Shown here: positions 1 through 64,000 of the stretch, in pieces | Numbering within the stretch: position 1 is the first letter of the stretch | Layout of the letters: each line of letters opens with the position of its first letter | NCBI GenBank assembly: GCA_043228905.1 | Contig: JBHGNT010000013.1 | Location: 4,216,001-4,280,000 of the forward strand | DNA: 64,000 nt | Reading direction: 5' to 3' | DNA from: Azolla caroliniana | Lineage: Eukaryota > Plantae > Polypodiophyta | The notes under the pieces: generated by a model | Told to the model about the DNA's origin: nothing | Database searches by the model: none | The model's input: the letters and a program-made list of their open reading frames with translations, nothing else | Translations under genes and position numbers: made by a program

Positions 1-1864
1 GAGCGTGCAGACTTCGGGTCTGTTTCCCATATCAACAATGCTCACAAAAGTCCGTCTTTGCTTGGAGTTTAGGGTTGTAGCCAACCGCCATCAGCCAATC
101 AAGTCTGGCTTGATGCATATGGCCAAGTCTGCCATGCCATAGGTTTGGGTCGGTCTTTTCAGCTATGTTCAGGGCCCCTTCTTGATTGATCGCCATCATT
201 GGGTACAAGTTATTGTACTTCTGCCCGCCTCCTATATTTAGGTTTCCTCGGCTGATCATCCATACCGAGTCACTTACAGTCGTTTTGTACCTATCTTCGG
301 CTAGCATTCCAATGGAGACCAAACTCCTTTTCAGATTAGGTATGTGCCGAACTCGGTGGAGGGTGATCATGTTGCCATTGGGCAATCAGATGGGAACCTC
401 TCCGGTCCTTGTGATTCTGCACTCCTGCCTGTTTCCTAGTCAGACTTTGCCATTGGCATCAGTTGAATAGTTCGAAAACCATTCAATGTTGGGGGTCACG
501 TGGAATGTGGCACCGGAATCCAGTAGCCACGTGTGTGCATCCTGTGCAGTGTAGAGAACTTCTCCGAACATCGAGTCCTCTAAAGAAAGGATTTCTCCTA
601 ATCGAGTGTCAGCAACGTTGATTTGGTTTCCTACTGGAATGTGGTCTGAGTCGGGTTGTCCTCGATTTTGCTCGGATCGCCGACCTCTCTCTTTCCTCTT
701 GATCGACCAACAGTCGGAAACATTGTGGCCAACTTTTCTGAGGTGTGTGCAGAATTCGCCATATCGGCCCGTTCTCGTCTTCGACCGTTATCGGTTTGGT
801 CTCCCCTCGGTTTTGATCGGTTCTGTCGACTTGTTCTCTCGTTCGACTCTGTCGGTCGAACAACTCGGTCGAGTGATGGGCTTCTGTCGATTCATTGATG
901 GAAAGTCCCATCGATTTTCGCCGAATGTCCTTGGTGAGGACTCAGCCGATCGTTTCATCCAGATTTACGATCGGTCGGCTATTGGCGTATGTCGTGCAGA
1001 ATACCTCCTAACTCATCGGCAAGCTCGATAGGAGGGCAAGGGTTTTCACTTCTTCTTCGAAGTTGATCCCTTGTGAGGAGAGTTCTGATGACACCCGGTT
1101 GAAGGTGTTGATGTCAGAGGTAGTCGGATCGGTTTCTCCATCTTCATGTTGAACAGTTGTTTGATCAAGATCAGTTTTGAAGATGACGACTATTTCTCGT
1201 ACACGGCTTGTAGTTTCCACCATAATGAGAACGTTGTTGTCTCTTTTGCCATGCTGAAGTAGACATTTTCGGCTAGGTGCATTCAAATGCAGGAGCGTGT
1301 GATTTCGTCCATTGATCTCCACTCATCGGCTGACATTGAAATAGGCTTTTTGGAGTCTCAAATGTCCTCGCCCTGTCTTCGAAAAATCAATATGTCCTAC
1401 ATCATCTCCTTCCATAGGGCAAAGTTTTTGCCGTCAAATTTTCGAATCTCAACTCCTGTACCAAATGTTGATGCCATGATTCTTTCGAAAGTGAGATTTG
1501 CTAACCTGGTCTTCTTCTTTTTAGATTTTTCTGTTGTTTGTTGCCGTTGAGCTAGGGATCGCTCTGATACCAATTGAAAGACGGATATGCATGGAAATGT
1601 ATGTGACAACCTGTCAGTTATGCTCAGCAAACAACACAAAGGGAAGGCAAGAAGATATAGACAAATGATAGATACACACAGATAAAATTTCATGAAAGCT
1701 CTATTTATTTCTGTTCTCTCTCTCTCTTAGAGACTCGATGCACAAGATGATTAAGTGATCTCTTCTTTACCACGTTAGGTTATTGCTTATATACTAAGCC
1801 CTAACTATATGGAAGAGTTCACACTAGGATACAAAGTGGAAGGAGTCGGCCTTTTATGCCAACA
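1..1864 (-). mobile_element. Degenerate Ty1/copia 5' part: LTR 1575-1864, tRNA-iMet PBS 1561-1572, gag/protease/GAG-pre-integrase remnants running off the window start
   Basis: Minus strand reads TGTTGG...CA LTR, then TGGTATCAGAGC. ORFs give IRKFDGKNFALWK (copia gag start), WLLDSGATFH (protease, near 500-530) and LWHGRLGH...FCEHC. It is inserted at the EMDSLHEN motif of the neighbouring copia. Confidence 0.85.
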
Positions 1865-3320
1865 GTTCTCATGCAGGGAATCCATTTCCTCTTGCATGGC
1901 ACTGTACCACTTCGCCTTGTGTACATCAGTCATGGCTTCTTCATAGCATTTTGGTTCCCCTTCATCAGTCAAGAGAACATACCTTCCTTTGTCTTAGAGG
2001 ATATCTTCTTCCTTCAGCAACCGGCTCAAATTCGGTTTCTTCTACCAGCTAATCTTCTAACTCAGATTGATGTGCATTAGCCTGTTGTTGTGTGGCGACC
2101 GACTCAAATTTGGCTTCATCAACCGGCTGTTGTCTACAGACTGGTTGTGTCGAAGGGGGATCAACTAGTGCCGACTCCATAATAGTAGTCGATTGGGAAG
2201 AAGACACTGGTTTTTGATGTCTCAAGTCTTCAATCGTCTGGTCTTCCATGAATACAACGTCATGGCTCCTTACCACCTTCTTATCAAGAAGATCCCACAT
2301 CCTGTACCCGAACTCATCTTCCAAGTACCCTAAGAATATGCAAGGCATGAACTTGTTGCCCAACTTTGACCTCTGATCTTTCGCAACATGCATATAAGCT
2401 AAGCATCTGAACACCCTTAAATCTTGGTAAGACACATTCCTTCCTGTCCACACCCTCTGTGGGACATCCCCCTTCGAAGGCACTAAGGGAGACCTGTTTA
2501 TAAGGTAGACAACCGTCAACATTGCCTTAGCCCAATACGACTTCGACAATTTTGCATGCGACAACATGCTTCTTACCCTTTCCATTATGGTTCGATTCAT
2601 TCTCTCTCCTACACCATTCCGCTTAGGTGTCTTCGGTACCGTATACTTAAGTTTGATGCCTTGAGTCTTACAATGCAACTCAAATTGGCCTCTATACTCG
2701 CCATTATTGTCTGTTCGGACAACTTTTAACTTCTGTCCAAATTCTCTTTGTACCCTTCCATTAAACTCTTTAAAGACCGACAACACTTGATCTTTAGACA
2801 CCAACACAAAAGCCCACACCTTTCTGTTGAAGTCATTAATAAATGTAACGAAGTACTGTCCACCACAGTTTGATGGGGCATCCACATAACACACATCTGT
2901 GTGAACCAGTTCCAAGGCATGTTCTCTTCTCATCAGAGGCCTAGCATGAAAGGCAGCTCCATTCTACTTTGCGGCCAAGCAGTTCACACATTTTTCAAGG
3001 TGTATTCCTTTCAATTCTAGTAGGAGATCCTTTTCAGCAAGGATATATATTCCCCTTTCACTCATGTGGCCAAGCCTTTTATGCCACAACTCGCCATCTG
3101 AGTCAGCCACCACATTTGCTTCATCTCAGCACAATTTTGCATGCATTACATACAATGTGTTCTTCTTTTGAGCTCGAGCCACAATCAGGCTCCCTTTACA
3201 AAACTTCCATGCACCATTATGAAAGCCACCGATGTAGCCTTCATCATCTAGCCGATATAAGATTCAGTCTGACATCTGGAACATGGCATACATCCTTCAA
3301 CATTGACCTGCAACTAGTGC
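1865..3320 (-). mobile_element. Degenerate Ty1/copia fragment (GAG-pre-integrase, integrase core, start of RT region)
   Basis: ORF 2049-2933 has LELVHTDVC, RTDNNGEY, NGVGERMNRTIMERVRSML and CIFLGY. Closely similar to the copies at 19247 and 50265. Confidence 0.9.
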
Positions 3321-3879
3321 GCACGTACCATATACATATGTAGACATATTATTTACATACATCCAAATACCTAAACTTGCAATTATACTTTACTTGCATC
3401 CACACAATCGGGCATTCAAACATTCATACACAAGTACATACTTACAATTGAGCTCATGTGCACATACACTCTCACTCACAACAAAGACTCTTAAAAGTAT
3501 ATGTTAGGGGGGTCATGGTTTTGAAGGTTGGGCCCTTCCCATGGTTAACACCTTTCTCCTCAAGAGGCTTCATAAACGCATGTGCGTTTAATTCATAAAC
3601 GGATATACACACATGGATTTTTAATTATGAATTATGAATCTTCTGTTTTGCCTGAACATATGTTTAATCATCATCATCTGTAGCTTATATGACTTGTATC
3701 TAGATCATCAAAGGGAATAGATGAAGAATATCTATCTTTGATTTTGGGAGAAAGTTACATTCTGATTCCACGTTGGTTTTGGGAGATCGATCTGACTTTG
3801 TTGATTACATTTAAAAGATGAACACGACCAACATTTGATGGTATTGGGGCAAGCAGCCACAGAAAATTAATGTATAAGA

Positions 3880-4260
3880 CAAGGTGGGGGGGGGGGGGGA
3901 GGAATGGGGGGAGGATCTGAATTCGAGGGTCAATTGCAGTATATAAATTGAACATTATATTATATTAATCAAAGTCAAAGACAAAGTGGTAGGGAGGAGG
4001 GAGGGGGGGGGGGGGGGGGGGAATGGGGGGAGGATCTGAATTCGAGGGTCAATTGCAGTATATAAATTGAACATTATATTATATTAATCAAAGTCAAAGA
4101 CAAAGTGGTGAGCGAGGAGGGAGGGGGTGGTGAGGGAGGAGGGGGGGGGGGGGGGAAATCGGGGGGAAGGAATGTCAATTGCATTATATTAATTGGGTTG
4201 ATTTAGCACTATATATATCATTTGCATACATGAAGTTTTGAGGGGAGGATCTGAATTGGT
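3880..4260. repeat. Tandem duplication (about 126-bp unit) with long poly-G runs
   Basis: gaatggggggaggatctgaattcgagggtcaattgcagtatataaattgaacattatattatattaatcaaagtcaaagacaaagtggt occurs twice, plus a partial third copy. Confidence 0.8.
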
Positions 4261-4944
4261 GGTGCATTATATATCAAGAAGATGAATACTGTCGCTATTA
4301 TTTTTATTTTTATTGGGGGCCTTGTAGGCGTAAATTTTCTCATCTCACTGATAATGCTATGCTGTGGGTGCTGCTGCTTCGGCATCGCTGCAGCGGTAGA
4401 AGCGAATCAGAAAAGTCCGGTGTGAAGTAACTTATAAATCTCCATGTCCGCCCACATGTTATGCTTGATCTTGGACAATTAAAATGGTTTTAAGCCAACA
4501 TGGCGCAATTAACATGACCAACAAGGAATAATAATGCATGTAAACAAATGTATATATATTTATGCATGTGTAGTCTCTGATTGAAATTATAATGTGAAGA
4601 CAAAGGTTATGGTCAAGGTGTATGTAGCCTCTAACTTAATTCAGTTTGTGATGTGTCCCCTTCACTAGAAATTGTAGCAGGTTTTAGATGCATAAGGCAC
4701 TTATCATCAATCATGCTTACAAAACCATTGTAACATTCAACAATAATTATTGCCACATATTTTTCTACAATTATTGCCACATTTCCGACAAAATCATTAC
4801 ATTCCTCTAATTCTCATCCGCTTCTATTTGGCTTCATAATAAACGCAACAAAATTTGAGAAAGAGTTTTGTACACAACCCACAATTCAAACAGTCAAACT
4901 CGGTTTGTGGACACCTTTCATAGAAGATCATGATTGGTGAAGCT

Positions 4945-5094
4945 TGGTGATTATGTGTATGCAATTGATTAAGCACATATATATTGTGCATATGTGAGGT
5001 TTGTGAATTGACTGAGCACTATGTTGATTATGTGTATGCAATTGATTAAGCACATATATACTGTGCATATGTGAGGTTTGTGAATTGACTGAGC

Positions 5095-5132
<38 letters not shown>

Positions 5133-5154
5133 TGTATGTATGTATGTATGTATG

Positions 5155-5186
<32 letters not shown>

Positions 5187-5220
5187 TGTATGTATGTATG
5201 TATATGTATGTATGCATGCA
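4945..5220. repeat. 78-bp tandem duplication followed by a (TATG)n microsatellite
   Basis: tgattatgtgtatgcaattgattaagcacatat...gactgagca occurs twice; (tatg)n runs about 5103-5215. Confidence 0.9.
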
Positions 5221-5724
5221 TGCATAGATTGACCCATGCATGATAGTCGTGGTATTTGTCATCTACAATATTCGAGAATACAAAATGACCCCAAGAATAT
5301 TATAGAACCATTCGTTTATTTATTTATATTTAAAAAAAATTATTATCTATTTAACTATTCGAGTAAACATTAAGGGAATAATGAGCCCTTTTATTTATTT
5401 ATTTATTAAAAATACAACAAATAATTTTAAATCTATTATACAAATATTATTAGTGTGAGGTACCATTTTTTAAGTCAGATAAAAATAAAACAAATACTTT
5501 TAAGTTTTATATCTATTATAAAAGTGGGAGAGAGTAAAAAGTAAGGAATTAATGAACCTTTTATTTATTATTTATTTATTTATTAAAAATAAAACAAATA
5601 CTTTTAAGCTTTACATCTATTATAAAAATATTATTAGTCTAAGTCTCCTTTTTAATGTGAAGTAAAAAATATCCCCTTTTTTATTGTCAAAAAATCCTCT
5701 TTGTTACAACTTATAGTTATACGG

Positions 5725-6440
5725 GTTTTTTTTTCCAAAATGAAGCTACTTTCCCATTAGTTAGGAAGGATTATTACAAAGAGACTGTACAAGGAAGCTT
5801 AAACATAGATCGAGAAATCTCCCTCCGATCAAGTTCAAGGAAATGAGACTAGTTACGTCGCCTTTTGGACTAACTACTTAATGTAAGTACCTACAGCTAA
5901 AACGGTGCCCTTCAGTGATGGCTAGTACGAGACAACTCTTGGGGTCGACAACGAAGGGAGGGTGGTAAGTGAACTGGAAACAACCAGCGTGGGGGCTGGT
6001 AGTTCTGCGAAAAGCGCAAACGGGCAGTACCCACGTCAGTGGAATGGCTGCAAACCTCGTCCAATTCCCCTCGTAGGCAGCTAATAAGCGCAAACCATAT
6101 GTCCATGATCACTTACTCTGGGGGCCGCACCAGATCCTGGAAGACCTTTAGGCAATGCGCTTTCCATACATACCATAGGGTGAAGCCTACGATCAACATC
6201 CAAATGTCCGGGAACCTAGGGGATGCAGACTGCAAGCCTCTCTCAAATCGAATCTTGGCAATTTTGGCTCTCATGCATACGTAGCACCAACTATCTACAT
6301 TGAAGGCGTCCATCAACCTATCAACGAAGTGATCAAGCCATGCCGCAACACTCCATGATGTTGTTCCTTCCACTTCACATGCCGCAAGGAGGCGAGTCAC
6401 TTTATCCCATACCTTTTGAGCGTGAGGGCAATCCAATAGA
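5725..6440 (-). mobile_element. 5'-truncated L1-type LINE 3' end (zf-RVT region, short poly-A)
   Basis: ORF 6113-6436 has DCPHAQKVW...LWYVWKAHCLKVF, typical of the plant L1 ORF2 C-terminus. The T-run at about 5726-5733 is poly-A on the minus strand. Confidence 0.65.
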
Positions 6441-7446
6441 CAATGCCTTAGAGTCTATAACTTATATGATATATGATGTATCTAAGAAACTAAAAAGTAG
6501 GAACTTTATGAACTCTCTTTTTTTATTTTTTAAAACGAATATTTTTCCAAGCATTCAGGTGCATATTTGTATGCATTCGTTTGGTAACCTCCACGAATGC
6601 GAATATGTCCATTTATGTATGTATATATATATATAAGAGGCCTTCTTTTTTAGAGCCATTACTTCTAATCTTCTATTGCTCAATATTGATGTTGATGCAA
6701 GGACAAGTAGACGAGTTGTTGTTTTATTACACAGAAAATGGTACACAACACATAGAAAGAAGAACACAGAAAAAGGCACAAGAAAAAAATATTTTGACAG
6801 GCACACAAAAAACCCTCGTTTTATTAGTTTATATACCTAGTGTTAAATAGTGAGAATTACCTTTTTGGCCTTTCTCACTATTAGAGCTATATCCTAATGT
6901 AAGCTTGAGATAAGGATATAATAGATACAAAATAAGAAAGGAGAGAGAGAAAGAAGGATGTCGATCCACCCGACCAGCCCCGAGCGAAGGGATCAAGACG
7001 AACTCCAGCCTCGATCGACGTCCCATACCACCATTGTGGCGTCGAGTCATACCTAGTGTTGGCGCGCTCGCTGCAAGAGTTGACCCACCATGTCAGGGAT
7101 AGTACTAGAGGCAAGGAGAATTAGTACTAAAGGTAGAGGAGAAGAATGAGGATTAGTACTAAGAAGGGAAAGAGTGTGTGAGAACCACATGAGAGAGAGA
7201 GAGAGAGAGAGATAATGATGACAACAAGAAGTATATCATATTATAAGAAGAAAGATACAAGAACAACTAGGAGGCTTAAGACTGGCATTGAACCGATTTG
7301 GTTCTTGATAATGCCATGTGCCTCTTTTTATAGTAGCTTTAAGAATATTCTTGACATTTCTGGAATGTTCTAGAGAAATCTAGAATATACATGGATTTCC
7401 TAAATGAAATAATAAATGGAAATAATATTCTTTGTATTACAACTTA

Positions 7447-7504
7447 TAGCTTAATGGTAAGGCTTTCGCCCATGTGCCACAAGGTCATGGGTTCAAATCC
7501 TTTT
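7447..7504 (+). promoter_or_regulatory. tRNA-like Pol III A-box/B-box cassette in the chromovirus LTR (other copies 14149-14206 +, 53871-53928 -, 57293-57346 -)
   Basis: TAGCTTAATGG (A-box consensus) and GGTTCAAATCC (B-box consensus) at tRNA-like spacing. TTTT follows directly in three copies. Confidence 0.6.
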
Positions 7505-8798
7505 GAAACCATACCATTCTATATCATGCTATATCATGACACTTACCCCCCCTCCCCTTAAGACAACAAGTGCCACGAGTCGTCATAGATAGAGAACCTG
7601 GCTTGTTGGGATATCGTCGATGAAAGTCCTCAACAAGAGCTTGAGCATTTACCACATTCTCGACTGGTTCCCAAGTACGCTCACTTGGACTATAGCCTAG
7701 CCAATCGACCAAATGGTAGAGCTTGTTGCGGAAAATCTTGGAATCAAGGATGGCAGCTACTTCGTACCCTGGTCCTACCTCAAGCTCGATCGAGGGTGGA
7801 CGTGGTATAATACGATTCGGAATAGTGTTGTCGTGATACGGTTCGAGAAGAAAACTATGAAAAATCGGATGTATCCGTAGTTGCGAAAGTAGATCAAAAC
7901 GAAAAGCGACATCATTAATTTTTCTGATAATACGGGAAGGAGCTAATCACCGATAGTCCAATTTATCGCATGGTCGAGTAGTCTTGATGTGTCGTCGTAA
8001 TAGCCATACCTGATCTCCAATGTTAAAACTAGATGGAAGCCGATGATGATCCGCATAATCCTTTTGCGTTTGTTGAGCTTGTTGTAAATGAGTAGATAAG
8101 TCTACCTGTATCTTGCATAGCCGCTCCAAACGATCCTCTGCGCAAGGATTGATGGGTAACTCCGGAGTTTCGAATACACACTACCAAGGATGATATCCCA
8201 TATAAGCATAAAATGGTGTAACCCGAGTCGATGAGTGAACAAAGTTATTATACGCAAATTCTGCAAAGTGGAGAATATCCGCCCAGTCATCTTGTTGATA
8301 GTGTAGAAAACACCAAAGATATTGTTCCAACGTTTGATTCGTTCGTTCTACTTATCCGTCTATTTGCGGGTGATAGCCTGCAGAGAGTTCACATAGGGAC
8401 CTTGTGCATTTTGTAGAGATGCTTCCATAATTTCGAGACGAATTGGGGTCCACGGTCATTGATGATGTTATCAGGGAGGCCATGATGCCGACATACCTCT
8501 CGCATGACAGTTTCGTCAGTTTCTTCACTAATGATTTCCTTAGTAGAAGGCAGAAAATGTGCCATCTTTGTATATCAATCTACTACTATTGAGATCGCGT
8601 CGAATCCCTTTGAAACTGGAAGATCTATGATGAAATCTAGAGAAATGGATTGCCACAGCTTACTTGGAATTGGCAATGGTTCCAATAAACCATATGGATA
8701 ATGTCTTGGCATCTTTGCCCTGCGACATGTATCACATGTCCGAACATAGTCTTCGACAAATCGTTGCATATGAGGCCACCAAAATGATCGTTGAACTA

Positions 8799-10185
8799 TG
8801 TGAAGATTCGAACTCTTGACATGACCACGTTATAATCGAGTGTTATGTGTTAACCACACATCTAGCATATAATCATGTATATACTTCCTCATTGTAGGTT
8901 TTAGCTAGCATCATGTGCATAATTCCTCCCTTGTATTATTTATACTTGGCACATGTATGCGTACCTATTGCCTACATGCTCTATTGTATCACATGCATGC
9001 AACAGGTATGCATGCCACTTAGTATAAATAGTTGAGTTCACCTTGAAGGAATTCAAGGTGAACAGCGCCAGTCACGGACTTCCTATTCAACATTCATAGC
9101 CTTATTGATCATAGCCTCGTCATCCATGCTCCGTCTTAGTCCACGCTTGGTGTGTCCGTGACAGTTTGTTCACCTTCCAACTAGAAGCATCACCTATGTC
9201 CGTCATCGCCCTTGCTTCTAGAGTTACCATCATCACCGTACCATCATCAACATCGCTTCATTTCCTATCTTCCTCGCCATTTCTATCTCCTAGTTTCTTC
9301 TCATCATTTTCATTGGCTTTATATTTCTCCTCATCATTGTCTCTATTTTTTAGTTTCTTTCCCGTTCGTGTTCGTGTTCTAGTTGCCAGTGAGGGCTACA
9401 CAAGGTTGCTCACTCCCGTTGGTGTTCATGTTCCAGTTGCCGATGAGGGCTACACAAGGCCGCTCACTCCCGTTGGTGTTCGTGTTCTCTATGAGGACCG
9501 CACATGGTCACTCACACCTGTTTGTATTCGTATTCTAGCTCCTGGCAAGGACCACACATGGTCACTCATGCCCCTTGGTGTTCATGCTCCCCGTGAGGAC
9601 CGCACATGGTTGCTCACACATGTTGATATTTGTGTTCTAGTCCTAGGCAAGGATCACACATGGTCGCTCATGCCCGTTGGTGTTGAATACCTCGTCTTGT
9701 GGAAGGGTTACTCCTTGTCTAGGATTTACAAAATACTTTGGAGGTGATCTAAGATTTTCATCAACAATATCCCCTTAAGCCGACAAACTATTTGGGAAGG
9801 CATCGTTGGAGGGGGGATAATGTGAAGATTCGAACTCTTGACATGACCACGTTATAATCGAGTGTTATGTGTTAACCACACATCTAGCATATAATCATGT
9901 ATATACTTCCTCATTGTAGGTTTTAGCTAGCATCATGTGCATAATTCCTCCCTTGTATTATTTATACTTGGCACATGTATGCGTACCTATTGCCTACATG
10001 CTCTATTGTATCACATGCGTGCAACAGGTATGCATGCCACTTAGTATAAATAGTTGAGTTCACCTTGAAGGAATTCAAGGTGAACAGCGCCAGTCATGGA
10101 CTTCCTATTCAACATTCATAGCCTTATTGATCATAGCCTCGTCATCCATGCTCCGTCTTAGTCCGCGCTTGGTGTGTCCGTGACA
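8799..10185 (+). mobile_element. Non-autonomous miniature LTR element (TRIM-like); 365-bp LTRs 8799-9163 and 9821-10185; TSD AACTA
   Basis: Near-identical TG...CA repeats, AACTA at 8794-8798 and 10186-10190, PPT GGAGGGGGGATAA at 9808-9820. The 657-bp interior is non-coding. Inserted in the chromovirus integrase. Confidence 0.93.
9362..9690. repeat. Degenerate tandem repeats (about 40-55 bp) inside the TRIM interior
   Basis: Recurring gagg(a/g)c(c/t)acacatggtcactca...ccgttggtgttc units. Confidence 0.75.
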
Positions 10186-13100
10186 AACTAAACCCAATGT
10201 TTTAGTACTACCGAAATGCCCATATGTATATGTGTCATGACAATTTTGGACTACTCGAAGGCGACCAGAACCATTAGGAACATACAAGAGTTTCTTAAAG
10301 AATAGTAATCAATCATGACATTCGAAATGTCGATAGTTCGTACCAGGTTGTTGCGATTGCAAACAAGATGCCTGAGAGCGATCAATTTGTGTTAGAATTT
10401 CTTGAGCGAAAGCATCTATCTTCAAGTCCTCACGTACAGTATCTATAATGTGTGAATCCAATGGCATATCGAAAACCCGTGTTGCTTGAAGTCGTGTCGG
10501 TTGCAGGATTACTTGCTTTTGGTTATCGCAAGCTGGCACGCTAGGACGTGGTGCTAGATACGAGCGTCGTGATAATGCATCTGCCTTCCCTTGTTGCTTT
10601 CCCGAACGATATGTAATTTTGAAGTCGAAACGAGTGAGGGATTCGGCCCACCGAGCTTGACGTCAATTTAATACACGAGCATTCTGGAAGTAGGCAAGAT
10701 TTTTATGATCACTGAATACAGTGACTTGATGAGAAGATCCCTCTAGAAAATCCCTCCATTGCGTAAAAGAGTCCCCTATTGCTAATAGCTCCTTCTCATG
10801 AATTTCATAATTGATTTCGGCGGCATCAAACTTGTGCGAGTGGAAAGCCATAGGATGTAGCTTTTCATCATCACCTTGTTGTGACAAAATGCTACCCAAA
10901 GTGAAATTTGACGTGTCTGCCTCAATGATGAATGGTTTTTTCGGATCAACATGGGCTAGGATAGGAGCTAATGTAAATTCCTTCTTAAGACTCTCAAAAG
11001 CTATGTCTTCTTCTTTAGACCAAGCAAAGGACTGCCCCTTTTTGGTAAGTTGTGTGAGAGGCAGAATAAGCTTTGAGTAATCCTGTATAAACTTGCGGTA
11101 AAAATTGGCAAAGCGTAAAAAGCATTGCACATCTCGCAACGAAAGTGGATTCTACCACTCTACCATAGTTTTAACCTTAGCTGGATCCCTAGAGATGCCT
11201 TTCGAGGAGATGACATAACCCAGAAATTCCACGTGGTTGCATTCGAAACTACAGTTTTCCAATTTTGCATAAAGACCATGTTCTCAAAGCCGTTTTAGTA
11301 CTACTAGTACATGAGAATCATGCTCTTCTTGGGACTTCAAATAAACCGCTAGATCATCCAAATAGATGATCAAACAAACATCCAAGAGATCTCTGAATGT
11401 ATCATTTGCCATGTGTTGGATGACTGCTTGCACATTAGTGAGACCGAATGGCATGACCGTATACTCGAAGTGCCCATATCTAGTGCGAAACGCGGTCTTC
11501 CATTCATTTCCTAGTCAGATCTGTACAAGGTTATATGATCCTCGTAAGTCGATCTTTGTGAAGAACCTTGCACCATTGATCCGTTCTAAAAGACTTGAGA
11601 TAAGGGGGAGTGCATACCTATTCCTGATGGTGACCTTATTCAAGCCACGGTAATCTACGATGAGACAAAGTGATCCATCCTTTTTCTTGACAAAGAAAAC
11701 GGGTGCGCCAGCTAGAGATTTCGAATGTCGAATGAAACTGTTTTCCAAATTCTCCTCTATATAGGCTCGAAGGACTTCTTGCTCGGTTGGTGACAAGTTG
11801 TAGATCGGTCCCCATGGTGGCTCTTTTCCTAGTTGTAAATCAATGGGGCAATCATACGGTCGGTGGTGAGGAAGCATATTGTCTTATACCTTATCGAACA
11901 CATCGGCATAATGATGATACTTGTTTGGAAGTTGAACTGTGGATTCCTCTTTAGTGGTATTGGAAAGTTTTACTAATACCGCGAAGATGAACATTGCTTC
12001 CTTGCATCCTCCCTCACGCAATTGATGTAGCAAAATGGTTGCAATCCTATGAGTAGATCCTTGGGTTTGTCAATACCGAATTTCTCTTGTTCTGGGCTTC
12101 TAATTATATTAAATGATACTACACACACTAAATTATCTAGGACAATATTAACTGGCTCTGACTTTTCTATGATATTTCCAGAAGCAATGGGACGACCATC
12201 AATGACTACTATGGAGGCTGGACAAGGGAGTTTTCTTAGGGATATCTGATGAGCTTGGGCAAAATTCCTATCCATGAAGCAAGAATTAGCTCTGGAGTCT
12301 AGGAGTGCTAAAACATGTACTAGAGGGGTACTTTTAGTATGTACTATTACTTGAGCGAAGCACACATTGTTAACTTGCTTAGAGGGAATGGAACCACTAA
12401 TGGGCTACACCGATTTACGGTTGTCTAACCAAACGACTCTTATTTTGGCTGGACTTAGTCGTTTAACTCTTCTTCTAACTCACTAAGGACATCAAATTTG
12501 TTTGATAGACATGGGCTATTAGTACTATTAGGACTATCAGACACTCCTACTGAAATTGACTTGGGTTTAGTACAAGAAACTATTTGATTTACCTGTCTTA
12601 TTGGCCTATGTGGATAGTTTATTGTGATTTACCTGTCTTCTTGGCCTCCACAGTAAAGACATAATCGATTTACTCAGCGTCGTTGCTTTTCTTCTTCCGA
12701 TAATGGTCCACGATGACGTGTGGTGTTGATTTCCATCGGTGTTGGAGTATTTGCTAGATATGCATGATATGAATCCCTTGCAAATGGTTTTGCTACAACC
12801 GAGGCGTATGTGGGCTCCAACCTGGTCCTTGGCATTTGTAACTGGCGTTCTGAACATCGTTCGAAAAGTCGGTTATCGCATCGTACCGCTTGACTGATTG
12901 CCTCTGTGAGAAATTCTGGTTCTTCGGAGAAAGTCAGGAGAAATTCTTTGACATCATTTCGTACGTCGTATCGAAATTTCTCCATCAATGCTTGGTCAAC
13001 CCAAGGGATATCTGAAGCGAGTAGACGGAAATCTGCACCATAAGCAGAGGCTGGACAATCACCTTGATGTAATCGTCGGATTTTGTTGATTGTCGTCCTT

Positions 13101-13514
13101 ATGCTATCAATATCTCCAAAACAGGCTTTAAACTTGCTTATAAACTCTTCAAAACTATTTAGTTAGGGAGAACTTTTTTCCAAGAACAGAGCGAACCATG
13201 CCAAAGTTGAGCCGCTTAGTAACGTGCCTACTAGACCCACTCATGATGCATCAGTGGGATATCGGGAAGGATGCATTTGAATGACTGATCGTACCTGATT
13301 AAGGAATCCTCTGAACTGTGCGCATTCCATCAAATTTCATAGGAAGGCCGATCTTGGGCTCTTTATGAATCCCTTGAGTACTTGATCCTTGTTGTTGCAA
13401 TGCTACAATGCTTGCTTCAAGTTGTTGCACGCGTAATGTTAACTCCCCATGTTGTTGTTGCGCTTGTTGCTTTTCTAAAGAGATTTGTTGAAGATCCCCC
13501 AACAACTGTTGAAT

Positions 13515-13720
13515 TTTTTGTTCCAATGTGACAAACCTTTCTTTCAAGCACTACAACTCCGAGAAAACAATTTGGTATTCTTGAGCGCTAACAATTGCCA
13601 TTGTATTGGAGGAAGGTTTTTTGTTCCAATGCGACAAACCTTTCCTTCAAGCACTACAGCTCCGAGAAAACAATTTGGTATTCTTGAGCGCTAACAATTG
13701 CCGTAGTATTGGAGGAAGGA
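13515..13720. repeat. About 107-bp tandem duplication at the chromovirus gag start
   Basis: ttttttgttccaatg...actacaactccgagaaaacaatttggtattcttgagcgctaacaattgcc...ggaggaagg occurs twice. Confidence 0.85.
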
Positions 13721-15125
13721 AGGATAAGAAGATTAGTATGAAGGGAAGGAGGGATATGAAGCAGAAGAGGGAAAAATTGGTTCAAACTGTCAGGGATAGT
13801 ACTAGAGGCAAGGAGAATTAGTACTAAAGGTAGAGGAGAGGAATGAGGATTATTACTAAGAAGGGAAGGAGTGTGTGAGAACCACGTGAGAGGAGAGAGA
13901 GAGAGAGAGAGAGAGAATGATGACAACAAGAAGTATATTATATTATAAGAAGAAAGATACAAGAACAACTAGGAGGCTTAAGACTGGCGTTGAACCGATT
14001 TGGTTCTTGATAATGCCATGTGTGTCTTTTTATAGTGGCTTTAGGAATACTCTTGACATTTCTAGAATGTTCCAGAGAAAGCTAGGATATACATGAATTT
14101 CCTAAGTGAAATAATCAATGGAAATAATATTTTTTGTATTACAACTTATAGCTTAATGGTAAGGCTTTCGCCCATGTGTCACAAGGTCATGGGTTCAAAT
14201 CCTTTTGAATCCATACCATGCTATATCATGACACACCACAATGACAGAGTCTCGACGTAGTCGATAATGTGTCCAATGAGGGTACATATTTATAGCCAGA
14301 CCTAAGGCCTCGAGGCAAGTTCACACTTGGCCTAATGGGTTGTCCCTATCCCAAGGATTAAAAGTAACCCTGTCCTTCTTTACACTGTCGTTTAACCCTC
14401 ACACTTTATCGACGTGTATATAATACTATGATAAAACTTACCACGAGATATTATATGGTCATGCTAGTAACACTCACTATCTACCAATTTCCCACTAATG
14501 GCCAAACAAGGGATTAGCAAAGTTGATGGGAAGATTGCACTAGACCTACACATCCTACTTGATGAATATGTTACACAATATACATAAAATAGTGTGTAAC
14601 CTAAAGAGCTAAGTAATTCCCATCAAGTGACAACAATGCTCTAGTGCATCATGCGGTAGAGCTTTGGTCAATGCATCTGCGACATTTTCTTGAGAGACAA
14701 CTTTCTCAAGATTGATGTGGCCAAGAGCCATGCATTCTCGGATGAAGTGATATCGCACTCCAATGTGCTTGGTCTTTGCATGGTATATTAGGTTTTTAGT
14801 GAATGCAATGAAACTTTGACTATCGCAAAACAGTATGGGTCCAAGTTTAGGTATGCCCATGTCACAAGCTAATCTGGACAACCATAGAGCTTCCTTACAT
14901 GCTTCACTAACTGCGACATACTTTGCTTCTATAGTGGACAGAGTAGTACACTCTTGGAGGCGAGATCTCCAAGATATGGCACCTCCCATAAACTGAAAAA
15001 TATACCCCAAAATAGACTTTCTGCTATTAGAATAACCACCATAATCAGAGTTTTTATATCCAATAATGGATACATTTGCACCACCTAAACATAGACACTT
15101 ATTCTTGGTGCCACTCAGATATCTT

Positions 15126-15329
15126 TACGGACTACACCATAGCTCCAGTACCCATGTCCAAGAAAGTATTGGTGCATATTGTACTACCAAGATGCATAGT
15201 TGCTTCGATCAAGCTTCTCTGTCAAAAGTGAGCATCCCATAGCTCTGTCCATGTTCCTATCTTTTCTTCTTCGGTAGACAAAGGTATGTTGCTGTGCTTG
15301 TTTGCGTGTTGGTTGCAGAGGATTCTTCT
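15126..15329 (-). mobile_element. gag start of a family-B copia whose LTR and PBS lie at 39657-40102
   Basis: MDRAMGCSLLTEKLDRSNYASW...MHQYFLGHGYW is homologous to the gag at 16344. The leader rejoins across the CTTCT TSD. Confidence 0.8.
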
Positions 15330-15521
15330 TGTCAAATATGGGTACATAATGGTCGTATTCACATTGTCCATTGGACAAACTAGGTTTAGGACATTTATGT
15401 AAATATTTCAAAGGCTAGTTGCCCTAGCCCAGTTAGTATATAATGGGCTTTGTAACCTAGCTCATAAGGTTGTTGTTGTTGTTGTTGTTGCTATTGCTAG
15501 CGAGTCCTTGCCTTCATTGGC

Positions 15522-18500
15522 CAAGTGATCGAGAGGGCGGAGGAAGTCGACACCGACACGAACGAGTTGGCGGGCCGAGAAGTGCCTAAGCCGCAACAAC
15601 GAGGGAGCTGACAACAGCCAAGGGAGCTGGCAAACCGACCGAGAAGGTCGACCTGCACGGAACCAGACGGGTCGTGGAAAGAGGAACCAAACTGGACGAG
15701 GAGTGCAAGCCAAGCGAGAAGACGCCAAGAGGAGCCGGCGGACACACATAGTGATTCGATCTCAAGTCGAGCTTGAGGGGGAGTCTTGAGCGGACAAGCT
15801 CAACGGGATCCAGATCGGCTGAATAAGCCAGAGCCGGATCAGAGTCTAGAATGAAGAACCGGATCGGTGTCCAGATCAGAGCCTAGAGTTGGACCAGATT
15901 GTACTCCGGAGCAGTGTGAACCAGTAGGCCGTTGGAGGTCTACGGTCTAAGCCTAGTATGTAGGCATATTCCTTAGAGTGAGTGTAGAGAGGCTCATTTA
16001 TGAGCATCCAAGTACTTATGGTACTTGTGTTGGTTCATGTAAGGACTTGTATAAAAGTTCTCTTTAAGCACATTCTATGTACAGAGCATTATTATTTTGA
16101 ATTGAGTTTTGTTCTGCTCTCTCTCTTTGTCTCTCCCGTGTACTCTCTATGTGATTCGAGCTTCCATTAAACCTTGTCTCTGTTTTTTGTTGGTATCCAG
16201 TAGAGCCAATTGTTCTACGCTTCCGCACGTAATTCTTCACATGGTATCAGAGCGCGAGGGTTAGAAATCCTCTGTTGCAAACAGAAATCGCTAGGTAGAC
16301 GAAAACCTAATTTCCAGTAAAAGAAATAAACAAGAAAAAAAGAATGGACCGAGGAATGGCTAACTCACTCCTGACGGAGAAGCTCGACAGATCCAACTAT
16401 GCATCTTAGTCGTACAAGATGCACCAGTACCTGCTCGGGCATGGCTACTGGACTTATGTCGACGGAGCTAACGATACAACACCTAATGCAGCACACGGGG
16501 ATTTTCTGGCTTGCGAACAAGAGGCAAGTAGGGTAATGTATTGCTTTGCGTCCAGTGTCAGAGATCAACTGCTTAACCATATCCGGAATGCCAAGACGCC
16601 AAAGGAAGCTTGGGGAAACCTGAAGAAGGTCTTCGCCTCAACCACCACGGCCCGGAAGTTGCAACTCCAATAGAAGTTGACCAATGTCCGGTAGAAGGAC
16701 ATGTTGGTGGCCGACTACACGGCCCGGATCAAAGACATTTGTGACCCACTTGCCTCCATCAGTGTGACCATTGAGGACGATGAGATGTTGCAAGTCTATA
16801 TCGGGGGCCTGGCATCGAAGTTAGGAGCATTCTGAATGGCGATCTGTACAAGGGAGAATACACACTCGTTTTTCGACTTACAATCGATGCTCCTTGTAGA
16901 GGAGAACCATGCGGGTGTGTCAACGAGTACGCACACCGATAGCAAGATGTTGTACATAGAGGCAGATAGGTCCTGTGGACGTGGAGGTCGAGGTGGATCG
17001 GCACGCAATGCAAGTGGCTGACAAGAGCAGAATCAGAGGCACAAAGACGATGTTGATAGCAGTACTGAACCCTCCAAAAGTAGGGGCAGTCAAGGCAGCG
17101 AAGCCGGGAGCCGGCAAGGTAAGATCGCATCGAACTGCTGGTACTATGGCCGGAAATGCCACAAAGAAAGAGAGCGCTGGAAGAAGACGGTTGATTTGAA
17201 CAAAGCCGGATCGAGCCGGAAAGACGCGGATAGGCGTCATCGATCGCACTTCGCCGAAAGCTCGGAAGGAGCCGAATCGGGACCGGCCCTCATAATGAAG
17301 CATAAGGCCAACCAAATGGGAGTATCCGACTCGAAGTCGGAAGAAGTTTGGTATGTGGACTCTGGAGCTTCAAACCATATGACAAACCACAAATGGTGGT
17401 TCTCTTTTGTCGAAAAGCCGGAGAAGTCGGGGGTAGTCGAAACCAGAGACAACACCCCACATCCCTTCAACACATCAGAGATATCCCTCTGAGCCATGTC
17501 GGCCAGAAAGGAATCATAAGGAACATCCTGCATGGTACTATGGCCGGAAATGCCACAAAGAAAGAGAGTGCTGGAAGAAGACGGTTGATTTGAACAAAGC
17601 TAGATTGAGCCGGAAAGACGCGGATAGGCGTCATCGATCGCACTTCGCCGAAAGCTCGGAAGGAGCCGAATCGGGACCGGCCCTCGTAATGAAGCATATG
17701 GCCAACCAGATGGGAGTATCCGACTCGAAGTCAGAAGAAGTTTGGTATGTGGACTCCGGAGCTTCAAACCATATGACAAACCACAAACAGTGGTTCTCTT
17801 TTGTCGAAAAGCCGGAGAAGTCGGGGGTAGTCGAAACCAGAGACAACACCCCACATCCCTTCAACACATTAGAGATATCCCTCTGAGCCATGTCGGCCAG
17901 AAAGGAATCATAAGGAACATCCTGCATGTTTCAACGATCACCAAGAACTTGGTGTTGGTCGGCCAAATCGTAGATCAAGGAATGCAGGTCTGATTCACTC
18001 ACCACGGATGCTTCATCAAGGAGGAATGTCTGATCACGAATTATTTTCATCCTTGAAACCAATGATGTTGGCACCACTATGTTCCCAAAAGGGCAAAAGG
18101 TGGAGTTGGACATCGACCTGTGGCATAAGCGAATAGGCGACATCAACTTCCAGAAGCTTGATGAGATGCAATCGAAATTCAATGGCCGGAAAGGTCAAAT
18201 ATGTGAAGCTTGCCAACTTGGGAAGCAGCATAGGATTCCATTCCCCAATGAGAAGAATCGGAGCTAGAATCGGCTCGATCTCATACATTCGGATGTGTGG
18301 GGACCGGCTCAAAACGTAGGTATTAGCAGGAGTCGATGTTTTGTCTCCTTCATCAACGATTTCAGTCGACACACTTGGATCTATTTGATCGAGAAGAAGA
18401 GCGAAGTCTTCTCGTGCTTCTAGGACCTAAAGAATCATGTAGAGCAAGAAAATAGAAGGAAGATTAAGCGCCTGAGATCATATGGCAGAAAAGAGTATTT

Positions 18501-18892
18501 TTTCGGCCAGTTCACGAATTATCTACAGACCAAGGGAATCCAACAGGAGTTCTCATGAAGGTACCTGCTGGAGCAGAACAACGTGGCCGAACGTCGGAAT
18601 CGAACGATGGTAGAAGTGGCATGGGCAATGCTACAGAGAAGTGCATGCCCCAGATCTATTAGGCCGAAGCAATTCGGACTACCATCTACATTAGAATCAG
18701 ACATATGCCTCAGGTACCAAGGTGTCACTGCACGAACTGTACTTCGAACGGAAGCCAAATTTGACGCACCTTCGGGTATTCAAAAACATTGCGTATGCGC
18801 ATATGTCGTATGAGAAGCAGAAGAAATTGGATACAAAATCCGAGAAGTGTATCCTGATTGGCTACTCCAACGAGCAAAAGGAGTACAAATGT
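15522..18892 (+). mobile_element. Family-B copia copy 1: 3' spacer and PPT, LTR about 15784-16240, PBS 16242-16253, degenerate gag-PR-INT
   Basis: GAGCTTGAGGGGGAG before the LTR and TGGTATCAGAGC after it. Motifs: MHQYLLGHGYW, WYVDSGASNHMT, LWHKRIG, KSEKCILIGY. Confidence 0.88.
17139..17927. repeat. 394-bp tandem duplication (zinc knuckle-protease) in copia B1
   Basis: Near-identical ORFs 17196-17492 and 17590-17886 are offset by 394 bp. Confidence 0.92.
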
Positions 18893-19246
18893 TGTTGTTC
18901 GGTCGACAATTGCTATTTTGTCGACACAGTATAAGACGAACGTTTGTTTTGAACGTTCTATCAAGAAGTTGGGGTTAGACGAATAGATACGAATTAGCTG
19001 TAAACTTATCGGTGATACAAACACCGAGATAGTGACTTACGTAATATAGCTTAAACAGAAATAAACAGATGACAAGAAGTAATCCGTACACAGAGATTTC
19101 CTAAACAAACTTTATATTACTAAATACAATGATAGATTTTTACAATGCCTTCGGTTCCTTTTATAGGTAACCCGAAGGTCTTTTCTCATCAAGAAATCCT
19201 ACTGCGTATACTTAACAAGAATTACAAAACTTCATAACTAACTATG

Positions 19247-22200
19247 TGTTAGGAATTGACGCTTTCAATTTCTTCACCTCTCGACCACAACCGAGGAAAC
19301 ACGAATCAATGCAGCAGAAAATCGAAAACACAGAGAGAGACTCGAATGCACAGGGTTTAGCGTGGAAAACCCTAGACGGGAAAAACCACGGGAGTGTAAG
19401 ACTCCAACTATCACTATACGCAGGGAATGTACAATGGCAAGCTGCAAGGTGACGACCTTGAGCTCGCTGTCCTCGCCACAGGCGGCGGTATTACACAGAG
19501 GCGTCTACCTCTTCCTTTCTCTCTCTCTCTCTCTCACTCTCTCTCTCGACTGCTCTCACTTCGCTCCCTCTAAGTGGAAAACAGAAAAAATGAGCAACAA
19601 CCAGAAAACTGTTTGCCCTAAGTCATATTTATACACATATGACTTTCGGGCTATTTACAAATATAGCCTCAGGGGCCCTTGGCAAACATATTCACAAATA
19701 TGTCCCCGCATCCGGATCTCTCTCCGGGTACATTCGTCATCCGGCTCCCTAGCCGGGGTCTTCATCATCCGGATCCGGAGCCGGGGTCTTCATCATCCGG
19801 ATCCGGAACCGGGTCTTCATCATCCGGCTCCGATAGCCGGGGTCTTCATCATCCGGCTCCGATACCGGGTACTCCTCATTCGGGTCTTCATTCCCGATTC
19901 CCGGACATCCGACCATCCCATCCGGAGGGACCGTAATCCCAACAAACTCCCCCTTCACTTCGTCATGGGATGTCTTTCCAGTCCGACCCTCTTCCGGCAC
20001 GCTTCCAGCTTGTCGGGTGTGAGCACTTTGGTCAGCATGTCTGACCCGTTCTCGTCCGTGTGGATCTTCGTCAACACGAACTCCTGGTCTTCTATCCTTT
20101 CCCGGATCCAGTGATATCTTCGTTGGATGTGCTTCGTCCGGGAGTGATAGGCCGCGTTCTTCGCAAGGTGGATGGCACTCTGACTGTCGCAGTAGAGTCG
20201 GTACTCCTCCTGCCGGATACCGAGCTCTCTAATGAAGTCCTTCATCCATATCATTTCCTTGCCGGCTTCAACAGCCGCCATGTACTCCGCCTCCGTGGTT
20301 GACAATGCAACCGTGTTCTGCAGCCTCGACTGCCACGAAACAGCTCCCCCTGCATACGTCATCACATACCCTGATGTGGACCGGCTGGTATCTGCATCAG
20401 CCGACATATCCGAATCGGTAAAGCCGTCGAGTTCGGGCTTACCGGAGCCGAATCAGAGGCACACGTTTGCCGTGCCCTTCAGGTATCGGAGTATCCACTT
20501 GGTCGCGTTCCAGTGCTCTTTGCCGGGATTGCTCATGTACCGGCTCACCACTCCGACTGCATATCCTATGTCCGGTCTTGTACACACCATTGCGTACATC
20601 AAGCTTCCGACGGCAGAGGCATATGGTACTTTCATCATGTCCTCCTTCTCAGCCTTTGTCTTGGGGCTTTGCTTGCTGGACAACTTGCAGTTTGCCGGGA
20701 GGGTTGACCCGACCGGTCTTGCTTCCGACATGTTGAACCGGTGAAGCACCTTTGTCACGTACTTCTCCTGTGACAGCCACAACTGCTTCTTCTTCCGGTC
20801 CCGGATGATGTGCATCCCTAGTATTTGCCTCGCCGGACCCAGGTCCTTCATTGAGAAGGTTCGGTGAAGCGCTTTCTTCAGCATCCGTATCTTGACCTGG
20901 TCTCGTCCGACGATCAACATGTCGTCCACGTACAGGAGGAGTATTAGAAAGTCTCCTCCTTCGAACTTCTTCACAAACACGCAGTGATCGGACTGCGTTT
21001 TGTGGTACCCTTCGTCGGTCATGAAAGAGTCGAACTTCCGGTACCATTGCCGGGGAGCCTGCTTCAGTCCGTAAAGGCTCTTCTTCAACCGGCATACCAG
21101 GTGCTCCTTCCCTTTCTTCTCGAATCCTTCCGGTTGCTGCATGTAGATCTCTTCTTCGAGGTCACCGTGAAGGAATGCCGTCTTCACGTCCATCTGTTCT
21201 ACCTCGAGGTCCATGCTTGCCGCTATGCTTAGCACCGTCCGGATGGAGGTCATCTTCACTACCGGGGCAAATATCTCGTCGAAGTCGACGCCCTTCTTCT
21301 GCTGGAACCCCTTCACCACGATCCTGGCTTTGTATCTCGGGGGGTTTCCGGCATCTCCCGGTTTCAGCTTGAACACCCACTTGTTTCGAAGTGCCCGCTT
21401 TCCTTTCGGCAACTCCACAAGTTCATATGTGTGGTTCTCATGCAGGGAATCCATCTCCTCCTGCATGGCACTTAACCACCTGCGGCTATGGGTGTCAAGC
21501 TTTGCTTCTTCAAAACTCTCCGGCTCCCCTTCGTCGGTTAGCAGCACGTGCTCTGGTTCCGGAAATCTCCGGGGGGCCCTTCTCTCTCTTAGAGGATATC
21601 TCCGTTCCGGAGCTTCGGTAACCGGCTCCTCCGTTTCCTCTTCATCCGAATCCATTTCGGGATCGGGGCCGGTTCCGGTATCATTTTCATCTTCCTCGGC
21701 CGGTTCTGTTTCTTCACCGTCTTCGGCCGGATCCTCGAGTGCTAACCGGTCCCTTGCCGGTCGGGACTGCTCCTCGTAGAGTTGATCCTCACTGGTCGAC
21801 TTGGATCTCTTCATCTTCTTCTCCGACTCCCAGTCGGCGAGTGTCTTGTCCTCCATGAAGATGATATCACGACTCCGGAATATCCTTTTGTCGACCGGGT
21901 CCCATACACGGTAGCCGAACTCGTCATCGCCGTAACCGAGGAATATGCATGGCCGGGTCTTTGGATCTAGCTTTCCTCTCCGGTCCTTTGCCACATGCAC
22001 ATATGCGAGACACCCGAACACCTTCAGATGCCGGTAGGATACTTCCCTACCGGTCCACACTCACTGCGGCGTGTCTCCGTCCAAAGGTACTGAGGGTGAT
22101 CTGTTTATCACGTATGTCGCCGTCGACATTGCCTCAGCCCAAAACCCCTTGGGTAATTTCGCATGCGCCAGCATACTCCGGACCCTCTCCATTATGGTCC

Positions 22201-24784
22201 GGTTCATCCTCTCGGCCAGCCCGTTCAGATTCGGCGTCTTCGGCACAGTAAACTCGAGCCGGATTCCCTTCGAGCGACAATACTCCTCGAACTGCCCCCG
22301 GTATTCCCCTCCGTTATCCGCTCGTATCGCTTTTAGCTTCTTGCCGGATTCCCTTTCCACTCTCGCGTGGAGTTCTTTGAAGACGCACAACACTTGGTCC
22401 TTTGTCTTCAACGGTGCCGTCCACAGCTTCCGGCTGTGGTCATCAATGAATGTCACGAAGTACTGGGCTCCGCCATGTGACTTCGTTTCTACTTGACACA
22501 CGTCAGTGTGCACCAACTCCAGTGGTGCGCTACGTCTCGTCGGTGGCCTTGAGTGGAAGGAGGTTCGGTTCTGCTTACCGGCCAGGCAATCGGTGCACTT
22601 CTCCAGGTGCACATGCTTCACTGGAATAAGGTTGTCTTCTGCAAGCCTCTTCATCCCCTTCTCACTCATGTGGCACAGTCTCTTGTGCCACAGCTCACCG
22701 GCAGTGTCGGCTGCCACGTTCAACTCTTCCGGACACAACCAGGCATTCATAAGGTACAATGTGTTGACTTTCCGGGCCCGAGCCACTATCAGGCTCCCCT
22801 TGCTGAACTTCATTACGCAGTTCCGGATGCTACCTGTGTAGCCTTCATCGTCTAGCCTCCCGGCCGAAATCAGGTTCAATCGAACCTCCGGAACGTGTCG
22901 GACATCCTTCAGCAACATTTTGCATCCGGTCGAGGTTGTCAACCACACGTCTCCTATGCCGGCAATCCGGCACGTACCTTCATTTCCCATCCGAACACAG
23001 CCATGCTCACCGGCTCTGTAGGATGAGAAGTATCTTCTTTCCGGGGTCAGGTGGAACGACGCTCCGGAATCGACCACCCAGGTAGTCTCATCGCCAGCAA
23101 TGTTTAGTTCACCTTCTTCGGTGATGAGCATGATCTCCTCTTCACTTGCCGCGAGTGCCGTCGTTCCTTTCCGGTCCTGCCCTCGCCGATCCGAACCATT
23201 CCGGTCCGTGGCTCCCCGGTAAGCACCGTTCCGTTCCGAAGACTTCTTCGAATCGGTGTCGTCGGCTCCGTTGTCTTTTCGGTAATGCCGACAATTCTTT
23301 CGGAAGTGCCCCGGCTTCCCACAGTGGAAGCATGTGGGCCTTCCTCTTGACTGCGACCGGGTCCCCGACTTCTCCCGTCTTTGCGGACTCCGGTTCCGTT
23401 GTCTTCCCCGATCCGATTCGGTAAGCAGCATCTTCGGATCGGAGGCCGGTTCTTTATCTCTCCGACGCGCTTCTTCGTTCAAAATGCTTGTCTTTACCGT
23501 TTGTAGGGACAAGTTATCTTCGGTGCAGGAGGTGCTGAGAGTCACCACCAAGTTCTCCCAGCTTGCCGGCAATGTACACATCAGGATGATGGCTTGCATT
23601 GCATCCTCCAACGGGAACTTGATCGCCGCAAGCTGGTTCACGAATCCCATGAACGTGCTTACGTGTTCCACCATACTCTCGTCGTCCCGGTACTTGAGGT
23701 TCACTATCTTCCTCATCAGGGAGGTCCGGTTCAACGCATTCTTCCTCTCGTAGAGGCCCGACAGCTTCTGCCACATCTCATATGCGTTGGTGTCGTTCGC
23801 CACATGTTGTAGAACGCTCACGTCGACGTATTGCCGAATGGTTGCAACGGCTTTCCGGTTCAGAAGCCTCCATTCCGTCTCAAGTACCCCCTTGGGTATT
23901 TCCGACCTGTCGATCGTTTCATACAGGTCCCGAACAATGAGCAGATCCTCCATCTTTATCTTCCAGTCGGCGTAGTTCTGCGCATTCAGCACTATCATCC
24001 CAGGCTGCCCGCTGCTGCCGCCTTCCATTTTCTGCACTGCAGTCGCTCTGATACCAGATTGTTAGGAATTGACGCTTTCAATTTCTTCACCTCTCGACCA
24101 CAACCGAGGAAACACGAATCAATGCAGCAGAAAATCGAAAACACAGAGAGAGACTCGAATGCACAGGGTTTAGCGTGGAAAACCCTAGACGGGAAAAACC
24201 ACGGGAGTGTAAGACTCCAACTATCACTATACGCAGGGAATGTACAATGGCAAGCTGCAAGGCGACGACCTTGAGCTCGCTGTCCTCGCCACAGGCGGCG
24301 GTATTACACAGAGGCGTCTACCTCTTCCTTTCTCTCTCTCTCTCTCTCACTCTCTCTCTCGGCTGCTCTCACTTCGCTCCCTCTAAGTGGAAAACAGAAA
24401 AAATGAGCAACAACAACAAAACTGTTTGCCCTAAGTCATATTTATACACATATGACTTTCGGGCTATTTACAAATATAGCCTCAGGGGCCCTTGGCAAAC
24501 ATATTCACAAATATGTCCCCGCATCCGGATCTCTCTCCGGGTACATTCGTCATCCGGCTCCCTAGCCGGGGTCTTCATCATCCGGATCCGGAGCCGGGGT
24601 CTTCATCATCCGGATCCGGAACCGGGTCTTCATCATCCGGCTCCGGAACCGGGTCTTCATCATCCGGCTCCGATAGCCGGGGTCTTCATCATCTGGCTCC
24701 GATACCGGGTACTCCTCATTCGGGTCTTCATTCCCGATTCCCGGACATCCGACCATCCCATCCGGAGGGACCGTAATCCCAACA
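19247..24784 (-). mobile_element. Young, structurally complete Ty1/copia; LTRs 19247-19944 and 24060-24784; PBS 24045-24056; TSD CTATG
   Basis: TGTT...AACA LTRs are nearly identical. CTATG at 19242-19246 and 24785-24789. PPT (GAAGGGGGAG on minus) at about 19947-19956. Confidence 0.97.
19955..24028 (-). pseudogene. Copia gag-pol polyprotein (gag, CCHC, PR, INT, RT, RNase H) in one frame with two premature TGA stops
   Basis: ORFs 22061-24037, 20453-22060 and 19955-20407 share a frame. Stops at 22061-22063 and 20453-20455. Motifs: CFHCGKPGHFRKNC, WVVDSGAS, QMDVKTAFLHG, LYVDDML, RTKHIQRRYH. Confidence 0.95.
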
Positions 24785-25053
24785 CTATGTCCTATTCGGC
24801 TATTCGCTAAGTCATCGATCCGAACTGTCGATCCGACTCCAACTCCGAACATCTTTCCGATACCGACACATTCATACTTGTCAGGGTAACACTTGGCACA
24901 CCCGTGGGCCAGGACATTGTCTGGCGAACCCACAGGACCCCTTTACTCCTGCTGCTCTGAGGAAAGATCTTCCTCCATCTCCAAATCCTCGTCTGCGTCG
25001 CCTTGCAAAATGTCGAATAATGACGGTTCTACCTCTTCTGTTGCCATGCCTTC

Positions 25054-28000
25054 TGTTGGCCGGTCAGAAGAGCAAGGACAAGTGGGAAGGCGGAGTCGGA
25101 TCGGATAATAGGAAGTAAATAATAGTAGAATTATTATTCGGAGGGACGGATGCGGACCGATTTGGATGTCGGTTGCCTAAGCGCACCGATTGTAACCTTG
25201 CCGGATGCCTATAAAAGGATCCGATGATTTGTAAAGGGTTTGACAGAAGTAATACAATAGTAATTATTGCGTGTTTATCTGTATCTTCGTATTGTTTACC
25301 GTTTGTGCTTAATTGTAATCATCTTACGCGTGTAACCTAGCATCCAATCCTTACCACCCCTTTGGAGAAGTGTCGGATAGACACCTGTGTTGAGGCTAGT
25401 ACGACCAGGCATACAACACTATTTTGGCGACCACGATTCCTGCAAAGTGCAGAGGACAACCGGGGGATGGATGTCTAGACCAAACGACGACCACATCACC
25501 GAACGAGGGAGACGATACACCGAACGCGAGCAATGACGAGAAGCCCTGCAGCAAGCCGTCGACGAGATCCGGCGGGATCGGTCATTCTCCAAAACTCTTC
25601 GGAGAGTCGCAGAAGAAGCACTGCAGTTCCGGGTTTTGCAAATCCCCAACGAAGGCAATAGCATAACAAGCCTGCAAGAGGCGGAAACGATACTACAGAC
25701 GCTCGCCGGGGGCGACGGGGATTCGGAAGCATTCGCAACACTTGAGGCGGAGTCGGAAAGCGACGGAAGCGTTGCGTCCCGGTATAAAAGCAGCCACGAC
25801 ACACCAAACAACCCGGGGGAAGAGGGGTCGGAAGACTCAGTAACACCGGAGCCAGAGGAAGAAATAACCTTGGAGTTCGGTGACCGGCAATCGCCAAGGG
25901 AGGCTGACCGGATACCGACAACACCCGCGAAGGAACCGAAGGAGCAGATACCGACAACACCCGCGAAGGAACCGAAGGAGCGGATACCGACAAAACCCGC
26001 GGAGGAACCAAAGGACCGGACACCGGCAACACCCGCGGAGGAACTGAAGGAGCGGATACCGGCACCAACCGTGGAGGAACCAAAGGTTCTCACACCGACG
26101 CCAACAGCGGACAGAAAGCAAGAGAGTCAGTTGGACGACACGATGCCGTACCCATACCCAAAGTACCGAGATGAGCCCGACGCGGAGGCACACGTGTACG
26201 CATTCCTCCAAACATGGGAAGCCAACCATGTCTCCCAAAGACTGACGGAGCCCGAAGCCGAACGATCCAAAGTCGCCGAATTCGGCATAACCTTAGAAGG
26301 ACCGGCGGCCCGATGGCACGCAAAGCACTTACCGGGCAGCTTTGCCACATTCGATGCCTTGAAGGCCAGATTCCTCAGGCTTTTTCACAGACAAGTTGAG
26401 CAAAGGGAATTGGTCGGGCAGTTCTACACCACCCGGCAGGAAGAGAACGAGACTGTGCCACAATTCATCATTCGGTTTCAGACCCTGCACAGCCAATTGA
26501 CAAGAGCACCACCCGAAGACGAAGCCAAAGCAGTCTCTTTGGCCGCGCTGAAAGAGCCACTTCGAACAATGTGCGGAGTCCTTGATTTCCAAACCAGCAC
26601 AATGGACCAAGTTATTGATCGGGTTTTAGAAATGGACAAGACTAGCCCTTTCTTGTCGATGGGGATGTTACACCGGGCACTCCCGAAGGAGGAAGACCTG
26701 AGGTTCCGACAGGCCTTACAATGCACAACTTGCCTAAATTCAGGGCACTCAACAGTAGACTGCACCCTGCGGACACAATGTATGATCTGCAACTCTCGAG
26801 CCCATACAACGGACCGATGCGAATATAACCTGTTAAATCGGCAGGCAGCACCGGTTCGACACATAGAACCGCGCAATCAGAACCCGGACGAGGATCGATT
26901 CCGGAGAGACGACCGCTACCAACGCGAACGCGGTAACAGATACGCTGATAGAAGACGCGATAACTATGACCGAGAGGAGAGACGCAGAGATAGCTACCCC
27001 CGGGACCGGTACGACCGAGACGAATCCCCGGAATACGAACGACGCAGAGAAGAGAGGCGACAAGGGAACCGAAATTTCCGACGGAATCAGAAGCGGGGAT
27101 TTTTCTGAAGAGAGGAACGTCAGGAGGCAGCGAGGAATGACAACCCGGTATCGGTACCGGATAACCGAAAAACCGAAGACGACCGCCGAAGCATACCCAC
27201 CCTCCAAACCGGGGACAAAGGAGAAACGAGCAACAGTCACAAGGTGTACTGTTATTACTGCCGTAAGGAAGGCCACTATAGTAACCAATGCCCAAGCAAA
27301 ACCAATGACAAGCAGCCGGAAGTCAACATGGTTACAACCGAAATAACAGAAGTACAGCAGGTCACAACCCGGTCAAAGGGAAAGACCGCCGAGTGGGAAG
27401 CCCAGGAGGCAATCAGAAAACAAGCGGTGCAATGGATCAAGGAGGCTAATGAACAGAATGCGGCAGAAGTAAGAGACCAAAATATGCCAAAAGACGAAGA
27501 AATCATACAGCCAGGAGAAAACCCGACATGGCAAGCGCTACAGGACTGTCAAATCGTGCTGCCGTTAGCACGGCTACTACAGTTGGTGCCACGGTTTACG
27601 GCAGACTTACAAGCAGCCGTGAGCAAACCGAAGCCGACACCAGCACCGGCATTCTTCTCCAACCCGGAGGAAGGACCAGCGGTGGTCGATACAAGTAGCC
27701 CGGCGATCACGGCAATCGTGAAAGGAAAGGAAATTGCTGGAACGATTATTGATGGAGGCTCCGGGGTAAATGTCATCAGCCGACAGACATGCGATAACCT
27801 GGGCATCCAGGGATGGGAACCATGCCCCTTCTGGTTACGCATGGCGGATACCAGCTCAGTCCGACCGACCGGACTTATCCGGGATTTGGAAGTAACGATC
27901 AGAGGCCACGTATTCCGGATATCGGTTGTGGTGCTGCAGCTGAATGTACAAGGCGCGTACCCCCTACTGCTAGGACGACCATGGTTGCGAACGGCGCATA

Positions 28001-28150
28001 TCAAGCAGAACTGGCAAAAGAACATGACCACATTCCGGCGAGGGAAAACAAAGGTACGAGTAACGACGCAATCACGGGTGATCGCCAGTAAGGAAGCAAC
28101 TCCATTGTATGCGGAAAGCATCAACATGTTGGAGGGATTACCGGACGAGG
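25054..28150 (+). mobile_element. Non-chromoviral Ty3/gypsy 5' half: LTR 25054-25418, PBS TGGCGACCACGA at 25425, gag with three zinc knuckles plus aspartic protease, truncated before RT
   Basis: One frame from ATG 25471 with TGA stops at 25534 and 27106. Knuckles CTTCLNSGHSTVDC, CMICNSRAHTTDRC and CYYCRKEGHYSNQC. Protease IIDGGSGVNVIS...LLLGRPWL. Confidence 0.85.
25905..26085 (+). repeat. 39-bp coding minisatellite in gypsy gag (IPTTPAKEPKEQ-like 13-aa units)
   Basis: Four to five units of cggataccgacaacacccgcgaaggaaccgaaggag. Confidence 0.85.
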
Positions 28151-30312
28151 CCGAAAGGGCCACAGAGAAAGCGAGTGCTTGTAAAAAAGGACTGATTTAA
28201 ACAAGGCTGGATTAGCTGGGGGGACGCAGATATGCATCAGCAATCGCACTTCGTCGGAGGCTCGGAGAGAGCTGGGTCAGGACTGACCCTCGTAATGAAG
28301 CATAACGCCAACTGAATGGCAGCATCTGACTTGAAGTTGGAAGAAGTTTGGTATGTGGACTCCGGAGGTTCAAACCACATGACAAACCACAAAGAGTGGA
28401 TCTCCTTTCTCGAGAAGTCGGAGAAGCCGGGGTGGTCGAAACCGGAGATGACACCCCATATCCCATTGAGCACATCAGAGATGTCCCTCTGAGTCATGTT
28501 GGCCAGAAGGGAATAATGAGAAATGCATACCGACGATAACCCTAACCAAGAACTTAGTGTCGATTGGTCAGATCGTGGATCAAGGAATGTAGGTCTGATT
28601 TACTCAGCACAGATGCTTCATCGAGGAGTAAGGCCGGATCATCACGCAAGCGCGTCGGGATGGAAGAATATTCATCCTTGAAACCAATAATGTAGGCAAC
28701 GCTATGTTCGTGAAAGGAAAGAAGGTCGAGTCAGATATCAACCTGTGGCATAAGCTGATAGAACACATCAACTTCCAGAAGCTTTAGGAGATGCCCTCGG
28801 AACACGTGGTTTCCGGACTGCCGAAGTTTAGTGGCCAAAAAAGCCAAATCTGTGAAGCTTGTTAGCTCAGGAAGAAACATAGGATTCCATTCCCTAATGA
28901 GAAGAATCGGAGCTCGAATCGACACAATCTCACCCACTCGGATATGTGGGAACCGACACAAAACCTGAGCATCGGCGGGAGTTGATATTTCATCTCCTTC
29001 ATCGACTATTTAAGCTGACACACATGGATCTATTTGAGCGAGAAGAAGAGAGAAGAATCATGTAGAACGAGAAACCATAAGGAAGATTAAGTGTCAGTGA
29101 TCGGATGGCGAAAAAGAGTACTTTTCCCGCCAGTTCTCAAGTTGTCTACAGACCAAAGGAATCCAACATGAGTTCTCATGTAGATACACGCCGGAGCAGA
29201 ACGGTGTGGCTGAACGTCGGAACTGGACGTTAGTAGAAGCATGGAGGGTAATGTTGGAGAAGAAGAGAATGCCCCAGATTTATTATGCCGAAGAAATTCG
29301 AACAACCGTATATACAGAATCAGATATCTGCCTCAGGAACAAAGGTGTCGCCGCACGAATTGTACTTCGAGTGGAAGCCAAACTTGGTGCACCTTGGGTA
29401 TTCAGTAGCATTGCATATGTGCATGTGCCAGATGAGAAGTGAAAGAGGCTAGATGCCAAGGCCGAGAAGTGTATCTTAGTTGGCTACTCCAACGAGCAAA
29501 AGAGGTACAACTGCTACAACCCCCGGTCAAAGCCAATTAGAGTTAGCCGCAATGTCGTTTTTGACAAATCGGCATCCTAATACTTCTCATCACTTGAACC
29601 CAAGCCCATTGTTGTGGATTAGGCAATTGATTCTGGACCTGAGGGAAGTGTTGCGGAATCTGATCAACCGAATAGTCCGACTTCCCCCCGGATCAGTGGA
29701 TCAAATCTGGACTAGTTGAGCTGGAGCGGTCAACCGGATGATGACGAGCAAGGAACCAAGGAGACAATTCAGACACAAAGAGAAGGGAAAAAAAGGAAGA
29801 TGTCGGATTATGGCATGGACAAGGACGAGTCGGATCAGAGCAAATTTGACTCCGGAAAGCAAGAAGATGGACCTCCGAAGAAGAGGTTAGAGTCGGCCAA
29901 GAGGGCCATCAAATCAGGAGTGTAGAAATTGCGTTGATTCACCGCGAGAAGCACCCCGTAGTTCAGTATGTGTATATGGTGAAGGGGTCAGCCATGCATG
30001 AGCTAGAGACCTATGCAGAAGCGGCCAAGGATCCAAATTGGCAGAAGGCCATGGACGAAGAGATGCACACGCTCATGGTGAATGAGACGTGGAACTTGAG
30101 ATGCACACGCTCATGGTGAATGAGACGTGGAACTTGGTCGATATACCAAAAGAGGTGAAACCAATCAGGTGTCGATGAGTGTATAAAGTCAAATACAACG
30201 TCGATGGCTCCATTAATCGGTACAAGGCCCGACTGGTGGCAGAGGGCTATGTATGGTAGCATGACGTCGACTACAATGAGACATTCGCATCGGCTACGAA
30301 GATGACAATTGT
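28151..30312 (+). mobile_element. Family-B copia copy 2 (zinc knuckle to RT start), degenerate
   Basis: Colinear with 17150-18890 (VWYVDSGGSNHMT, AERRNWTLVE), then WQKAMDEEM...YKARLVA. Contains a 38-bp duplication near 30060-30135. Confidence 0.85.
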
Positions 30313-32236
30313 TGTTACCGGCCGGCAAAGGAGTCCAGAGTGGGAAACAGAGAGTTATTTAAGTAGTAGGAATGTGGTTGTAATTAAGCTATGAGTGTGG
30401 ATGGACGGACCGGAATCGCTATGCCGTTCCGGATCCGGACCGATCCCGAACAGGTGCGGATGGCACCGTTTTGTAATACAGACCGGAAACCTATTTAAAG
30501 GCCCGGATACAATGTAATGAATAGCGGTTAATTAATGAAGCTTAGTGTTGTTATCTTTCTGTGTTAATTGCCGTTTTGCCTTAATTGTTATATCTTACGC
30601 GTGTGATTATGAAAGACGATCATGTTAAGTAACTTAATTAAGTCGGATTAAGCGTTGAGTCTAATCCGGTTGCCGTAACACCCTTTGGTGAAGTGTCTTC
30701 CGTAGACACCCTGTGTTAGGCCATTGTCCAGCCCTAAGAGTTAACACAGTTTTTGGCGACCACGATTCCTGTTTTTCAGCGAACGACGGCACGGATGGAT
30801 GTCTCGATCAACGCACGACCTGGTTATAGATCGAACTCGACGCCTTGCCGAAAGGCAAAGGAGATGTGAGGCTTTCCAGCAAGCGGCGCAGGAAATTAGA
30901 GCGGATCGCTCGTTTTCCAATGTAATCCGGAGAGTAGCGGAGGACTCCCTCTGGTTACAGCAAACATCGCACCCGGACGACGGCAGCAGCCTAAGCAGCC
31001 TCCGGGAAACCGAATCCCTTCTCCACGCGTTGGCAAACGGAGAAGGCGAAGCGGAAGCCTTTTCAGCATATGAATTGGACTCCGACGGGGAATAAAGCGT
31101 GCACACAAACTACCGTAGCAGCAACGAAACCCCGAGCGGACCAGAGGACGAAGGATCGGATACCTTACCGACACCGGAACCAGAAGTGCTAACGTTGGAA
31201 CCCCCGGAACCAGCAGAGGAAGAGTGACCTCCGACACCAGAAGTCGAAGAGGAGAGGCCTCCGTCACCAAAAGAAGAGGAAAAACCACCGACGCCGGAAA
31301 CAAATCGGGAAAGACCACCGATGCCGGAGAAAATTCCGGAACGAGCACCAACACTGCCAGCCTGCGCACCGATACCGGACGACGACATGCCGTTCCAGTA
31401 CTCCAAGTATAGAGATGATCCGGACGCGGAAGCTCATGTGCACGCCTTTGAACATACATGGGAAGCCAACCATGTGTCCCAGCGATTGACCCCGAATGAA
31501 GAAGAACGCTCTAAGATAGCGGAATTTGGCGTCACATTGGAGGGACCGGCGGCAAGATGGCGTCGGATGCAGGACCGGTCTACCATCAACACCTTTGCAG
31601 ATTTAAAAGCTAAATTCTTGCATTTTTTCCAAAAAGAGGTGGACCAGACCGTAATGGTAGGCTTATTTTATACCATCCGACAAGAGGCAGGGGAGAGCAT
31701 TCCCCAATTTGTCATCCGGTTTCAACAGATGCATAGTCAGCTTGCCCGCGCACCCCCGGAGGAGGAATTACGGACTATATTCCTAAACGCGCTCCGGGAA
31801 CCCCTATGCACGGTTTGCACGGTAATTGACTTCCACACAAGTACCATCGACCAGGTCATTGACCGGGTGAGAGAGATGGAAAAGACAAGCTCCTGGCTCA
31901 CACTGGGAGCACTCCAACGGGCGTTACCATCCGATGAAGACCTCCGGTTTCGGCAAGCAATACAGTGCACAACCTGCTTGAATTCCGGACACTCGGCTGT
32001 AGAATGCACTATGAGGACGCAATGTGTAATCTGTCAATCCAAGGGCCATACGACGGATAGGTGTGAGTATAATCTATTGAACCGGCAAGCACCGCCCGCC
32101 CGTCCGACAAATTGAGCCACGCAGCAGCCAGGATGAAGAAGAGGAACGCTGGCGGCGAATGGACCGCGACCAACTGGCACAGGATGTCCGGTACGACGAT
32201 CGACGGGACACTGATGTCTGGTACGGTGATCGGCGG
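30313..32236 (+). mobile_element. Second copy of the non-chromoviral gypsy family: LTR 30313-30746, PBS 30754, gag only
   Basis: Same TGGCGACCACGATTCCTG PBS. Gag paralogous to 25471 (WEANHVSQRL, QCTTCLNSGHS, RCEYNLLNRQA). Confidence 0.85.
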
Positions 32237-34804
32237 GATTGGCATGCCGCTATGGAGGAAGAAATGCGGGCACTTGATGCCAACGACACATGGGACCTAG
32301 TTGACCCTCCCCGACACTATAGACCGATCAGATGTAAGTGGGTGTACAAGGTAAAGTACAATGCCAACGGTTTGGTTAACCGGTACAAGGCCCGGTTAGT
32401 GGCGAAGGGATATGCGCAGTCCCACGGAATCGACTACGACGAGACCTTTGCTCTGGTAGCAAAGATGACGACGGTTCGTGTGGTGGTGGCAGTTGCTGCG
32501 GCAAGGGGGTGGCATCTTTACTAGATGGACGTGAAGAATGCATTTCTTCAAGACGATCTTGAAGAAGAGGTCTTTATGACCCAACTCCCCGGTTTCCAAT
32601 CGGAGATGAACAAGTCGGCAGTATGCCGGCTGAGGAAGTCACTTTATGGCCTGAAGCAAGCCCCCCGAGCTTGGAATGCGAAGATCACGCATCGGTTGCG
32701 TAATATGGGGTTTGCGGCCTCAAGACCGACTCTTCGTTGTTCATCCGGCAAGGTCCGGACGGTCCGGTTTGCATCTTGTTGTATGTTGATGATCTAGTCA
32801 TCACCAGACCCGGACTCGATAAAATCAGCTGAGTCAAGTCCCAGTTGTCGGGCATTTGAGATGAAGGACTTGGGGGACCTTCACTATTTCCTTGGGATCG
32901 AGGTGATCCGAACCCCCGACGGCATATTTCTCTCACAAAGACACTATGTGTTGAATATGTTGCATAAGTTCGGCATGACGGAATGTCGACCGATCTCCAC
33001 ACCCCTGGACCAGAACCAGAAGCTCTGTCCCGACTCCGGACCGGCTTGCGATGAGAAGCAGTTCCGACAAATCGTTAGAAGCCTTATATATTTGACAATC
33101 ACCCGACCCGACATCAGTTATTCGGTCTTCGTGATCAGCCAATATATGCAAAAGCCGACCGTGGAGCACCTTCTGTGCGCGCATCGAATTTTGCGATATG
33201 TGAGCGGCACGAAGGACCGAGGACTGTTATATTAGCATGGTATAACCGAAGAGCTAGTCGGCTACACTGATGCCGATTGGGCCGGGGACGCATCGGATCG
33301 CCGATCCACCTCCGGCTATATGTTTTCCCTTGGTAGCGCAGTTGTTGCGTGGAGCAGCAAAAAGCAGCCAACAATGGCCCTTTCAAGCACTGAGGCTAAA
33401 TACGGGAGCGCTACCATTGCCACCTATGAAGCCATTTGGCTTCGGCGACTATTGCAAGACCTGTGGATCGAGGTGCCGACCCCGATCCTGATCTACTATG
33501 ACAACATAAGCAGCATGCAGCTCACCAAGAACCCCGTATTCCATGCTCGCACAAAGCACATAGAAGTGCACTACCACTTCGTGCGTGAGCGTGTCCTGAG
33601 CGGTGAAGTCAAACTTCGGTATGTTCATACGGATCGGCAAGTTGCCGACATCTTCACCAAACCGCTCATATCGAACAAGTTGCAGCACTTCACCGAAATG
33701 CTTGGTGTTCAACATCTCGACGTGCCACACTTGAGGGGGAGAACGGGCAAAGACACTGGAACAGGCAAAGGCAAAGAAACTGCCGATTGCGTCGGTGAGG
33801 GAAGAACCGACAAAGGGAGAGACAAGAAGAAGAAAGGAGTTGAGTCGACAAAGGAAGTTGACACATCCGAACAAGTCGGAACAAGCAGCAACGGCGGCAA
33901 AGTCAAGAAGGACAGAGCTAACCGGAAGAAGAAGGCCAAAACCCAGACATGGTCCAATGTGGTGAAGGGCCTGGAACCGGAAGACAAACTGGGAGCGACC
34001 AATTCAGACAAGAGCTGGAACGAATCAGAGACAGCCAATTTGGTTCAACAGACGGATTCGGAAGAACCGAATCAATTCAAGGCCAAGAGGACGAGAAGGC
34101 AGCGAAAGTCGATGCCAACACGAAGGAATCGGTGAATCGGCAAGCGTCGGAGTCACAATAGTGAGGGAGCTGAATTGGGCATGTTCAGCAAACAAGCCGA
34201 CCGAGGAGGTCGAGGTGCGCAGAATCAGAAGGGTCGTGGCAAACAGGACCGGACCGAACGAGGAGCGCGAGCGAGGCAGAGTGATGCCAAAAGGAGCCGG
34301 GAAGAAGGACCGGTTGCCATGAAGACTGACACTATGATCCGACCTCAAGTTGAGCTTGAGGGGCAGTGTTGAGCGGCAAGCTCAACCGGATCCGGATAAG
34401 CTGAATAAGCCTGAGCCGGATCGGCATCCGGAAGGATGAGCCAGATCGGTGAGCTGGTGAGCAAGCGAGTCGGTGAGTTGGGGAACCGGTTAGCCGGATC
34501 AAGCAGTAATCGGAAGCCTAGTAGCAGCCTAGATTACTAGGTAGTTAATGTCTCGTAGTTAGTGTCAGACGCTCGTGTGAGCATTGAAGTACATTGTACT
34601 TCTGTCAGTCCTCTTAGGGCTTGTATAAATAGTGTTGTTGAGCACGTTGTATGTACAAAGAATTTTACAGAGTTGTTGATAATAGATTTAAGTTTTTCTA
34701 CTCCTCTGTCTCTCCTGTGTACCTTCTGTGTGTTGATCTCTCTCTCTCTGTGTTGCTATCCGGCTAAGACGGTTGCCTAACGCTTTTGCACCTACATTTT
34801 TACA
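32237..34804 (+). mobile_element. Family-B copia copy 3: RT-RNase H with a C-terminal extension, PPT, 3' LTR about 34367-34804
   Basis: Motifs: [74 protein letters not shown] start matches 15770-15800. Confidence 0.88.
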
Positions 34805-36627
34805 TGAAGCTTATGTAGTACAAGGTTCGACCGACCAACCGAACAGTCGAGGAAGAAGTTACTCCCGACAGTCGAACAATCAGCGATGTCAGAGCAAGTC
34901 TCGAGACAATCGAATATGCAACTATTGCAAGAAACCCGGGCACATCAAAGCCGATTTTCGTGCACTCAAAGCTAAGAACGATAAAGCTTGGTGAGCTTAT
35001 CAAAAGAGTGGCCAGCATGAAGACGTCAATTACGTCGGCTCTTGAGCCGAAGTATTGTTGAACGACCTGAACATACTATCCACTGGAAACCCAGTAGAAT
35101 CAAAAGTTTTGCTTACGATTGAGATATCGAGCACATGGCTCTTGGATTCAGGTGCATCCTACCATGTGAACCCTCATAGATCCCAATTTCGGCAATATTT
35201 AGCCCGACACTCCAACTCAGTATGAATCGGAAATTTGCAGCATTGCACTATTATCGGAATTGGCACTGTAGAACTCAATCTCCCATGTGGTTCTACATTA
35301 GCATTACACAATATCCGACATGTACCTAAGCTCTCAAGACCTTTGATCTCAGTCGGACAATTGGACGAAGACGGCATTCATGTCGGCTTCTCATCAGGAG
35401 GGTGGACACTCCACAAGGGGGAATCTCCTGCTTGCTCGAGGATCGAAAGTACATTCTTCGTACCCGTTATATGTCACAGTCAAAGAGGGTGACTTGTTTC
35501 TGGTTGATATTCCCATGCCATCACTATGGCATGGACGACTCAGACACCTCAGCAAGGCCGACATCACGTATTTATCTAGAGTCGGATACATCCCCAAACT
35601 CTCATTCTCCGATCATCAATTCTATGAGCATTGCTAGTATGGCAAACAAATAGTTGTATCACACCCGACAAACGCACTGAGACATTTGAGTCCACTCAAT
35701 TTGGTCCACTCGGACGTCTGTGGCCCCATGCCACATCAATCTCTCAGCGGTGCCTTGTACTTCGTTAATTTTATCGATGACTAGACTCGAAATATGTGGG
35801 CTTATCCAATCAAAACCAAAGAGCGGGTGTTCTCGGTCTTTTCCGAATGATTCACTATGGTAGAAAGTTGAAATGCCTTCGGACCGATAATGGGGGAGAG
35901 TTCAAGTCTGAAGAATTCGTCAAATTTTGCCAACAGCGCGACATTCGACATGAATACACGACACCCTATAGTCCAGAGCAGAACGGAATTGTAGAGTGCA
36001 TGAATCGGACAATTCAAGAACGGATAGTATCCATGCTCCAACACTTTGGACTGTCGAATGGCTTATGGGCAGAGGCCCTACTTACGGTAGTACACATAAT
36101 TAACATGTCGCCGAGTAGGCCTCTAGGACTTCAAGTACCTCAGGAATTATGGACCGGTAGGAAGCCGAATTATGACAAGTTGAGGATTTTCGAATGTGAG
36201 GCATACGCCCTCATACCAAAAGAAGACTGCCACAAATTAGAACCGAGGTCCAAGAAATGTATTTTCCTTGGCTATGGACTAGACGGTGAGATCGGATACT
36301 GACTCTGTGACCCCGAGCACAGGCAGATCGTTCGAAGTTCAGATGTAGTGTTCAATGAGTCGGCTATGCACAAGACGGCCGACTGACTTATTGAAGTCTG
36401 AAGGGTAACCTTTTCAGATGTGCTAGCCCTTCACGAAGGCCCAACCCATAACACGAGGTCGGCTTCACGAGTAACTAAATCCTCTTGAACCGACTCGATA
36501 ATGCTTGACTCAACACAACCGAATGATTCGGCTTTGGACCATCCAACTCTGACACCTGATGCGACTAGTCCAGTCATACCTCAAAGATCCAAGAGACTAT
36601 CGCAACCCCCAAAGAGGTACTCTCCTA

Positions 36628-37333
36628 GAGTCTTATTCACCGACGCTGGAGAATTGACGTCATACGAAGAAGCATTGGCATCAGCTGATTCAGCCACATG
36701 GCATCTGGCAATGGAGTCGGAAATGAACTCCATTAGGGCCAACAAGACTTGGGACTTGGTTGAACTACCGAAAAATCGACCTGCAAGTGGGTCTACAGAT
36801 GAAAAGAGACGTTTGATTCGGCCACCCCAAAATTCAAGGCCAAACTAGTAGCAAAGGTTTTCCGACATGAATATGGCTTCAACTTCGATGAAATATTTTC
36901 ACCAGCGGTGAAAATGACCAGTGGCAACTGAGGACTTGGGGCTGATCCATCTAGATGTAAAAACAACCTTCCTCCATGGTGAGTCTTCTTCACCGACGCT
37001 GGAGAATTGACGTCATACGAAGAAGCATTGGCATCAGCTGATTCAGCCACATGGCATCTGGCAATGGAGTCGGAAATGAACTCCATTAGGGCCAACAAGA
37101 CTTGGGACTTGGTTGAACTACCGAAAAATCGATCAGCAAGTGGGTCTACAGATGAAAAGAGACGTTTGATTCGACCACCCCAAAATTCAAGGCCAAACTA
37201 GTAGCAAAGGTTTTCCGACATGAATATGGCTTCAACTTCGATGAAATCTTTTCACCAACGGTGAAAATGACCAGTGGCAACCGAGGACTTGGGGTTGATC
37301 CATCTAGATGTAAAAACAACCTTCCTCCATGGT
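36628..37333. repeat. 353-bp tandem duplication in family-C pol
   Basis: TSYEEALASADSATWHLAMESEMNS is repeated in ORFs 36501 and 37007. Confidence 0.92.
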
Positions 37334-37963
37334 GATGTAGAGGAGGAAATTTATATGGAGCAGTCGAAAGGCTTTGTGGAATCTGGCTAGGAATATCTAG
37401 TCTACCGACTCATTAAGAGTCTTTACGACCTAAAACAAGCACCACGGTAGTGGTATAAGAGGTTCGCCAACTTTATCTAGTTGGTCAGCTTCTCTAAGAG
37501 CGATGATGACCACTTCCTCTTCATGAAAACAGCTCAAGATGGGTCTCCCATCTTCCTCATCTTATATGTGGATGACATACTACTCTCTTGTAGGCATGCT
37601 AGAGAGCTTGCTGATCTTGTTCGGCAATTGCGGTCAAAGTTCGCAAGGAAGGACCTAGGTCCTGCTCGACACATTCTCGATATGAAGATTAGTCGGGTTT
37701 GAATTCAAGGATAATTATTCTTGTCTCAAGCCGACTACATCAAACGTGTCCTGGAGCGCTTCAACATGCAATCAGCCAAATCTGCTTCAACCCCGCTCCC
37801 CATTAATCTTCGACTGTCTCAGCAAGACTGCCCGACATCCGATCCGGAGGGGGAAGATATGAAGTCAGTACTGTATGCACCGACAGTCGACTCCTTGATG
37901 TACGCAATGGTCGTGACACGGCCTGACATTGCTCATGTCATAGGAGTTGTCAGCAGATTCATG

Positions 37964-38612
37964 TAGTAATGGGCTCGGTTCAGTTTCAGTTCGGTTTCTT
38001 GGCCTTGAAACCAAACCATTTATTTATAATAAAAACCAAACCAAACTGTTTACGGAAATTTTAGAACCAAACCAAACCGGTTTATCATAAATCAAAACCG
38101 AACCAAATCATTTTTTTGAGATATTGATTATCATACATATTACGAATTTATGTGAGAAAATTCATCATAAATTTGGTCATCATACTTATCATAAATTTAG
38201 TTATCACACTTATTATAAATTTGGTCATTATACCTTTCATAAATTTAGTCATCATACATATTATAAATTTAGTCATCATACTTATCATAAATTTGATAAT
38301 CATACTTATTAAATTCTACTTATAATGTATATAAAATTTAATAAGTTAGAGCCTAGAGGTTTAAAATTAAAAGTTGAAAGTTGGCCTAGAGTTGAAAATT
38401 TAGGAATATTTTTTAACCTATAAACCTTTAAACCAAACCACAAAAATTGAAACCACTAAAGCATGAAATTCAAAACCGAACCGAGTCGAAACCAAACTGG
38501 ATCATAACATTTGAAACCAAACCAAACAGTTTATTTAATTTTGAACCAATAAACCGTTAAGCCATTGTTTAACGGTTCGGTTCGGTTTGAGCCAAAACCG
38601 GGCCCATTGCTA
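37964..38612. mobile_element. Non-autonomous hAT-type DNA transposon (MITE), 649 bp, 8-bp TSD GATTCATG
   Basis: TSD at 37956-37963 and 38613-38620. TIRs are TAGTAATGGGCTCGGTT and AACCGGGCCCATTGCTA. Subterminal AAACCG/AAACC arrays and internal 24-bp repeats. It interrupts copia RT (VVSRFM|YNL). Confidence 0.9.
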
Positions 38613-39491
38613 GATTCATGTACAACCTAGGCCAATCGCATTGGAATGCAGTTAAGCATGTATTCAGATACCTCTTCGGTTACACCGACTCAGATTTTGC
38701 TAGTTGTGTGGACAATTGAAAGTCAACAACCGGATATTGCTTCAAATTTGGCAATGGAGCAATCTCGTGGAAATCGAAACTTCAGGAGTGCACTGCCACA
38801 TCAACAACCGAGGTTGAATACGTAGCCATGTCTGATGTGGCGAAAGAGGCTTTATGGCTTGGTCGGCTGGTGCACACATTTCGACAAGTCGACTCCGACT
38901 TGACTCCAGTTGTCTACAACGATAGTCAAGGTGTTGTTGCTCTATCAAAAAATCTGGTTCATCACAACGCCTCCAAGCATATCGACATTTGACGAATCGA
39001 TGGGATGACCAAGTGTCTTTCGGTGGCTCGATTCTGATCCCTTCGGCACCAGATGGGCGTAGAGAAGAATTAGTCTGATTGAGTCGGACATCAGGAAGTT
39101 CTTGGAAAATCAACATCGACAGTTCGAAGCTCGACTTCAATTCTTCCGACCCTGGCCAACTCAGCCTTTTGTTCTCGGATTTTGCCGACTCGAACAAAAC
39201 CGATATGTTCAATAACTTTGTATAATCTATAATTCTTATTTATTCTTTTTACTGATTTTTATTGTATACACCCATTACGAGGGAGTGTTGAATATGGGTA
39301 TATAATGGCCATATTCACATTGTCCCTTGGACAAACTAGGTTTAGGACATTTATGTAAATATGTCAAAGGGCAGTTGCCCTAGCCTAGTTAGTATATAAT
39401 AGGCTTTGTAACCTAGCTCATAAGGTGGTGGTTGTTGTTGCTAGAGAGCTGTTGCCTCCATTGTTCTAACTATTATGAATAAAACTATTAC

Positions 39492-39531
<40 letters not shown>

Positions 39532-39656
39532 TCTCTCTCTCTCTCTCTCTCTTTCATTCTGTTCTTTGATCTTGCCTTCACCTGTACACTCAATGATTGT
39601 CATCTCAAGGTGTTGTTCATATTTCCGCACCGACGACCTTAGTTCCCAACACTTCT

Positions 39657-40102
39657 AACCTTCGCGCTCTGATACCATGAAAAAGAATTACGTGCGGAAG
39701 CGTTCTGCGAAGCACAGAGTACAGAGTCAGTTATCCGGGATACAATAGTTAGGTATATGCAGAGAATGGAGATACATAATATGAGAGAGAGAGAGAGAGA
39801 GAGAGAGTGTGTGTGTGTAGACAACGAAAAACCTTTTTTTTTCAAAATAATAACTTTGTATACGTACAATGTGCTTAGTGAGCACTATTTATACAAGCCC
39901 TGACAATGGGTTGACAAGTACTTGAGTGCTCATAAATGAGCTACTTACACTAACTCCCAAAAATATCCCTTCGAGGAATATCGGTCTCAACGGTTTGCCA
40001 GCTCAACTCCCCGCTGATCAAGCCTAGCCAATCAATCTTCGTCCGATCCGACTCCCGACGTCTTCAGTTGATCCGGCCCAAGTTGGGCTTGCTCGCTCAA
40101 CA
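39657..40102 (-). mobile_element. Family-B 5' LTR (about 39678-40102) and tRNA-iMet PBS (about 39666-39677)
   Basis: Minus strand reads TGTTGAGCG...CGCTTCCGCACGTAATTC..CA TGGTATCAGAGCGCG, matching 16215-16260. Confidence 0.85.
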
Positions 40103-40550
40103 TACCAACACATACTTAATCGCAAATACACATTTAAACAATTAACTACACGCTTATGCTTTCTTAATCACATCACCCTATACTTTTACATACCTATAAA
40201 CAAACATACATGCACACGCTAATTCTCTCACGTGCACATATTTATATACAACCACACACGATTATGTACACAAACTCGAGAAGTCCCATTCACGCGAAAT
40301 AAACAACGAGGGAGCTCATTTATCTCCTCTAGCAAGACCAAGAGAAAAAATCTATATCCACAAGCTCATTAACGCTAGCAACTCCGCCAATCCCATCTTC
40401 GCTAGTTCAAGTTCCCGATGGTCTCGCGCATGTTTCGCAACTGCACACGCGTGTAACTTCGCGGCAACAATGATTAGGCGGTCCAATGGCGTTGCTTCTT
40501 CGGGGTGGGATGTCATTGGTCGGTACCTTCGCCCATTCCTAGTGAGCTAG

Positions 40551-40658
40551 TTAACCTTGGTTAAGCGCCATAACCATGGTCAGCATTTAACCGTGGTCAA
40601 GCGCCATAACCATGGTCAACTTTTAACCATGGTTAAGCTCCCTGCTAACCCTGGTTAA
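40551..40658. promoter_or_regulatory. Array of six imperfect palindromes TAACCNNGGT(T/C)A upstream of the glucuronokinase
   Basis: ttaaccttggttaa, taaccatggtca, ttaaccgtggtcaa, taaccatggtcaa, ttaaccatggttaa and taaccctggttaa, spaced about 17-23 bp apart. Confidence 0.55.
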
Positions 40659-40671
40659 AGTAAGTTTCATG

Positions 40672-40727
40672 CTTCTTCTTCTTCTTCTTCTTCTTCTTCG
40701 TCTTCTTCTTCTGCTTCTGCTTCTGCT
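40672..40727. repeat. (CTT)n microsatellite in the probable 5' UTR
   Basis: cttcttctt... run directly upstream of ATG 40761. Confidence 0.85.
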
Positions 40728-40760
40728 GTGTGGCTTCTCCTGCAGGTCTCAGCCTCGGCT

Positions 40761-43700
40761 ATGGCGGACAGAGATATTCATCATCGAGCTTACGCCCGCG
40801 TCGGCTTGCTTGGGAATCCCAGCGATGCCTACTTCGGAAACACCATATCCTTCTCCCTCGCTAACTTCTGGTCCGAGGTCACCCTCTCGCCATCAGAAAT
40901 CCTTGTCATTCGTCCTCACCCTCGCCATGATCCTCTCCACTTCCAATCCCTGCAACATCTGGTAAAAAAATCTCGCCTTCTCCATTTCCTTCTGTATGCC
41001 TCTCGTTTGTCATTTTAATTCTTCTTCTTCTTCTGTTTTCCTTGTCTTTCTGTGCATCATGCATAGCTGATGATAAATAGATTTTCCACGGTTTCATCAA
41101 AATTTCGTAAACATCTGACATACGTTATTCTGCATGTTTTTGCTTCAGATCTTCTTCACAATCTTTTCTCATGTGTGTCTTCTCTCGTCCTCCTCGTTTC
41201 ATGTGTTTTCGGAAAGCAGTCTCTTTACAACATATTTGTATAACTCCTCTCTTCTGAGATTCTTCTGTTTTCTTCTTCTGTAAATGTATTCTCATTTTTC
41301 TCTCTATTCTCTTGTTTTCTTTTTTGTATTTCTTAGAAGAAGATGTTTCTTATCCATAGATGAACTAACTTTCAGGTGAAGAGAGTGGAGAATGAGGGGT
41401 TCTATGGCGGTGTGAGACTTCTCTTGTCTGCATGCAAGAGATTCTATCAGTATTGCTCCGATCATGAGATTTCTCTGCATTCTGGCAATTTCACCTTATC
41501 TTATGATGTCAACATTCCACGACAGGCAAGACCAATAATTTTCCTTCTGAAAATTCATTTTTGTAGAACTATATGAAGTTTCTGATTGTTACCTTCTCTC
41601 CCTCCCTCTCTCTTTCTTCTGAATTGCCAAGATATCCATACCTGAAATTTCAGAAACCATTTTCTGAAACTCATAAAAAACAAATCCTGGAAATATCCAT
41701 ACCTGAAATTCTTCTGGATTGAGCTTTTGTCAATGTATATTGGAATCTGATGTATTTCTTTGTTTGAACTGATTTTTTTAAGTTCATGCAACCTCGCACA
41801 CACGCATATGTAAACTGTAGCCATTATTTCTTACTACGAGTGAGCTAAATTGCTTTATATATGCACATGTGTGTGTATACATGTTTTATGGAATTGTTCC
41901 GTTTTGAAATAAAGCAGAACACAACAACCTCTAAATGTATGACACTGTGGAGCGTTCCTTGGTGATGGTTTATCTGCAAACACATTCCTGGGTGTCTCCA
42001 GAAGATACGGAATTTTGATTCCTTAACATAAGTGTATTTTAAGATGTGTCACTTATTCGCTTGACTCACATGCACACACTATACATTTTTTAGGTTTTTC
42101 TTCTTCCTAGCCACAAAATATCCATGGTTTGAAACATGCGTAGAGTATTCAATGCATTTTGAGTTTGTTTCTTCTCGTTTGTGCATTGTACTTCTTAGAT
42201 CCAAGCTGGTTGAATTTTACTGGTGTGTATGCATAACAGCATAAAAGCTAACATCCTTCCGCAATCCATGTATTTTTTAAGGAAAGGGTATTGCATATAG
42301 GTGATGTGTATGCAAAAGATTGTATAGGGGATGTTTATGCATGCATAAATACTTGTGTACATGGAAATAGGAGGAATGACTTGGGCATGCATATATGTAT
42401 CAAAAATTCTAATTACCTCGATTAAAAGCACAATTGATTGGTTAATCTTCTAGTTTTCTCAATTAGGACATGCCCGCTTTCTGTTCACAAGCATAATTAG
42501 CAGATTAAGAATGTAAAACCTATCAATTAGGACATGCGCATTTTCTAACTAAGGAGCAATGAGTACTTACTCGTGTAATTAGCAGAAACAAATTCTTATT
42601 ATTGTGGATTTATTCTCTTAAAATTTAAGGTATGATTATTAATGTTATTTTTCATGTGATTAGGAATCTCCAACTTTGTGCAAGCGTATTATAGGTAATT
42701 TTGAAAATAATCAAGCATTTTTTTTTCAGTTTCTAATACATATAAGCATATTCTGGTAATTGTTTCTAATACTAGATTCTTCTTCATACCATAGTAGAAT
42801 ACAGTTGAAACAACGTAGTTGTTTATGTGATTCTGTTGTTTGCAGGCTGGGCTTTCGGGTTCGAGTGCCATTATCTGTGCTGCTTTGAGTTGTTTGCTGG
42901 ACTTCTATGATGTTGGACACTTTGTAAAAGTAGAGGACAGGCCGTCAATAATTCTGAGTGCAGAAGAGGAGATTGGAATAACAGCAGGACTACAAGATCG
43001 TGTTATTCAAGTTTATGGTGGCCTGGTGTATATGGTATGTGGGGTTCAATCCTTGCTCACTTTTATGGTTTTGATTCTTTCCCTCTCAGTTTCTTCAATT
43101 ATTTATCATCATTTTCTTTTGCATCAGGATTTCAACAAGACATATATGGAGAGTAAAGGCCATGGAACATACATACCAATGGATGCGTCATTGCTTCCAG
43201 ATCTTTACCTCATTTATGCTGAGAATCCCAGTGACTCTGGCAAGGCACTATTTGGAAAACTTCACACTAGATTACGATGCTCTAAAACATGAGGATTTTT
43301 GGCTGAAATACATGGAATAACATTTTCAGGTTCATAGCTCTGTGCGCAAACGATGGATAGATGGGGATGCATTGATCAGGTCAAGGATGGAAGAGGTTGC
43401 TGAACTAGCAGTGAGAGGTAGATCAGCCATAGAAAGTCACGACCATTTACTGCTTGCAAAGCTCATGAATCGGAATTTCGAGTTGCGAAGGTAGCGCATC
43501 TCATTTGTTACGGATCTCTTATTCCAGTCCATTACCATCTTCCCATACTGTTTTGTTAAGGGGGGCTGTTTCTGCCAAATAGTGAATATTAGAAACTTAC
43601 TAAAAATAATGCTTATATCTGTATTAGAAACTAAAAAAGCATGTTGTGGGCTTGGTCTTAATTACCCATTAGGCCCATAATCAGATGAAACTGAAAATTA

Positions 43701-44153
43701 ATCTAACACTAAGAAAAATCAGTAGCAACATAGAGTGCATGATATTTGGATTATACACTTCATTTGCTTAATAATCATGATTTATTTAACTATTTAATTT
43801 TGATAAATGCTGGTCCCCCTCTCTCATGACTAATTTTCTTGGCGGCATTTTTTGTAAGGTTTTCCCTCAATTTTCATGTTTACCTGAACAAATATTTTGT
43901 GGTACAACCTAGGCTTATGTTTGGAGACGAGGTTCTTGGGGAGAAAAATATAAGAATGGTACAAGTAGCGCAGGGTGTGGGTGCTGCTTGTAAGTTCACT
44001 GGGAGTGGAGGTGCTGCGATTGCATTCTGTCCGAATGGAGGGAGCCAGGTAAAAGAGCTTGAGGATGCATGCAAAGCTGCTGGATTTACCGTGGAACGAG
44101 CCCTTATCGGGCCATCATTTGTTATGGCATCTTCTACGAATATTCAAGAATAA
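40761..44153 (+). CDS. GLCAK: Glucuronokinase (GHMP kinase family), 6 exons: 40761-40961, 41376-41525, 42846-43034, 43128-43244, 43330-43490, 43913-44153; 1059 nt, 352 aa
   Basis: HRAYARVGLLGNPSD, GFYGGVRLL, NIPRQ|AGLSGSSAI, AGLQDRVIQVYGGLVYM|DF, YAENPSDSGK|VHS, LMNRNFELR|RLMFG and KFTGSGGA match plant GlcAK from recollection. The exons splice in frame to TAA. Confidence 0.92.
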
Positions 44154-45836
44154 TTATGCACATTTGCTTTTCTGCTTATACTCATCTACTTGGTGTTTGT
44201 TACTGTACTAAGCCCGTACCCTATATACTTAGCAAAGCGATGTATCTGACCTCCGTTATTAAAGGGCAAGATATGTGTCTACTACCTTTAATATTATAGA
44301 CTTAAAAACTAATGAAATAATCACATTTATTGATGGAATAAAAAGTGGAATTCTTTCACATAACTTGATTAGTAATTCATTCCAAATTTTTGTGGTTTCT
44401 TCTTTGGTCTCAATGATCAATAGTGCTCGAGTTTGATTTGTGAGAAAAGCTCCAACATTCAAACTACAAACTGTGATCATAATTCATTCCTACTTGCTCC
44501 AACAAGTGGAGGGGTACCTACTATTGAAACATACAATACTCATCTAGTAATGATCTGCTTTTAACAAAAATGTACATTGCCGAACAAGTGTGAGATTCAA
44601 TTAACCACATTATATGAGTAAGCTAAGGGTTGAGGTGCAATCTATGTCTCATCGTAATAATCTTGTTCCAATCTCATAAAACTAAAATAACCTTTAGAAG
44701 AAATTGGTTGTGATGGATGATGTGTAGATAATGTAATGAAGTGATAATGTGGTGCATATAGCAAACTCCATTATTCTAATTATTTCATTTTAGCGTGACC
44801 CTTTAATTGAACTTCTTATTTTTGGGCCTATAATTGCCTTTGTGTCACTTGTGGTTTTTACTTTTGTCCCCTAGATACATAGACTTCACGACTAAGACTC
44901 TTGTTGTGCATTTTCTTGGTTCCTTAGCATTTAGCATTTGCCCAAACCTTTGTTTGAGGCTTCCTCAATCTTCATACTTTCACTTCATAGCTCCTTGAAG
45001 ACTCCTCAAGAGCAAGTATCTCCTCAAGCTCCTAGATGGAAAGTTATTGCTCCATTGTCCTTACTTGCTACTCGCATTGAGTTAGCTTCTTGTAGGTAAG
45101 ATTGAGCTTGCTTCTCTAGCAATCACATTGGATTTTTACATTCTGATTCAAGTTCATAGGATTGGTACGATATGCCCCATACCAGGTGCATATCCAAATT
45201 GCTCCTTGCATTTAGAGTTAGAGCCTATTGCTTGGAGACTCAACACTTATCTAGTTTGTAGGTATAGTACCAATCCTCATTTAGGCCAATACCACTTCCC
45301 TTTCACCATCCTAACTACATCCAAAATCATTGTTTCTGTAGGTAGCTTCCCCCACTTATTCAAGATGCTCATGTGATTAGGATTTCCCAACAAGACAGAG
45401 ATGCAAGATTGTATTTAGGATCTTGACAAATTGTTCAAGATCTCGTCCAGTTTCAATTAGATTAATCTACTACATCGTGTACATGGTCGGAGCTCTAGCC
45501 CATTTGTTCTCTTCTGCACTCAAGGATACCGAGTAGTCACATACTTGCATGTTCTATTTAGCTTTCGTCTTTCTATGGAAGAACCAGAAGGTGGCTATGC
45601 CCTTAAGAGAGGAGCTCATGTCCTCACAATTTGCACTCTCATATCTTAACCCAATGAATGATTTTTATCACAATCTAATATACTAGACATCGTCAACGAA
45701 ATAGAAACTTCACCCAAAATTGATGTCGTTTGGGAAGACATATTTGATCTAGATCTTGTGGAATGAGCCCTCTAATCCCTCTTTTTTATATACCTCCATG
45801 AAAATTATCATACTTTATCCATGTTTTCATTATTTT

Positions 45837-47045
45837 TGTTGATATGTTTCGGTAGTGATGTGTGAGAACACACTTAGGACACTTAGGATAGTGATGTGTG
45901 TGAACACACTTAGGACTACAGGGGCATTTTTTCCCTCTTTAGGAGACTTTTCCCCCCTATCTATAAATATGCTCATAACCCTAAAGTGGTTAAGTTTTTG
46001 TGATTCAAAACAAGAACCCAACAGTGGTATTAGAGCAACTAAGCGACGTTTGAGTAGCAACGTAATGAGTGAATAGCAAGGTGACGGCCCCATCTATAGT
46101 CCATGTGTGCAATCTATGGTGGCATTTTTCTGTTGCTGAAAAAAAAAATCTGCGTGTTTTCCTCCTCTATGCCTAGCAAGCAGAGATTTGCGAATAATTC
46201 ACAAGTGAATGAAAAAAACAAGAGCAAAACAAAAACTGTTTTGCAAATACTGTAAAGGAAATGACCATATTACAACGAATTGTCCACAATTGGTTGCAAA
46301 AGAGGCAAAGAAAAAAGAGTCAAGATTGGTTGTTGCAAATATCTCTAGTACACTGAAAACAGAGTCTGCAAATCTTGTGCAAAATAAAGAATGGGCATTT
46401 ACTATTGTTTGCAATTTTGACCCATCTTCACTTGAAAAATGTATGTCTGTTGTAGAATCAGATGTTTGGTACTTCGATAATGGGACAACCAAAAATATTA
46501 CCTCGCATCACAATTTCTTCACTTCATTTGAGCCTACCCCTACAAGGAATACTTCACATGCGCCAACAACTCATCTTATCCAGTTATGGGTGTTGGTAAG
46601 ATCATTTTGACGAATATTGATAGTGGTTCTTTTACCTTGTCAAATGCTTTGTTTGTGCCAAGGATCAAGAAAAATTTGTTGTCAGTTTCAGCATTAGCCA
46701 AGATTGGCTTGGTTATAAATTTGTTGATGACAGGTGCACAATTCATGATTTGTCTAATGGCGATGTTATTATTGCTTCAAATGTTGTTGTGGGTTGTATA
46801 AGCTCATTGATTATGAAAGATCTATAAATGATTCAACATGCGCAATATAGGATTCTCAGGCTATTTCAGATGCAAAGGTTTGGCATGCATGTTTCGGTCA
46901 TTTGAATTTTGCAAGTTTGCTTTGCCTACAGAAATATGAAATGGTGTCTTCCATGCCCAAACTTGAGGCACCTTGAAAGCATGTCTGTGAAGGCTGTATT
47001 TTGGGCAAAATCTAGTGTTCATCCTTTCCAAAGATAGTTCAGTTA
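45837..47045 (+). mobile_element. Highly degenerate copia: short LTR 45837-46023, decayed PBS TGGTATTAGAGC, zinc knuckle/PR/pre-INT remnants
   Basis: Motifs: CKYCKGNDHITTNC, VWYFDNGTT, KKNLLSVSAL. Confidence 0.7.
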
Positions 47046-49875
47046 TGTTGGGAAACATGTCCCTCCGGATGGGAAGAAGAGAACGAAACGAATCGAGGAC
47101 ACAAGGGTAATTCGGCCTTGGTCGAGATCAAAATCGAGAACCAATATCGATTTAATAGCTGATTCGGAAGACTATATTTGTAAAGTTCTGTGAGTGAAAG
47201 AGAGAGTGAGTGAGAGTAGTAACTCTGCAACCGTCTATTAGACGTGAACAAGCTCGAGGTCAGTGCCTGCGAGTCTCATTGTATTCCTCTCTTTACACAG
47301 TGATCTGTTTCTTGGGATTTGTGGCCCCCGTGGTTTTTCCCTTTTTGGGTTTTCCATGTAAAACATCTTGTGTCTCTGTACTTGTTCTTTTCCGCACTCA
47401 CGTTTTTCTGCCTGTGTACTATCTATCTCATTTTGCACCGGACGTTCGAAGTAGAACCGGTTGTGACCGGTCTCGATCCTAACAAATTGGTATCAGAGCG
47501 ATGGAAGACTCGTTCGGCAGCATGTTCAAACTTACCGGCTCCAACTATTTAGTGTGGAAGTCGAAGATGCAGGTCATGCTCGTGTGCAAAGACCTCTGGT
47601 TGCTAGTGCAGTTCAGAGATAAAAGGCCAGACAAGATCGATGCATCAACTTGGGAAGTTATGCATCTGAAGGCGGCAACATATATAAGGTGTTTTATAGA
47701 CATGAGTCTATACAACAACTTTGATGAAGAGACGAGTGTCGGCGTCCTCTGGAAGAAGATTGGTGTGATGTTCGAAAACAAGAACGTCGTGAACAGAGTC
47801 TCAGTTTCCAAAAATCGTGAGACTCTGATATCAAGATGGCTCCAACATGGCGAAGCATATTAATGCCTTCCAAGAACCGATGAATCAAACCACCTCTCTA
47901 GAAGTACCTCTTGTTGACGAGGTATTAGCACTGTTGTTGTTGGGATCCCTTCCGAACAACTCGGAAATGCTGGTTGTCACATTAGGCAATGCGGAACCGC
48001 AAGGGAAACACTTATCCGTAGAGCGGGTGAAGTCAATCTTGTTGAATGAAGAAGCTCACCAGAAGGACCAAGAGTCCAATACCGACCCAAAGGCCCTTGT
48101 CACAAAAAGTGACACAAATCGAGGAAGAGACCAAAATCGAAGTCCCCAGAATCGAGATAGGTCGGGGACAAGGTCGAAGTCGAGGGGAAGGCCCATGTGC
48201 TTCTATTGTGGGAAGTCGGGGCACTTCCAAAATGGGAAATGAAGGAGCATGCCAAATTGTTGGCATTGGAGATGTATGTTTGATGACATCGACCGGGTGT
48301 AGACTAGTGTTGAGAGATGTTCGGCACGTTCCGGAAGTTCGACTAAACTTGATATCAGTTGGTCAGCTAGATGATGAAAGTTACACGAGTAGCATCCGGA
48401 ATGGTGTCATGAAGTTCTACAAGGGGAGCCTAATCATGGGTCAGGCCCAGAAAACCAACACAATGTATATAATGAATGCTTCTCTATGCCGAAACGAGGT
48501 AAACATGGCAGGCAACACAGTCGGTGAGTTGTGGCATAAGAGGTTATGCCACATGATCCAGAAGGGAATGCATGTGCAAGCCGAAAAAGAACTCCTACCG
48601 GAGGTGAAGAAACTGCATCTGGATAAATGTGTTGATTGCCTGGTTGGCAAGAAAAATCAAACCTCGTTTCGATCAAGGCCCCCGATAAGGAAGAAAATGC
48701 CGCTTGAACTCATGCATACAGACGTATGTTATGTGGACACAAAGTCGCATGTTGGTTCACAATATTTTGTGACCTTCATAGACGATCGTAGCTAGAATTT
48801 GTGGGCTTCCATGCTGAAGTCGAAGGATCAGGTGCTATCCGTCTTCAAAGAGTTCCAAGCGAGGGTTGAGAGGGAAATCAGCCGAAAGTTGAAGGCAGTC
48901 CAAGCAGACAATGGCGGAGAGTATCACAAATTATTTGAAGAATATTGTCGAGCGCAGGGAATCCAGCTCGAGTATACCGTGCCGAAGACGCCAGAGCTTA
49001 ACGGATTGGCTGAGAGAATGAACCAGACCGTAATGGAGAGGGTCCGAAGTATGCTTGCACATGCAAAGTTACCGACGACGTTCTGGGCTGAGGCGATGAT
49101 GACGACAGTGTATGTGATCAACCGATCACCCTCAGTACCCTTGGACGGTGATATTCCACAAAGGGTGTGGAGCGGCAAAGATGTCTCGTACCGACATCTA
49201 AGGGTGTTTGGTTGTCTTGCCTATGTGCATGTCGCAAAGGATCAGAGGGGGAAGCTCGATCTGAAATCTCGGCCATGCATATTTCTCGGCTACAACAATG
49301 ATGAATGCGGCTATCGGCTATGGGACTTAGCCGAGAAGAAGGTGATTAGGATCTGAGACATCTTCGTCATGGAAGAGAAGACGATCGTCGATTGGGAGAT
49401 TGAGAATAAGTCTCCAACTATCGAATCGGGCCAAGTCGACGCTCAGCCGAATCGAGTAGAAGTCTATTCGATCGAAATCAAATCTGAGCCAATCAACCGA
49501 TTTAATACTCGGAAAAGTCAAGAACTGACTGAAGAACAAGGGGAACCGGCTAAACGAGGAACCGAATTTGACTTGGCCAAAGAAGTCGAAGAAGAACCGA
49601 CCGCGCTAAATGGAGGCCAAAGATACCCCCTAAGAGAAAGAAGCCACAATCGGCTAAACGAGGAATCAAATTTGACTTGGCCGAAGAATTCGAAGAAGAA
49701 CCGACCATGCCGAATGGAGGCCAAGGGTGTCGATTTCGACGAAATATTTGCCTCAGCCGTAAAGATGATGTCAATTTGAATAGTGTTGAGCATCGCGACC
49801 AACATGGATCTCGAAGTCGAGCAACTGGATGTCAAGACTGCCTTCCTTCATGGAGATTTGGAGGAAGAGATATAC
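47046..49875 (+). mobile_element. Copia 5' portion: LTR 47046-47484, PBS 47488-47499, gag-INT-RT start with internal deletions; 3' end lost
   Basis: TGTTGG...TAACA AAT TGGTATCAGAGC GATG. INT is highly similar to the 19247 element. Ends at LHGDLEEEIY. Confidence 0.88.
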
Positions 49876-52674
49876 AATAATAATAGTAGTAGTAACGATG
49901 TGTAGTCAGGGCTACATTTGTAAATAGCCCATATGATGTATGAGTATGAATGCATCTAGGGCAAAAAATATAGTAAAGAGAGAGAGAGAGAGAGGCGTCG
50001 TAGCCGAGTGAGGTTTGATGCCAAGAGCCCTATGTGGTTGTTACACTATGTAGAGAGAGAGTGTTATTATCTCATCATCTTGTATATCCAATGTATAGTG
50101 AAGATTTGTTCTCCCGTGGTTTTTCCCCATTTAGGGTTTCCACGTAAATCATTGTGTATTGTGCATTTGTTGTTCTCGTGTGTATTTTGTATTTCCGAGT
50201 TAGCCTTTCTCATAGGTTTGAGATTCGATTCTCAACAAACTGGTATCAGAGCTAGAGGTGCAAGCATGGAAGGAGGTGTGAGCAACTTCTCAAGTATGAT
50301 AGTTCTGAACTCTCAGAACTATGCAGACTAGAAGATAAAAATGGAGGACCTTCTCATAGTCAAAGACCTGTACGAGCCAATCGACAAAGCAGAAATACCC
50401 ACGGGGGTATTAGAGTCGAAATGGAAACTTCTTAACAAAAAGACAGTGGCCACCATCCGATGTAAGTGTCCTTCAGCATGTGGCGAATGACACAAAGGCC
50501 CATGAGATGTGGCCGAAGCTATTAGGTCGATACGAGAGGAAGAACGCTCTCAATAAAACCTCACTGATGAGAAAGATCATACAACTGAAATACAGAGACA
50601 GTGAGAGCATCGTCGAACACATCAACACATTCATGGGGTATGTGAACCAACTTGCTGCCCTTGAAGATGCAATGCAGGAAATCCTGCTACTATGCACCCT
50701 GTCGGACAACTGGGAGAACCTAGTGGTGACCCTCAACACCTCGTGTCAAGAAGAGAACTTGTCTCTACAAGCAGTAAAAACAAGTATCTTGAATGAGGAG
50801 ACGATGAGGAAGGACAAGGGACACATGTCCCAATCGGAGTCGAATGTGGCTCAATATATCGGTAGAGGAAGGAATCGGCAAAGGAGTCCACCAAGGAGAG
50901 AAAAGTCTCAAGCCAAGTCGAAGTCTAGAGGTAAGCTAACATGTTTCTATTGCAAAAAACCTGGACACTTCCAGAAGGACTGTCGACACATGAGGAAGGA
51001 CAAAGGTGTCGAACCCAAGAAGATTCCTAATGAAAAGAACACGTCAACTATTGCTACAAGCAATGAAGAACTTTTGTTCATTTGTGAACAAGCAAGAGCA
51101 AACCTGGCAAGCAAAGAATGCACTTGGGTGATTGACTCCGATGCATCTTTCCACATCACTTCGTGGAGAGAGTATTTCTCGACTTACATAGCCGAGGATC
51201 ATGGCTATGTAAAGATGGGTGATAATGGGGAGTGCAAGATAGCCGGAATCGGAAGTGTCTGTCTAACGACGTCAACAGGGTGTCGATTGACTCTAAAGGA
51301 TGTTGACATGTCCTCGATATCAGATTGAATCTTATATCGACTGGAAGACTGGACGATGAATGCTACAATGGTAGTTTTCAGAATGGCAAGTGGAAGCTCT
51401 ACCGAGGAAACCTCATAGTGACCCAAGCATTGAAAGAAGGCATGTTCTATATGATGCAAGCCCGATTGTGCAAGTCGGAAGTGAATGTGGCAGCCGACTC
51501 GGCAGGACAAATATGGCATAAGAGGCTAGGCCACATCTATTAGCCAACCAGAAACTTATACCAGAGGTAAAGGGAGTGCATCTAGAGAAGCATGTCGACT
51601 ACTTAGTTGGAAAGCAGAGTAGAGCAACATTCCACTCAAGACCACCAAGAAGGAGAGAAGTGCCACTAGAACTAGTACACACAGATGTGTGTTATGTGGA
51701 TGGTCCATCACATCGAGGCAGACAATACTTTGCAACTTTCATCGATGACTATAGTCGGAAGTTGTGGGCTTTCGTACTAAATTCAAAAGATCAAGTATTG
51801 TCGTTCTTCAAGGAGTTCCAGGCAAGGACCGAACGGGAGTTAGGTTGGAAGTTGAAAGTTGTCTGAACCGACAATGGTGGTGAATATAGAGGGCAGTTCG
51901 AGGAATACTGCAAGGCCCAAGGTATTCGAATCGAATACACATTGCCGAAGACCCCTGAGTTGAACGGGCTTGCAGAGAGGATGAATCAAACAATCATGGA
52001 GAGAGTAAGGAGCATGCTCTCTCATGCCAAACTGCTGAAATCATATTGGGTTGAGGCGGTGTACACAACGGTTTACCTCATCAACAGGTCCCCCTCAGTA
52101 CCATTGAAAGGTGATGTCCCACAAAGGGTGTGGACGGGAAAGGATGTCTCTTGCCGACACCTGAGGGTGTTCAGATGCTTAGTGTATATGCATGTTGCAA
52201 AGGATCAAAGGTCGAAGCTCGATAGTAAGTCGAAACCATGCATATTTATGGGATACTTGGAGGATGAGTTCGGCTACAGGCTATGGGATGTAGAGGATAA
52301 GAAGGTGGTGAGGAGTCGGGATGTAGTTTTCTTGGAATACAAAACAATTGAGGACTAGAAGAAATAGAAGTCGGAATCGACTCCCCAGTTGCCCTCGACT
52401 ACCACCTTAAGACTAGTTGAACTGACACAGTTGGCTAATCAGAGATAGCTAGATGGAAGAGTTGAATCAGAGTCCGTCGACTCAGAGCAACTGACCTATG
52501 AGTTAGAATCGACAGACCTATTGAAGTCGATCGAAGAATATGAATCAGAGTAAGTGGACATCCGACAACCAATCGACATGAATGAACCTGAGCCAAGAGA
52601 AGAGTTGGCAGAGACATCCGAGCCGGAGCCAATGATGAATGGAAGGAGATACCCTCTTAGAGATAGAAGAACAT

Positions 52675-53315
52675 TGATGAGAGACAGATGATAGAAAGAA
52701 GAGAGAAGGAAGATATATATATCCAAAACCACAAAGATCTATTGATAATGAATAATCATGATGGAAGGAAAAGAGAAAAAAGATACATAAATCCAAGTCT
52801 ACAACGATGTATGGATAACAACACAACCACACTACATGAATAGGCAAGAAAAACACCACAAGAAAGAGACCCCTCCTACCAACTTACTCTTCTTTCTTTA
52901 TATAAAGTTCTCTTCCACTAGATAAGTTTCCCTTGCTTTTTTTTTATGCTTTTTTTAGAGTTTTTCATCGAGTCCTATTCTTATCTATGACACAACAATC
53001 TTCAAATCGTCATATCTCCCTCGTCCAAGCTCCAAATTTAGAGCTTTAAAAAGCTACGTATAGCTCTCTTCATAAACTTTTCAATCCATATTTGCACATT
53101 ATATTTGGCTTCCAAATGAATGAGTTACGAGCGTTCGTTTTAGACTATGTTTTGGTGACCCGCTTTTTTCTTCTTTTACTTTTCTCCATCTTTCTTGCTT
53201 TTAGTTTGACTTATCCTTGAGACCTTGGTTCGTGATCTTGCCCTCCGTATGTGAATGCACCATACCTTATATTCTTGTAGACTTCAATACCTTGAATTCT
53301 AAAAACACTTTCACA
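52675..53315. mobile_element. Probable solo LTR (641 bp) in the copia INT-RT linker
   Basis: TG...CA non-coding insert flanked by AACAT/AACAC. The host frame (RYPLRDRR...YI..DEGEP) resumes after it. Confidence 0.55.
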
Positions 53316-56300
53316 AACACCACCAATATATGTCAGTCAATACATCCCTTTGATTGATGAAGGTGAACCAGAGTGCAATGAAGAAGCCACAACCGACAAG
53401 CATAGTGAGAAGTGGCTAAATGCAATGCAAGAAGAGATGGATTTCTTGCACGAGAATTATACCTACGACCTAGTAGAGCTACCAAAAGGTAAAGAGAGCA
53501 CTCAGGAATAAATGGGTCTACAAATTGAAGATTGGAGAAGCCGACAATGCGCCCAAGTATAAAGTTCACATTGTGGTGAAGGGTTTCCAACATAAAAAGG
53601 GTGCCGACTTCGACGAGATTTTCGCACAAGTCGTGAAGATGACATCCATCTGAACTGTTCTGAGCATAACTGCCAGCATGGACCTAGAGATCGAAGAATT
53701 GGATGTCAAGACAACATTCTTGCATGGGGAGCTAGATGAAGAGCTTTACATGCAACAACCCGAAGGCTTTGAGGAGAAAGGGAAAGAGAACCTGGTGTGT
53801 CGACTGAAGAAAAGCTTGTATGGTCTAAAACAAGCTCCACACTTGTCATGATATAGCATGGTATGGCATTAAAAGGATTTGAACCCATGACATTGTGTCG
53901 CATGGATTGAAGCCCTACCATTAAGCTATACATTGTAATACAAAAAATATTGTTTTCATTTATTATTTCACTATAGAAAATTGATGTATATTCCAGATTT
54001 CTCTGGAACATTCTAGAAACTTCAGGATTACTCCTGATAGCACTATAAAAAGAGGCACTAGGCATTATTTCAAACCAATTCGGTTCAAACTGTCAAGGAT
54101 AGTACTAAAAACAAAGAGAGAATTAGTACTAGAGAAGGAAAGTACTATGAGGATTAGTACTACGAGGAAGGTAGTGTGTAGGACGAGAGAGAGAGAGAGA
54201 GAGAGAGAATGAAGATAACATGTGATATATTATATGAAGAGTAAGTACAAGAATAGCTTGGAGGCTTAAGATTTTACGTTGACGTTTTTGATAAGGTAAA
54301 AGCTAGTACTCTTCCTCATTATCAACCGTATAATTGGCCCATTGATTTACAAACAAGAAAAGAACCACCGTGGGGATCAATCTACAACTTGTCACCAACA
54401 GAGCTTGAAGTTCTTCGAGCTTACATAGAGGAAAATTTGGCAAACAGGTTCATTCGACATTCGAAATCTCCAGCCGGTGCACCCATTTTCTTCGTCAAGA
54501 AAAAAGATGGCTCACTTCTTCTAGTCGTGGATTACCGTGGCTTGAATAAGGTCACCATCAGGAATAGGTATGCACTTCCCTTGATCTCGAGTTTTTTAGA
54601 AAGGATTAATGGCGCCAAGTTTTTCACAAAAATTGACTTACGAGGAGCATATAAACTTGTACGGATTCAAGTGGGAGACAAATGGAAGACAGCTTTCCGC
54701 ACTTGATATGGGCACTTCGAGTATACAGTTATGCCATTCGGCCTCACCAATGCGTCAGCAGTCTTCCAACACATGGCAAATGATATATTCTGAGATCTTT
54801 TGGACATCTGTTTAATCATCTACTTGGATGATATGCTAGTTTATTCAAAGACATAGGAGGAGCATGATTCTCATGTACTATTAGTACTAAGACGACTACG
54901 ACAACATGGTCTTTATGCAAAGCTGGAGAAGTGTAGTTTTGATTGTAGCCAAGTGGAATTTCTCGGCTATGTCATTTCCTCGAAAGGCATCTTTATGGAT
55001 TCAGCTAAAGTCCAAATTGTGTTAGAGTGGCAGACTCCACATTCGTTGTGAGATGTGCAATGCTTTCTAGGATTCGCAAACTTCTATCGCAAGTTTATAC
55101 AAGACTACTCAAATTTTATTTTGCCGCTCACACAACTTACAAAGAAGGGTCAATCATTTGTTTGGTCTAAGGAAGCGGACATGGCATTTTAAGGTCTCAG
55201 GAAAGCATTTACATCGGCTCCTGTTTTAGCTCATGTTGATCCGCAAAAACCATTTATCATGGAGGCAGATGCATTAGATTTCACCCTCGGTAATATTTTA
55301 TCACAACAAGGTGACGAAGAGAAGCTACATCCCTTGGCGTTTCACTCACGCAAATTTGACACCGCCGAAATCAACTACGAGATACATGACAAGGAGCTAT
55401 TAGCAATAGTGGACTCTTTTGCACAATGGAGGCATTTTTTAGAAGGATCTCCTCATCAAGTCACTGTATTCAATGATCACAAGAATCTTGCCTACTTTCA
55501 GAATGCTCGCGTGTTAAATAGACGACAAGCTCGGTGGGCTTAGTTCCTCACTCATTTTGATTTTAAGATTACATATCATCTGAGCAAGCAATAGGGGAAT
55601 GCAAATGCATTATCTTGACGTTCATATCTAGCTCCTCGTCCTGATGATCTAGCCTTCGACAATCAAAAGCAAGTAATCCTGGGTCCGACACGACTTCAAG
55701 CAACGTGGGTCTTTGAAAATTGACACTCCATTGTATTCCTGCATTATCGATACCATACGTGAAGATTTGAAGACGGATGTTTTCACTCAAGCTATTCTAG
55801 ATCAAATTGATTCTTCTCGGGCATCTTGTTCACGATCACAAAAACCAGGTATAGATTATCAACAATTCAAATGTCATAATGGATTACTCTTCTTTAAGAA
55901 ACTTTTGTATGTTCCCAATGGTTCGTGCCACCTTCGAAGTACAAAATTGTCATGACAAATATACAGTCAGACGTTTTGGTAGTACTAAAACATTGGATTT
56001 AGTACAACGATCATTTTGGTGGCCTCATATGTGAAGATTTGTTGAAGACTATGTTCGAACATGTGATACATGTTGTAGAGCGAAGATGTTGAGACATCAT
56101 CCATATGGTTTGTTGGAGCCATTACCGATCCCAAGCAAACCATGGCAATCTATTTCTCTCGATTTTATCACAGATCTTCCGGATTCAAGGGTTTTCAATG
56201 CAATCTTAATAGCGGTAGATCGATTTACTAAGATGGCACATTTTGTGCCCTATACTAAAGAAATTACTAGTGAAGAAACCATCGTAATTATTATGCGTGA

Positions 56301-57538
56301 AGTATTTCGGCATCATGATCTTCCGGACAGTATCATCAATGATCGTGGACCGCAATTCGTCGCTAAATTTTGGAAGCATCTCTTTTAAATGGTCAAGGTC
56401 ACCTGCAACCTCTCCTTCAGCTATCATCCCCAAACAAATGGACAAGCTGAACGTACCAATCAAACGTTGGAACAATATCTTTGGTGTTTCGTAAGCTATC
56501 AACAGGATGATTGGGCGGATATTCTACATTTTGGTTAATTTGCTTATAATAATTCTATCCACTCATCTACTAGGGTTTCACCATTCTATGCTTATATCGG
56601 CTACCATCCTCGCTGGTGTATGTTAGAAACTCCTGAGTTACCCACAAATCCTAGTCTAGAGGATCATTTGGAGCGGTTACGACGAATTCAGGTAGAACTA
56701 TCTACCCACCTACATCACGCCTAGCAAACACAGAAGGACTATGCAGATTGTCATCAGCTTCCATCCCCTTTTAATATTGGAGATTGAGTATGGCTATTAC
56801 CATGGCACATCAAGACTACTCGATCGTGTGACAAACTGGATTCTCAACGGTTAGGCCCTTTCCGTATTAATGGAAAAATTAATGATGCTACTTTTGGCCT
56901 TGATCTTCCTCTGCAACTACGGATACATCCCCCATACATCCAATATTTAATAGTTCTCTCCTAGAACCCTATCAAGATAGCGTTATCCCAAATCGTATTA
57001 CACCACCTCCACCCCCGCTCGAACTTGAAGATGGACCTGAGTTCGAGGTTGCTGCCATCCTCAACTCCAAGATTGTTCGCAACAAGCTCTATTATTTGGT
57101 TGATTGGCTCGAATATAGTCCAAGCGAGCGTACTTGGGAACTAGTGATGAATTTGGCGAATGCTCGAGCTCTTCTTGAAGACTTCCATCGTCAATATCCA
57201 AACAAACCAAGTCCTCAATCAAAGACAACTTGTAACACTCGTCATTTAAAAAGTGGGATAGTGTCATGATATAACATGGTATGGCATTTAAAGGATTTGA
57301 ACCCATGACCTTGTGTCACATGGGTTGAAGCCTTACCATTAAGCTATACATTGTAATACAAAATATAGAAAATTGATGTATATTCCAAATTTTATAGAAC
57401 ATTCTAGAAACTTCAGGAGTATTTGTGATAGCACTATAAAAAGAGGCACAAGGCATTATTTCAAACCAATTTACGCCAGTCTTAAGCCTCCTAACTATTC
57501 TTGTACTTACTCTTCATATAATATATCACTTGTTATCA

Positions 57539-57603
<65 letters not shown>

Positions 57604-57605
<2 letters not shown>

Positions 57606-58649
57606 GATGGAATGAATGTGCTACACGCCTCTTAGAGGCGGGCAAGCGAGCATACTATGCATTTGAGAACACATGCAATCTTGGAGATATTAAGTGTTGG
57701 GTTCTCAAGAAATATCTTTTCGACACTTTGGTGACACCGGTTCTTCTTTATGGGGTGGAAGTATGGTGCGGTAGCATCCCTAAATCTATGTGGAAAGAGT
57801 TTGAAAATGTCCAAAACCATTTTCTTACCAAGTTTCTACAAGTTAAGAAACAAACGCCCTACACCCTCCTCCTCCTTGAGATGGGATCGCTTCCCATTGA
57901 GATCATGGCCATGGAAAGGGTTCTTGAATACATGCTTAAGGTTCAAAAAAGTTCCTCACATCGACTTCCTAGAATTGCGTGGGAAGCAAGCAAAAAGATC
58001 CAAAAGACGCATAAAAGCAAAATTTTGTGTTCCAGTTGGATGCAAGATATAGAAAAATGGTTTGGTAGATGGGATGCAAGACACTTGCTTCATGATGCAT
58101 CATTAGATTCCTCTATAAATGAGGCATTTTTGCAACGCCAATGTATCATGACATGGGACAAATGTGGAGGCTCATGCTTCACACATTATACTACACATGT
58201 TGCACCTAAATACAAAACCATATTCTTTGTGGAACGGGGAAATCGTACACATCCATACATGTTAGAGCCCATACCGTTATCTGCCATTCGAACCATTGCT
58301 TCCATACGACTTAGCTCACATGCATTGCGATGTGAAATAGGGTGTTGGGGTACAAGTGATGAGAGTGGTCGGCTATGCACACTTTGCCCTAAACAAGTTC
58401 GCGAGTCTGAGTATCACACTTTGATACAGTGCTCTGCCTTTGATCATATTCGACCATGCTTTCCACATGTCTTTGATCGAGCCCAATCTTTGCATGAATT
58501 CCTCTCACAACCACAATGTGCACTCTCAATTGCAACATTCATTGGTAAAGTTCTTGAACATCGAGAGTCACTACTCACTTTCACACGTATCACGTGAAAT
58601 GTAATATTTTTTGTCTCATAGGTCATATTTGACCTCCGAAGACGATAAT

Positions 58650-58655
<6 letters not shown>
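57604..58655 (+). mobile_element. 5'-truncated non-L1 LINE (RTE/RTEX-like) 3' end
   Basis: VTPVLLYGVEVW and C-terminal CTLC...EYHTLIQC. The 3' UTR ends in gataatataatctctct. Confidence 0.8.
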
Positions 58656-58688
<33 letters not shown>

Positions 58689-58689
58689 C

Positions 58690-60815
58690 ACGACTTGTCT
58701 ATGCATTGTAAGAATTTATATGAGTTATCTCTTGCCGGAAAGATGATGTGTTATGGTTCTCTTTCACATATGTCTCCCTTCTTTACAATTGAAGATATAT
58801 GCATAGGACTTAAGAATTTGGTCTCTCGAAAGGCAAGTGATCTTCAATGTATAAAGGCTCAAATGCTCAGATGGATGGAAAGGAACCACATGTATAGATA
58901 AGCGATATGTTAAATGATGCATTGCAACATTGTATGCCGTGCGATTTGACTACAAATTGGATCAAACCTTTACATAAAGGTAGAGATGTAAATCATGTAA
59001 ACAACTATTGAACCATCATGGTTGGCTCATTAATGGCAAAACTATTTGGATGTATAATGGAATCAAAGATAAGTGTATGGGCTGAAAAAAATGGTAAGAG
59101 AGCTTATGGACAAGCTGGCTTTCGAAAACACCATAGCACCATTGATCACCTTGTCACTGTTCGAGTATTAATGGAGGAAAGTTGCCTTAGAGGTAAAGGT
59201 TTATATTGTTGCTTTGTAGACTTCAAGAAAGCATTTGATATGGTATCTCGTGAGCATCTTTGGAGGCGAATGGAAGAACTTGAGGTGCCAAGTGAATATA
59301 TGCTTGCAATTTCCCGAATTTATGAGAAGGTTATATGTTGTGTGCGCATGAGAGATAAACTTTCAGATTTTTTCAAAACCACTATTGGTGTTAAGCAAGG
59401 ATGCCCACTCTCACCAACACTATTTGGTCTATGCATTGATGAATTGGATGAAATGGTTACCAAGTTTGCAAAGGAAGAATGTGTTGAAGAAGTTGTCATT
59501 GGGAATGTTGTGATTATGCTTTTGCTATATGCAGATGATGTAGTGTTTTTTGCAAATAATTTAGGAGATGCACAAAAGTTTATGGAGGCATTGGAAAAAT
59601 TTTGCATGCATATTAAATTAAGTGTCAATAGCTCTAAAACAAAGATTATGCTTGTGAAGAGCCAAAAAAAAGATAAACCATGCATTATGTACAACAATGA
59701 GCCACTTGAATGTGTGGAAAGTTTCAAATATCTTGGCCTTGAAGTTCCTTCAAATCATAGATGGAATGAATGTGCTACACGCCACTTAGAGGCGGGTAAG
59801 TGAGCATACTATGCATTTGAGAACACATGCAATCTTGGAGATATTAAGTGTTGGGTCCTCAAGAAATATCTTTTCGACACTTTGGTGACACCGGTTCTTC
59901 TCTATGGGGTGGAAGTATGGGGCAGTAGCATACCTAAATCTATGTGGAAAGAGTTTGAAAATGTCCAAAACCATTTTCTTACAAAGTTTCTACAAGTTAA
60001 GAAACAAACGCCCTACACCCTCCTCCTTGAGACGAGATCGCTTCCCATTGAGATCATGGCCATGGAAAGGGTTCTTGAATACATGCTTAAGGTTCAAAAA
60101 ATTCCCTTACATCAACTTCCTAGATTTGCATGGGAAGCAAGCAAAAAGATCCAAAAGACGCATAAAAGCAAAATTTTGTGTTTCGGTTGGATGCAAGGTA
60201 TAGAAAAATGGTTTGGTAGATGGGATGCAAGACACTTGCTTCATGATGCATCATTAGATTCCTCTGTAAATGAGGCATTTTTGCAACGCCAATGTATCAT
60301 GGCATGGGACAAATGTGGAGGCTCACGCTTCACACATTATACTACACATGTTGCACCTAAATACAAAACCATATTCTTTGCAGAACGGGGAAATCGTACA
60401 AATCGATACATGTTAGAGCCCATCCCATTATCTACCATTTGAACCATTGCTTCCATGCGACTTAGCTCACATGCATTGCGATGTGAGATAGGGCGTTGGG
60501 GCACAAGTGATGAGAGTGGTCGGCTATGCATACTTTGCCCTAAACAAGTGTGCGAGTCTGAGTATCACACTTTGATACAGTGCTCTGCCTTTGATCATAT
60601 TCAACCATGCTTTCCACATGTCTTCGACCGAGCGCAATCCTTGCATGAATTCCTCTCACAACCACAATGTGCACTCTCGATTGCAACATTCATCGGTAAA
60701 GTTGTTGAACATCGAGAGTCACTACTCACTTTCACACGTATCACGTGAAACGTAATATTTTTTGGTCTCATAGGTCATATTTGACCTCCAAAGACAATAA
60801 TATAATCTATCTATC
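58690..60815 (+). pseudogene. Longer 5'-truncated copy of the same LINE, including the RT domain
   Basis: Motifs: QAGFRKHHST, FVDFKKAFD, GVKQGCPLSPTLF, LYADD, FKYLG. Internal stops present. Confidence 0.88.
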
Positions 60816-62702
60816 TATCTATCTCATCCTACACACTACCTTCCTCTTAATACTAATCCTCATAGTACTTTCCTTCTCTAGTACTAATTCTCTCTTTGTT
60901 TTTGGTACTATCCCTGACAACGCCAGTGGTACAAGAAGTTCAAATCCTTCATGGTGGAACATGGGTTCCAAAAAACACAGACAAATCACAATGTGTTCGT
61001 CAAAAGGTACGCCAAAGGTGACTTCTTGATTCTTTTATTATATGTAGATGACATGTTGATAATCGGTCAAGATACAAGGAAGATAGGATGCTTGAAGAAA
61101 GCTCTAGGCAAATCGTTTGCCATGAAAGATCTTGGACCGGCTAAACAGATCTTGGGAATGCACATAATTCGAGATAGAACTAAACTAAGAAAGTGTTGTG
61201 GTTGTCACAACAGAAGTATGTGACAAAGATACTAGAGAGATTGAACATGTCAGAAGCAAAGCCGATCGGCTCGGTGTTGCCGACAAACTACAAGTTAAAT
61301 ACAAAGCAATGCCCAAGAGAGGAGAAAGAAAAGGCTGAGATGAGGAAAATATCATATGCCCCAGCCATCGACAGTCTAATGTATGCTTTGGTCTGCAAGA
61401 GATTAGACATAGCTTTTGTTGTGGGGACAATAAGTCGATACATGAGTAATCCAAGACGAGAACATTGGGCAACGGTGAAGTGGATGCTCAAGTACTTAAA
61501 AAGCACCTCGGTGTTATGCTTAAGGTATGGTGTTGGAAAACCCATGCTTGAAGGGTTTACCGACTTGCACATGTTGGGGGATGTAGACTCAAGTCGATCT
61601 AGCTCGGGGTACGTGATGGCCTATGCATGGGGAGCTGTGTTGTAGCAGTCATGACTACAGAAGTCTGTGGCCTTGTCGACCATAGAGGCAGAGTACATGG
61701 CAACGGAAGAGGCCGGCAAAGAGCTAATTTGGATGAGGAATTTTCTCAGCGAGTTGGGGATGAAGTAAAGGGAGTTCTTGCTTCATTGTGACAGCCAGAG
61801 TGCCATACATCTAACAAAGAATGCAGGAAAAAGTTGAAGAAGGAGAGTTTACTATCATGAAGATCCATACCGACGAAAATGGATCTGACATGTTGACAAA
61901 GAACCTGTCGATGGACAGACTTAGAGTATGTCGACAGAAGACAGGACAGATCGATTCCCTCCCACAGGAGTGAAGGGGGAGTTTGTTGGAAATATGTCCC
62001 TCTAGTGGGAGGAGCTGGTTGTTTGGGCCGAGAAGAGTCGACAGTCGAAGACAAGGAGGAGCCGACTGTTCGGGTCGAGTACCGATAGTTGAAGAGTCGA
62101 CAATAGAGAGTCAACTGATTAACTGTCGATTATTATTATTGTGATAATAATAATAATAATATAGTAGAGGCTACATTTGTAAATAACCTATATGATGTAT
62201 GAGTATGAATACATCTAGGGCAAAAAATATAGTAAAGAGAGAGAGAGAGAAAGAAAGAAAGCAAGAAATATTAACGTCTTCTAAGGCCAAAATTGGCCCA
62301 TGAGACAAATGGTTTACAAAAAAATGGGATATTTACCCATTCATCGAAAGTAAAAATAAAAATAAAATAAAAAATAGAGAGAGAGTTGAAACAATACTGT
62401 GTGAGCCTCTGTTGGTGCTAGTGATAGAGAAGAGAGGTCGAGAGGTCGAGAGAGTGGCACCGTAGCCGAGTGAGGTTTGATGCCAAGAGCCCTGTGTGGC
62501 TGTTACACTTTGTAGAGAGAGAGTGTTATAATCTCATCATCTTGTATATCCACTGTATAGTGAAGATTTGTTCTCCAGTGGTTTCCCCTCGTTTATGGTT
62601 TCCGCGTCGTAAATCACTGTGTATTGTGGATTTGCTGTTTCCGTGTGTATTTTGTATTTCTGAGTTAGTATTTCTCACAGGTTTGAGATTTGATTCTCAA
62701 TA

Positions 62703-63760
62703 GTTCCTTCAAATTATAGATGGAATGAATGTGCTACACGCCACTTAGAGGCGGGTAAGTGAGCATACTATGCATTTGAGAACACATGCAATCTTGGCGA
62801 TATTAATTGTTGGGTTCTCAAGAAATATCTTTTCGACACTTTGGTGACATTGGTTCTTCTCTATGGGGTGGAAGTATGGGGCGGTAGCCTCCCTAAATCT
62901 ATGTGGAAAGAGTTTGAAAATGTCCAAAAACATTTTCTTACAAAGTTTCTACAAACACCCTACATCCTCCTCCTCCTTGAGATGGGATCGCTTCCCATTG
63001 AGATCATGGCCATGGAAATGGTTCTTGAATACATGCTTAAGGTTCAAAAAAGTCCCTCACATCGACTTCCTAGAATTGTGTGGGAAGCAAGCAAAAAGAT
63101 CCAAAAGACGCATAAAAGCAAAATTTTGTGTTCCGGTTGGATGCAAGATATAGAAAAATGGTTTGGTAGATGGGATGCAAGACACTTGCTTCATGATGCA
63201 TCATTAGATTCCTCAGTAAATGAGGCCTTTTTGCAATGCCAATGTATCATGGCATGGGACAAATGTGGAAGCTCTTGCTTCACACATTATATTACACATG
63301 TTGAACGTAACTACAAAACCAATTTCTTCGCGGAACAATGAAACCGTACACATCAATACATGTTAGAGCCCATCCCGTTATCTACCATTCGAACCATTGC
63401 TTCCATGCAACTTAGCTCACATGCACTACGATGTGAGACGGGGCGTTAGGGCACAAGTGATGAGAGTGGCCGGTTATGCACACTTTGCCCTAAACAAGTT
63501 TGAGAGTCTTAAGTATCACACTTTGCCACAATGCTTTGCCTTTGATCATATTCGACCATGCTTTCCACATGTCTTTGATCGAGCCCAATCCTTGCACGAA
63601 TTTCTCTCACAACCACAATGTGCACTCTCGATTGCAACATTCATTGGTAAAGTTCTTGAACATCGAGAGTCGCTACTCACTTTCACACGTATCACGTGAA
63701 GTGTAATATTTTTTGGTCTCATAGGTCATATTTGACCTCCGTGACGATAATATAATCTAT
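62703..63760 (+). mobile_element. Third truncated copy of the same LINE
   Basis: Colinear with 59743-60810. Ends in gataatataatctatct followed by (TCTCTG)n. Confidence 0.85.
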
Positions 63761-63869
63761 CTTTGTCTCTGTCTCTGTCTCTCTTTGTGGGTGTTTGGGA
63801 TTTTACCGAAGACCATCATCATGGCATGTATAGAGAGGCTTTGGTGTTTTCCCTGGCCATTTTTCAGAG

Positions 63870-64000
63870 GGGCATTGCCGGGCAAATAAAGGAAAAGAAT
63901 GCAAAGGGAAGGGCATTTGGGGAAATAAAGATAAAGAATGCGAAGGAAAGGGCATTTGGGGAAATAAAGGAAAAGAATGCGAAGGAAAGGGCATTTGGGG
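63870..64000. repeat. 39-bp purine-rich tandem repeat running off the window end
   Basis: gggcatttggggaaataaaggaaaagaatgcgaaggaaa occurs about three times. Confidence 0.8.

Follow-up and report, generated by a model that had tools for sequence, protein, structure and literature searches.

Pol III promoters are known in the long terminal repeats (LTRs) of short non-coding elements, where they make genomic RNA. Helenus TRIMs (TRIMp3) contain a tRNA-derived sequence in both LTRs, with TRGCY and YGG conserved in box A and GGTTC in box B (Kojima 2024, PMC10886601). According to the accessible text of that paper, these elements are non-coding, 311-1263 bp long and equipped with tRNA-type primer binding sites (PBSs), which match the 3' end or the anticodon loop of a tRNA; their tRNA parts are mostly not working tRNAs, and insertion of a SINE into an LTR is proposed as their origin. 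The accessible part of its supplement places the tRNA part of Helenus-1_SMo and of two ToGe LTR consensuses on the sense strand, as the proposed source of genomic RNA. The same text states that 'not a few' LTRs in Repbase hold tRNA-like pieces, that only elements shorter than 1 kb were studied, and it argues that the autonomous partners of elements with Pol III-type LTRs must rely on Pol II. Helenus is named only in passing in the accessible parts of later papers (PMC13570524, PMC12859917). The Cassandra and Ajax TRIMs also have a Pol III promoter inside both LTRs, but this promoter is of type 1 and derived from 5S rRNA, and it drives the own transcript of a non-autonomous element (PMC10886601, accessible text). 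Insulators made of tRNA genes or TFIIIC sites (ETC) are described at host loci of yeasts and animals in the accessible text of PMC11346459, and no report of a plant retrotransposon LTR that carries such an insulator was found.

The window, which is the whole 64-kb stretch of DNA analysed, contains two members of a coding Ty3/gypsy chromovirus family. Element 1 spans 14233 to 7091 on the minus strand and is 5756 bp long without a nested insert of 1.39 kb. Its 5' LTR (13788..14233, minus strand, 446 bp) has the ends TG and CA, its 3' LTR (7091..7541, minus strand, 451 bp) is identical to the 5' LTR at 419 of 441 aligned bases, and a 5-bp target duplication is located at 14234-14238 and 7086-7090. 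The sequence contains a polypurine tract (PPT; 7542..7559, minus strand) and a TATA box that presumably belongs to the Pol II promoter of the element (14027..14034, minus strand). The gag-pol region (7527..13550, minus strand) encodes gag, RT, RNase H, integrase and a chromodomain with an aromatic cage, and is broken by stops and frameshifts. Element 2 (53844..57603, plus strand) belongs to the same family and is 84% identical to element 1 in U3 and 82% in pol; its gag and protease are deleted, and its 3' LTR starts at 57262 and is truncated at a CT run. The two copies are defective, and element 2 is damaged in both of its LTRs. Profile hits were obtained for six of the eight stretches scanned, to gag, RNase H and chromodomain with the frames of element 1 and to RT, integrase and chromodomain with those of element 2. 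The Pfam Chromo hits have E values of 1.7e-12 and 2.2e-11, and the cage residues Y/F, W and Y are present. Uninterrupted Pol frames with up to 70-85% identity per segment are found in metagenome assemblies (P0001, P0227), and many metagenome Pol frames end in GGIVS, which is the translated PPT and LTR start as in element 2. The nested insert, located in the integrase region of element 1, is an unrelated small LTR element (8799..10185, no strand assigned) of 1.39 kb, with 366-bp repeats that are 99% identical and with short internal tandem repeats. Element 1 also contains a 10-bp duplication at the start of its 3' LTR (7531-7541), which is absent from the 5' LTR, and a 103-bp tandem duplication in its leader just before gag (13514-13719).

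The family resembles the Tcn1/Tf1-sushi elements, as far as these are described in the accessible parts of PMC6317226, PMC2864245, PMC3350952 and bioRxiv 10.1101/2022.12.06.519325, in its aromatic-cage chromodomain, 5-bp target duplication, separate gag and pol frames and predicted self-priming. Its length of roughly 5.7 kb with LTRs of roughly 450 bp is close to that of SM-Tcn1 (5704 and 440 bp), and the same source gives a self-priming PBS for 83% and a 5-bp target duplication for 100% of the Tcn1 clade (PMC6317226, accessible text). The family therefore fits the Tcn1 clade of non-seed plants, an assignment from the cage, size, duplication and priming and not from tree placement. The PBS of element 1 (13774..13785, minus strand) is located 2 nt after the LTR end and does not start with TGG. 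Eleven of its 12 bases pair with the start region of the element itself, where a self-primer is predicted at the presumed transcript start (13986..14001, minus strand; primer 13990-14001). The first base of this self-primer (14001-13990) lies 33 nt downstream of the first base of the TATA box, and the duplex is predicted to form in the folded leader; the PBS may nevertheless match a half-tRNA of the host. Element 1 is likely to be self-priming in the manner of Tcn1/Tf1 elements. The initial annotation had remarked that the family appears not to use a tRNA primer, and this is likely right, because Tf1-type elements prime themselves with the same layout (PMC4600332 and bioRxiv 10.1101/2022.12.06.519325, accessible parts). 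Priming without tRNA is ordinary for the Tcn1/Tf1 clade. In element 2, an inverted R-U5-PBS segment (54077..54271, minus strand) is joined to U3 exactly at the self-primer/PBS homology. The layout of this inversion is that of a self-primer followed by minus-strand strong-stop DNA, but a fold-back of DNA at the inverted repeat would give the same result.

All four LTRs of the two elements contain an A box and a B box, as had been claimed. The A-box motif is matched exactly at 7447-7463 and 14149-14165 (plus strand) and at 53912-53928 and 57330-57346 (minus strand), and these four exact matches compare with 0.03 matches expected in the 64-kb window with up to two mismatches. The B-box motif is matched exactly at 7489-7500 and 14191-14202 (plus strand) and at 53875-53886 and 57293-57304 (minus strand), against 0.32 matches expected in the window with one mismatch. 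Of the positions given in the initial annotation for the cassettes, 7447 and 14149 on the plus strand are correct, and 53875 and 57293 on the minus strand are ends of B boxes and not starts of A boxes. The distance between the two motifs is 25 nt instead of the 30 nt or so that had been given. A generic pattern of A and B boxes finds only the four LTR cassettes in the window; its mean count is 0.01 in 100 shuffles of the window, and it is found in none of 20000 shuffles of one LTR.

The tRNA-like cassette in the 3' LTR of element 1 extends over 7447..7504 (plus strand), with the A box or D arm at 7447-7463, the B box at 7490-7500 and four T's at 7501-7504, and is antisense to the element. According to the motif matches, the cassette in the 5' LTR of element 1 (14149..14206, plus strand) points outward from the element, and those of element 2 are located at 53871..53928 in the 5' LTR (minus strand; also from contig data) and at 57290..57346 in the 3' LTR (minus strand). 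The B box is directly followed by four T's in three copies and by TTTA, a run of three, in the copy in the 3' LTR of element 2, in agreement with the earlier description. The location in U3, antisense to gag-pol, is likewise borne out, with approximately 30 bp between the end of the cassette and the start of the LTR. In the 5' LTR of element 1, the cassette and the TATA box are arranged back to back with 115 bp between them. The DNA upstream of the cassette is AT-rich, with 5 G/C among the adjoining 40 bp.

The best Rfam match of the cassette is tRNA, as obtained by single scans of two of the four copies. The scores are 21.4 bits for the 3' LTR of element 1 (7444-7506, model positions 5-66) and 16.8 bits for the last copy, at 57290..57346. 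Both scores are below the cut-off of 29. When the whole window is scanned with Rfam at E of 1 or lower, the cassettes are not listed; they appear only in narrow searches. ARAGORN finds no tRNA gene. In tRNA numbering, the spacing is exactly that of class I from position 8 to 62; the D stem pairs at all four positions and the T stem at four of five with wobbles, and the acceptor stem pairs at only one to four of seven and the anticodon stem at one or two of five positions. A functional tRNA is rejected on the basis of the scores below the cut-off, the ARAGORN result and the broken acceptor and anticodon stems. The cassette is a promoter-bearing relic of a tRNA, and not a tRNA, because it combines the exact spacing with a lost cloverleaf and a score below the cut-off.

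The anticodon arm is replaced by a 7-bp hairpin (7468..7492, plus strand; arms 7468-7474 and 7486-7492), in which tRNA positions 30-36 pair with 48-54; this holds for each of the four copies, with 28 of 28 cells paired. Two pairs vary on one side only, and no two-sided change is found among the four copies. The CCCATG/CATGGG hairpin described earlier therefore exists, but it does not lie wholly in the spacer, because its right arm extends into the B box, and the sequence is TCCATG in one copy. The fold energy of the cassette is not clearly beyond that of shuffled sequences, with z values of -0.5 to -0.9 in three of the four copies and -2.0 in the fourth.

The cassette has the elements of a type-2 Pol III unit, which are A and B boxes at tRNA spacing, AT-rich upstream DNA and, in three of the four copies, a T4 terminator. 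A CAA triplet is present at tRNA positions 1-3 of the cassette and not at -7 to -3, where it is located in Arabidopsis tRNA genes (PMC7544208, accessible text); CAA within 10 bases is found in only 36-45% of angiosperm tRNA genes (PMC11700998). The proposal that a tRNA-derived type-2 Pol III promoter resides in U3 of a coding chromovirus family is upheld by the box spacing, the Rfam tRNA match and the pol and chromodomain hits.

With its TRGCY/YGG and GGTTC box signature in both LTRs, this family is similar to Helenus. It differs from Helenus in that it is a 5.76-kb gag-pol chromovirus with hits to gag, RT, RNase H, integrase and chromodomain, in that its cassette runs antisense and has a T run at its end, whereas the Helenus examples are sense, and in that its priming looks self-directed, whereas the Helenus PBS is of the tRNA type. 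Membership in Helenus is rejected, because the element is coding, the cassette is antisense and the PBS lacks a TGG start. Cassandra, to which the cassette had been compared initially, is comparable in having a Pol III promoter in both LTRs, but Helenus, with its tRNA-derived LTRs, is the better comparison. A tRNA-like LTR cassette is not mentioned in the accessible parts of the descriptions of Tcn1/Tf1-sushi elements (PMC6317226, PMC2864245, PMC3350952, bioRxiv 10.1101/2022.12.06.519325), and no description of an antisense tRNA promoter in an LTR of a coding chromovirus was found in the open-access literature. A Pol III promoter for genomic RNA is rejected as well. The cassette is unable to make genomic RNA, because it is antisense and because the sense strand contains 29 runs of four or more T's. 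If a full-length coding chromovirus keeps a tRNA promoter that is antisense and has its own terminator, this promoter needs a purpose other than genomic RNA.

The cassette is a trait of a high-copy family. When a 465-bp stretch was mapped to contigs, 1604, 1253, 1790 and 730 contigs were found in four runs (organism labels A, A, B and C), and a 125-bp stretch around the cassette gave 609, 234, 260 and 267 contigs in four runs (organism labels A, C, D and E), each of which has contigs that span the entire 125 bp; six of 17 sequencing runs were used for this mapping. The loose contig ends of all four runs contain a second subfamily with another spacer, a D loop that is one base longer and the A-box changes A9G, C11T, T12C and T16C. 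In a second approach, the query was a spurious antisense frame that covers the cassette, the LTR start and the PPT and extends into the chromodomain. This search gave 17 hits and then 20 hits, 12 of them new, of which 10 were read. Twelve of the 27 frames read reach the B box; as judged by eye, seven are compatible with an intact core and five are broken. One spurious antisense frame (P0375) represents the second subfamily and continues from its cassette through the LTR start and PPT into the chromodomain; its B box, read by eye, has G57 and G59. Two others (P0367 and P0369) have 54% and 61% identity with the query and show that more divergent copies contain the cassette as well. No pair of A and B boxes, by either a strict or a loose pattern, is found in 10 distant relatives on viral contigs (35-42% identity). 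An alignment query finds no cassette among 287 stretches of viral contigs, where the LTR-end pattern gives no site and the B-box pattern one unrelated site. The 125 candidate stretches from metagenome contigs yield two loci that both stop short of the LTR. None is found among 72 stretches from prokaryote genomes, and the two pattern hits there are bacterial tRNA genes. No free-standing SINE copy with the same head is present within the 64-kb window.

As a tentative explanation, which we prefer without great confidence, the cassette is a captured Pol III promoter that acts as a TFIIIC platform at the LTR edge beside the Pol II promoter. It would have been captured once, likely from a tRNA gene or a tRNA-derived SINE. 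TFIIIC would bind to the A and B boxes and load TFIIIB onto the AT-rich stretch that separates the cassette from the TATA box, with the two promoters standing back to back. In the 5' LTR, this assembly would form a nucleosome-poor barrier that separates flanking heterochromatin from the Pol II start. The group I chromodomain likely directs the element to heterochromatin, and the cassette is likely retained because bound TFIIIC would keep the outer LTR edge open. A Pol III transcript, if any, would be a hairpin RNA of approximately 60-70 nt ending at the T run inside the LTR; no long antisense RNA into pol is expected, because the T run would stop the transcript within the LTR. According to the accessible text of PMC11346459, TFIIIC binds to chromatin templates and relieves repression by nucleosomes, and tRNA genes act as insulators. 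In MAGGY, H3K9me2/3 is the target of the group I chromodomain (PMC3350952, accessible text). A barrier role in plants is weakened by the misplacement of CAA and by the silencing of methylated tRNA genes in repeat regions of Arabidopsis, which is reported in the accessible text of PMC7544208. If the TFIIIC barrier is real, it would represent protection of a promoter by an element that likely inserts into heterochromatin, and it would offer a high-copy system in which insulators of the tRNA type could be tested in plants.

It is somewhat less likely that the cassette is a passenger, a tRNA or SINE head that was inserted once into U3 of a master element and has been copied without function, with boxes inherited from the donor. 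The pattern of conservation bears on both explanations. Only one of 29 box columns is variable among the four LTRs, as compared with 57 of 216 columns in the rest of U3 (p=0.003) and 7 of 25 in the spacer (p=0.014), but these LTRs amount to approximately one independent comparison, and the limits of the motifs were chosen for invariance. The variable column is one of the 17 in the A box. The earlier statement that both boxes are invariant thus holds for the B-box columns among the four LTRs and fails for the A box, which is moreover polymorphic across the family. The spacer between the boxes has also diverged more than the boxes between elements 1 and 2, which argues against a passenger, as does the retention of the T run directly after the B box. 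The four terminator T's have no variant of at least 7% in any of four runs.

The core promoter positions in tRNA numbering are presumably the following 11: 8, 10, 14, 18, 19, 53-56, 58 and 61. With this list, variants that reach at least 15% in some run of the 125-bp contig data are found at none of the 11 core positions and at 14 of the 43 other cassette positions (p=0.024), and variants of at least 7% at 2 of 11 and 22 of 43, respectively (p=0.049, same data and list). When the test is restricted to G/C sites, the p values are 0.06 at 15% and 0.11 at 7%. The frequent A-box variants, which are A9G (up to 34%), C11T (up to 47% as the minor form), T12C (up to 44%) and T16C (46% in one run), are all located at degenerate positions. 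The two subfamilies differ at several positions of the A box, D loop and B box, and none of these is a core position as far as readable, which is again unfavourable to a passenger. None of the top 24 variants in the 465-bp contig data is located in the boxes (p=0.07).

Several results are nevertheless those expected of a passenger. Transitions are the most common type of neutral change, and the frequent A-box variants are of this type; the statistics are modest (p of 0.02-0.07). In the contig data the flanks vary no more than the boxes: variants of at least 7% occur at 9 of 17 positions in the A box, 3 of 12 in the B box, none of 30 in the LTR end and 3 of 40 in the upstream flank, a comparison that is biased because local alignment clips variant flanks and the flanks are poor in G/C. 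Individual copies decay freely, as C56T, which breaks the B box, reaches 2-13% and as the B box is broken in the five frames mentioned above. Preferential conservation of the boxes, as predicted initially, is thus seen among the four LTRs and for core against non-core positions, but not for boxes against flanks in the contig data. This variant pattern agrees with mild selection on the lineages that replicate and free decay of copies once they are inserted; neutral evolution is also possible. Even a passenger cassette would give rise to many false tRNA-like hits when genomes are annotated. In X10 and X3, five single contig joints of low depth bypass the A box, and none of its letters is listed between the joined parts. 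Differences in depth along the LTR were left aside, because they depend on the reference copy and the filter. In the variant table for 53875-53935, C-to-T variants are approximately twice as frequent on the antisense strand as on the sense strand across the cassette, and the G's of the hairpin and B box have none at 7%.

The cassette may alternatively act through its product, although this is improbable. The 60-70 nt Pol III RNA would pair with the PBS and compete with the self-primer, thereby restraining reverse transcription, or, when trimmed, prime the minus strand. This RNA would be fully complementary to U3 of the genomic RNA just past the PPT. Element 1 contains the heptamer GGTTCAA five times: each LTR has one copy in the cassette and one in the self-primer site, and the only other copy is complementary to the PBS. 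The B-box segment of the cassette can pair with 13779-13787 over nine bases at -11.0 kcal/mol, an energy that 27 of 5000 shuffles reach, as do 3 of the 264 tiles into which the element was divided, the cassette and self-primer tiles included. Changes in the hairpin among the four copies keep the pairing of the antisense strand through G-U pairs. The match between the B box and the PBS was noticed after the fact, however, and the fold energy lies within that of shuffles in three of the four copies. The self-primer also fits better, because it forms 11 of 12 pairs, lies at the expected distance from the TATA box, leaves a 2-nt gap and forms in the folded leader, whereas the cassette pairs over only nine bases with its 3' end unpaired and with the first three pairing bases buried in the hairpin (unpaired probability 0-0.07). 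It is very improbable that a tRNA-derived RNA made by the LTR, with its T-loop segment matched to the PBS, primes or blocks reverse transcription without a host tRNA. If the RNA does act on the PBS, this would be a new route of control or priming.

The self-primer site is itself similar to a B box. The sequence at 13986-13996 (minus strand) matches the full B-box consensus on the sense strand, as does that at 7284-7294 (minus strand). The full consensus has seven matches in the window against 0.8 expected, and six of the seven are located within these LTRs. Each intact LTR thus has two B-box-like sites, arranged back to back and separated by approximately 200 bp. An A box before the B-box-like self-primer was looked for on the sense strand and was not found.

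The primer site of Ty3 is bipartite. A role of the sense strand, in which 3' U3 of the genomic RNA binds a host tRNA through complementarity to its D and T loops or the hairpin serves in packaging or strand transfer, would agree with the location of the cassette 30-90 nt after the PPT in the genomic RNA, would constrain the core positions likewise and could use a hairpin that forms on either strand, but it is quite unlikely, because the element has no tRNA-type PBS, pairing with tRNA would be patchy owing to a spacer unlike the cloverleaf, the G-U-type changes favour the antisense strand (in four sequences only), and the T run and AT-rich upstream DNA are left unexplained.

Other mobile elements are present in the window. 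Three LINE-like RT fragments (57601-58673, 59755-60825 and 62717-63784) are 91-95% identical, and the first of them begins at the CT/GA run of the 3' LTR of element 2, which suggests insertion at microsatellites. A copia element at 19247-24784 has two nearly stop-free frames, with 666, 535 and 165 codons between stops, and LTRs that are 96% identical.

What the first reader, a model, noticed from the sequence alone, without database searches (positions are those of the whole stretch)
8799..10185. Self-priming TRIM with its own R/PBS pair, nested in the chromovirus
Seen: a 1387-bp non-coding element with 365-bp LTRs differing at only about 3 positions by eye and a perfect TSD. After the 5' LTR comes GTT-TGTTCACCTT (9167-9176), the exact complement of AAGGTGAACA (9055-9064), 32 nt after the start of TATAAATA. 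The motif is also part of a perfect 12-bp hairpin, GTTCACCTTGAA/TTCAAGGTGAAC. The geometry matches the host chromovirus but the sequence differs. Known: described plant TRIMs typically use tRNA-Met PBSs. Inference: a recently mobile non-autonomous parasite of a self-priming chromovirus, giving independent support for the mechanism.
Basis: partly seen in the sequence, partly recalled or inferred. Interest (0 to 1): 0.75.

Follow-up and report, generated by a model that had tools for sequence, protein, structure and literature searches.

The report
Self-priming parasite of plant Tcn1 retrotransposons
A small, many-copy plant jumping element that lacks any recognisable gene carries a copying start site that pairs with its own end repeat instead of a tRNA tail, so it likely primes its own copying as yeast Tf1 does and likely borrows its enzymes from the Tcn1 retrotransposons whose signals it shares.

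Summary
Observation confirmed: 365-bp LTRs (3 mismatches), TSD AACTA, PPT, and a 10-nt site after the 5' LTR complementary to the LTR 32 nt past TATA, inserted antisense in a chromovirus integrase region. It is a repeat family: 1,827-3,758 contigs per run in 4 of 4 DNA runs. Primer and PBS change together in five distinct pairs (two subfamilies of the element, three autonomous LTRs). Their frame, CA|AC(G/A)CCAGTC...TGACA-GTT-TG, stays fixed and also occurs, by eye, in published Selaginella SM-Tcn1. A second R-U5 stem (9-19 bp) flanks the duplex. Best reading: a non-autonomous, Tf1-type self-priming element mobilised by Tcn1 chromoviruses; no helper with the same primer was found or is needed. 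Two additions: a U3/R hairpin is predicted to mask the primer whenever upstream U3 is in the RNA, and antisense tRNA-like A/B boxes sit in U3 of both element and helpers. The transcription start is not mapped, and 2 of 11 junctions are discordant. Self-priming in Tcn1 was already predicted, and this scan has noted similar non-autonomous elements in other genomes. A new variant of known kinds.

The parts
8794..8798 (+). left target-site duplication AACTA
   Evidence: empty site in paralog
8799..9163 (+). 5' LTR, 365 bp, TG...CA; short form of the family LTR (61 nt shorter in R-U5 than L011)
8805..8813 (-). antisense pol III B-box core GTTCGAATC in U3 (second copy 9827-9835)
8854..8864 (-). antisense A-box-like motif, 2 mismatches to a recalled generic consensus, 51 nt before the B core (second copy 9876-9886)
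9023..9030 (+). TATA box; 42 nt from its start to the primer 3' end (42-44 in all 11 junctions)
9036..9063 (+). 12-bp U3/R hairpin; 5' arm repeats 9 nt of the PBS, 3' arm holds the primer
9055..9065 (+). predicted self-primer AAGGTGAACA, plus an 11th base (G here, A in relatives) that pairs with the last T of GTT
9063..9073 (+). invariant frame after the primer, CA(A/G)CGCCAGTC, shared with host, L054 and SM-Tcn1
9071..9079 (+). R arm of the R-U5 stem (9 bp here; 16 and 19 bp in L011)
9154..9162 (+). U5 arm of the R-U5 stem
9164..9176 (+). GTT spacer and primer-binding site TGTTCACCTT
9177..9807 (+). non-coding interior: pyrimidine-rich leader, then 48/54-bp tandem units (9360-9671)
9808..9820 (+). 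polypurine tract GGAGGGGGG plus ATAA abutting the 3' LTR; same layout as host and L054
9821..10185 (+). 3' LTR
10186..10190 (+). right target-site duplication AACTA
7091..14233 (-). host Tcn1-type chromovirus, decayed (gag, RT, RNase H, SH3 and group I chromodomain fragments), TSD CACCA, LTRs about 94% identical
13991..14001 (-). host self-primer AAATCGGTTCA (10 of 11 pair with the host PBS at 13784-13774)
14149..14201 (+). host U3 antisense A box and B box at tRNA spacing, followed by TTTT
54077..54095 (+). fold-back junction in a second host-family copy: U3 and primer, then AAC and the reverse complement of U5-R

Best explanation
This is a recent copy of a many-copy, non-coding LTR retrotransposon family whose primer-binding site pairs with its own LTR, which likely primes reverse transcription with the first 10-11 bases of its own RNA and is likely copied and integrated by the proteins of Tcn1-clade chromoviruses. 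Steps: (1) pol II likely starts about 32 nt after the TATA start, near 9055 (inferred, not mapped). (2) The RNA 5' end pairs with the PBS next to a small internal loop and an R-U5 stem (predicted fold; covariation shown). (3) Helper RNase H would cut after base 10 or 11, as shown for Tf1 (inferred). (4) RT would extend through GTT into U5, and the PPT would prime the plus strand (PPT shown). (5) Helper integrase would act on the TG...CA ends and leave a 5-bp TSD (ends and TSD shown). Because the primer acts in cis, its letters are free to drift; the helper likely recognises the invariant frame, so any Tcn1 family with that frame could serve. In the RNA's 3' LTR the U3/R hairpin is predicted to hide the second copy of the primer.
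For: Complementarity is beyond chance, 13 of 20,000 shuffles. Of 11 non-duplicate LTR-PBS junctions in the window and 68 loci, 8 pair perfectly over 10-11 nt and 1 has a single mismatch. They form five distinct perfect pairs; a primer against another type's PBS gives 2-8 mismatches in 10. Subfamily B differs from A at 4 of 10 primer positions, all compensated; indels that fit its PBS appear in 4 of 4 DNA runs (table 4). TATA-to-primer distance is 42-44 nt in all 11. The R-U5 stem is 9, 16 and 19 bp in the element's three junctions. The published SM-Tcn1 sequence shows by eye the same frame, a 14-nt primer/PBS match and a 44-nt spacing. L054 is an intact gag plus 1,234-aa pol with chromodomain and the same frame; its RNase H is 73% identical to the host's, and 86 of 95 RT residues match SM-Tcn1 by eye. 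Family evidence: 42-59 contigs per run leave the LTR end into unlike flanks, and 7 of 63 metagenome loci (6 contigs) hold the LTR, 4 of them (3 contigs) the interior. LTR divergence is 0.8% against about 6% for the host.
Against: The transcription start is unmapped. Raw poly-A reads of a related organism (167 and 116 laid of about 12.6 million read) show no pile-up of starts, and the largest group (44 reads in X23) carries U3 letters upstream of the primer, i.e. read-through. 2 of 11 junctions are discordant (B-type primer before an A-type PBS, both in one contig, L015/L016). That contig is a high-coverage 3,283-bp repeat, so mosaic assembly or recombination is likely but unproven. The third duplex of the Tf1 pretzel is not predicted in any of 7 units. 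If the RNA starts at or before 9036, the hairpin outcompetes the PBS. No sequence similarity links the element to any helper beyond short signals (blastn-short, E<=1). CAACGCCAGT was part of my search pattern, so its invariance is independent only for the two window elements, L011-B, the second L054 LTR and SM-Tcn1.
Confidence: 0.85

Rival explanations
1. The site is a cryptic tRNA PBS (half-molecule or internal tRNA priming) and the match to the LTR is incidental.
For: Half-tRNA priming exists in plants and in fungal Helenus. No host tRNA set was available, so internal tRNA matches were not screened.
Against: The site lacks TGG. Half-tRNA priming was found only in Copia lineages. Five different PBSs each match their own LTR, which would need five coincidences.
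Confidence: 0.04
2. The RNA starts upstream, the hairpin hides the primer, and the PBS match is a by-product of template switching between hairpin arm, primer and PBS; priming happens some other way.
For: The hairpin wins when the start is at or before 9036. The hairpin 5' arm tracks the PBS in subfamilies A and B. The laid RNA reads include U3.
Against: The first L054 LTR has a perfect 11-nt pair with no hairpin over the primer (-2.1 kcal/mol), and SM-Tcn1 shows none by eye. The fixed TATA spacing puts the start at the primer (plant TATA about 30 nt upstream; recalled).
Confidence: 0.05
3. Priming uses the same sequences but between molecules: the primer is cut from a co-packaged sister RNA or from the 3' R copy.
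For: The discordant B-primer/A-PBS junctions and the fold-back copy at 54077-54095 suggest that primer sequence can anneal to a PBS outside the normal fold, if they are real.
Against: The intramolecular fold is predicted at probability 0.94-1.0 for 9 of 10 primer pairs. The 3' R copy is predicted to be masked. The discordant junctions may be assembly mosaics.
Confidence: 0.05
4. A one-off deletion derivative of the host or another autonomous element.
For: The copy has a shortened LTR and interior compared with L011.
Against: No similarity to the host, its paralog or L054. Thousands of contigs cover all 30 bins in 4 of 4 runs. L066 has the same short LTR (349 of 365 identical) at another site.
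Confidence: 0.01

Closest known systems
Tcn1 clade chromoviruses of mosses and lycophytes (SM-Tcn1; Novikova et al. 2010, PMC2864245; Neumann et al. 2019, PMC6317226)
   Same: 5-bp TSD, self-complementary PBS, and by eye the same frame CA|AC(G/A)CCAGTC and TGACA-GTT-TG, the same TATA spacing and a similar PPT as SM-Tcn1. The host and L054 carry a group I chromodomain; L054 has overlapping gag and pol.
   Different: The element encodes nothing and shares no extended sequence with the helpers. It has a longer R-U5 stem and a 12-bp primer-masking hairpin. The antisense A/B boxes are not visible by eye in SM-Tcn1.
Tf1/Tf2, Tj1, Tosmo (Tf1/sushi self-priming; passages in PMC7175516, PMC4600332, 10.1101/2022.12.06.519325)
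   Same: A primer of about 11 nt at the predicted RNA 5' end pairs with a PBS next to the LTR, with an adjacent R-U5 duplex.
   Different: Those are autonomous and, for Tf1, experimentally shown. The third duplex of the pretzel is not predicted here.
Plant TRIMs and other non-autonomous LTR elements (Gao et al. 2016, PMC4717578; sugar beet survey, PMC13570524)
   Same: Two LTRs, PBS position, PPT, 5-bp TSD, no coding capacity, tandem arrangements in contigs.
   Different: Larger (1.4 kb here, about 2 kb implied by L011). The PBS is not tRNA-derived, whereas all six PBS motifs in 115 sugar beet families were. Gao et al. found no TRIM in Physcomitrella patens.
Helenus / TRIMp3 (Kojima 2024, PMC10886601)
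   Same: Non-autonomous LTR element with tRNA-like A and B boxes in the LTR and no functional tRNA fold.
   Different: Helenus uses tRNA primers, and its Selaginella member has the boxes in sense with a TGG PBS. Here the boxes are antisense in U3, are shared with autonomous helpers, and a TATA box remains, so pol III is unlikely to make the element's RNA.

Membership tests
TRIM (non-autonomous LTR retrotransposon) | two LTRs with TG...CA ends and a TSD | tested here: met
TRIM (non-autonomous LTR retrotransposon) | no retrotransposon protein coding | tested here: met
   no Pfam hit for the one long frame; frame not conserved
TRIM (non-autonomous LTR retrotransposon) | PPT before the 3' LTR | tested here: met
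TRIM (non-autonomous LTR retrotransposon) | multi-copy family | tested here: met
TRIM, classical definition | length under 1 kb | tested here: not met
   1,387 bp; fits only the length-free usage of PMC13570524
TRIM, classical definition | PBS complementary to a tRNA 3' end | tested here: not met
   starts TGT, not TGG; internal tRNA matches not screened
Tf1-type self-priming | at least 10 nt in the LTR complementary to a site 0-5 nt after the 5' LTR (criterion of Neumann et al.) | tested here: met
Tf1-type self-priming | primer and PBS co-vary | tested here: met
   8 of 11 perfect, 1 single mismatch, 2 discordant
Tf1-type self-priming | primer is the RNA 5' end | tested here: inconclusive
   TATA spacing fits; RNA reads give no start
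Tf1-type self-priming | three-duplex pretzel | tested here: inconclusive
   central and R-U5 duplexes predicted; third not predicted in 7 of 7 units by equilibrium folding
Tf1-type self-priming | RNase H cleavage releases the primer | not testable with these tools
   needs biochemistry
Tcn1 clade (host and L054, not the element itself) | group I chromodomain with aromatic cage | tested here: met
   Y, W and Y align with the CDYL chromodomain
Tcn1 clade (host and L054, not the element itself) | RT-RH-IN placement in the clade | tested here: inconclusive
   86 of 95 RT residues of L054 match SM-Tcn1 by eye; no tree was built
Helenus / TRIMp3 | tRNA-like A and B boxes in the LTR | tested here: met
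   antisense; 11 of 3,000 shuffles as good
Helenus / TRIMp3 | boxes oriented to transcribe the element, with a tRNA primer | tested here: not met
   boxes point out of U3; TATA present; PBS self-complementary

The most novel reading that the evidence does not exclude
This plant Tcn1 lineage and its parasite share an undescribed LTR control module. A working antisense pol III (TFIIIC) unit in U3 sits back to back with the pol II promoter and shields or drives the precise start that self-priming needs. A U3/R hairpin gates priming to correctly initiated RNA. The parasite plugs into any helper through an invariant cleavage frame conserved as far as Selaginella, not through primer sequence.
Probability: 0.25. 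Interest if true: 0.72.

Novelty: new variant of a known kind. Interest (0 to 1): 0.48.

Why it matters
Self-priming has been shown experimentally for yeast Tf1 and only predicted for plant Tcn1. A gene-free element keeps only the cis signals, so it and its helpers separate what is free (primer letters) from what is fixed (the frame around the cut). That gives a short, testable list of RNase H determinants and natural compensatory variants. It also explains why PBS-against-tRNA pipelines would miss such families, and it suggests that helper choice does not depend on primer match. The antisense pol III boxes in autonomous LTRs would, if bound by TFIIIC, add a new use of tRNA-derived DNA in retrotransposons.

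Tried and rejected
No whole genome is held, so copy number and a genome-wide helper search could not be run. ARAGORN found 0 tRNA genes in the window, and Rfam gave no tRNA match in the window or in 9 loci: the box region is not a foldable tRNA. The viral scan gave 5 unrelated loci. 36 of 63 metagenome loci did not match the element, host, L054 or L032 LTRs and were left out; L020 and L028 resemble an LTR promoter but showed no matching junction. No RNA holder was listed. The protein search named no clade. The Atlas look-up of the 210-codon frame was unavailable. ACGCCAGT right after the LTR end at 60919 looked like a post-primer joint but is Copia RT coding sequence at the target site; rejected. 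A generic 11-mer box score did not separate the element's boxes from shuffles (15-16 of 60 for the window LTRs); only the test with a 9-nt B core restricted to the first 130 nt did, and that window was chosen after seeing the helpers. PMC109269 and PMC6388632 were not held. Neumann et al. Additional files 1 and 3 were too large to read and may list these primer sites. Supplements of the bioRxiv fission-yeast paper were not seen.

Full report
1. Observation. The element spans 8799-10185. Its LTRs are 365 bp with 3 mismatches, and AACTA is duplicated on both sides. After the 5' LTR come GTT and TGTTCACCTT, the exact complement of 9055-9064, 32 nt from the start of TATAAATA. In 20,000 shuffled LTRs, 13 hold such a match. 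A PPT abuts the 3' LTR. The element lies on the + strand inside a minus-strand chromovirus (7091-14233, TSD CACCA) with gag, RT, RNase H, SH3 and chromodomain fragments. A paralogous host copy shows the empty site. Its LTRs differ by 0.8% against about 6% for the host's, so it is the younger; no absolute date is given because no rate is known. A 210-codon stop-free frame crosses the interior. It has no Pfam match, its ATG is changed in most laid depth, and tandem units in relatives are out of frame, so I treat it as compositional.

2. It is a family. No genome was held. Of 24 runs listed, 20 hold part of the element, under six organism codes and three metagenome labels. I laid 4 DNA runs, one per code A-D: 1,827-3,758 contigs each, with all 30 bins covered. 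In each run 42-59 contigs leave the LTR end into mutually unlike flanks (agreement 0.35-0.36). These depths are not copy numbers. A metagenome scan with a TATA-plus-frame pattern gave 63 loci. Of these, 27 match the element, host, L054 or L032 LTRs; 7 (6 contigs) hold the element's LTR and 4 (3 contigs) its interior. L066 has the same short LTR at another site (349 of 365 identical). L011 shows a longer form and a second subfamily, B. blastn-short found no similarity to the host, its paralog or L054 at E<=1, so this is not a deletion derivative of those elements.

3. Covariation. Across the window and all 68 loci there are 15 LTR-PBS junction rows, 11 after dropping 4 duplicates (L016 is the same contig as L015). 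Eight pair perfectly over 10-11 nt, one (the decayed host) has one mismatch, and two are discordant. The perfect ones form five distinct pairs: subfamily A AAGGTGAACA/TGTTCACCTT, subfamily B AAGGGATTCA/TGAATCCCTT, host family L048, and two LTRs in L054. A primer set against another type's PBS gives 2-8 mismatches in 10. Indels that fit the B-type PBS appear in all 4 DNA runs (table 4), and B-type letters appear as loose ends in X16 and X17. The two discordant rows join a B primer to an A PBS in one high-coverage contig made of a 3,283-bp repeat. They may be assembly mosaics or recombinants; they count against the reading until resolved. High-coverage contigs (L011, L015, L054) are unreliable for long-range order, so I use them only for local LTR-PBS units.

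4. The fixed frame. All 11 junctions share CA|(A/G)C(G/A)CCAGTC after the primer and TGACA-GTT-TG before the PBS, with 42-44 nt from TATA to the primer end. Part of this was in my search pattern; the two window elements, L011-B and the second L054 LTR were found without it. The published SM-Tcn1 record (PMC2864245, supplement S3, read whole) shows by eye the same frame, a 14-nt primer/PBS match and a 44-nt spacing, although its authors reported no evidence of self-priming (passages). Folding from 9055 gives the primer/PBS duplex, a small internal loop formed by the frame, and an R-U5 stem. The whole-sequence z-score is only -1.7, with 13 of 200 shuffles as good. The stem is 9 bp here, 16 and 19 bp in L011, and 3-4 bp in the autonomous LTRs. 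The third duplex of the Tf1 pretzel is not predicted in 7 of 7 units. The base after CA pairs with the last T of GTT, so the primer may be 11 nt, as in Tf1 (PMC7175516, passages).

5. The helper. The host chromodomain keeps the three cage residues, the group I type of Tcn1 (PMC3350952, passages). L054 holds intact overlapping gag (388 codons) and pol (1,234 codons; PR, RT, RH, IN, SH3, chromo), the prevailing Tcn1 layout (PMC6317226, Additional file 5 read whole). Its RNase H is 73% identical to the host's, and 86 of 95 RT residues match SM-Tcn1 by eye. No tree was built. All 6 non-duplicate junctions of the element's LTR in the loci lead into the same non-coding leader, so no autonomous partner with the same primer was seen. 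By inference none is needed, because the primer acts in cis. The source is inferred to be a non-seed plant; earlier scan notes on this genome say moss or fern (unchecked).

6. The hairpin. Its 5' arm lies upstream of the predicted start. In silico it wins over the PBS when the RNA starts at or before 9036 (P 0.91-1.0) and loses from 9040 on. It would therefore hide the primer copy in the 3' LTR and in read-through RNA. A hairpin over the primer is predicted for A, B, the host family and the second L054 LTR, but not the first L054 LTR, and is not visible in SM-Tcn1. It is optional, and its function is inferred.

7. Antisense pol III boxes. On the opposite strand near the LTR 5' end, the autonomous LTRs carry an A box and a B box at tRNA spacing, followed in the host family by TTTT. 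Shuffle tests in the first 130 nt: host 0, L054 1 and 2, subfamily B 5 and this element 11 of 3,000; a Copia LTR in the window has no such pair. The box consensus is recalled, the looser score was not significant for this element, and Rfam and ARAGORN see no tRNA. The region was not part of the search pattern. This resembles Helenus (PMC10886601, parts 1-4 of 6 and supplement passages) but points away from the element's promoter and is shared with autonomous elements. Function is untested: TFIIIC barrier or activator, small antisense RNA, or SINE relic.

8. RNA. Two raw poly-A runs of a related organism gave 167 and 116 reads on L011:1050-2120, with no place where many molecules begin or end. 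The largest group (44 reads) is B-like and includes U3 letters upstream of the primer. This neither maps nor excludes the predicted start.

9. A possible fossil. A second host-family copy (53844-60919, inserted in a Copia RT) has U3 and primer followed directly by AAC and the reverse complement of U5-R, and then RT sequence. That is the sequence that extension of the primer on the PBS would give. A DNA inversion between the two inverted repeats plus a deletion gives the same junction, so it is only compatible with the model.

10. What is known. Self-priming was predicted for 83% of 1,500 Tcn1 elements and 89% of TAR (passages). The pretzel is described for fission yeasts (10.1101/2022.12.06.519325 and PMC4600332, passages). 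Gao et al. found no TRIM in P. patens (PMC4717578, passages and supplement rows). Sugar beet non-autonomous families all had tRNA-derived PBSs (PMC13570524, passages and Introduction). PMC6934838 and PMC3601003 (passages) mention self-priming only for autonomous elements. Nine searches turned up no description of a self-priming TRIM in plants or of antisense pol III boxes in Tcn1 LTRs. The library lacks most subscription papers and Repbase, and Neumann's element table could not be read. This scan has noted self-priming non-autonomous elements in other genomes (unchecked), and none similar in sequence.

11. Verdict. The element works like Tf1/Tcn1 (0.85) and is a non-autonomous LTR element outside the classical TRIM limits. 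It is a new variant of known kinds, interest 0.48, resting on natural compensatory variants, a frame conserved to Selaginella, and two unexplained LTR features.

Noticed in passing
window 53844-60919: Second host-family chromovirus inserted in a Copia RT. Its 5' end is folded back exactly at the primer/PBS (junction 54077-54095), gag-PR is missing, and its 3' LTR lacks most of the primer and is split by a 3.2-kb insert.
   Followed up: partly
window 14149-14201, 7447-7499, 57294-57346, 53876-53928; L054, L030, L032: Antisense tRNA-like A/B boxes in U3 of autonomous Tcn1-type LTRs, followed by TTTT in the host family, as if a self-contained pol III unit.
   Followed up: partly
PMC2864245 supplement S3 (SM-Tcn1), bases 392-414 and 492-513: The published element has a 14-nt primer/PBS match and the same frame, although the paper reported no evidence of self-priming (by eye).
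   Followed up: yes
L015/L016; L011: Tandem arrays that alternate A and B LTRs; B primer joined to A-type R-U5 and PBS, as strand transfer between co-packaged RNAs would give, or an assembly mosaic.
   Followed up: partly
L050 874-1303; L016 1122: A longer LTR form begins TGTCATGGACA, the same letters as the R arm of the R-U5 stem; the window copy begins about 24 nt later.
   Followed up: partly
window 57601-58673, 59755-60825, 62714-63784: Three copies of a 1.07-kb repeat (91-95% alike) with an RT frame at 59012-59803 between the first two; type not determined.
   Followed up: no
window 19247-24784: Young Copia element on the minus strand with a TGGTATCAGAGC (tRNA-Met type, recalled) PBS; served as a control lacking the A/B boxes.
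   Followed up: partly
window 42831-43292: Frame with a GHMP kinase N-terminal domain, probably an exon of a host gene.
   Followed up: no
L020, L028: TATA plus CAACGCCAGTT at the same spacing in an LTR-like context, but no matching PBS junction found.
   Followed up: partly
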